The notes beneath the pieces are model-generated. The model saw only the letters and a program-made list of their open reading frames with translations, searched no databases and was not told the origin of the DNA. Positions 1 to 64,000 of a DNA stretch of 64,000 nucleotides are shown piece by piece. The position numbers were made by a program, and so were the translations under genes. Source of the DNA: Chrysomallon squamiferum (Eukaryota; Animalia; Mollusca); the NCBI GenBank assembly GCA_012295275.1, contig CM022665.1, forward strand, positions 4,712,001 through 4,776,000. Reading direction: 5' to 3'. How positions within the stretch are numbered: the first letter of the stretch is position 1; every line of letters starts with the position of its first letter.

Positions 1-121
1 GTAGTGGTAATAGTAAAGAAAGGAACATAAGTTTTATTAAACGCCGTACTAAACCTTTTTTTATTTTATGTTTTATTTATTTATTTATTTTTTATTTATT
101 TTTTTATTTACTTATTTATTA

Positions 122-155
<34 letters not shown>

Positions 156-1166
156 TTATTATTCTTGTTTTACCTTAAATATTTGATATATTGCAGTATT
201 ATCCAAATGTTTGTTCTGTACATTATGTCATGATATAACATCAGCATTCGGGATACTACCAATATTTCCAGGGGATTTCAGTTTGTTACGGTTTAAAATG
301 CATGATCTGTACTACTACGACATTATGTTTGTATGACTGTATCGGTAACATGATCATCTATAACACGATATCATATCATACTGCATTAACACAGCATCTA
401 CTTATCATCACAATGATAAGTTTTACACTTTGTCGCTAATTTAAATGAATTTAAATATACCATTTTATAATAGTATGAGGTAACTGACTACATTATCAAT
501 TTTAAACACAGAAAAAAAAATACGAAATAAACAAAAAATAAAACTTTAGTGGGTTTCTTTTATATTTCTTTAATATTGTAATAGTAATAATAGTCGTTGT
601 GTTAGCCGTAGCATTAACAGTAATGTTATTAGATAATTTTTAATAGTAGTAGTAGCAATAGCCGTGGTAGTAGCAGTAGCGGTAGTAGTAGTAGTAGTAG
701 TAGTAAAAAAGGAAGATATATTTTACTGAAACCAGGACTAAATTTTTTTCATTTCTTTTTTCTTTTTCTTATTACTTTAAATCTATGATATATTGTCTTA
801 CATACGTAGCACAAATCAATAATAATAATCAAACAAACAAAATAAAATAAAAATTGGCAATTTATTTGCTAACATTATCATCGTCGATGTTTTGTTGTTG
901 TTTTTTGAAATTTTAATCTTTTTAACAGTTCTAAGCTACCATAGAATTATTAGTTATTATTTCGTTTTATACTGAGAAATCGGGATATTGTTTATTTATT
1001 TCTCAGATTGTTGCTGTTGCTGTTTACTACTGTCCATTATTAGTATTATTTAAAAGTAAAAGAAATAATTTATTTATATGGCAAATTCAAGACAGCTGTC
1101 AGATAAATGCTTAATACTAAACATTATTTAAAAAGAATGGAACCAAAACCTGATTCCCATTTATAC

Positions 1167-1310
1167 CTCGCTTTCCCTTAACTGCTGTGTCGCTATTTTC
1201 CCGGCTCTTCTTGCAACCTCTCTGACTCGTCTCCAAGAAGTAAACCAAGCGTCGCTCTGATTTAGAACAACGAACAGAACCATTAGCACAAGAATAAAAG
1301 CAATTCTTAT
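1167..1310 (-). pseudogene. Pseudo-exon of the cationic peptide family (copy A)
   Basis: Homologous to 8044-7867, but the start codon is ATA (cag|ATAAGAATTGCT). The peptide is shortened (WFTSWRRVREVARRAGKIATQQ), the GGAAAGCGAG (GKR) end is out of frame, and no neighbouring EF-hand exons or exon 1 are seen. Confidence 0.8.
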
Positions 1311-2038
1311 CTGAATAAAAAATAGACAAAACATTAGACCAAAAAATCTAAACACAAGACATCAACGATGACAATGTTAGCAAATAAATTTATATTTTTA
1401 TTTTATTTTATTTTATTTTATTTATTCATTTATTATTATTATAATTATCTCTTTTTTTTTTTTTTTTTTAACTCGAAAAACAATTTAATCAAACATATGA
1501 TCTGTCTGAATCGGAAAATTAACCAATACATCGTGGATTTTAAGATGTGAGTAGAAACATTAACGATTCAAAAACAAAAAGAGAAAAAATGTATATATAT
1601 AACTTTATTGAATTGAGAACTATTCGATTAATTTAATAGTCTCATGAAAGCAACTTAGACAACATCCTGTCCTTTTAACCGACTTCATCTTTTAAAACAC
1701 TTAAAAACTAAAAGAGAACAAAAATGATATTCGTATCCATATGTAAACAAGAATTTTTTTTCATATCAGTCTTAATGGAAATAATTACTTTTTTCTTAAT
1801 ATTTTTTTTTTTAGCTTGATGTGTTTTTTACATAGCATTTTAAACTATTTTTAGGAACGGCAAGATGACATTCTATTTGTGTGACTGTACCGGTAACATG
1901 ATCCAACCTATAACACGTTGGCAGAAAATTAATTTGTAACAGATTCAACCAACATCCGGTTAACTGATTGCTGATGGCACATTTTATATACATATCAGTT
2001 AACGTTGCATCACATTGAATTAACAAGCATCTACCCAT

Positions 2039-2125
2039 CGGTGTCGGCCCGGGAAGTCGACAAATCTATTTTGTTTAGTACCGCGACGTAGAATAATAAA
2101 AGTACCGGGACGTAGACATTTCTAA
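2039..2125 (+). mobile_element. Isolated terminal fragment related to the MULE-like element end
   Basis: ggtgtcggcccgggaagtcgacaaatctattttgtttagtaccg resembles the reverse complement of 9440-9484 (ggtgtcggcccgggacgttgaaaatcctattttgtgtagtaccg). Confidence 0.62.
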
Positions 2126-3569
2126 TTGTTTCTAAGTTCTGCGCTGCAGTAATGAGACGCCTTTGTTTGTTAACTACGAGATGAGAACCCTGACGCAGAC
2201 TGTTATGTGATTTCTGTCCTGGGTAGAATTTGTAATTAGGCTTCCATTAACTGAGTAGGAACCTGTGTGTTTTTGTTTTTTGTTTATTTGCTCGTATTAT
2301 GCTCTACCAATTTATTGTTTTTGGGTAGTAAATTTATCTTTCTCTTATACTGAGCAGGCACTTGTACACTGGTTCTAGTAATTTTGCCGAGGGGGGCTGG
2401 TTTAATTAGGGCAGTTACAGATTGGGAACCTTGGCTCTTCCCCACTCTCTGATTAAAAAGACCAGAAAGGGTATAAGCAGCTAGTCATGTATACCAGGTT
2501 TCCATTGACGAGTCACATACTCTACCATGAGAGCAGTCAGTATGTGTCCAGAGGGTCCTGGGTTATTAGTTTTATTCAACATCGTTCAGGACTTTTATCC
2601 AACAATAAAATGGGTTTCGGGGTATTCATGTAAATGTAAATAATTGTACATCGTGAAAGATCTCACTTGTACACAGAAATAATCTATTTATTTGACAACT
2701 AATATTATTTTCGAATATTTTTTTTTTAATTTATTTATTTATTTGTTTTGAGTGAGGAGTTGTTTTGTTTGTTTGCTTGTAATTTATCCAAAAATAAATA
2801 ACATAAAGATCATGCATTTCTTTTAATTAATCTTTTTTTCTTTTCGAAGAAAATGTAAACTGAGAAATAAATAAAATTATACAATCTTAAGAATGTGTTG
2901 TGCTAAGAAAGTATCATAGACATGAACAATCGCAAGACTCTTATAAAACTGTCAGCGCTAATTCTGAACTCTGACTATAACAGTACTAGAACAATTGTAG
3001 TTATCCAGTTCTAGATTGAACGCTTACATTCAGGATATAGCGACAGTTCTCCGGAAAAGAAAAGAAAAGAAAAGAAAAAAAGAAAAAGAAAAACAAATCT
3101 CCGTTCTTTTATTGAAAAAGAAAAGGGACTCGGTTCGAACCTTACCGCTGGCCCTCTGCAGTCTTTAGAAAAATAAACTTTCTTCTTGAATTGTCTTTTG
3201 CTCAAATCGTTCACATTAATTAGTGATTTGGGAGCACTACGGGTCCAAAAATACTCGTACGATGATGTTCAAACTAGATCTATCATAAATCTTTCTGAAC
3301 ACGTGGGATACTGAAATCACTTCCCCTCTTTTCAAAGTTGCACCTGCGGTATTTATTATTCTAACACTTTATTAAACTATTTTTGTTATCCTGGAATGAA
3401 GAGTTGTAATCTGGTTTAATAAATGTGACTTATTTAGTTTCTGTAGCTTCGAAATACACAAACACTTATTGCATGCACAGACATATACATACATATAGAG
3501 ATATATACACACATTCATATGCACTCTAGATACACACAATAAAATTAAACAAACCCTTTTCAGTGTCAT

Positions 3570-4050
3570 ACTTTTATTTGTTTCTTAATAAATGTCTTCA
3601 TGGTCCTTCAAGTTGGAACCTGATGAAAAAGAAAACGAAATAAAAGAAAGGAATAATAATTTGAGAATCTTTAAAATTTTCTTTTTATGCTATACACGTA
3701 CTTGTTACACTACAACCAGTCTTGAGTTACAATGGAGAAGAAGAAGATCATCATCATCATGAGAAAAAGATAAAACAAAAACAAACTTCTGGACAATAAA
3801 ATTTACTGCCACTTAAATGAGAGGTTTCATTAACTTTTAAATAATAATAATAATAATAAACACCTCCGAAGGGTAAAGAAAAAAAATAATTATAAATAAA
3901 TAAATAAATCTATAAATAAATAAATAAAGTAACATGCGACAACCGTATGATAAGTTACAACTGAAATACCGAAAAAGACTTACTTTTATTTATTTTCATT
4001 CATTTCTCTGATCATTCGCTCAAAATCCTGATTTCTGATCTTGGAACTTC
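3570..4050 (-). pseudogene. Orphan duplicate of the last coding exon and 3'UTR exon of the peptide gene (copy B); remnant or alternative terminal exons
   Basis: Exon 4050-3984 encodes GSSKIRNQDFERMIREMNENK* with an intact cag acceptor and gtaagt donor. The UTR exon starts at 3619 and has AATAAA at about 3573-3578. The upstream exons are replaced by transposon sequence from 4204. Confidence 0.78.
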
Positions 4051-4073
4051 CTGTCAACAAAAATCATTCAACT

Positions 4074-4140
<67 letters not shown>

Positions 4141-4203
4141 GGTATTTTACTGAGAGAAAGAAAGAGAGAGTCCATCAAAACAATAATAATGTTAGTCCAC
4201 ACT

Positions 4204-5730
4204 GTTTAGGATACAATTAAACAGTGGAGCATGTGGTGATCGGGGGCCTACATTAGGTATATTCGGCTGCCACAAGAAATCTAATTTCTTTATGTCATAT
4301 TTAAATAATTAAATTGCTGATTGTAGGGAAGCATGAAGTGTGGATAACTGGATCTTCCAATGTCCACAGGGCAAGAATCCAGGAACGGGAAGAGCCACAT
4401 GGAGGCAACCTAGGTTTGCAACAAGCAGGTATCGAGGTAAAATGGTATGGTAACAGGGTATTGCTATGGATACAGCTAGACAGTTTCATTTCAGAAACCT
4501 AATGCTATCATTTTACAGCTGGGTTCGAATGTCATGGTAAGGACGAAGTCCAGGCAGCTGATTCAGAACATCAGTTGTTCTGCCCTACGACTGAGAGAAA
4601 CGATCACCTCTCTGAGGATCGTACGGTCAGTTATGCTGCCTCGCCTCTATTGGCATGGGGCTGAACAATCAAAGCAGGTAGACAAGAAAGAGTGAACAGC
4701 GAGCAAAATCACGGGTTCTTGTAGAGGGAGGAGCAGTCATTGGGCACTCCGCAGTTCGAGTGGGAGATATTGAGTTTTGTTCAGAACTGATCGGATGCAC
4801 TGGTCATTCAAGGGAAATGCATTGCACCTGGAAGGAATGCAGAAAGCAGAGGAAGTGTCGTTTTCGGGTGGAGGCCAGTTGTTTCTATGAGGTAAGTGGA
4901 TGGATGGAGTAGATATAGATTCACTCCGGTGGCGGGACCCCCGCGAGACAGCTATAGAGCTAAGGTTCATCTGGACCAGGGTTAGGTTCCATCTACTGAA
5001 CTGTAGGGGAACACCTTGTTACAAAAGGATTCACATGTGTCTTCCGGGCCGAAGGGGAGTGGGTCAGCCGCAAAAATATAAATTTAGTATTCATAATACT
5101 ACTCTCGAGTTTTTTCTGTTTTGCAGCGTTTAACAGAAACAGAATCGGGTCAACCAGAGCATGAAGAGCCAGATCGACAAGATGCCACCATCATCGGCAT
5201 GACGAGCAAGGAAAGCCGATTGAAGAAAAATGAACATTTAATTTTGTTATAATTCAAGTAATTTAACGGGGTCAGGTAATATAATTTGTCGCACTGATGG
5301 CGGGACAGCTGGGAAACAGCTACAGAGTTAACGTTCATCTGCCCCAGGGTCAGGTTCCACCTACTGAACTGTAAGGAAACACCTTGTTATCAAAGGATTC
5401 ACTGCCAGAAGGGTTACGAATTATCGAAGGGGAAGTTAAGATAATCCAGATATACTTGATCTTCGGATCCGAAGACGAGTTACGCCGACCTAGTAATGTT
5501 GCGGAGGGGGGCTGGTTTAATTAGGGCAGTTACAGACTGGAAACCTTGGCTCTTCCCCACTCTCTGATTAAAAAGACAAGAAAGGGTATAAGCAGCTAAT
5601 CATGTATACCAGGTTGGCACTGACGAGTCACATACTCTACCATGAGAGCAATCATATGTGTCCAAAGGGTCCTTGGTTATTAGTTTTATTCAACATCGGT
5701 CAGGACTTTTATCCAACAATAAAATGGGTT
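4204..5730 (+). mobile_element. Degenerate tyrosine-recombinase retrotransposon (Ngaro/DIRS-like) 3' remnant
   Basis: About 4214-4270 reads TIKQWSMW*SG/AYIRYIRL, resembling the GRWxSxAYxxYIR C-terminus of the recombinase. It is followed by a disrupted SGNH-hydrolase-like frame (VWITGSSNVHRA...GGNLGLQQAGIEVKWYG...ILQLGSN...VMLPRLYWHGA). A ~105-bp direct repeat lies at about 4929-5034 and 5298-5402. GC is higher than the flanks, and the right boundary is approximate. Confidence 0.68.
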
Positions 5731-6977
5731 TGGGAGTATTCATGTAAATGTAAATAATTGTATATCATGAAAGATCTGACTTGTACATAGAAATAATTTA
5801 TTTATTTGACAACTAATATTATTTTCGAATAATTTTTTTGTTTTAATTTATTTATTTATTTATTTATTTTGAGTAAGGAGTTGTTTTGTTTGTTTGCTTG
5901 TAATTTATCCAAAAAAGAAATCTTTATAACCAAAATGTTCATAAATAACATAAAGATCATACATTTCTTTTAATTAATTTTTATTTTATTTTTTTTTCGA
6001 AAAAAATATAAACTGAGAAATAAATAAAATTATTCAATCTTAAGAATGTGTTGTGCTAAGAAAGTATCATAGACATAAACAATCGCAAGACTCTTATAAA
6101 ACTGTCTTTTAAAATCTCCGTTCTTTTATTGAAAAAGAAAAGTGACTCGGTTCGAACCTTACCGCTAGCCCTCTGCAGTCTTTAGTTAAATAAACTTTTT
6201 TCTTGAATTGTCTTTTTCTCAAATCGTTCACATTAATTAACGATTTGGTAGCACTGCTGGTCCAAAAATACTCGTACGATGATGTTCAAACTAGATATGT
6301 CATAAATCTTTCTGAACACCCGGGATACTGAAATCACTTCCCCTCTTTTCAAAGAAAGCACCTGCACTATTTGTTATTTCTACACTTTATTAAACTATTT
6401 TTGGTATATTGGAATGAAGAGTTTTAATCTACTGTAATAAATCTGTCTTATTTAGTTTCTAGAGCTTCGAAGTACACAAACAGTTATGCAGAAACACATA
6501 TATGCTTACACAGATACATACTTCCATACATACTGTAGATACACTGAACAAACAAACAAAACCTCTGGACTTTATCGATTTTATTTAAATCTTAATAAAT
6601 GTCTTCATGGTTCTTCAGGTGTATCCTGATAAAAAAGAAAACGAAATTAAAAGAAAGGAATAATCATTTGATAATCTTTAAAATGTTCTTTTATGTTATA
6701 TATAAAACATAAAAGAACAATTTATATATATATATATTTGTTACGCTGCAACCAGTGTTGAGTTAAAACGGAGGAAATAAAGAAGAAGAAGATGATAAAA
6801 AGATAAAATAAAAATTAGTGGAAAATAACTTTTAAATAATAATAATAATAATAATAATCACCTCCGAAAAGTAAAGAAAGATAATAACTAAATAACTAAA
6901 TAAATAAATAAACAGATAAAATAACATACGACAACCGTATGATAAGTTACAACTGAAATACCGAAAAAGACTTACTT

Positions 6978-7065
6978 TTATTCATTTTCATTCAGTTCTC
7001 TGACCATCCGCTCGAAATCCTGATTTCTGATCTTGGAACTTCCTGTCAACAAAAATCATTCAACT

Positions 7066-7100
<35 letters not shown>

Positions 7101-8044
7101 TAATAATAATAATAATAATAACAATAACAGTAATAATAATAATAAATGGTATTATACTGAGAGAAAGAGAGAGAGAGAGTCCATCAAAACAATAATAATG
7201 TTAGTCCACACTTTTTATAATTTAAAAAATTTCTTTTTAAACATACTTTTCATTCAACCCAGATATTGAATCTCAGCATTTTAAACAATTTCATTCTGAT
7301 CTGTTAACATTACTGTTATCTAGATTTTAAGATGACTTACCATCCTCGCTAAGAAGTTCGAGAAAATTCTCAGCGTCTCGTCGACTCATTATTTGTTCAA
7401 GTTCTTGTTGGTCCACGATTCCGTCCATGTTGGTGTCGATCTCCGAAACGTCTTAAATAAATTTGTTCATTTAAACTCACAGATAAAGTCACTGAATTAA
7501 GCACATTACAATTTAGTGTAAGCAACATTACAGTAATTGAACTTTGTTCTAAACTGTGTTAAGATATCATATATACCCACACATACGTACCTAAGTTAAA
7601 AATAATAATTTTAAAAGGATTCTTTTTTATTATTTCTAAAATGTAAACTATAATTTTGTGAAAAGTATTAATTTAAAAAATATAATTCTTTCTCCCTTTT
7701 TATTCAGAAAATATATAAATGGATCTAGAAGTTTTAAACTTCGTAACCTCATGTTACCATCTTAAAGAGGTTTTCAAGACACAACAGTCTTTCAAAATCC
7801 AGCTGTCACATAAATGCTAAACATTATTTAACAAGAGTGGAACAAATTCATAATTCTCATTCATACCTCGCTTTCCGGCACCTAGTAACACTAACCCTTT
7901 CCCTATAGCCCACTTTGCAGCAGCACGTTTAACAAAATCTCTCACTCGTCTCCAGCGAATTCTGATACGAAATCTTGGCCAAGCGTCGCCCTGATTTAGA
8001 ACAGCGAACACTAGCACCAGTACAAGGAGAATAGCAAATCTCAT
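6978..8044 (-). CDS. Intact secreted precursor (copy C), 117 aa: signal peptide + cationic Arg/Trp-rich peptide (G-KR amidation/cleavage site) + acidic EF-hand-pair propiece; putative antimicrobial peptide precursor
   Basis: Hand-spliced coding exons are 8044-7867 (MRFAILLVLVLVFAVLNQGDA-WPRFRIRIRWRRVRDFVKRAAAKWAIGKGLVLLGA-GKR), 7451-7341 (DVSEIDTNMDGIVDQQELEQIMSRRDAENFLELLSED) and 7042-6978 (GSSKIRNQDFERMVRELNENE*). All introns are GT-AG and phases match (1-1). A noncoding exon 1 ends at 9530 (aag|gtaagt). A 3'UTR exon starts at 6625, with AATAAA at about 6580-6585. Function is inferred. Confidence 0.88.
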
Positions 8045-8255
8045 CTGTAGAAAAAATAGACAAAAGATTTGACAAAAATAAATAATAATAAATAAATAAA
8101 TACATAAATAAATAATAAAAAAAAAAAGATAATAATAAAAAACCCAAAACATAAAAAAAATAATAAAATAAATTTAAAAATATAATAATAGCACATAACT
8201 GGCCCATGTTTTATTTATTTTTATTATTTTTTTTATTATTATTTTTTTTTATTAT

Positions 8256-8289
<34 letters not shown>

Positions 8290-8409
8290 CTTTTTTTTTC
8301 AGATATTTAGCTGGAAATGAAAATAAAAAAATGAAAATGGGAGAAACAGAATTTAATCAAACAAATGATCTCTCTGAATCGGAAGATTAACCACTACATC
8401 GTGGATTTG

Positions 8410-9484
8410 TGCTACATGTCTGTAACGTTGTGGCTGATCAACTTGTCTTTCAGAGACTGGATTCAGGCTCCGAAAGCGCGGTGGTTTCGTTTTCGTTTTA
8501 GTTTGACTTACATTGTAGACTGCTCACGTCTCAATAGACCTATCACATCAAATACGTTCGGATGACTCTTCTCGGCGATTTGATTGATTTCATGGCGCCA
8601 TCCTTCCAAGTGGTTATTTGTTCAGTGACCGTCATTGCCAAAGTGTTTCTACATTTCTCGAGTCCATGGCCCTTTTATCCAGGTGTTAGTGACGTAGTCT
8701 ATCAGCAGTGTTACCTTTTCATTCTGGGGACTGTCGGCAACTGTGTCAAAACATCCTCAACTTTGTTCAGCGGGATCATCGGAAGGGCTGAATCACGTCT
8801 TACCACCCTTTGTACATCATTGTTTTCAGTATAATTTGAAGCAATCCTACTTTTTGCCTACGGCGCCAAATACACTGAGTGTCTTCGAAGAAAACAGCCT
8901 CTCAGTCGTGTAGTGAGGAATACAGTGCGTACAGCGTTGTGAGCAGATCTCTCAAAGTCCATCTGAAACGTCGTAGGAGCGAAATGAAATCCTAGGGCAT
9001 GGCAAATCTCTTGGATGTACTGGAAATTATGTACGTGTCTTCTGTGCAGTTGGGGAGATGAGAAAACACAAGGGGAAATATATGTCCTTGATATATCAAA
9101 AAGCTCGAGTGCTGAGGAAAATGTCCCATATGAAAATACCACATGAACCTCACACAACAACTCACTCGAACCTATTCAGCTGCCATTATTTTAAATCTCA
9201 AAGAGTTTCCCATGCAAAACTTTACATAGATTAAACAGGAAAAATGTACAGTGCTGAATCAGACACATATAAAAATACTACATTTAAAATAATAGAGACA
9301 AATACGAGCGAAATAAAACAAAAGTGAGGAGACAAAGAAAAATTAACAATAAAAGAAAAGAAAATACACACACGCAAGCATCCGCTCAACTGCTACAATT
9401 ATTTCCTTCTGCTTCCCGGGACATTCATAATTCGGCAAACCGGTACTACACAAAATAGGATTTTCAACGTCCCGGGCCGACACC
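8410..9484 (-). mobile_element. Mutator-like (MULE) DNA transposon remnant in intron 1 of copy C
   Basis: A disrupted frame contains FQMDFERSAHNAVRTVFLTTRLRGCF, like the MULE transposase DFExA...GCxFH motif. One terminus is ...cccgggccgacacc at 9484. The segment is absent from the orthologous intron of copy D. Confidence 0.75.
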
Positions 9485-9529
9485 AACAATAGCACAGAGA
9501 TGAGAATAAATAAAAGCTTTATGACTTAC

Positions 9530-9600
9530 CTTTGAGCTGTAAACTGATTACTCGAAGAAGAAATGAATAAAATTGCTATCGAACTCAGTTACTTTATATC
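9530..9600 (-). promoter_or_regulatory. TATA box and short noncoding exon 1 of copy C
   Basis: Minus-strand GATATAAAG at about 9600-9592 is followed by a short exon ending aag|gtaagt at 9530. The same arrangement occurs at copy D. Confidence 0.7.
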
Positions 9601-11032
9601 CAACTGGTGTTTTTATTTTCACTTAGATCAGAAATAAAATGTGAGATCTTATTAATGCGATGATACCTATATCCTGTTAATGCAATATGTTGCCGAAGTG
9701 AAGTGACCCGATAGTGAAAACAAATTAAAACAAAAATCCTGACCCTTCGATTCTGAACGAGACGTTATGACAATAGAGGATGGAAAGTTCTCAACATTTT
9801 GTTTTAATAAATTAGAAACTGTGATTATTTTGGTGGGTTGTAGAGTATAGTTTTTATTTATTTAACTAGTTCGACTGTTGTTATTTTATTATTATTTTTT
9901 TTTTTTTATAGCAATAAATCTGTGCTAAGAAACGAAGATAAATAGAAAATGGCATTTCTGTCTCTATTTTTTTTTTTTTTAACTGAAAGGTATTCTATTA
10001 ATTTATTGACATACAGCATACATTCATTTTTTTTTTTTTTTTTTTTTTATTTTATTTTTATTTTTATTTTTTTTATTTATTGAAATTATAACATGAAAGC
10101 AATTTAGACGGAATCCTGACCTGTTAACTCACTTTATCTTTTAAAGCACTTAAAAACTAAACGAGAATAAAAGTGATATTCGTATCGATATGAAAACAAG
10201 CACGTTTGTCATATTAATTTTTATGGAAATAATTACTTCTTTTAACCAGATGTGCTTGTTATACAGCACTTTTACTTATTTTTGTGAAGGGAAAGATAAC
10301 ATCATATTTGTGTGACTGTACCGGTAACATGTTCCAACATATAACACGTTTGCAGAAAATTAATGTGTAACAGATTCAACCAACATCCGGTTAACGTATT
10401 GTTGATGTATGCATATATATGTTAATTAACGTTGCAGCATATTGCATTATCACAGGATCTACCCACCATCACACTGTAAAGTTTTCAAACTTTATCGCTG
10501 GCTTAAGTGAACTTAAATATACAAAGTTATAATAGTATAAGGTAACTGGTGACATTTAGTTGTTTTCTTTCTTTTTTCTTTTTTTTTTTTTTTTTTTTTT
10601 TTTTTGGGGGGGGTCTTTCATTTAGTTATAATAGTAGATATGTTAGCCGTTATCATAGCAGTAGTGTTAGTAGATAGTTTTTAGTAGTAGTAGTAGTAGT
10701 AGTAGTATCAACATTAGTAGTGGTAGTAGTAAAGTAAAGCAGTATGTTTTATTGAACGCCATACTAATCCTTTTTTATTTTATTTTATTTTATATTTTCA
10801 TTTTTTCTTTAAATCTGCGATATATTGCCTCTTACACGTAGCACAAACCAAACACACTGCAATCATGTTTCGTGCGACAGCATCAGTGTATAGTACGTGT
10901 GCGTTTTATGTATATATGTATGGATGGACTTTATGGATCAAAAGTACCATTTTGTAAGCGTATGTTTCTCAGCTTTACAGAATTTTGAACCAATAGCACA
11001 AATGAGAAAATAAAGCGTCAACGAGAATCTGA

Positions 11033-11066
<34 letters not shown>

Positions 11067-11433
11067 GGAAGATTGTTAAGAATATCAAAAACTGAATAAT
11101 AATAATAATAAGAATAAGAAGAAGAAGAAGAATGTTTAGTACTTATCTGAAGGACGCATTATGGATAATTAATTTCGGTATCAATCGTATATCAGGATAG
11201 CACGATAATCACGTACATACAAATCATGATGAAGTATGTTGTCTGTACTGAAATCACATTGTCTATACTATCCTTTGTGATTTCAAATGTTGCAGCAATA
11301 TTAACAACTAAACAAATATAAGATTAAAATAAAAAAATATTTTCAAGAGAATTTTATTATAATTTTTCATCAAATACTAATACACATTTATTACAGCTTT
11401 TGCTGCTATTATTACTACTGCTAGAACTGCTAC

Positions 11434-11472
<39 letters not shown>

Positions 11473-11773
11473 TTATTATTATTATTAAAAACAAGGATGA
11501 CCATGTTCCAATTATTATTTCGTGTTTTTTCTGCTTTCCCTGTGGGAAACTGGGATATTGTTTATTTATTTCTAATATTTTTGTTTAAATTATTTATCTG
11601 TCATATTGTTGATGTTGCTGTTGGTGTTGTTGTTGCTGTTTATTATTGTGCGTTATTATTATTTAAAAGTAAAAGAAATAATTTATTTATATGCCAACTA
11701 ATTGTATTTTCGAATACTAATTTATTTTTTGTTATTATTTAATTTTTTCTCTTCTTTTTTGTGATAGTGTGTG

Positions 11774-11806
<33 letters not shown>

Positions 11807-13305
11807 GTGGGGACTGCTGTTCTGTTCTTCTGTTATAATGTAATCAACAACAACAACAAAAATGTGTTTATAACTGAACACCAATTTTTTTTTTTTTTTT
11901 TTATAATTACTTAAATTTTTTTAATTAATCTTTTTTTATAGAAACATTGTAAACTGAGAAATAAATGAAATTATACAATCTTAAAAATTCGTTTGTGCTA
12001 ACAAAGTATCATAGACATAAATTATAATTTTATATTTTAGTGTGCGTATAGGATATATACGGTATATAGTTATGTGACAGCATTTATCAATAAAATAGAC
12101 TTCTGACTTTGTCTCATACGATTCTATGTAATCTCAGAAACAAAGTCAGTGAAAAAATTGAATATTATCAAATTTCAGTAGAATGTCCTGTTTACAAGAT
12201 TACAGTGTTTTATGCCAGTTATATACTCTATCATAAAATGATAAGTAAAGATAAGAAAGGATACTGAAGATATTTTTCCTTTCACGAAGTTAGTCTTAGA
12301 GAAAGAACACCTTTTTTTTCTTTTTCAGTTTTTATGCGTACAACAAAGATTAAAAGAGCTTATCATATATTTTAACCAGAATCCTACCACATTAAAACAC
12401 AGGCAAAATGCTGATTTAAAGTTCCTACACTGACCAGTACTGAAGATATTTTTAGTAATAGATTTAGATATTGAAAAATGGCTGTATGCTGCGGTTTGTC
12501 TCAAACAATTTTGCAAGCAACGTCACCAGTATCATAACTCGTAATTTTCTGATTTTGTGTGTACCTTGTAAAACACACATATTCCATTCCCACCCTCTTT
12601 GAGAATTGTTTAAATTATGACTCGTTACTATGTTCTCAATACTACTCTCGGTGCAGTCTTTAGAGAAATAAACTTTTTACTTGAATTGTCTTTTGCTCAA
12701 ATCGTTCAAATTAATTAGTGATTTGGGAGCAGTGCTGGTCCAGAAATATTCGTACGATGATGTTCAAAATGATGTTCATCAATCTTTCTGAACACCCGGA
12801 ATACTGAAATCACTTCCCCTCTTTTGCACTATTTATTATTCCTACACTTTATTAAACTATTTTTGCTATCCTGGAATGAGGAGTTGTAATCTTGTATAAT
12901 AAATCTGTCTTATTTAGTTTCTGTTGCTTCAAAATACATAAACACGTATTGCATGCAGAAACACATACATACATGCATAGATATATCCATACATACCCTA
13001 AATACAGTGAAAAAAATAAATAAAAAGAAACCTTTGAAGTTTAACAATTTTATTTAAATCTTAATAAATGTCTTTATGGTTCTTCAAGAGTAACCTGGTA
13101 AAAAAGAAAACGAAATTAAAAGAAAGGAATAATCATTTGAGAATCTTTAAAATTTTCTTTTTAGTTATATATGATATACTGCAACCAATCTTAAGTTAAA
13201 ACGGAAAAAAAATAAAGAAGAAGAAGATGATGAAAAGATCAAATGAAAAATTATTGGAAAATAAAATTTACTTCCATTTAAATCAGAAGTTTCATTTACG
13301 TTTAC

Positions 13306-13355
<50 letters not shown>

Positions 13356-13369
13356 CATAGCAAATAAAT

Positions 13370-13406
<37 letters not shown>

Positions 13407-13488
13407 ACTGTGTGGTAAGTTACAACTGATAATAAAAAGAAAGAAAAATCTGAAGTACCAAACAAGCCTAACTTTTGTTCAGTTTTAT

Positions 13489-14608
13489 TCAATTCTCAGA
13501 CCATTCGCTGGAAATCATGAGTTTTGATCTTGCCGTTCTCTAGGAACAGAAATATTTTAATGAATAATAATAGTAATAATAATAATAATAATGTTGATGA
13601 TGATAATAATAATAAATCGTATTTTGCGCGCGTGAAAGGGAGTGACTGTCCACCAAATCAATAATAATGTTAGTACACACGTTTTATAATCATAAAAAAT
13701 TCTTTTTTAAAGATGCTTCCTTTTACGTCTAGACACTAATTTATTTTATATGAGATCTTTCTTTAGTTATTTTTATTGTTCTTTCGTCTTAAAAAGCACA
13801 GTATTGTACTGTTTTATTTTGAGTTGTTAACCGTTATTGTTATCTATTTTTGAAATGCTTTACCATCTTCGCTAACAGGTTCCTGAAAATCGTCAGCGTC
13901 TTGTCGATATTCAGTGTTTGACGTTCTTCTTTGTCCAGGATGTCGTCCATGTTGGTGTCAATCTCCAAAATGTCTTAAATAAATTTATTCATTTATACTA
14001 ACAGATAAAAACGCTGAATTAAGTACATAACAGTTTGAGAGGTAACAAGACTACAAGAATTAAACCTACATTTTATTAGGAAATGACAGGAAACTATTGA
14101 TTGGTCTAAGCGTACATATATATATATACGTACATTTCAAACATTTACAAATGTACGCATCTTAAACATAATTTTGTTAAACGTTTTTTCAAAACACAAC
14201 ATTCTTCGTTTTAGTTTCATAATTAATTATTCCTCCCTTTTTATTTAGGAAATATATATGTGGATCTGAAGATTGTAAATTGTGTAACCTCATGTAACCA
14301 TCTTAAACGAGTTTTCAAAACACAACAGGCTTTCAAATTCTACATTTTCAAGACATCTGTGAGATAAACGCTTAATATTAAACATTATTTAACAACTATG
14401 GAAACAGAACCTAATTCTCATTCATACCTCGCTTTTTGGCAGTTAGGGCATATGTTATCCCTTTCTGGGTAGCCCATTTTGTTGCAGCGCGTTTAGAATA
14501 ATGTCTGACTCGTCTCCAGCGAAGCTTGACACGAAACTCACCCAAGGCGTCGCTTTCATTCAGAACAGCGAACAGAAGCATCAGTACAAGAAGAAAAGCA
14601 GCTCTCAT
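13489..14608 (-). CDS. Paralog (copy D): intact signal + cationic peptide exon, with frameshifted/degenerate EF-hand propiece; possible pseudogene or truncated variant
   Basis: Exon 14608-14428 gives MRAAFLLVLMLLFAVLNESDA-LGEFRVKLRWRRVRHYSKRAATKWATQKGITYALTAKKR. Exon 13973-13864 is 110 nt versus 111 nt in copy C, a 1-nt deletion after DILEIDTNMDDILDKEE. The exon starting at 13539 has TGA at 13498-13496 in the ancestral frame and at 13491-13489 in the shifted frame. Noncoding exon 1 ends at 15294 and the 3'UTR exon starts at 13094. Confidence 0.78.
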
Positions 14609-15010
14609 CTGTATTAAAAATATATATATATTAAGAAATACGAAATTTTTTTTTTTTTTTTTTTTTAAATTAGACAAACATTTGAAAAAATAAGTAACTA
14701 AATAAATAAATAAATATATAAATGAATAAGTAAGTAAAAATGAAATATTATTTTTGTTGTTGTTGTTCTTCTTCTTCTTTCGTTACTTATTTTTTCTTTA
14801 TTTTCTTTTTTCTTTTCTTTTCTTTCTTTCTTTATTTATTTAAATATATGTATCGAAATGAAAACAGGATTAAAAGAATTTAATGAAATACATGATCTTT
14901 CTGGATCAGAACGTTACTCACTAAATCGATAAAAGTTTTTCAATCCGTGTGTGGAAGAAGATATGATCAGGAAAATTAGCATTTCAAAAACAAAAAGGTT
15001 TAAAAAAAAA

Positions 15011-15056
<46 letters not shown>

Positions 15057-15293
15057 GTAATAAAAATGAGAAAAAGAACCATTCATAAAGGATTACAGAA
15101 CGTTTTGAATTTAGCAACGGAAATTTGTTTGTTTGCTTGTTTTAAATGTTTCAGCTGTTAAAATAAAATACAAACTATTCACAATAATAATTAACCTTAA
15201 AGTGTCTAAAAATGTTCACATAAATCAAAATTATCTTATATAATTTAATACTTTGTAATCGGTTTCAGAATAAATAAAAGTTTCATAACTTAC

Positions 15294-15365
15294 CTTTCCG
15301 TTAAAAATCGACTACTGCCAAAAGAAATAAATATAACCGTTTTCAAACTCAGTTACTTTATATAC
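15294..15365 (-). promoter_or_regulatory. TATA box and short noncoding exon 1 of copy D
   Basis: Minus-strand TATATAAAG at about 15364-15356 and donor aag|gtaagt at 15294; homologous to 9530-9600. Confidence 0.7.
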
Positions 15366-16845
15366 CTAACTGATGTTTTTATTTTCGTTTAAATTAGAAA
15401 TAAAGATCTTATTAATATGACGATAGATATACCTGTCCTATTAATGCAATCTTATCCGTTAAGACATTACGTTGCTCAACTTAAATAAACGGGCAGTTAA
15501 AATAAATTAAAACATATTCCCCTCCGTTCGATTCAAAATCAGAGGTTTTATCAGCTATTCTATACAATATTTATTACAAAAGATAATAGAATTTTTTATA
15601 TATATATTTGCTTTAAGAATTTGAAATTTTGATTGCTATACTACCTTTCACTTTTAATTTGTTCAGTTAGCTCGACCAGAAAAGGACCTACTGGTTTTTA
15701 TGCTAATGAGCGATTTTCGTGACGTCATTTAGTAACGTACTTCCAAATTTCAAAGTTAATCACAAGTAATTTGGGTCATTGCATATTGTTGTTATTATTA
15801 TTATTATTATTAGATGGTCACAGTAAAAAGGAAAAGTCAGTTTTCATGTATTATCGACATTTTTTTTTTTTTTTTTTTTTTAAGTTTCTCTTAGGTCTTC
15901 TTTATTTTTACAATTAATAAGGTAGATCTTGCGATTAGCTATTATCAGAATGTTTCTAAAATAGGAACATATCTGTTCAGATATTTGGGGAGGGGGGGGG
16001 AATAGGGTAGAAATGAAATTTTATGGAATATACCTGATATGCTAATAAAAGTCTCCTTATATTACATGGGAGCATTTGATGTTATGCAGGGAGTAAGGTT
16101 ATCAACTTATAATATCACGTTTGTCATACAGTATAATATTATTAATTTTTTTTTTTTTTTTTTTTTTAAATTTTGCCGTTTGAAAACGCACGAGCTTAAA
16201 AGCCAGGGAGATTAATTACGTGATAACATCATTTCGTTATTTTGACGTTATCTCACGTGTGACACCTGAGAACTATTAATAATTTTTCTTTTTGTCACAC
16301 GACGGTATCTGTCAAGTTTTATCTTTTCCCTCTTTTGTTTTCCAATCATTATTTTCTGGACAACTTAGTGAATTTAAATTATTTCATTGACTCATTCATT
16401 CACATATCTCATATATACATCTACGGTTGTTGTTGGGTTGTTTTTTTTGGGGGGGGTTGTTGTTGTTGTTGTTGTTGTTTTTTACTGCTGTGAAAACCAC
16501 TTAGATGGGATCCTCTCCTTAGTACTCACTCCTCGTTCACCGCCCTTGAAAACCGACACAGTAGGCCTACCTTATTTTTATTAATTTTGATGGAAATAAT
16601 CAGTTTTTCCTTAACAGATGTACTCTTTTTACAGTATTTTGTTACCAATTTTTGTAAAGAGAAAGATAACGTTATATTTGTATAAGACTGTACCTGTAAC
16701 AAGATCTAACCATAACACGTTTTCCGAAAATTAATTTGTAATATACATTTGTTGCTAATACATTAGGTGTGTGTCTGTGTGTGTGTTACTGCGTTAGAAA
16801 TAAATGAGACACACTTTAGTAAGGAACCTTTTCTTTCTTGCTTTT

Positions 16846-16880
<35 letters not shown>

Positions 16881-16953
16881 TTTTGGTTTCTGAATATCAA
16901 TTAATTTCTGCAACATAAGAACTTTGTATGTTTATATAAATGCATATGATGTA

Positions 16954-16986
<33 letters not shown>

Positions 16987-17479
16987 CTTGCGAGAGAAAG
17001 AGAGAGTCGTCTTTGTATCTGAACCACTGTCAAACATTTTATTTACTTTTTTTATCTTTTTTTTTTTTTTTTCTGAGTGCATGAATCGGTTAATTATTTC
17101 TGACTATGCATAAAATTTTATTATGTCAGCTCGGTTAGCGCTCTCCTCCTGGGGGAGAAAAAATACATTTTCATAAATCGTAGTTACAACGTTCGATTTG
17201 TAATAATATAATTATTAATTTTCGTCGAATGTATTTGTATACAAACATAATTATGACACTGGGATCAGAAAAAAAAATTGTTTATGTAAAAGTATTATAT
17301 ATGTTTAGACACATTATATGTAACATATAGTACTTTTAAATGTACAATTACTTTTTGTATATGTAACCAAAATTTTAAAAGTTTCCTTTCTGTGCACATT
17401 TTATTACACTTCGGGATTATCCCAGTTTTGATTTAGTTCAGTATCACTGTTGGTTTGAATGCTAGCTCAACCTCTATTA

Positions 17480-17555
17480 TCGTGCTTTGCCATGACCAAC
17501 TACGAGAGGCGAGACTAGCTGCCGTCCAAACATGGTGCAACATCTTTCGTGAGTT
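17480..17555 (+). promoter_or_regulatory. Possible promoter/first exon of the CCDC9-like gene
   Basis: Local CpG-rich patch with a YY1-like AAACATGG followed by a donor-like c|gtgagt at 17549. CpG depletion begins shortly downstream, consistent with gene-body methylation. Linkage to the gene is inferred. Confidence 0.4.
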
Positions 17556-20500
17556 ATGGAATTTCAAGAATTTTCTTTTCTTTTCTTTGTTTTTCTTTGA
17601 ATTTTGAACCATTCTGTTGTTTGCTTATCGTTAAAGCATTAGAAATTGTCTTAACTGAAGCTAATTTATTATTCTTTTTCGGACGCATTGATGATATTTG
17701 TTTCAGATGGCCTACATCTTTTACTCGGCTATCGGATGCTTTTGGGACTTCGGCTGCCGAATAGCCTTCGTTTCAGAATTCTCCGAACTGTCTCACACAT
17801 ATGTAGTGTTAATTCATTACTATAAATTGGTTTTATTATACTTCTGTTAACGCTTTTTCATCCTGTTAAAATATTTCATCGAATTTAATGTCACATTCCA
17901 AAAATGTGTATTTAAAAAAGAAAGAAAAAATTGTAAAATAATATTGAAGTTCGATAACTAAATCATCAGTAAACGTTAAAGACTGTTAAATGTTATAACA
18001 TCACACGTCCCTTACTCTGTAATTATACAAAGCAGCATTTTGGTTTTCTTTATTTTTATATTTTTAACTTTATTTTAATATTAGCATGAAAATTTATTGT
18101 TTTTAAAACTAAAGTTATTTATAATTAAAGACACTATAGTATATATATTTTTTTCTTTTTTCTTTCTTTCCTTAAATTTCAAATGATAATTTAAAAAATT
18201 AATTATGTTTTCCTTAAATAATATAGAAATAGCTGATAAAACAATGTTAAATAGATGATCAGATCTGGGGGTTTTACAACAAGAAAACTAATGTAACCCC
18301 CCAAAAAAAAAAAAAAAACAATGTCTGCTTCCAGCAGAGGCTGAATCAAGGATCCATTTCTCTTCAAGTATTCACTATAGCCTTTACATATGTTACTTTC
18401 TGGTATTTCAATTTGTTAATTTTGTCTTCTGTCAGTTCTCAATTTTTCTTTATATTTGACAGACTTAACTACTTCAGACCATTTATAAAAAATGAGGTAG
18501 TAACAAAAGCGTTTTAAAAATAAACTTTGAATCATTAATGTTAATATAAATCGATACACCAAAACCCACTCCAAAGCATGCATTAATATTTTAAAATATC
18601 TGAATATATATTAAATTAGATTAAGCATATGTTGTCATTTTTTATTTTATATTAGGAATTAGAGTACTTTAAATATCTTTGATATCTTAGTTCTAATAGC
18701 ATTATATTACTAAATTTAGTTTTTTATTATTATCTAAAAGATATATAAAGCATGAAAGTTGTTCTAAAGAAAATATATAATGGTTTTTGTGTGTGTGTAT
18801 ATATATATATATACATATACATATTTTATATTTTTTTAATGAAGAACAAAGCCTTGTTGGGACTTTTTAGAATATTTGTATAGATGTTTATAACTGAGAT
18901 TAATAAGAATATTCAGATCCACATCTAGGTCATACTGCAGTCAGGCATTTAACTTAATTTCTGTAACCATCCAAGTGTGTGTGTAGTTGTAATTCAAGAG
19001 CTGGAATTTTGCCAACTCTATGCTGCAAGACTTCAGTTGGTTTATCATCAGATGTTTTCCTGGCTGCATGTGTGTACATGAATTCTGAACTGTCTACATC
19101 CTTCAGCTGTAAGAAATACTGTTGTCTAATCTGACAAGACTGTATAACCTATCCACACAATGTGAAACAGATAAACACTTGCATATATGTTTATATATTT
19201 ATATATAAGGATAATGAAATTACTTTTAAATCTTTATGCTCAAGACATTCTGTTGTTGTCATTTATATATGTGAAGATACATCTACAATATTATCTGGAA
19301 TGTAGGTATGTGTGATGTTCGTATTTGGAATGACTTAAGGATTATATTGTTGTGAAGTTAAACAATAGAGAGAAGTAGAGAAAATGGTTCTAAATAGCTT
19401 TAGAATAAAGCACTTTGACAAGTTAATATTACAAAATATTGAAATCATTATGTGTCCGGTTAAATTCCTATAGTGAAATGTAAATTCTTGTTCTCAAACT
19501 GGTTTGGGAGGAGGTTATATTTATATGTGTACAATTTTATTTTTTTATATGTTTTTTTTTTTTTTTTTTTTTGATATATAAAATATGTAGAACTGTTCCT
19601 AATATTGTTGTTAATGTACTAAAATAAACCTTTTTAGTTGACTGTTGACTTTATTAAATATTCTCAGTTGTTTCTTTTTTAAACATGACAGAATAAGAAA
19701 ATAATGTTGTAAAAGAAGGATAAAAAGGGCTTGGAATATGCATAAATCATTAATTATCTAAAGTAAAATTTAAAAAAATGGTTAGAAATTTTGTAAACAT
19801 TTTCATTTATCTTTGATATCAGATTTAATAGAGTTTATAGACTCTTTTGATGGGTTTGGATTATTAGATTTCCAATTTACAGATCAGATACTAAGATAGC
19901 ATTATGTGTGGTCTATATAATAGGAACATTTTAGGTTTAAGAGAAAATATTTTGTGAGATTACTTGTCTTAATTACCAGCATAAAAATTGAAGCAGTTTG
20001 TTATAAAAGGATGGTCTAATTTAAAAATGTTTAAAAAATAAAAAATAAATAAATAAATAACCAGAATGATATCTACAAAATATAATTATTAGCCACAGAT
20101 TATAAATTTATATAGATTAACTGATCTCGCACTTTCAGAAGGAAATATCCTTAACATTAATTTAGTTTTTGTCTGGTGTTTTAACTAACTGTTAACAAAT
20201 GGATAATAGGCCAGTATTATGTATTATTAACAATGAATTATATTAACTATTTTGTAAATAAAACTGTAACTCTAGGTTGCATTTTGAGCATGGAAATCAA
20301 TTCCAGTTATGTAAATAGCATTAGTGATTGTTCAGTTTCCAGATCTATGATGGTTTATGTGGAAATAGCTTAGATGCTGATACACGAGTAAAAGGAATTG
20401 TAAGCTTGATCTTCATCTGACAGCAGGAGTGTAAAATTACACATTTTTCTCATTCTAAGACATTGGGATTGAACTGCATCTACATTACATTTTGTGGATA

Positions 20501-21463
20501 AACTATAATTTGTGTGTATTTGAAAGTGTGTTGCAGTTAAAATACCTTAGATAGAAAGAGCAAGATAATAATTAAAATGAAGAGAAAAAACATGTTAATG
20601 TAGTTTCAAAAGGCTTTTATAACATATGGTAGAAAAGAAATGCACTGGAAATTGGCAAACTGGATTTACCTGAACACAATGTTAACTTGACATACAGGTA
20701 CTACATGTACAATGTGGAGAGAGAGAATGTATTGACTTGAAACTTGAATATTTTAAATTCCAGTGGCTGTTTTTATATAGATGTTATTTTGTAAGGCTTA
20801 AAGTAAAATATATAATGATAAACCTGGTAAAGGTATATGTATGAATTGTATGTATTTATATATATATATATAGATATATATGTCCACTGTTTTAGTTATG
20901 ATTTCATTTGACATATACTGACTTATTTTTTAATTTATGTAAATTGGTTTACTGTTCATTTATGCCATGTTTGCGTGTTAATTCAAATATACTGAAATTA
21001 TGTACTTCATAAATTATTGTAGTAATCAATATCAATATAAAAAGTTGACTGAACAAGCTGTGTTTTTAAGTATTTTTGTGTGTGTATGTATGTGTCTTTG
21101 TCTGTTTGTACATGTTTAAGAGAAAGCAGATGACACACTTTGATTGATTTTGTTAACTTTATGTATGAAGATATTGACTTACTTAAGTTATTTTAATACA
21201 TTTTGATGCATATTTATCTTTTATCATTTAACTGTTAATATATTTTCATTTACTTTGACTATGCCAGTTTTCATTCCTCTGTTCTTTTCTTTATTTTGTG
21301 TTTATTTATTTATTTATTGATTTATTGATTTATTTTGCTTCAGGTGAAACATAACTCAGGGGCTTATATAATGTAACTTCTCCATGACTTGCTGATGTGA
21401 TCATCTGCTGACAAAATTAAAAAAAAAAAAAAAAGTTTGCTGCCTTGAAATATTTCTTCAGAA

Positions 21464-23649
21464 ATGGCCGAGGTGAGAGAGGAACTGTTTGTAAAAGTTT
21501 TGTGATTATTTATGACATGCCAGGTAATATCATTACTTTCTGGTGGAGGATTTTAGTGTTTCTGTGGATCTTAAACACTGTTTCATAGCTGTTCATTATT
21601 GAGTAGTGAAATATGTGGAAGTGTACAAAAGTAACTGACATGATGGTATTCTTACTTTCTTTGTCATTATTTGTTTCTAGCTTCAGTCACTATTGTAGAA
21701 AATATTTGATATATAATTTTTTATGATCTGTTATGTTTTATTATTATCTCTGTATTAATCTATTATATCTAATTTATTATATTTTTGTAGTGGTTGTATA
21801 ATGAGAGAGATGGGTAAATATTATACATTAAGTATAGCAAAACACTGACTTTCTTATTTATTTGTTTATCTATTTTATTATTATTTTTATTTCATTTGTT
21901 TTCACCTTTATTTATTTATTTATTTATTTTTTAGACATGATTGCTTAGAATGAAAATTATTATTATTATTAATTTATCTCTTCTTTTTTTTATACTGAAG
22001 ATTATTTCAGTTTTTTAGAAATGCTGTTTATTACTTAGGTAAAAGATGAACTCTTTCTTGATCTTCTAACAAAAGAGGAGCGTGAAGCTCTACTTAATAA
22101 AAAAATGGAAGAAATTCGAAAAAAGAATGATGCTCTAAGGAAACGGCATCAGGTAACTTGTTTTACTATCTTAAAACAGAGATCGTTACAAAGTACTGGC
22201 TTGAGATAAAATTGGTAACAGAATCAACATTCCTCAACTGTTTCCCAGTTTATATGTATTCACTCAAAAATTTGTGTTTTCACATCTACATCTCTTCAGG
22301 AGAGATGCATGTGAAAGATCCCTTGTTTTAAAAATAAAATTTAAAAACCCACAAAAACAAAAAAAAGAATAGGACAGTAAAACTAATGCTAAATTATAAA
22401 GACATAAACTTACAATTTACGTGAACTACTTTTGAACAAAACTTACTTAGCACTTTTAACAGGTAAGAAAATAAACAGACAGTAACACTTACTTATTTGA
22501 TTATTACCATTGAAATGGTATTTTTTTTAACTGATAAAGGTTAATTAAAGTAAGTACTTAAAAACTGGCCTTTACAAATCCAACTTGTGTTGTAACATAG
22601 GAAATTGAAGCTGACAAGAAATATGCTGCAAAGCTAAAAGTCAGCACAGAGGAATCATCCAGTGTGAACAGAGACAACTACAGACCACAGAAGACTCCTT
22701 CTCCTAGAAAAGAATTTGTGGTAATCAAATATTTATGTATTCAAGAAAGATAAATATTGGAACATAATCAAAATAATTTTTTCTGTTTAAAGAACATTTT
22801 TATTTTATTTTTTATTTAAAATATGTCCTGCATTATCAAAAAATAAAAAAAAAATATATATATAGGTGAAAATAAATCAAGGTATAGGGTTGGGTACAAA
22901 CATTTTAATGTTTTAATTTATAGATTTGTGATAGGAAATATTGTTGAAGGAGCTCATCAGCATCTATCATTCTATGCAAAATGTGCAAATACATTGTTTA
23001 GAATTATCTGAATTATGATTAACTGGAAAACACATTAATGAAAGTTACATTTGCTATTTTTAATCTGTAGTGTCCATGTGTTACAAACATTTTGTGATTA
23101 GTTTCCTTTCCAGAATCAGTTATATTCAGCTTTGTGATTGAAACAAAGTATGTAGGTTTTCAATATACCTGTTTTAATAATTATTATTATTATTATTATT
23201 TTTTTTTAAATGCTTAAACTTTTTTGTTTCTGTTATTTCAGGCAATGCCTGGTGAAGATAAGAAAACTCGGATTTCGAAACCAGGTGGTCGAGGAAGGGG
23301 CAGAACCAAAAAAGAGGTTTGAGAATTATAATTTTTCAGTGGGGTGTGTTTTGAGACTCATTAGTTCTTGATTTTTAAATATATACATCTACTTTTTATA
23401 GCCAAAATTAACATGTAGATTTTAGAAACCAAAGTATGGAGGTAACTAGATGTACAAGACAGAAGTCATAAATAAAAGTTCACCAGTATCGAAAAGAATT
23501 ATTCCTTTGTTTTTCTTAGTGTGGCCAATATTTTAATTTTATTTTATTTTTTTTTTTTTTTTTTTTGAATATATATAATATTTTTTTTTTATTTACTGTA
23601 CTATGCTCACTTATTTTTTTTTTTTTTTTTTTTAAAATGAAATGTTTCT

Positions 23650-23682
<33 letters not shown>

Positions 23683-26600
23683 GGTAACAGCGTTAATAAG
23701 GGGTTCATTGTTTTACTTTTTTAAATTTCATTTTATCCCCAAAAATTACCCATTTTTTAACTGTTCAGAAATATAATTTTGTAAGTGTTTGTTTATATCA
23801 GTGGATCTCAAAGTGTGGTCCATGAGGTCAGTACTATTTTTGTAATAATATTAAAATGTTTTTTGCCTTTATGAATATTGGTTTTAATATATAATGCAAT
23901 AAATGTTGATATCTTTGTAAATAAAACCTTGAAAATAAAAGCTGTTTGGAGTCCTCAGTAATAACATCAAAATATTCATGTATATATTTTTGAAAAAGAA
24001 TGCATTTATTTCGAATGACATTTAAACTAAATTCTCCAGCTTTTTCATGTTTGGAAACTAACATGATTTGCAAGAAATAGTGAATTAGAATAATAACAGA
24101 CTGTTTTAAAAAGCTTGATTACGTGTGCTTATAATAGGACCTATGTGTTCTTGCTTACAGATTTTGTGTGAAATATGCTTCAGTGAACAGCACATAAGAT
24201 CTTCAAAAACATTTTAGTAAATATTTTAACTGATACTTTTTGAAAAGAAAAAATTTTATCTACACTGAGATCTGTTTTGATTGCTTTTCTGTGCTTGTAA
24301 GTTTTATGCTTTGTGTTGTACAGAGAAAAATTGTTGCTGGATTATATTTTTTGAGGGTGTCTTTTTTGTTGTTGTTTTTTTTTTTTTTTTTGGCTGCTAA
24401 CAATAGCATTTTGTTGCAAATTTCTTACTGCATGCAGGAACCAATAGATCATACAGGCGATTTTCGAGTGATTCGATGGGAATTCAACAATAAAGACCCA
24501 GAACTTGCACAAACACCTGAAGTTGAGTATACTGATGCTTTTCCTGGGAGGGGCAGAGGATATCGAAAATTCCAAAGCTCTTCAGATCCACGGAGAAGGC
24601 CATATCAGAGGAGAGTGAATGATCAGAATAGATTCAGCTTTCCTCAGCTTCGCCAGGACAGGTCTCATGAAGACAGTGATGAAGAAGAGCATCACTGGGA
24701 GAGAGAACAACATGCCATTGGTGCTGGTGGTGACAACAGGTTCAATAGAAAGCCACGGGAGATAAGAAACAATCTGTTTTCGCCTTCATCTCCTGCTGCT
24801 ACAGCTGGCAGAGGGAGACTGCAGGAATTATCTCAAGATGGCAGCGTGAGTTGGGTCTTTGATCATAGTTTGATTCTGTAAAAAGTTAAGTAAAATTTTA
24901 ACATGTACAGACCCTGCTGCCTTTTTTCATCATCTATTTTAGTGACCTGAATTTTGCTTCAGAAATCCAACAAGTCAGAACTGTGCATGCTAAGTTTTGA
25001 TTTTGCACATCATGTTTTGAAGTAACAAGGATTATTGTACAAAAGACAAAAAATTATTTGGGGAGAATGTAGCCAATAACATACCCTACTAAAATCTGTC
25101 AAATTTGTTTTATTGTTCAAGAAATTGTTCAGCTTTTGATTTTATATACATTAATCATATACTAGATGTTTTTGGTATGTCTAGATGAACCTATAGTGTT
25201 TATATTAAATTACTAATTAGTAATTTGAATGAGAAAATACAAAATAAAAAGTGTTTGATGACATGTTGAGTGTGCATGTTTTGTCTTACTTTGGTTTTAT
25301 GTTGCATTTAACTTTGTGAATTTGTTTAGAAGACCATTACAACAAGTTCTTACAGCTTGGTGTTAATTTACTATATTTCTTGGTTTAACAGTGTTGAATA
25401 CATATAACTTGTTGTGTTTCTAGGGTCCCCCTCCAGACCCAGCCTACAACTTTCTATCTGACAGGCGCAGAGAATCATCTAACCAAGAAAGGGAATCAAG
25501 AGATTCAGCCCGAAAAGAAACAAGACGACATCCAAAAAACTTTGGAGGTCAAGACTTTGGAAATGTTCCTGCTCAGATGCGAGAGAGGAAAGAAAGACAA
25601 GTACTGTGTTTTTTAGTTGAATTTAATAATAATGTACAGTATTAACTCTTTGTTTTTAATATCTGCAGTATTTATATAATTATACATTTAGTAGTTGGTG
25701 TTATTAAAAAAATGTTGATTGTGAATAATATTTTGACAGGTTATATCTAAAAGCCCCCAAGATTTAATAGTAAACAGTACAGTTGTATACTTCAGTCATG
25801 ATAATCGTCATCAAGCTAACTAATAAAGCGCATCTTGGGATTATACAGAAATTATGTGCCTAACACATAACAACTGTTAACATTTAAAACATATATGCAT
25901 GGATCAGTAAATAAATATCAGTTCATTAATTTTCATGGAATAGTGATTTTTTTTTTGGTTGTTTTCATTACAGGAAAGACCAAAATCTGGTCCACCAAGA
26001 ACTAAACTGGAAATGTCTCTGGCAATGACAGGACGAGAACGACTGGAGTACACTCAGTGGAAGGAAGAACGAGAACGTATTGACAGTGAGAGACTTGCAC
26101 GACAAAAATCACAAACTGGAGAATGGCGCAGAGCATGGGATGCTGAGAAAAATCAGCAAGAGTGAGTAATTTTCTTCATATTAATTTACTGCTGAGGCTT
26201 TAGGCAGGTGGGCCTTAATTTACTGTGCTTGAAACTGCATGTGTTTTAGCACTGTGCATATGCATTATCTTCAAAGATAAATTTATTAATTTAAAATTAA
26301 TATCTAATTAAATAACACAAAGTACATGTATTAAACTGCTGTACTGAAATCTGAAACTAGCAGTTTATTAAATTTACATTTCAGTATTACACTACTGATT
26401 TATTTTCAGTTAACTGTTGTCACAAAAAAAGATCTGTTTAAAAGTACGATTTTTAACAAATATTTCAGAAGTATTATCTTGAAACTAAATGCATGGAAAC
26501 ACTTTTTAATTGTCTTGGTTTCTTGCAGTTTTCAATAGATTAACATTTGTTGTTTTTAAAGATAATTGATCAGTATAATCATTTTCTTTTAAATTTTATA

Positions 26601-29600
26601 ATTTTATATTTATAAAATGCCAAACTCATTCAAAACTTCGATTTTCTTTTTTTCGTCAGTTTCGAAGAAACTTCCAGTACACAAAGAACAGAGCCAGCTA
26701 AACGACCAGGTGAGAATTTTAAATTTTACGAAAAGTATTGTTTAGAAAATCAATTAGTTTTTCACAGAAATAATTAGGGATAAGTACTTTTTTATTATTA
26801 TTATTATTTTTTTTTTTTTTTCACAATGTTATATCAAGTACAAATATTTAGTTAAATCAGAGAATTAAAAAATAATCTAGAACTGCTTTTTAATATTTCA
26901 TAACAGTTGTTTTTGATTCATACAAGTAGGTTGTATGGTATTTTCAACAACTGACTGAAATTTTTACTATATACTTGACAATGAGGCACATCTATTCTGC
27001 CTTTATTTTAAGCTGGTCGAATTGGTAGTGGTAGATTTGACCGTGGTGAACGAGATGATCGCCACCGGGTTGATGGCCCAGCTCGGCAGAAAGGTATTGC
27101 CTGCCTTGCTTGCTGCCTTATTTTTCACCCCTGTAAATTTATGGTGTGCTGGTCTTTTCATTATAATTGATTTTGCATATCATCCATGTCAGTTTGTGCT
27201 AACAGTTTTGAAACTGTTGAAGTTACCATTTTCATCCTGTGGCATGGTCATTTATGTCAAATTGTGCTAATAGTTTTTAAACCGTTACCAGTTTTCAAAT
27301 CATCCAGAAGACATCTGATGTGTGTGTCATGTTTATTTATATTTGTTTTTGAATGTCTCGTGTGTTATTTTGTTTGTGAGAAAGAAGTGAGGTTTAGCAG
27401 TTTTTACAGTATAGACATTGAAGCAATGTGTAGTTTAGACATAAAAAACTCTTTTTCTGCTATGTATCAGTTTTTGATTTAAAAACTATATTAATACATA
27501 TTATATACTAGTATATGTTTGACAGCCTGACAGTGTAACTGCTACTTCTTTACTTCACAAGCATTACAATTCTAGGGTTGTTTTCCTTGAATGATAATCT
27601 TCAGAATAATCATGTATGAAAAACTTTCTACAATGTAAACAACATAAATATTACTTCATGTATATAAGTCCAAATTCTGAATATTCCTCTTTGTTCTTGT
27701 TTTAACAGTGTAAACACTAGGACATAAACAGTGTTCTAAATGATGTAATTTTTACATTATTATTTCAATCATGTACCCATCATAGGCATTTTGAAATTCT
27801 TTTCCAAGGAGTTAATGCGAAGTATGGCATGATTTGGTTTGTGCATTATTTCATAATACTTGTTTTGAAATAAACTAATCAGTTCATTCTCATTATTAAT
27901 CATAATCATCCATTCTGCTTGTTTTTATCCAAGCTCCTCATTTTTTAGTTTGAATTTTTATTTTATCATTTTTCTTATAGCTAAACATTTTAAATGTAGA
28001 TAAAAGCATGATTAGTTTATTCTAGATAAATTACTAAACAATGAAGTAATTCATTTGATACATATATAAACACATGAAAAGCATGCAAGATAGAATTGCT
28101 TTTTGCATGTACATCTGTCATAAATTATTTACAGCTTTTCTTTCTTTTCAAATAGACCAAATACAGAAGGTTAACCTGAACAAACTTTTGGTTATGGCAA
28201 TCCTTATTTTATCGTATTTATTTTTATATTTTTTCTTGAAATATAATTTATATTTATTTGTTTTGAAGGTGACTCTTTTTACTTTATTTCAAAAATTTAT
28301 AATCTTTTAAGTAACCTAAGAGAATAAAACTTGTTTATTGAAATTATGTTACATAATTAATGTTTTCTTTTCCTTCATTGTATTACTTTTTCTTTTTCCA
28401 TGCAGTCATAAATGCCATATAAATTAGCTTGTTGTCAATATAAATAATTAATTTAGGATAATATGAGCATAAACAAAGTTTTATATATTTTCACTTGGGT
28501 TTAATGTTAAATAGATGGTTGAGTGTTGTACAATTTCATCATACTTTTAGGTGGCGTTAAACAAGAACAAGATCAGCTTACACCAAAATCTGGTCGAGGT
28601 CGTGCAAGAGGTCGTGGACGAGGCAGAGGCCGAGGTTCACCCCGCCCACGAACATTTTCAGGTGGAGATGAAACACGCAAAGTGGAATGCCAGAAGGACT
28701 TACTGGTGGTAAAGATTGACAATTCTGGAAAAGAACAAGACCATTCAGTAGAAGTTGAATACTGGGATGATGACCTTACAGAAATCAAGTCAGTAGGAAA
28801 GACACCTCCACCTGGACCCACACATGCTCCACCATCCCAGAAACAAACTACACAAGAAACAGATGCTGCAGGTAAACAATTCCAGGCTCCATCATCTTCC
28901 TCACTAGCTGTCAAGGATCAGTTTACTGCCTCTGTACATGACATGAGCAGGAAACCAGGAGAAAGGACTGACAGTCAGAGTCAGAGTGCAGGAGATGAGA
29001 ATGACCATGATGAATCATGGGAAGACTGTCCTGACAGTTCAGAATTTTATGGAACCACTGATGATGAAAGCAGGAGCCAGTCAAGTCACAAGGACTTTGA
29101 CAAGGGTGAGAAAGGTAAAGACCATCATCTGAAATTAAAAACTAAACTGAATCCAGATGCTGCTGAGTTTCAGCCATCACCTCCTGATTCTAGTCTAAAT
29201 GAATTTCTGCCAACATCTCCAGATTTCATGAAAACTCCTCCTGGCCATGTTAAGGTTATGGACTGGGTTTCAGAAGTCACAGATAATCTAAGTCCAACAT
29301 CACCACCACCAATGGAAGGATACCATATCAGAAAAGAGGACTTTATTCAAAAGGACTCCCAAATGGCTTCATTTAATGCAGATGCATGTCAAGATGACTT
29401 GGCTGCAAAGAGCTCTTCTGCTGAAGAAGTTACAAAAGATATATCACAAACTTCTTCAAATGAACAGATAAACCATAAGAATTTGGAACATATAGATACA
29501 GTTTGTGAAGAAGAAGGTGATGAATTATTTGAAATAGCCCCTGAAGATGGAGAAGGCCCCAATGATGAACCATCATTGAAGAGTGCAGAAGCACCTGAAA

Positions 29601-31392
29601 CTTTTTCTAGTGCCAGTCCAGAAGTAGCACAAGATGTAAAGGTCCACACTGATGATGACAGTGAGAATAATCCAGAACCTGTGGAAACTGATAATAGTGT
29701 AGAAGCCAGCAACTTGCCTGACCAATTGGTGCTTGATTCCAAACCATCTGACAAAGAAGTAGATATTTCTTCTTTAGCCATTGAGACAGAAAATCAGACT
29801 GAAACAAAAGATGTTGAGGACAGCAAACCAGAACTAGATGAGGACAGCAAACCAGAACTAGATGAGGACACCAGTACGCCATCCATTGAGGAAATCAGTG
29901 TAAATGAAGTGCATGATGACAGTCATAAAAATGATGTAGATGAAGTAAATAAATCTGATTCAGAAGTTTCAGCTGACCTTCCAGAAGAGAGTCAAACTGA
30001 GGACTCTTCAGAAACAAGTGTAAAAGAGAGTGAAAGTGCATCAATACAAATGGTTCCTTCTCCCAGCCAATGTGAAACAGACCCTAATGTTAAATCTTCA
30101 GATCAAGGAAGAAAGTGAGACAGTCAGCACTCAAGATGTTATAAAAGATACATGTGAGAAAACTGATGATCACCTGTCTGAACCAATTGTCCCTAGTGAA
30201 CAAGCAGCTATAGACAGGGAAATTGAAGATAAAGCAGGTAAATCATGTGTCATATAAAGTTGTTTTGTCCTCACCATAAACTGCATTACATATCGTATAT
30301 TTGTTATCTCGTATGTACTTCCCAGGAAGTTGTTACTTGATTATGTTTTACAATGCATTTTGTTTCAAACTGTGATTCTGATACTTCAAGCAGCTTGAAT
30401 GTATTCATTTACAATGTACATATATACTGAATGGTAAATTAAAGAATGTAAATAGCATGATTGTCATCAGATCTGAATTATCGACATAGTCAAATTTTTA
30501 CATTCACTGCAGTTTTTGTTTTTTTACCTTATTTTATGTATGCAAGCTGTGTTCAAACCCTCTTATATGGAATGAATATATTACAGTTTATCCATGCATT
30601 TATAATTCATATCAACTAATAGCAAACTAATGAATTTTCAGATGAATCAGCCACAGAACAGAAGAGCTCAACAAAAGCTGAATCAGAAGGTGCTGACAAA
30701 GAGCCTTCTACTACTACTGAGGACAGATCTGCAGCAGAAAGTCCACTTGTAAGCATTGTTAGCCTAGACTGTCTGTCTGTCAGATTCAGACCCACTAATT
30801 CCACATTTTAAATCCATTGATGGTAAGTATGTATAGGGAATAAAAACAGGTGATGGAAGCTGGGTGGTGCTGGGGTAGAATTTTGTGTTTGTAGTTGGTG
30901 TTAACCCCACAGATGTAAGTAATTTTTATTTGTGTTGGATGAAATGGATTTGGCATGATAGAATCTGTACTTAGTGGCTGGTTTGTGGCTGGTAAGTAAA
31001 CATTTAGATACATTCAGTTCAGACAAAATTAATGGTTTAATTATGTATATCTTAAAAATTGTTTTCTTTTAATTTTAGTGTGTGCTTGTGGACAACACAT
31101 AAAAATAAATATATATATATATATTTTTTTTTTTTTCAACTCATTCACCTTTTAAATTTGAAAGTTACTTTCTTCCCAAAATTTTAGTTAATATCTGTTA
31201 GTCTTATTTATTTGCATAGTAGCAATGTTTTTCAGTATTAATTATCGAACATTCTAAATATATTTTATGTTTGCTTGTTTGTTTGTGATATGTTTTCAGT
31301 TGGGTACAAAATATAACACAGTATTGGATTTCACACAATTTCATAACATAATCAAATTCTATTTTTCTTTTTTCTTTTTTCAGTCTTCTTGA
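21464..31392 (+). CDS. CCDC9: Coiled-coil domain-containing protein 9-like (CCDC9/CCDC9B family), RG-rich with a long acidic low-complexity C-terminus
   Basis: Approximate exons: 21464-21472, 22039-22152 (LTKEEREALLNKKMEEIRKKNDALRKRHQ), 22601-22720 (EIEADKK), 23242-23316, 24438-24845, 25423-25600, 25974-26161 (MTGRERLEYTQWKEERERIDSERLARQKSQTGEWRRAWDAEK), 26660-26709, 27013-27093, 28551-30237, 30642-30748, 31384-31392. The two conserved blocks match my recollection of CCDC9. There is an apparent frameshift near 30105; as assembled, the frame stops at 30118. Confidence 0.85.
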
Positions 31393-33144
31393 GCTGTTAC
31401 CATGGCAATCAGAAAGAGGGTGGGCTTCCTGTGAACACTTTTTTCGACAAAACCCACTACCCAAACATCAGCATTCACACATCTCATGCTACATACTGAG
31501 CTGGTGTGCAGTTTAATTGTTTTCTTTGTTTTGATAATTATTGTCATAGGACATTAATGTTTCTGTTAGATCCAGTTAGTGCGTACAATGGCTGTTTTAA
31601 TGCCATTCCCAGTCTTCTTTGCAATACACATTGACTATGCAGCATACCACTTGTTTTTTTCATTATCATCACAATGCATTTTCATCGGTGAACACTCTGT
31701 TTAAATAGAGACTGTAAACATTATCATTTATTCCTTATACTTCGGTATATCAAGTGGACTTTTATAGGGCTTTGTTTCCATTTTCTTTATATTATTTTTT
31801 TCTTGATTTTGGGAATTATAAGAAATTTATGAAATTTAAATGGTATCAACTGGAGTGAATTTCTTTTTAACAAATAACTGGTCATGAATAAAATTTTCAC
31901 TGAGATTGTTGACTGTATTTGGTTTACAGTAAAATGATCTTTTTACAATTTAATTAAATTTTCTGTAAATTTGTGTTTATTGTTTTGAGTGAAACACTAT
32001 AGTATTAGTGTTACTCAAATGCTGTTTTATCGCTTTATGCAGTTTGTGGATTCTTTTTGTATACTTTTTTGCATTACGTTTTTATCCAGTTTTGTCTTTT
32101 TTTATAAATTTCAGTATTTTATTAAAATTGGTTGTCTCTTTGAATTCAGAGTTGGACTGGATTATTTTACAAGCATTTTTGAAATAATGCTGTCATATGC
32201 AGACTGAACAGAATGGAGACAAAATCTGGTGGGGAACTTTTTGTTAGACAATAATGTTTCATTTTACAGTGACACACAATTTCAACCAAAATTAATAATT
32301 TAAAAAAAAAAAAAAAAAAAAAATTATTTTGTCTTCAAACTCTAAAAAAAGTTTCACTTGTAAAGAGATAAACATTATATGTCACATTTATTAATGTTTA
32401 AACAATTGGCTATTATCACTTTTTAAATTTTGAATGTTATTGACAAAGTCAGTAAATTGCTAGTGCCTTTAATGATGTTTTTAAGATTTGGTAGAAGAAG
32501 GCAAAGATATTTGGATTGTTCTTACTTAATATGTATTAGAAAAAAAATTATGCAAATTCTGCATATTTTGCATGATTAGATGGCCTTTTTAAAATCCCTA
32601 TTAACTGTACATATAATTATTAGGATAGGTAATTGTTACTGTATTTGCAATAATTGTCATAGAAGTGTTTTGAGTTTTTTTATGCTTGAGATTATGATGT
32701 TTTTGTGTGTATGCGTGTGTGTGTGTGTGTGTGTGTTTATATATATACATACATGCATACACATATATATGTATATGTGTGTGTGTGTGTATATAAATAT
32801 ACATATATGTGTGTATATATATATATATATAGCCTTTCTTTACAAAGGTTATTTCATGATCTTTGTTTTTGTTGTTTTTTTTTACTGGAAAAATGTACTG
32901 CTTTAACTTGTTAATTTTACTCCATTTCTTTTGTAACATTCTTTGTTTCTGTTTTCAAATTCTTTACATTTGTATTTACATAAAACATGAAACATTTCCA
33001 CCTGACACTGTTTTTCTAAAAATTAACAACAGTATAAACTTTTTAATATATGTAATTTTGTCAGTGTTACATATATAAATTCAGCATATGTTTTTAAGAA
33101 TAAATTATTTTTATTTTTGTTATTTATTTATTTATTTATTTATT

Positions 33145-33183
<39 letters not shown>

Positions 33184-36100
33184 ATCTCAAGTTTAAATAA
33201 TTAACCTTCGGAGTAACAACTTTTTACTATTATTAATACCTTTTTTTCTTGATGTCTTAACATCATGGAACATTACTTACCATTCAGTTATCTTAGAAAA
33301 AGCTATTGAGGCTTTACAGTAAATATATTGTGATACACAGTTCATCATTATTGTTATTTACATACAATGAAATCATCTTCATATTTTAAGTTAATATGAA
33401 CAAACATGCAATTGGTTTGTCCATGCATTTTCTTGTATCAGCAGTTGTGCTGGTAATTTTTACTTTATTTTGCACAAATTATATATATATATATTTTAAA
33501 TATATGTAAATAGAACAATAGAATTTGTTTTTCATGTAATGCTTTTTTCAACTAAAGCAGCTGGAGAATCATTTTAGTTTCAGTTAAAACTGATTTATTT
33601 CAGTTGTTTCAGAGCTGGCAGAATTTTTAAAATTCTAAATTTTTAAAAGAATTATATCTTTTTCTTTTTTTCAAAACTAATCATATGAATTAAATTACTC
33701 TTTGAAGTGGTTGGATAAATAACAGTTCAAATTTTTATGTATTGCCTTTGTTTTCATTTTCTTTTTATTACGTGTTATTTATGTGTGAAATTTTGTTGTG
33801 CTTCAGGTTTTTGTTTTGTGAAAAGTAGTTTTTATTTCCTTTTCAGTTTTTATGCCAGATGAATAAAATTATTTTCTGGTGCATTAATTATAAATTCATT
33901 GTCTGTCACAAATATTAGTGGGTTTTTTCATTGTCTTCTTTTTTTTGGGGGGGGTGTTGTTTTTTGGTTTACATTTTTAATGTTTGTTTTTTTAAATTGT
34001 TATGAGATTCCGGTTTAATTAATGTAAACTGAAACCTTTGTTTAATTAATAGGTACAATTCTTTCTATTCTAATGTGAATAACATATTGAATTTTTGTTA
34101 AAATGTTGATTAATAATAATAATGGTAACAACATATTAATTTATAAGTTTTCCAGGTTTGAGGTTAAGTATTTAAAAATATAATTGAAATATAAATTTTG
34201 ATTAACTTCCCAATTGTATTTACTTTGCAGAACAGTCTGTTTTCTTTATTAGTATAAATATTTCTGGTGCTAAGAAGACTGTAAAAAAAAAAATTGTTTC
34301 TTGATTTATTTCATCAGTAGAAGTCTTGTATTTTCAGCCAGATGTTTTAACCTAGCATCTTAATTATTAGATACTTAGTTTACTGACTGTCAGGGAATAT
34401 TCTACAATCAGTATTGAATATATATAACCTGTATGTATTTTTGAAATAATTTATAAAAGGCTCACCGATGGCTGTTAACATTTTATGTATTGTAAATACA
34501 TAATTGTAGATAATGTATCTGCAGCAAATTATTATAAACATAGAGTAAACTTTATAGTTTGTGAAACAACTAATGTATCATGTATATTACAGAATACTGT
34601 ATTTTTAGCTTTAAAAAGATAAAAAATAATAGATGCTTACTGTATAATTGTCATTTATAAATGGATTTTATTGTGATGGGTTCTCAGCTATATTTTTTAT
34701 TCTAAAACTAGTCAGAATTAAATGGTGGGATGAAAAAAAAAAAGTTTGATTTTGGAGTTTTGAAGTTTGTGTTTTAAGTTCAGAATTTTTCTTCAATGTT
34801 ATTTTTATTATCAAAATAATTATCGTTATTGTTTTATTTTATTTTTTATTTAACTTTTTAATGCTGAAATAAGTATTGGAAATCCCTTAATTGAGGCAAA
34901 GTAATATGTATCATATCTTTTCTTCAAATAATTACAATGGTTTATTTTATAATAAAAACAAATAAAAAGCTAAATTAATTTTGTTGTTTCTCATTATTTG
35001 TGTAACTATGATTCCCATTCATGATGATTGTATATATGTCAAACACTGCTTCTAAAACCATTATAGTTTTCAGTGGATCTACAAATACGTTATACCGTAA
35101 CTAATACTTTCAGTGACTTTTATTATTGTTAAATTATTTCAAAGTTCCAGTATTTAGATCATATATTATTTAAAATCCTTACAATATTTTAAAATGATAC
35201 TTCATACTAAAAATGTACCTTGGGTGAAAAATCCGAAATGGCGTTGAGCTGTAATTCTTTTTATTGAATTTGTGTCATTTGAAAATTTATTGTGAACGAT
35301 TTACTGGAAACAGCTAATGGGGCTATAATTTAGTAAAGTATTACATTTTATATTCTGCGCATATTGTGTGGCATGTATTTAGTTTTAACGCTGCTCATAT
35401 ATACAGGTATATTAATAATACAGTTTCAAGTACAATTTGGCCTCATGACAATGTGATCGTTGGGGCCGTCCATTAAGTGCCTTAGAGGGGAAAAACAAAG
35501 TCGGGGTTCACGAAAATAAGCATTTAAACACGAAATTAACTCGCCAAAATACATTTCAGTCCCAGAAAAAGCAAAAGAAATACATATTTTCTGTGATCAT
35601 AATATCAGTAATGGTTTGTTGAGAATGATTTTTTTTAAATCTTTTTCCATCTTTTATTTAGTAATATAGATTTCTGTCCATATTTCATGTTTTAATGCAG
35701 AATATTGATTTCATTCTCATTATCATGTGATCCATTTTCAAAACAATATGGACATAACTCTGATCGTCCTTAGTCGAGAGTCAAAAATTATTAAATCGAT
35801 CTTATGTAAATTGCTCGAAGGTAGCATACGGTTCTGCATTAATATAGTGACTTACAAAGATTACTGTGAAAGGTATAATGTTAAATTTGTAACAGAACTG
35901 CCACAGTTTTGGTGATGGTCAAAACCGCCTTTAAAATATAGATAGATAGATTGAGAAATAAATAAATAAATAAATAAATAAAAATGTCGTACTGCTTTAT
36001 TAGCAGAGACTGATTACCAGATGCAAATGCAACAGTAATATCGAAATGCAGACCATATATTCGAGCATTATTTCATTACTCCACGGGCACACTTTAAGAT

Positions 36101-36226
36101 TTAGAAAAAGAAAAAATATATATTTTTTTTTTTTTAATTTTAAATTTTTTTTTTTTTTTTACTATAATTTAAATTTAAAATTAAAATACAAATAAACAAT
36201 TATTATTAATTAATTAATTGATAAAG

Positions 36227-36261
<35 letters not shown>

Positions 36262-37185
36262 TTTTATTTATCTTACACAACAAGAAAGATGGATGAATCA
36301 TATATTGTGATTTGATATATATCTCGGTTGTTGTCTAAACTCCTGCGTGTTTGCATTTAGAAAATAACCAGGATACGCTGTGTTATAATAGACGACGCCC
36401 AAAATTATTAATGTACGTGTTTTGTAAATAACAATGTGCATGTTTATAATTAGATCATTGTTGAAAATAAAACGTTTGACTTTCTTTTAGATGCATATAC
36501 AGTTTTGTTTCTTTTTTAGTACAAAGGTTAAACGATATTTTTATTTTGCAATACTTAGGAAATTAAATTATTCAGATAAAATAAAATGTTGGCTTAATGT
36601 TGCTCTTATTAATCGTTTTATTCAAATAATATTATAAGCAAAACTACGTAGGATATGGGCCTCATGTTGAATAAGACAGAATAATGTAACCTCTCCTTAT
36701 TTATTATCATCATCATCATCATCATCATCATCAAGTGTTTAAAATAATTATTTTAATTACTACTAGAGGATATTTAAGAAAATTTCCCGTCCCTCCTGTT
36801 TGTCTTAACTGCTTCCTTGCATCACTCTTAACCTACACTCTCAAAGAGCAGACGGAAAAGAAGATATAGAGAAACACGTAGACACACCCATTATTGTTCG
36901 GTCATTCGACGTAAATTAATGACGTTATCACCGGTGTGAATCGCAGCAGTTTAGTCCAGCTTGTGGTTTATTAACTGTGGTCAAAGTCGCTCATCTCAGC
37001 TGGATATTTAAACTGGTCGAATTTTTCACTAGAGGCGTCATGCCACATTTTCCCATTGATGTCATACAACGTAAACTTGTGCGGTTTTTAAAACAAATGT
37101 TCTAATATATAAGTGTAGGTCTTCGAGTCTGTTGAGCATTAAATTTGTTAAATACTTATAGATACCTACCTAGTTTCTTATCGCA

Positions 37186-41026
<3,841 letters not shown>

Positions 41027-41946
41027 TGCAGAAACAGATACACCACAACAGCTATACCAAAATCCTTTTGATATATATGTGTATATATACTGAGCTGCGT
41101 AGAGAAGTTCATTATCACAGTAATAAAATTAACTTGTTTTAAAAGTTTAATCGAAAGTGATAATGAATAATTAAGATTATTTTTTCGTGATCAGATCTAA
41201 TATTTCAGCACAGGTTTGGGCTTTCGACAAAAGGTTTTGTATGGTGGATACAACTTTCAAAATGAACGATTTAACAATGGTCCACAAAAGTATGAGAAAC
41301 ACTTCACCGAACCACAGATAGCCGGTGACGTGAAAACTGTTCATATTTATAATTATGAAATATCTATCATATTTTAATTAAACAAATCTTTATGAGGAAC
41401 GAGGTTAGAAATAAAATAAATAATAATAATAAAATAAATAAATAAATAAAAAAAACCTATAGAAAATATGTTTTTAAATAGCCTGTATAACAATACACAA
41501 AATTTAACTCCTAAAGACTGATAAATTTGATTCTCATGCTATTTTGACCATAAATTATGCATTTATCGATATATGCTGATAAACAAGCGATGCTGTATTG
41601 TTGTTTTCTTTCTTTCTTATTGTTTTTTGTTTGTTGTTTTGTCACATGATAAAATAAATACGTTTTAATTTCATCATTTTAGTTGTTTTCTTGTTTTCAG
41701 CATACTGAATTTTTTATCTAATATATGTAATTAAAATATAATAAAATAATTAAAGAATAATGTCTGCCAAAGTGCCAGTAGTATTGATTTAATTTAGGTC
41801 CAGATTATAGAACAATTATCTAATCGAAATGAAGTTCTTATAAGACCAATATGAATTTTAAAAGTTATTAAAAACCTACGAACTTTTATAAATAATAATT
41901 AAATAATCCTGATAAGTATATAGATTTTATAAATTTGTTCTCCAAC

Positions 41947-41995
<49 letters not shown>

Positions 41996-42896
41996 TCAAG
42001 TCTTATAAGATATAATTAATAATAATTTAATGTACACTACTTAAAATATCAAATGAAATTATGAACTTTTCTTATGGTGTAAAAGGAATGATGCCATTCA
42101 ACAAAAAATCTTACTATCACGTGGTCGTTCTTTCGCTTTATTTCGGGTACTTTCGGTTCTTTCCGGGAATAATATGGTTAAACATTATCCACGGATTGTG
42201 AATTTCGGTTTCTTAACTGCATCATGTGTAATGCAACTCAGTGACAGGAACATTATTGTTTAAAATACTCATGATGTCAGATATTGCAATCAGAAGCACC
42301 AAATATACTACACATCTGTGATAAATTTGGTGTCCACGTAATGTTTATTTCCGTAATTTCGTACCACAGTCATTTGGTACTACAGAATCTTGTTACCTAT
42401 CTTTTCCATACATTAAACAGATGATTTAATATATTTTCATCTCAACAGTATAATTATATTTCAGGAATGTCTCCGTATGTTATCTATGTCTGTATGTATA
42501 TACGCCTGTACTTCTGTTTAATTAATTTTAGTAATCACTGCGTATAAATTATTTAGTTTTTATTTAAATAACCTTAAACCTGTGTAACAAAATTTCTATC
42601 ATCTATTTTCCCTGGGCCATGATTTTGTGTCTTTTTAGATTTGTTTTTAATTTGAAATAATAATACATAATGATACTCTATAACTGACCATAATTTTAAA
42701 ATTTATTACTGATATTATTTATTTATTTATTTATTTATTTATTGTAAATAAATCCAGTATCACTTTTCTTTTCATTTTTGCTCTTAAATTTCTTGTTGTA
42801 ATTGTAAAAAAGGTTCTTGTTACAAGTATTTCCTACATGTAAACAATGATTTATTATTATTATTATTATTATTATATTAAATTTTTTACAGTTGTA

Positions 42897-45800
42897 ATGG
42901 ATAGACAAACTGTAAGAAAGAAAGGCCATCCTAATCGTGGTGGTGGCAGATTTAACAGAGGTAGTGGTCAGCGTGCACGAGGTCGGGGAAGAGGTCAGCG
43001 TGTGTCACACAGTGGAGGAGGAGCAAGGGGAGGAGGGAGTGGTTTTCAGCGTAAAGGATTTGATGACCACTATGACTGGGATGACCGACCTCTCGATGGA
43101 CTTGAGAAAGATGATCAGAATGATAATTACACATCTCCTTCACACAGCCATGAACCAGCCAAGTGAAAATTTTCAAATGTTTTATTCAGAATTAATTAAT
43201 TTAAATTTAATGCAAATAGAATTTAATTTGTGCACCCAGGTCCATCAGAGCAGATGAAATAACTTTATTTAAGTATATATTTTATGTTAGCAAAAAATGT
43301 AATATTTCTATGGATTTCCATAAACTTCACATGTATGATAGGAATTATGTGAGTGCTTGAGATGCTTATTTACATTTTTTTAAATTTATTTATATCTTAT
43401 TTCTTTTCTCAACTGTTCAGAATGTGGACAAGACCACCGAAAGTCAAAGTTCAAATGCAGAGTCTTCAGATGACTAGAGAAAATCAGGACATGATTCGTG
43501 ACATGCTGGAAGAACTGCATGGAGAAGAACTAGATATTCCTGGGTCTGTGACAGTTAAATTAATTATTTATAGAATCACCTAGTTTTAGGGTGAGTGGGG
43601 GATGTGGTCCATAATAATCTGGAAGACAAAATGAGTTTTACTATAAAAAAAAAGAAAACAACATAAAAAGCATATATATTTTGTGCCATTTTGGAAAGTG
43701 CAGAAAAAAAAAATTCTTTGCTAAAAATAAAACAGCTTTGTTCCACAAATTTGTCTTGGATTTCTTATCAAGGAAAACTAAATACAATGAAATTTATCAT
43801 TAGCCAAACAGTTTTTGGACCAATTTAAAATTTAGTTTTTAGTTTACTGAGGTTTTACATTTAGGTACTTGATAAGTTATGTGACTACAAAACTAAAAAT
43901 TGTTTGATTTTGGGGAATTCTGGTTTAGTGTGGGTCCAGTTTTGTCAAATTTTCACTGTTCTGACATTTAATATCTTTAATAATTAATACTAATTTATAA
44001 TAATGTGTAATTAATCAAAATTGTCCTTCCTATATTTAGAATTATTAATTTATATATATATATATTTGTTTATAACTGTAGTGAAGAAGAATATGACTAT
44101 CTTGATGTACGTTCTGAAGATCAGTACTGGGTGACTGATCGAGGTCTTCAGATTGAAGACAGTTACAGCTATGCAATGGAAGATCAACAGACTAGCTGTA
44201 GCAAAGCAGTAGATGTGAACCTGTTTGCCATTAACAAACTTGTAAGGTAAGTTGTCTTTTTTTTTAACAGAATAGATACTTAAAGAATATCTTGGACAGT
44301 ATTAACTAAATATGATTTGAATATTTCCAAATGGTGGTTTTGTTTAATTGGCAGCGAAGAAGCTTTGCTGCTAATAATATATAACCAATGGTATACATGT
44401 ACTATCAAGATCCATGTAAATACAGATGTTAATTGTTTACAGCTGTTAAACAAGTGACGCAAAATTTAGAAATGTCAGTAAGAAGTTAATGTGTTGTCTT
44501 TTAAACTTAAAGTCTACATTATAATTAACACTGGCTGGTATTAATAAAATCTTCTAAAATTCCAATAATTAATTTTTATGTTTGTTAAAAATGTTTAGAA
44601 ATGTGTCATATGATAGACATGTATGTAATGAAGCTTATCAGTTATGTAATAGAGATTTTGTTTTCATACATGAATTTCTTTTAGGTGATTATTTTATAAT
44701 CTTCTAAAATTTGGCCTTTTCTTATTAGATATGGTTTTGACAGAGAAAGATGCATCGAAGCTTATCAACTTCATGATGGAGACATAGGTTCCTCTCTTGA
44801 ACATCTGTTAATAGAATGTTTTAAAACTGAGTTGGAATCAAGTAAATATTTTGGACAAACAGACAACAGTTTTTGGCAACAGGTTAAGGAAAGCAGACAG
44901 GAAGAAATGGTAGCTCTTAAATCTATATACGAAGACAAATTTGAAGAAAGGATAAGTAACATGGTTTGGGTTTTGTATTTGGACTTAGATCCTTTAACAG
45001 AAATTGTTTCCCCTAAAGAGAAAACTACCAATAGAACTGAAAATAAAGTTTCTAGCAATATATGTAAATATTTTTTAAGTGGAAATTGTAAATTTGGAAG
45101 CCGATGTAAATATAAACATGAAACTGCAGAAAAGAATTCTGACATGACTAAAGAAACATATCTTTATCAGCTTGAAATTCGATTTCCTTCCGGAAACTGT
45201 TACCCACATGAACCTCCCATGTTAGCATTTTCTTCTTCATATCAGTTCATGCCCACACATATCAGTCTGAATATAACCAAACATTTACTTAAAGAAGCTA
45301 TAAGTCTTTCACAAACTGCAGAACCTGCTGTATTTAGTCTGGCAAGTCTGTTAAATGATCCTTCATGGGTGGAATCAGTAGCAGGTGAAGCTCCCTCAGA
45401 AATGAGTCTTCCAAAACCTGTAACCAGCCAGTTCAGACCTGTGAGACAGGGAGTGTTAGGTGAACCTGCGGAGGTGGAGGTGACACAGACAGAGGAAAAC
45501 ATAGATAAGAAAAATGTGGAGGCCTTAATTAGGATGACAGAAAAAGGAGCTGAAATTACCCCTGAAGAAGATGTTTTGCCTCAGAAATATAGACGAAAAG
45601 ATATTGTACCTCCAAAGTTGTCAGAGTCTCAGCTTAGGAAAACAAATCAGATGTTGAAACAAGAATATGATAGGAAAAAAGTAAGTATATATGAGATCTC
45701 ATAATATAATACACAAACATACATACGTACTTAGATACATGCACAACACCATACACACACAAATATATTTATTAAACCTATTTTCAACTGGATTTTCAGT

Positions 45801-48110
45801 TGTTTTTAAATATTTTTTTAATAATTTTTTATATGTTTTAAAACTATTTTTATTTTTTCAAATGTTTTTAGAAAAAAAGCTTTCATATCAATAGCCTGAA
45901 TAACAAATTAGACACAGTGTCTATTTTTTTTATACTGAAACTGAAAAGAATATAAACATTTAAGCTTTGTGACTTAATGGTGGTGGTATGTTCTTACAAG
46001 ATGTACCAGGTATGCTCACTTCCTTTTTTTCCAATGACTAATTCGTTGTTGTTTTTCCTGTTCTTTATAATGATTACAACTTATCTGAAGTGTTGGATAT
46101 TTACATTCTATTAACTCTTTTTTCTTACAACTCGCATCACCATATGATACATCTATTCATTACTTCTGATTTTTATTATAGAATGCATCTTCTTATAAGA
46201 AAATGCAGGTACAACGACAAAGTCTTCCAGCCTGGGAGAAGCGAGATTTACTGGTAGAAGCCATTGAAAACAACCAAGTTGTGGTTATCAGTGGCATGAC
46301 AGGGTCAGTAGTAAAAATTTAAAATAATATTTTAATATCAGAACATTTACATATAGAAACTTTAATCATTGGTAAAAAAAAAAAAAAAAAAAAAAATTTA
46401 ATAATAATAATAAAATCTAATCATTATCACATGCATATAATATAGATTATCATTATTTCTGTTTAATTACCTGATCATGTCTTGATTGAAAACTGATATT
46501 GTCAGATACTTTTAGAATCCGATTTCTCAAAATGTGTTTTCCTTCTGTTTCTAAAACGTCAGTAGTATTTTAAAATATGATATAAATAAAGAATCATTTC
46601 TTTCACTAATTTATCTTGCAATTTAGTTATGTCTTTTACATACCCCCATCCACCACCACCCAAAAAAGAAAAAAAAGAAAAAGAAGTTATTAATAAGCTC
46701 ATTACAGCTTTTGTTTACTTTATTTTGATCATTATGATAGTCATTTATTAATTTCTGTTTAATTTATTATTAATATTATTATATTTTTCCCAAAAATATT
46801 TTGATAAAATCTGTATCCGTTACTTCCACTGTTTTACTCTAGGTGTGGAAAAACTACACAAGTGCCTCAGTTTCTGCTTGATTTCTACCTGAAACAAGAT
46901 AATTCTGACATGTGCAATATTGTTTGTACTCAACCTCGCAGAATTTCAGCCATAGCTGTAGCAGAAAGGGTAGCAGAAGAACGAGCCAGCAAACTGGGAG
47001 GCATTGTGGGATACCAGATCAGACTGGAGAGTGTGCAGGTATTGTTTACGATATCATTTGTTTTACTCATTTTAAAAATGTTCATAGTTATCTTGTCACT
47101 ATGACCAATGAAGTAGAGTTTGTAAATATTTTTCTGTTTGATTGTCAAATTTTTGTATATCTGAAAAAAACATTTTCAAACTTATTATTTGAAGATTGCT
47201 AAAATCATTTATGAAATATAAGGTTAAGTAATAAGCATTTGGTGATATCTGATTCATATTAAATAAACTTAAGTTTATGATATCTTATAATTATTTAAAG
47301 TAATGATATGTTTAAATATACTATTTAGCAGTATCTTTTTATTACAATATAATAAGCATAAGTTACTTCTTTTTATGTTTTTTCTTATTACAATACTAAA
47401 CAAAGTAAAATCCTTTTTTCTTTTATATCAATCCAATAATTAATTTAATTGACAAATTATCTAAATAAATTACTTTAAATATAACATACTGAATTTCAAT
47501 AGCAGATTTAAATTTTCATTTCAGTCCTCAAAAACGCGACTGTTGTTTTGCACAACAGGAATTATTCTGCGTCGACTTGAGAATGACCCTCACCTCACTG
47601 GTGTGTCTCATGTCATTGTGGATGAAGTTCACGAACGTTCTCAAGATAGGTAAGAATAAAATAACTTCATAATGAAATAAAATGTTAATATCAATGGATT
47701 TTGAAATACTAATATGACCTGATTTGGTTTCTGATACACAAGATAGCACAGAATTAATATTAGGTTTGTAAAGGTTGTTAGAAAGTAACTTTTGTTACAG
47801 TTTGTATTAATGAGATAAAATAAATACCTTACATTAAACAGTTATTTTTTTCTTTGCCAGGGAATTTTGTATATTAATATTTAATATTTAGCAATTTATT
47901 TTCCAAAATTATTTTCTTATGAACTAGAATATTTATACTACAATGCAAAACAAATTAAGATTTATCAACCTATTACTTTATTATTGTTATTATCTTTTTT
48001 AATTTATTAATTATTTTATTTATTAATTTATTTATTTATTTTTATTTTTATTTTTATTTTTATTTTTATTTTTATTTTTATTTTTATTTTTATTTTTATT
48101 TTTATTTTTA

Positions 48111-48141
<31 letters not shown>

Positions 48142-49054
48142 TTATTTTATTAGTTATGGAAATACTAATTACACTGTTTTCTCACTTTCAGTGACTTTCT
48201 TTTAATGATCTTACAAAATTTGTTGCCAGTGAGACATGATTTGAAAGTTGTATTAATGAGTGCAACTCTGAATGCTCAGCTTTTTTCTGATTATTTCTCT
48301 CTCTGTACAACCACTGAAATCCCAGGTAACCTTATTATATTATGAAGTAGAACATTATTTTATTTTTTTAACTTTATCACCCCCTCCCACCATGGAAACA
48401 GACTTAATTTATTATTTTTTTAATTACAAGTATGATTCTTGTGTGAAAAAAACTCCACTGTAATAAATCTGTTATAATTTAAATAAAAAGTTTATTTACT
48501 GAATTGCTTAATATTTCCAAATTCTTTATATATTTTTTGTACATGTAAATAAAATGGTTAATATATAATTTGTATAGGGTGTTGCTGTTGAATGGTATTG
48601 AAAAGCATTTGCATCAATACAGTAACTGAAAGAGAACAAGAATTTAATTAATTTTATTGTGTTTGTTTGTGAGCACATGGATGATTGTGTATGTATGAAA
48701 CTGAGCTTCTGAAATGCAAGTTCAGTCAATATAAACTGAGTGGTTCTAATATAATTTCAGGAAAAACATTTCCTGTTGACCAGTTCTTTCTTGAAGACAT
48801 CATAGAGTGTACCAGGTCAATATTATATTCTGTTTACTCATCTAGGAATTTGTTTGATGTCTGTTTTATAAAATAATTGCCTAAGCATCATATGTTCTTT
48901 TTAAAAAAATGTGTAAATTGTGGGACCCTGTGCTATGTCCAGTTTAGAAGACTGGTGTTGAAAACTGAGACACAGGTAACTGAATTTTGATTTACAAATA
49001 TGTTTTAGTAATATAAATGTTTTTTTTTTTTAAAGTGTTTGTTAAATATTTCAA

Positions 49055-49118
<64 letters not shown>

Positions 49119-52100
49119 TATCATTGTGTTATTTCTTTATATAGCTTTGCATTCTTCTTTCATCCATCTTCTTTTTAAATTTTTTAGGTTTGTTCTGGAG
49201 GAAAGTTCACCTTATGCACGACCTTTAAAAAAGGGCCAATGCTGAGAACATAAGCGATGAGCTAAGAATGCTTAGCAGTGGGAGTTCACTCCCCTACCCA
49301 AAAGACAATATCAGAGATGAAAACCTCACAGTACAACAGTTGTTTGCAAGATATTCTGGTATTGTTTTGAGATCCCTTTTCTTTTTTTCTTTTTTTTCTT
49401 TGACTTGTTATTTTATGTCTGATGATTAATTTACCCATAGGAAGATTTAAAAAAATATTTTGTTATTTAATTTCTGGTCAATGGCAAAATAATAATATTT
49501 GGAATTTTGATAGGATCTGCCTATAGTTGGATCATTCGTGAAAAATGAAATTTTGAGGGCTATATTTTTGTGTGTCAAAAATCACAGGGTCATTCCATGT
49601 CAAATCACCCCCCAAAAAAAGAAATTTAAACCCGACCGTCTCAGATTTTTATAAAACATTTTCAAAATTTGGTGCTGTGGGATGCCAGTCAACAAGTATA
49701 CCAAGTTTTATAAAAATCGGAGATGGTTGGGTTTAACCCACTGGGTGATTTGACACGGAATGACCCCACATATATAATCTCAGTGAAAAACAACAGCAAC
49801 AACAACAAAATTATTAATGTAGATGTATATTATGTGTTTAATTTTTATACCTGTGGATTCTATCAACTGATTTGATCAGAAAATTCTTCTTCTATTAATT
49901 TATAGATGGATACAGTCGGTCAACAATAAAGACATTAGCAACATTGGATATGGAAAAAATTAATGTGGACCTCATAGTTTCCATACTGGAGTGGATTATA
50001 GACGGTGAACATGAAGTGAGTTAATTTTTGAATAATTTAAGTTAATCATAAGTAATTGTGAAGAAATATCAAGAGTGATTATTAGTAATGACAGCCTTTA
50101 GATAATAAATTTATGCTTTTGGAATCAGTAATCTAAAGATTTATTAATTGTTTCATATGTTACAACCCTTGAAGATAGCAGTATAGTTTGAGGTATTCCA
50201 TTTTCTGAATATTTTTTTGCAGTCTGACGTGAATTAGGGTATGGAATAAGTTGAAGATCTCTACCATTCAGTCTTAATGATATATCTAGAAAGATGAAAA
50301 AATATTTTGTTTAGTGAAACACTGATTAATTCTGAATATTTTGACTGTATATATATATATATATAGATATAGATACAAATAGATAGATACATACATACAC
50401 TCAAGCACAGTACTTGAGAGGAAATCCACTGCAACCTTCTGAAGGGCTAATCTATTATTATCAGTAATGGATCTTCTACATGCACCTTCCCATGCATCTG
50501 TGACTGTGTTTGATAAACTAGTCATAGAATAACAGGACTGGAAATAGTATAATGGGTCTAAAATACTGTATGGGTGCTTAATTCTTTGTTTTGTTAGACC
50601 TTTATTTTGATATTTGTTTTTACAGTATCCAAGAAATGGAGCAGTTTTAATATTCATGCCAGGTTTTGCTGAGATCCAATCAGTGTATGACGCACTGCTG
50701 GCTCATTCTGAATTCCGGAAAAAGTCCAGGTAATTTGTAAACATGGATCATATATTGTAGCTTTGTCTGTTTAGTTTTTTCTGAAAAAAATCTGTTATTT
50801 TATTTTTATAAATTTCTTTCTTAAACTTCTTTCACTCTGTTTCTTTCTTTTTTCTTTTTTTTTTTTTTTTTTTTTCTTTTCTTTAGCAATAAACTAGTTA
50901 TTTATTATTTATCAGTGGAAGAGTATTTGTCATTAAAATTGTCTTTTTCCTTTGTTTATTAAGCAATAACATTTAGATATTGTTTTGTATATTCTGAAAT
51001 AAAAATTAAATATAATTTATATTTGATCTTCAGCTATGATGCAAAATAATTTTCTGTTACTTTTTATGATTTTATGGTACTTACAGGTATTTGGTTATTC
51101 CCTTACACTCAACACTGTCAAGTGAAGACCAGCATGCAGTGTTTCAGTGAGTAACAAAATTAAATGATAAAATATTTATTTATTTGTTTGTTTATTTATT
51201 TGTCTGTTTGTTTGTTTATTAAATTTATTTTTATTAATTTATTTTTTTAAATTTATTTATTTTTTCAGACCCTTATTTGCCATACAAAAACAATCTGTAT
51301 TATTTGTTGATTTTTTATTCTTATAGCATTAAAATATTAGTGCATTACAAAATTTAAATAACCATTCATATGTAAGAAAATAAAAGTTAAGAATACACTC
51401 TACTGGTCATAAATTATAAAAAATTCAGTTATTTCTGATTTGCAGGACTCCACCAAAGGGTATTACTAAAATTGTAATAGCCACTAACATAGCTGAGACC
51501 TCCATTACTATAGATGATGTTGTGTTTGTGATTGATACAGGAAGAATGAAGGAAAAAAGGTTTGTTCACATTCTTTAGCAACAGAAATACCCAAAAATGT
51601 TTTGAACATTCTGTTATTTACTGAGAAGGAAACCAAATGTGATTATCTCGATGTCTGTGTTACATATTTTGTTTATGTTAACATCAGAATTTATAAACAA
51701 CTTAATAAAATCATTATTCATTTTTATTTTTATTCACTCAAATGCTTTTTATAAACCATTTATCAGGTACGATTCTTCCAAAGGAATGGAAAGTTTAGAA
51801 TTAGCCTGGGTATCAAGAGCCAATGCTCTTCAAAGGAAGGGGCGAGCTGGAAGAGTTACTTCAGGTGTCTGTTTCCATTTGTTTACAAGTCATCGTTTTG
51901 AACATCACTTGAGAGAGCAACCAATTCCAGGTACATAATATGCTTCTTTTTTCATTTACAAAAAATAAACACCCAAACAAAATGCTTTATGAAATTATGA
52001 ATTCGGCTAAGAATTTGTACTTGTTTTTTTTTATTCATAATTTTACAGATATTATGATTTTTATCATCCCTAATTCAGATATATCTAGTTTACAAGAAAA

Positions 52101-53684
52101 ATTTGAAATTAGTATAAGGAAAGACATTCATACCTAATCAGAAATATACAGTAGACAAGTAATTTTATTTTTTGGGATATTATTCAAATGTGAATTCCTG
52201 ATAAACAAAGGATTTTCTGTTTCTATGATGAATTACTGAGTGTTATGAGACATAAAAAGATGTTATGATAGTAAGTTTTCATGGAAGCATGTTAATATTA
52301 TTTATGTTTTATTACCAAAGATTTCTAATAAAATAAAAACAAAATAACTTGGAAATACAAATCTGTTTATATATTTATATACAACAACAAAATGTATACT
52401 TTAAAATGTATTCTATATATAAACAGGTCTTCTAATAAAGAATACATGTGTGTGTGTGTGTGTAAATAGTTTCCAGCTAGACATTAATCTGCCATTATTC
52501 AGTATTCAAATAAGAATAAACATTTCTATTCTCTGTAAATGGTATACCAGTATCTTAAGTCAGTATCATAGTTTTTATTTATATAATTAATGACAACCTA
52601 AATAGAAACATGCAGATGAAGAATTTCATATTATTTTAGTAGTATTGCAAATTGTTTAGAGATCAGCTTACTCACAATTACAGCCAAACGGTATTAGGCA
52701 GTAGTAATATCACAGCTTTTAGGAAAGTATTTTCAACATTTCTCTAAACTCTACATGTATTTGTGAATGTATAATTCAGTGTACAAATTTTCAAAAAGTA
52801 TATTATGTAGTCTTTATAATTAATTTCTGATTATTTCTTAGTGGTATTATTTATGGTAATGTAAATGAAATTATTTATATTTATATACCCAAGTTTATTC
52901 AATATGGATGATTCCTTTGTGACCACTTTTATGATTATTTATTGTTTACTAATACCACCTGACTTTAATGATTGGATTATCAAAATAAATGGCTGATACT
53001 GTCATGTGAAGGTGAATTTAATAAAGATTCCTTACTGTTGATTGCAAATATGTAGCCCATTACAGTAGATTTCTCCACTAAGCTGTTTCTGTGGTACATA
53101 GGTTCCTAACCATTTTAATGGGCCATATAATTATAGATTCAAAATAAGTTGAGTGTCTTGTTAAATACATTTATTTTATTTTATTTTACTGGGGGAAAAA
53201 AAAAGAAAAAACACAAATAAAAAAACACTGAGCTTTACAACATTACATTTCAATAAACATATTTTTAAACTGTTGTCAGAATTAAAAAAAATTATATCTG
53301 TACATTTTTTTTAAATTTCAAAAGGTGTTTTTTCAGATGTGAGATGTTAAAGATCAGTGGATTTTTTTGTTTTTTTGTGGGTTTTTGGCACCCCCAATAT
53401 TTATATTAATTTCATCATCTTATTGAATCTTCGTCTTTCTGATTTCTAACAGAGATACAGAGAGCACCACTGGAACAAATATGTCTGAGAATAAGAATGA
53501 TGGACCTTTTCAAAGAAAACAGCATCAAAGTATGTTCTTTTTTTGCTTTCATTTATTTTATGTCTCCAATATATTTTGTTCTTTAAAGTAAAGTTTCTAA
53601 AATATGCAACATGCTCTGTTATGGATTTAACATCTTAAAAAGAATATTGCTGTGTAATAGTATGGATATTAATAGCCTGCATTA

Positions 53685-53736
<52 letters not shown>

Positions 53737-56700
53737 CTCCCTCCCTCCCTCCCCCTCCCTCCCTCTCCCTCTCTACCTCTACCTCTCTCTCTACCTCTCT
53801 CTACCTCTGTGTCTGTATATTAAAGTACATTTAATGATGTTCAAGTATCTGATAATTATTACATTAGTTTATGTACTAAGTATCTAGCTGTTGTACCATT
53901 AATTTGTATATACATACATACAATTATATTTAAATACAGTATGATATCCATTATTACGTTAGTTTATATAGTGATCCAAGTATGTTGTCATTATACATAT
54001 TAGCTTATTTATATATAATTATGTGTGTCATTTCCAGGAAGTGTTAATGAATCTGATAGAACCTCCAGCCATGCAGTCCATTGATGATGCTTTAAAAAGA
54101 CTGCAGGATCTTGGCGCACTCAACACAGACATGGTATGTATAATATACATGTATAATTCCTGAAAATTTCAGAAAATACGTATAATATCTGGTTAACTCG
54201 GGAAACTGGCAATGTAATGGCTGCAGTTAGGTCATCACCCTGACTGCAGTTGATGGAGAATTTCAGGAGGGAGTCTAGGTAATGACAGGCCAGTCAGTAC
54301 AAGCACCAAAACCAACATTGCTGCAGATGGGGAAAACTTGATTCCTCTGTGAAGACCAGAGTTCTTTTGAAACTGAACAGTTGTTCTGTTAACTCCTAAC
54401 CAACAAACAAGCATGTCCTTAATGTCACAATTAGCTCTTTCTGCAGATCCTTGGCTCTGTGGATGTCTGGTTTTCCCTTAGACCATCACCAGCTCTGGAC
54501 ACATTACTTTCAGTTCAGTGATTACACTTATTTTCTGACACTTTCAGGAATTACACATATTTCCTGTAACATTTATAATAATATAAATAGTTTTAAGTAG
54601 ATTTTGTAAAACAGAATGTGCAGCATGTGTTATTTCTGAATGAGATGTACTCTTTTCTTAGTGGCTTTTCTGTTGTATGGTAAAATTACCCTCAATTCCT
54701 TCATTAGTATTATTGAGTGTATAGAATAGTACATCACCAGTGATGCCTTTTAAATTACAGAAATATCTATATATTATTCAATAAATAAGAAAAATTAATA
54801 AATGAATAAATAAGAAGGAAATAACAGCCTAAAAACAGACCACACAAAATAAGAGGTAACATGTTGTACCTTTATTATTAGTAGTATTATTATCAGAATT
54901 TCTACAGAAATATTTTAGGTTATGTTTTAAATTATAATAATAATAATTGAAAGAAGGAATCTGTAAATTCTAGATGTAAAAACAGATCACAAAATATTAT
55001 GTGTGTTTTATGATATCATTAATATTAACAATATTTTTCATTAAAAAAAAAGTAATAATAATAATAATATTATTTAACAATAATAATAATAATAAAAGAA
55101 AAAAGGATTATATAAATTTGACTTTTACTCTTTCTTTTTTTTCTAGGAATTAACACCATTAGGATATCATCTTGGATCGCTGCCAGTTGATGTTAGGTTT
55201 GTACTCTTTTGTTTTAGCTACATAAATAAATACCCAACCAGCTAACTCACTAAGTAAATAAGTGAAAATAGAAAATCAAAGTTAACTGCAACAGATTTCA
55301 ACAGCATCATTTATATAACCATCAAACCAGGCAAGTCACATTTTATTCAGTTGTTATTTAAAAAATTTGAAATTCTATATGATTAAGTGCAGTGATTCAT
55401 ATAAATATATACATTTGTCTTTGCAGAATTGGCAAGCTAATGTTGTTTGGGGCAATTTTCCGATGTCTTGATTCTGTTCTTACTATTGCAGCCACACTGA
55501 GTTCAAAGTCACCTTTTGTATGTTGTGTTTTACAATATATTCTTTTATGAACAGTAGATAACATGGGTATGTGTGAAGTTTGTATGTATGAGAGAGAGAG
55601 AGAGAGAGAGAGAATAAATGACTGGAAGACAAAGTGAGAGAGTCACTGAAGTGAACATGGTTATTAAGCAATAAAATATGAATCTGATGATATGCAGCAG
55701 TTACTGGAGCAAGTTATTTAAATGATCTCTTAATTATAAATGTTGGTTTCACTGTGATAAATTTTATTTTGTTCACTCATTTTTTTTTAAATCATGTCAA
55801 AATCATATAATGTCATAAAACAAATCCTAGATGACTGAAATTAAAAGTCTGAAAAAGTCAACCATATTAAATTGCAGATAAATATCATTTTACACTTAAA
55901 ATAATTGTAAAGAAACGAAAGTAAATGTTAAATGTAAATGTCCTGTTATTTAATTAAATAAAAAAGAAACAAAATACATAATGTCTTCTAAAGTCAGTGT
56001 GTAATCTGTCTTTGCCACAGAAATTGTAATGGAGAGTAAAAATCAAATTTGTACTTTTCTGTAATTGTATCATTTTATTATGGACATGTTATGATTATTT
56101 ATTTTGCCTGTAAGATAGGAAGGATGATTATGTGTTTGTGGGTCAGTTTGAGTATATTTGTGTAAATTTTTGTGTGAGGTTTTTGTCTGTATGTTGTTGC
56201 TTTTTTGTGTATATGTGTGCACACATACATGCCTGTCTGTGTATGTACATTTGTATATCCTTGTATGTGCATGCAGGTATGCAAGAATGAGTGAGTGTGT
56301 TCTTGTATTTATCATTTTATGACTATAAATGTAAATGTGTGCATAAATTTCTATGGGATTTTTGTTATTATATACTTAGTACAAAAAGTTAAGTGCCATC
56401 TAAATCATATGTGGATAATGCATTGGCTTGAAAGGAAAATTAAAAATAAATTCAACTGGAGTAACAAGCAATGATACATTCTGTGCATTTCAGTCTGCTG
56501 TGTATGTACAATCTGTTAATGTTTCCTAGGATACACAAAAATAATGTCCTACATTTCACAAATCAGCTCTTCTGTCTTTTTTTTCCACTGTCTATAATTA
56601 AAAAAACAACTTTCAATTCAAACTGTCACAGCTGTCTGCTGAGAAGAGATGGGATACAGACTGGATATGGAGGCTGTGCAAGGAATGCTAAACAATGGAG

Positions 56701-59700
56701 AAATATCTAAACTGACGTTCATCATCCCATCATAGTGACACATTACAATAACCAACCCCTAAGCAGTTGATTTGTATATATGGATGACAATGTTTGTTCT
56801 CACAGAGCAAGAGCCATAGCAGACATTGCTCAACCCAAATGAATATCTTTGGGACATTCTTGGATGTAAAAAAGAATCCACCAATAGAAACTTGCAGAAT
56901 TTGAAGCTGCTTTACTTCAGGAATGGGAGTTGCTCCCATAACAAACAATTCAAAGGTTAATTTGTAGCATGAGGTGTATGGTACAATTAGTAATCCTGTA
57001 TGCTACTGAGTAACTGGTTGTTCTAGGAATCTTGATGGAACACTGATTTGTTTTTTAATTCCACCTTGTTTTGTGCTGATGTCAAATTTTTTCAGCCTTC
57101 TTTTTTCATACCTGTATGACAACAACAAATGTGGTAGAAATATCTTTTATCGTGTTTCTTATTTGTATTTTTATTTCATTCCTAAAATTTTCTGAAAGGC
57201 TGTATATCTCCACATTTCCATTTAGCTGATTTTAAATAATGTCCTAAGTGAAGTAATTATTTATTTTGTAAATTCAGGTATCCCCATTTGACAAGCGTCA
57301 GGAAGCTGATAACAAGAAACTGGAGTTTGCCATGGGAAACTCTGACCATCTCACGGTGCTGAATGCCTACATGGTAATGAATATATTTAATATTATGTCT
57401 TAGAGTCTTCCTGTGAATATTTGAAATTAGAAAAACTTTTCATATAATGATAATTAATATGCAGGTTGATTGTCATTTCATTCCTACTGCAGCAAATTTT
57501 GAAATGAAATAATTATATGGGTATATCAGTATTCACATACATATTTCTATATTGCATGTTATTTTATACTATATTATGATACTGCATTACTTTTTATATC
57601 TTATGTATTACAGTGCATATAATCATCTTCACATTAACCTAATATATCATAAAGGCATTGTGACTTTTGTTTTAAAATGTCAGCAAACACTGCATTCTTT
57701 TTAATGTCTTTAATGAACTGAATTTATAGTCTATTCTCATCTTCAAAGCAGAATTTTTAAATTTTTATATATTTAAAAAAAATAAGTGTGTATTGCCTAT
57801 TTTTATATTGTTTGTCTCACCATATGTTACTTGATAGGCTGTACATTGTTTTTGTACTTTGTGGTGTTTTGGTTATGTTAAATGAATAGTAAAGGTAAAA
57901 ATAATTATTTTTCTTCTACTTTGTTTTTTTTTCCTAGGGATGGATCAAAGCAAAAAAGAGAAGTTCTTATGAAGGGTTTCAGTTCTGTCGAGAAAATTTC
58001 CTCTCCATTAAATCTTTACAGGTTTTCTTTTTAATATTTACAAAAAAAACATAATTCACAGTCTTTGTATCTGTCACATAAAGCCAAATACGTAAAATAA
58101 TTGATTTTCTCAAGGCAATATTCTCATAATCTTCTCAGCATGGTGCATTTCAGTATATCAGCAAAGATGTTGAATTGTGATACTAAGTTGGCATATTTTT
58201 GTGAAAAACATTATGATACTTGTTGATATATATGAAATAAATTATAAATGTAGCTGGATTTACGTGAAATAAATTATTATTATTGTTGGATTTTCATGAA
58301 ATAAATTATAAATGTAGATGGTTATAGTGAATGTATGGTGAATAAATTATAAAGGATGGTTAATTAAAGTCTGTAGAGTATGTTTTTTTATCTTGTTAAT
58401 TATTAAGATTGCCTATAATGGTGAAAACATCAACAAAAGCCATCACTAATATTGAAATGTACTGAGATGTATTTCAGCACATTCATTCTTCAGTCCAGTG
58501 ATGTTGTCATACTCTTGCATCTGGTCTCTGTAATCTTTATACTATCACAAAATCATACTTGCTCATAATGGCAGTACTAATAATATCAGCTGAAGTCAAC
58601 TGAATGTGCCAATTTAGAATGTGGAATTTTTTTTTTTTTTTAAATCCTATTCTGAGACTGAGGTAACTCATGTGACTGTTTGTTGTTATTCCAGATGATG
58701 TCCAGTTTAAAACAGCAGTTTGTTGAGCTGATTTCTGATATTGGTTTTGTGAAGGAAGGTATCACACTGAGAGATGTCGAGAGAGCATCACGCGATGGGA
58801 CTGATGGTGTTGTCAATGCCACAGGTGAAGAGGTGTGACGAAGTCTTACATTAATTCCATATTTATTTATTTTCAATTTTTTTTTTTAAATCTGGTTTAT
58901 TTTAATTAGACAAGCCAGTAGGTTTCTTTTATTGTTATATTGGTATTATTTTTATTATTCTTACTATTATAATTATTATTATTATTATTTATTTATTTAT
59001 TTTCTAATTTTTTTTTTAAATCTGGTTTATTTCAATAAGACAACTCGTTAGGTTTCTTTTATTATTATATTGTTAATGTTGTTATTATTGTTACTATTAT
59101 CATTAATGTTATTGTTATGGTTTATGATGATGATTATTATCATTATCATTATCATTTATTTATTTATTTATTTATTTACTAGTAATAGACATTATTTCAT
59201 AACCATTTTGCTTTCTTCAACTTTTTATTATGAAAATTCTTTCAGTCTTTGTAAACAACAAGACATGAGCATAGAGAGAGGTTTTAACTATTTATTGTGT
59301 ACACACGTACGCTTGAAGAAAATTTATAGTTATTGTTATGGTCTTGTTTCAGGCAAATGCCAACTGTGGCAACTGGAAGTTACTGTCAGCAATGTTGGTT
59401 GGTGCTTTATATCCTAATGTGGTGCAGATACTTACACCAGAAACTAGATATGCTCAGAGTGGTGCAGGTAAACAAATCATACAAATAATCACTCATGTAT
59501 CCATTTTTTCTGAGAAACTTTATTTAAAAACTAAAAATCTCTTTAAGCAATAATAATAATAATAATAATAATTAAAAAATAAATAATGGATACTAATGAA
59601 TATTTTGTTGTTTCATTTGTTATCTTATAACCCACATTTAATCAGAAGTCTTTAATGACAGAGATTTTCCTGTTGACATTTTGTTTTAATTTAAATTATA

Positions 59701-61152
59701 TAGTTGTACAGATTTTCTTATTAAAATGTGACTTTCCAAATTTCTTTTGTAAAACTGATTTTTCAGTGTATTGGTATTCCATGGGAGCATTACAATCTTT
59801 TGTTTCTTTTTCTTTTTTTCTTTTTTTTCTCTAAAATTTAAGAATCTGGGTATATTGTTACTGAAAGTAAAGTATTTTACAATAAGTTTAATTCTTGACT
59901 TTAATCTTTAACAGGAGCTGTTATGAGAGCACCAAAACCACAAGAGATGAAATTTAAGACAAAATCAGATGGATATGTAAGACTTCTTTTGACATTTATA
60001 TACCAAGATAGATAAATCAAAAGAAGTTATTTTTACCCTTTAATGACATTATCGCAAATTGATTTAAAAACTTTTTTTATTTATATATTTTTTTTATTAT
60101 TATTCTTTTATATTGCATTTATTATTATTGACAGTCATGTTTCATAGACTAGAAAATTACTGGTATTTTGAATTAATTTTTTTTACATCCATACTGTAAT
60201 TTATAAGTGTTGTATGTTTAATGCTACACATACTGTAATTTATAATTGATGTGTTTAACGTTACATTACACTTTCTTACAAAAATAGTTTTTCTTACTTT
60301 TCAGGTATTTATCCATCCATCTTCTATCAATTTCCAAGTCCGACATTACGAGAGTCCATATTTAGTATACCATGAGAAAGTGAAGACATCGAAGGTCAGC
60401 GTTAATATGGAAACTTTTTAATTTTAAGAAATAATAACAGTTACTGTAATAATAAAAATGGTGATGGCGATGATGTTGATGATGATAAAAATAATACTAA
60501 ATCAGACTAATAATTTTATCTATAATTTTTTAATAAAATTTGCCAATCTAATAAGTTATCAATCATTCTGATTTTTGCTAGTAATAAAATAATACGGTGT
60601 GAGGAATGAAATGCATGATGGCTGACATTTTCTATGTCATTATATTTTATTATTTGTCAAAAAAAAGAAAAGAAAGTGCTGATAAAAAGACTAAAGAAAT
60701 CAAAACCAAACTGTTTTTTTATCCCAGGGGTGTCAAGGAATTTGTTTCCAAGCTATTACATTTATGTATATCATTCTGTTAACAGGTTTATATCCGAGAC
60801 TGCACAATGGTGTCTGTGTATCCACTGCTGCTGTTTGGTAGTAGTGACATCTCCATTGATTTAGAACGTGGTGATTTTGTTCTCTCTATTGATGACGGGT
60901 GGATTAGATTTCTAGTCAAGTCACACAAGGTAGGTGTTTAACATTTTTCAAGCATATTTCATTAGATTTTGTTGTCGTTCTTTCTACTGATGATAGATGA
61001 ATAAAATCACGAGTTAGGATTCTGTTTTAACATTTTTCAAACAATTTGGTTATTTTTTTTTGTCCTTGTGACTTTTAAAATTATTTCAATTCTTTTATCA
61101 TTTTATTTTTTTTAATTTTAATTTTATTATTTATTTATTTATTTATTTATTT

Positions 61153-61187
<35 letters not shown>

Positions 61188-62113
61188 ACATCATAACATA
61201 AAATCAAATGTGATGTAGAATATAATAATAAAATTATGAAGCAATCTCAGCAGTAGTAGTGATATTGCAACCAATCATACTTAAGGCAAATATTCTATCA
61301 TCAAACTATAGCTTTGTCTCAAGAGTGTAATAAAAATGTACCAAAAACACTCTGTGTTTTAGAAGTAGGTGTTTGTCTGAATTCCCCTGACATGCATTAG
61401 TTTTCAGCTTGCTCATCTTTGAGTTGTTTTTTCCTCACCGAAGCACGATTCCTACAAGTCCTTAAAACCCATAAAAGTGCTGCATTTCAAAGTTGTCAAA
61501 TTAGAACATTTAAATATCACTAAATTTCAGACAAAAGTCCATTAAAAGCATGTTATGGTGTTTACCAAAGTTCTGTCCTTCATTATCCTCAAGCCAGTAT
61601 TTTGTGTGGCAAAAAACAATATTTTTTCAGAACTGCAGAGGTGACTGTACTGTAGTGTTGAGGGTGAAAACGGTGATAACCATTGGACTTGTAATTATTA
61701 ACAGTAGCCCTTGGATGTTTGCTCTATCAAATTTTAATAACTCTTTGAGTCTATGTTATAATTTATTTATATTTATCAGTGCTTGTGTATTGATTTGTCT
61801 GTAGTAAATCATTTGCATGCAGTAAGTAGAATATTTAAAAAAAACATGTTTGCAAAAATCATTAACATGAAAATGTATTCAGACGTAACTTAGAGATACT
61901 AATTTCTTACTGAAATAAGATATTAAATATTAAAATTATATATATATATATTTTTTTCTTTTTCTCCAGATTGCTGAGCTTGTGAAAGAGTTAAAGGGAG
62001 AGCTTGATCAACTTTTGGCTGACAAGATCTGTAATCCGAACATGGATCTGTGTACTTGTCCTAGAGGTAGTCGAATAATCGATACCATTGTCAAGTTAAT
62101 GACAACACAATAA
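42897..62113 (+). CDS. DHX57: ATP-dependent RNA helicase DHX57 (RG-rich N-terminus, UBA, CCCH zinc finger, RWD, DEAH core, HA2, OB)
   Basis: Multi-exon gene. The CCCH finger [19 protein letters not shown] and RWD region lie in 44729-45680. Motif I GMTG|CGKTT spans about 46290/46843, followed by [12 protein letters not shown] (~47620), SAT (~48260), [13 protein letters not shown] (~51480) and QRKGRAGR (~51830). The C-terminus is [22 protein letters not shown]. One apparent +1 nt frameshift at about 49230. Confidence 0.95.
43783..43958. mobile_element. Degenerate Tc1/mariner-type MITE in a DHX57 intron
   Basis: Imperfect ends tacaatgaaattt ... aaattttcactgt with internal decayed (ct/cc)ggtttag-like subrepeats. 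Confidence 0.35.
48040..48150. repeat. (TTTTTA)n microsatellite
   Basis: Directly visible. Confidence 0.95.
49587..49766. mobile_element. 180-bp MITE in a DHX57 intron, Sola2-like termini
   Basis: Terminal inverted repeats are gggtcattccatgtcaaatcaccc / gggtgatttgacacggaatgaccc, with an inner inverted repeat (ccgaccgtctcagatttttataaaac / gttttataaaaatcggagatggttgg). A 4-bp duplication CACA flanks it (49583-49586, 49767-49770). The family is inferred from the GRG ends plus 4-bp TSD. Confidence 0.8.
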
Positions 62114-62135
62114 ACTGTTCCTGCATGGAATATAA

Positions 62136-62178
<43 letters not shown>

Positions 62179-63218
62179 AGAACAGTTGAAAATAATGCTG
62201 AATTTAGGAATATCTTTATTTATATGTTTATGAAGACCAAAGAGAAACTTGAAGATTTACAGCTTTAAAAGTTGAAGAGTTTCTAATCTCCAATTTGAAA
62301 TGATCTTTGAAGTTAAAGTAAAAATATTTTATTTATTTATTTATGAAAATCCTGAAGCAAACTAGAAGATTTACTTCTGTGAAAACATTATTGAAATTTT
62401 ATACATTTATTTAATAAGATTAGCAGACAAAACATGAATTTCTACATGTTAATGTTTTTGAAAATAACAGCTGATTTGCACAGTAATCAGAAATATTCAT
62501 TTTGGTAAGTGAATTTCAGAAAACAGGGCGCTGTGATCATAGTGGCCTATAAATTTTAAAATGAAGAAAAATCGGTGGCTGGTAAAAACCAAAATCGGGG
62601 ATGAGTTGTCCCCTAAATGACTCTGGGTCTGCATAAGTAAATGATTTGAAAAGTTAACTTATTCAGACTTTAAAAGTGACTTTTTCGTTTTCTTTGCTTT
62701 TCATATTATTTATTTATTATTTTTATAAATTTTGGATATACCCAGTCAAATTATGCAATATTTTATTATATAATGTCCGAGCCACTGATAATTTATCTTA
62801 ACAGTTTTCAAAGTCTTCCAATTAAAACCACGTTATAGTGCGTTTCATGAAGTTGTGATAGTAGTTATTCTGTTCATTAATAATAATAATAATGTTGATG
62901 AGGAGGACGATGATGCTAATAACAACGACCACAACCAAAAAAAAATAAATAAAAATGTAAATATTTATCTTCTTACTTTATCATTTGTTTAATAATTTAC
63001 GTTTTGCATGTGCAAGTAGAAGTGAGTTTATCTCGCTCTTTGTTAAAGCATGATTTTGAATAACGTATGGACGTAACGAATCTCGCAATATACCGCAAAA
63101 TATCTCAAAAACCGCCAGGGTGCTTGTTAAATTCGTGAAGAAAACAAAATCCACATCCGGCAGAAAAACGAAGCAAAGATGTAAACGAGACTGGTGCTAA
63201 ATAAATACATAAGAACAC

Positions 63219-63310
<92 letters not shown>

Positions 63311-63407
63311 TGGTAGTGGTAGTGGTAGTGGTAGTGGTAGTGGTAGTGGTAGTGGTAGTGGTAGTGGTAGTGGTAGTAGTGGTAGTGGTAGTGGTAGTGG
63401 TAGTGGT
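63219..63407. repeat. Compound microsatellite (AAT)n-(AGT)n-(AGTGGT)n
   Basis: Directly visible; it explains the poly-T/I and PL-repeat ORFs. Confidence 0.97.
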
Positions 63408-64000
63408 AAATGCACCGTCAGGATATTTCATATAATTATGTGAAGAAAAAAGCCACTAACAACACCGCCTGTTGATTCCTTCCCCCCATAAAATCATTCG
63501 TATATATTGTGATCGGTAACATTTCGAGCTTGTTTTGTCCGAGTAATAAGTACTACACCTGGAATCATGGTTTAGGTGTTCATTTTAATAAACAACATGC
63601 AATAGTACTAAGATATATGTTCATTAATTAATTCGAGACTTATTCGGCAGATTTCCACAAGGTAAACAGGCAGCAACAGACAGTTCATATGTACAAGCTG
63701 CATATTAGAAATGTGCTGCGTTCTGCCGTTATTAATTTTATTTCTCATGCAAGATAAAAGATTGAAATCTATTACTCATTATTCAGAAATCGTCTGGGGA
63801 ATGGTTATTATAGTTTAGTCTTGACAATAGGACAAGGCATACAAATTGTTTCCTGAGTAAGAAAAGGTTTCAGTCATTAATCAAAACGTAAAGAAAGACA
63901 GAAAAACCCCAAAACAGACATTTATTAAAAATTATATCTACGTTTCTCCTGACCCAGCTGGTCTCTGGTAAACGATACACGTAACGAATGTAAACTTACG

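Follow-up and report, generated by a model that had tools for sequence, protein, structure and literature searches.

Three kinds of molluscan precursor come closest to the gene described here. Myticalins, which were antibacterial in tests, are depicted in the part of PMC5577615 covered here as having a conserved signal, a hypervariable Arg-rich centre and pseudogenes, with one intron immediately upstream of the ATG and another, of phase 1, that closely follows the dibasic site. Mytimycins carry an EF-hand extension after the dibasic site, the role of which is stated to be unknown in the covered sections of PMC8004829. In a gastropod, an interneuron gene of Helix lucorum (Bogdanov et al. 1998, PMID 9622259, to go by its title) encodes putative peptides together with an EF-hand region, and the available portion of PMC7749107 names these as the first molluscan PRXamide peptides. 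Antimicrobial peptides of gastropods amount to a handful of single peptides in a 2025 review (PMC12466427), as far as its accessible text goes.

We analysed a 64-kb window (Chrysomallon squamiferum, contig CM022665.1, positions 4,712,001 to 4,776,000), which is AT-rich eukaryotic DNA with introns. On its minus strand lies a precursor gene, copy A, that shares elements of layout with each of these systems and belongs to a spliced multi-copy family with a homologue in the gastropod Gigantopelta aegis. The parts of copy A are as follows:

9592..9598, minus strand: TATA-box-like TATAAAG, read from the sequence, a putative promoter element
9530..9564, minus strand: putative non-coding first exon, ending at 9530 with the donor AG/GTAAGT; its start is an estimate
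8044-7867, minus strand: first coding exon, 59 codons + 1 nt; RNA contigs of paralogues cover part of it
7982..8044, minus strand: predicted 21-aa signal peptide with G-D-A at its end; copies B and C retain it
7877..7981, minus strand: predicted mature peptide, 35 aa, with 8 R, 3 K and 1 D (+10), 3 Trp and no Cys
7868..7876, minus strand: G-K-R, predicted amidation and convertase site, found also in G. aegis and in three RNA paralogue ends
7451-7341, minus strand: second coding exon, 111 nt, phase 1-1, covered by RNA contigs in 3/3 RNA runs; it holds EF loop 1 (7437-7402), the linker helices and the start of loop 2
7042-6978, minus strand: third coding exon, with the rest of the degenerate EF loop 2 (to 7017), the exit helix and the stop TAA

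Spliced in this way, copy A yields a precursor of 117 aa, composed of a signal of 21, a peptide of 35, G-KR and a tail of 58, the last with 17 D/E and 6 K/R (net -11). A sequence-only reading of this DNA had proposed the three small exons, and both its splicing and its residue and charge counts were reproduced: introns 1 and 2 are GT-AG and phase 1, an RNA contig spans intron 2, and the tail agrees with that of G. aegis at 30/58 positions. The RNA evidence consists of assembled contigs from three RNA runs, all of one study; a fourth run, of unrecorded kind and likewise in contigs, covers the introns, and neither contig depths nor RNA gaps over introns were taken as expression levels. Between the two junctions proposed for checking, 7341/7042 is bridged by RNA-library contigs in 2/3 RNA runs (including one contig of 122 nt with 0 mismatches), whereas 7867/7451 of copy A is bridged by none of the contigs listed for the three runs and is matched in paralogues only, its acceptor (7451) being joined in 3/3 runs to paralogous first exons ending G-K-R. 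When 1120 GT/AG combinations were scored against the G. aegis protein, the three-exon model ranked second (284); the top score (285) belonged to a variant shifted by 4 nt, which was ruled out by the RNA contig.

The same strand carries three damaged or partial copies within 15 kb:

13475..15450, minus strand: copy B, with a 37-aa peptide of +10; its promoter block is intact, and so is its first coding exon (14608-14428)
1093..2037, minus strand: copy C, with first coding exon 1310-1167, in which ATA replaces the start codon and the frame changes ahead of the basic site
2375..4208, minus strand: copy D, partial, with a last exon (4050-3986) identical to copy A at 60/65 nt, and flanks

Copy B, the second exon of which is 110 nt (one base short) and the third of which has a premature stop, is likely a pseudogene; its basic site reads K-K-R, with the Gly absent. 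Copy C is likely a pseudogene as well: its non-coding exon region is absent, and no second exon was found within the window. A second exon of copy D was sought upstream and none was found. The place where the upstream exons of copy D would be expected is occupied by a GC-richer block (4220-5400) with an internal 105-nt repeat. Copies A and B are identical at 51/63 nt in the signal, 80/114 in the peptide region and 88/111 in exon 2, a contrast that relies on a likely pseudogene. Among the RNA contigs, one keeps signal and tail with 116 unalignable letters between them, and the three paralogue ends differ in sequence and all retain G-K-R. By contig-coordinate arithmetic, one RNA paralogue encodes a peptide of ~17 aa (+4) before a tail that is identical at 72/77 nt over the covered part. 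Constant flanks, the signal and the tail, surround a variable peptide cargo. The variant table gives 9 amino-acid changes in the tail vs 1 in the peptide, but covers only contigs of at least 85% likeness, so that divergent peptides are hidden from it. At a single site, as many as 11 contigs of the intron-covering run show a variant; this suggests further copies or alleles and gives no count.

Immediately 5' of the ATG (8044) in the first coding exon lies an acceptor AG, and the RNA loose end that abuts the ATG matches 12/15 nt at 9532, directly before a consensus donor that is kept in copy B. Because of this acceptor, and because the loose end falls at a conserved donor downstream of TATAAAG, copy A is likely a gene of four exons, the first of them non-coding. 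Its promoter block and the region upstream of copy B are identical in 150/211 columns. Upstream of the TATA box, blocks conserved between copies A (9600-9700) and B (15360-15460), on the minus strand, are candidate regulatory sites. The first intron of copy A also contains a decayed MULE-transposase-like remnant (8538-9175, E 0.05).

The sole relative among 1.84 billion representative proteins, searched with a 59-aa query of little power, was G. aegis LOC121370314 (XP_041351389.1, XP_041351390.1; E 4.9e-4, 49% identity over the first exon), which comes from a peltospirid gastropod and is annotated as 'uncharacterized protein'; literature searches found no published function for it. Its layout is that of copy A, with a signal identical at 13/21 positions (the signal of copy A was called by eye and on this identity), a 33-aa peptide of +9, G-KR, and a tail of -13 that is also 58 aa long and aligns without gaps (30/58 identical), scoring 156 vs a shuffle maximum of 59 (0/3000). 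The score between the two peptides was reached by 7/3000 shuffles, and the Cys count is 0 in the peptides of copy A, copy B and G. aegis. The G. aegis isoforms part exactly at the position of intron 2 of copy A. In isoform X2 an alternative last exon removes EF loop 2, so the full EF-hand pair may be dispensable, or the X2 gene model may be wrong.

The sequence-only claim of an unrecognised Cys-free family was borne out in that no curated family matched and the one relative is uncharacterised. Exon 1 had no match in NCBIfam or PDB and gave 0/605 candidates in a word-index search against longer proteins; profile and database searches of exon 1 and of the G. aegis protein returned no toxin family, and the only match to an antimicrobial peptide family was Moricin (PF06451) at 13.7 bits (E 0.053), far under the Pfam cut-off of 27.6. 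A metagenome match (L001, 1/217 pattern matches passing) ran for 18 residues to a stop and was rejected as chance. Literature searches, with most subscription journals outside their scope, turned up no description of this locus and none of a linear cationic peptide joined to an EF-hand tail. The family is likewise undescribed in the covered parts of PMC7889660, PMC11359391, PMC5673964, PMC13070813, PMC7551771, PMC3299671, PMC5455113 and PMC8398477, and in the available main text of the G. aegis preprint (bioRxiv 10.1101/2020.09.23.308304).

The 35-aa peptide alternates Arg and hydrophobic residues at its N-terminus, is amphipathic in the middle and hydrophobic at its C-terminus, with computed moments of up to 1.24 as a strand and up to 0.91 as a helix. 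RR and KR also occur inside the peptide, so that further cutting is conceivable and the final product may be shorter than 35 aa; the internal KR falls in a different alignment column in G. aegis. These internal sites, like the non-coding exon and copies B, C and D, go beyond the sequence-only reading.

The loop test applied the canonical EF-hand loop pattern. As proposed in the sequence-only reading, loop 1 of the tail fits this pattern, with Ca2+ ligands at positions 1, 3, 5 and 12, and loop 2 is degenerate: with Ser and Asp at positions 1 and 12, it fails the pattern, and it lies in register with the near-canonical loop 2 of G. aegis. Loop 1 likely binds Ca2+, and loop 2 is likely weak or empty in copy A. 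Exon 2 alone matches Pfam EF-hand_5 (E 2e-4, under the curated cut-off) and stays under the cut-offs of the single-hand models, and its word-index search gave 0/6 candidates; the G. aegis protein clears the Pfam cut-offs of EF-hand_1, _6 and _7 (isoform X1, EF-hand_7, 31.9 vs 30). Among solved structures, the best sequence matches of the tail are calmodulin and CaBP1, and the G. aegis protein is closest to calmodulins. In calmodulin genes, as in copy A, the second loop is presumably interrupted at its fourth residue by a phase-1 intron. Compared with calmodulin or CaBP1, the tail would be a single lobe with a 5-residue entering helix and a shorter linker, in a predicted secreted protein. Since only 5 residues separate KR from loop 1 and the loop starts are 29 residues apart, a spacing shorter than in calmodulin, the tail is best described as a truncated EF-hand lobe. 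Loop-1 positions 1, 3, 5, 6 and 12 are untouched by the listed amino-acid changes in the tail (0/9, a comparison of low power). The tail contains a second RR, but G. aegis has T-R there, and the site was therefore not taken to be a conserved cleavage site. AlphaFold2 models of the G. aegis protein (pLDDT 47.5 alone, 56.3 with a thin alignment whose exon-3 rows were misplaced) were given no weight, and Foldseek found no match to the second at E <= 0.001. In the Atlas, 9/10 rows of structure matches begin at homologue residues 30-43, inside the peptide (low-confidence model, pLDDT 0.55), a weak hint that the peptide helix may stand in for the missing entering helix, and feature matches for the homologue, all < 0.8, serve as leads only.

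Set beside the myticalins and modiocalins of Mytilidae, in the parts of PMC5577615 and PMC12294457 covered here, copy A is alike in its signal, Cys-free Arg-rich peptide, KR, frequent amidation Gly and anionic extension. The myticalin likeness extends to the intron before the ATG, the phase-1 intron after KR and the arrangement in multigene clusters with pseudogenes. Copy A differs in having one more intron, inside the tail, whereas the myticalin extension is described as encoded in one exon; that extension is given as low-complexity without a named domain, whereas the copy A tail is best read as an EF-hand pair, and the term 'EF-hand' occurs 0 times in PMC5577615. The signals differ too, with a myticalin consensus of MKG...ECEG against MRF...QGDA in copy A, and in the covered texts myticalins and modiocalins are reported only from Mytilus and Modiolus. 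Among the 1.84 billion representatives, nothing besides G. aegis appeared that could speak for myticalin homology, though with the 59-aa query this carries little power. The mytimycins of Mytilida, as far as the covered description of PMC8004829 reaches, are alike in signal, cationic peptide, dibasic site, conserved anionic EF-hand extension and non-coding first exon, but release a 54-aa antifungal peptide with 12 Cys (reference form) and have an extension of 75 aa, against 35 aa, 0 Cys and a 58-aa tail in copy A; the two tails are likened by description. The Helix gene, by its title, resembles copy A in being a gastropod gene for putative peptides plus an EF-hand region and differs in its cargo of short PRXamide neuropeptides; no P-R-X-amide motif precedes G-KR in the copies, G. 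aegis or the RNA paralogues. The layout of peptide plus EF-hand has, in these partially covered sources, two molluscan precedents (mytimycin and the Helix gene). Judged by signal, extension and Cys content, the copy A family appears to belong to neither myticalins nor mytimycins; it is apparently undescribed and combines two known molluscan designs.

We favour, at a probability of roughly 60%, a family of linear, amidated host-defence peptides, each made with a generic EF-hand pro-domain. The precursor would be secreted and its signal cleaved after Ala21. Cutting at G-KR and processing by convertase, carboxypeptidase and PAM, as predicted for myticalins, would then give an amidated Cys-free cationic peptide which, to go by its composition, likely kills microbes at their membranes. 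The conserved EF-hand tail likely acts as a generic pro-domain and keeps the peptide shielded for as long as the two are joined, with neutralisation mainly via charge, Ca2+ in a structural role and no switch, and release by proteolysis. Since the tail lacks most of an entering helix, we speculate that the hydrophobic C-terminal helix of the peptide may occupy the missing place in the precursor. Support for this host-defence reading comes from the turnover of copies B, C and D, the variable cargo between constant flanks, the Pfam-grade EF-hand pair of G. aegis and the precedents set by myticalins and mytimycin. A bolder elaboration, which we consider doubtful, is that Ca2+-loaded folding would complete a calmodulin-like truncated lobe with the peptide helix, lock the peptide and mask KR; the tail would then be a reusable molluscan carrier (for mytimycin, Helix neuropeptides and the present peptides), and its cargo here fast-turnover linear antimicrobial peptides in vent-snail relatives that could police bacterial symbionts.

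The sequence-only reading had likewise favoured an antimicrobial-type precursor, which stands as the best reading, but had added a charge-matched tail that binds the peptide in calmodulin-target fashion as a Ca2+-dependent safety catch, and this addition drew little support. That a calmodulin-like lobe grips the peptide helix specifically and a change in Ca2+ releases it seems unlikely to us, even if the EF-hand pair is most like calmodulin, the peptide has a basic amphipathic Trp-containing segment and the folded tail has persisted after divergence from G. aegis (30/58). The 1-8-14 and 1-5-10 target spacings are at chance level, being equally frequent in shuffles (2728 and 2738 of 5000), and the lobe itself is truncated: just 5 residues precede loop 1, and the loop spacing is 29. 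Nor do the charges vary together: +9 goes with -13 in G. aegis, and the ~17-aa RNA paralogue peptide carries +4 on nearly the same tail, which thus serves different peptides. Haemolymph is rich in Ca2+, as are secretory compartments; with Ca2+ high on both sides and loop 2 degenerate in copy A, it is difficult to see where an on/off switch would act.

Somewhat less likely again is a neuropeptide or hormone precursor, in which the basic region would be cut at the internal RR and KR into short signalling peptides. G-KR and the internal dibasic sites would suit it, and the Helix gene (presumably HCS2) is, by its title, a gastropod precedent with peptides and an EF-hand region; yet there is no repeated short motif, the internal KR sits in another column in G. 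aegis, and the copies turn over with pseudogenes. Receptor ligands as a rule conserve the C-terminal residues next to the amide, and here these residues differ in all paralogues. We hold as quite improbable a secreted Ca2+-binding protein of shell, scale or mucus matrix, with the EF-hand as its active part and the basic N-terminus as an anchor to polyanions. Secreted EF-hand proteins occur in the mantle, the tail is the best-conserved part of the precursor, and Atlas clusters of molluscan EF-hand proteins of 133-145 aa lie at 0.76-0.77 (a lead only); against this, a conserved G-KR separates peptide from tail in three RNA paralogues and G. aegis as well as in copy A, loop 2 of copy A is decayed, and a variable basic region better suits a defence cargo. 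Equally improbable is a cytolytic defence peptide aimed at animal cells, those of predators or parasites, and not at microbes: the C-terminus is long, hydrophobic and predicted to be amidated, and the layout of signal, peptide, G-KR and acidic tail occurs in venom peptides, but no toxin family matched, and composition cannot tell lytic from antimicrobial action.

The linear peptides of this multigene family, a homologue of which occurs in a symbiont-bearing vent snail, are candidate host-microbe effectors and new peptide leads. The role of the mytimycin EF-hand extension, stated as unknown in the covered part of PMC8004829, becomes testable in copy A, which is the easier system because a 35-aa Cys-free peptide is paired with a 58-aa tail.

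Elsewhere in the window, on the plus strand, 37954-38538 and 39580-39999 are two tandem YrdC/Sua5-domain exons with 70% DNA identity. A multi-exon gene at 24234-30808 (plus strand), which we take to be CCDC9-like, includes a DUF4594 exon (25947-26162, E 2e-19) and, at 28523-30118, a long acidic exon that weakly matches PAM2. The RNA-helicase-like gene at 42843-60938 (plus strand), presumably DHX57-like, has an RGG-rich exon, an exon with a CCCH finger and an RWD domain (44832-45704) and a weak OB_NTP_bind exon. Positions 49587-49766 and 58860-59118 hold a 180-nt imperfect inverted repeat and a 129-nt tandem duplication.
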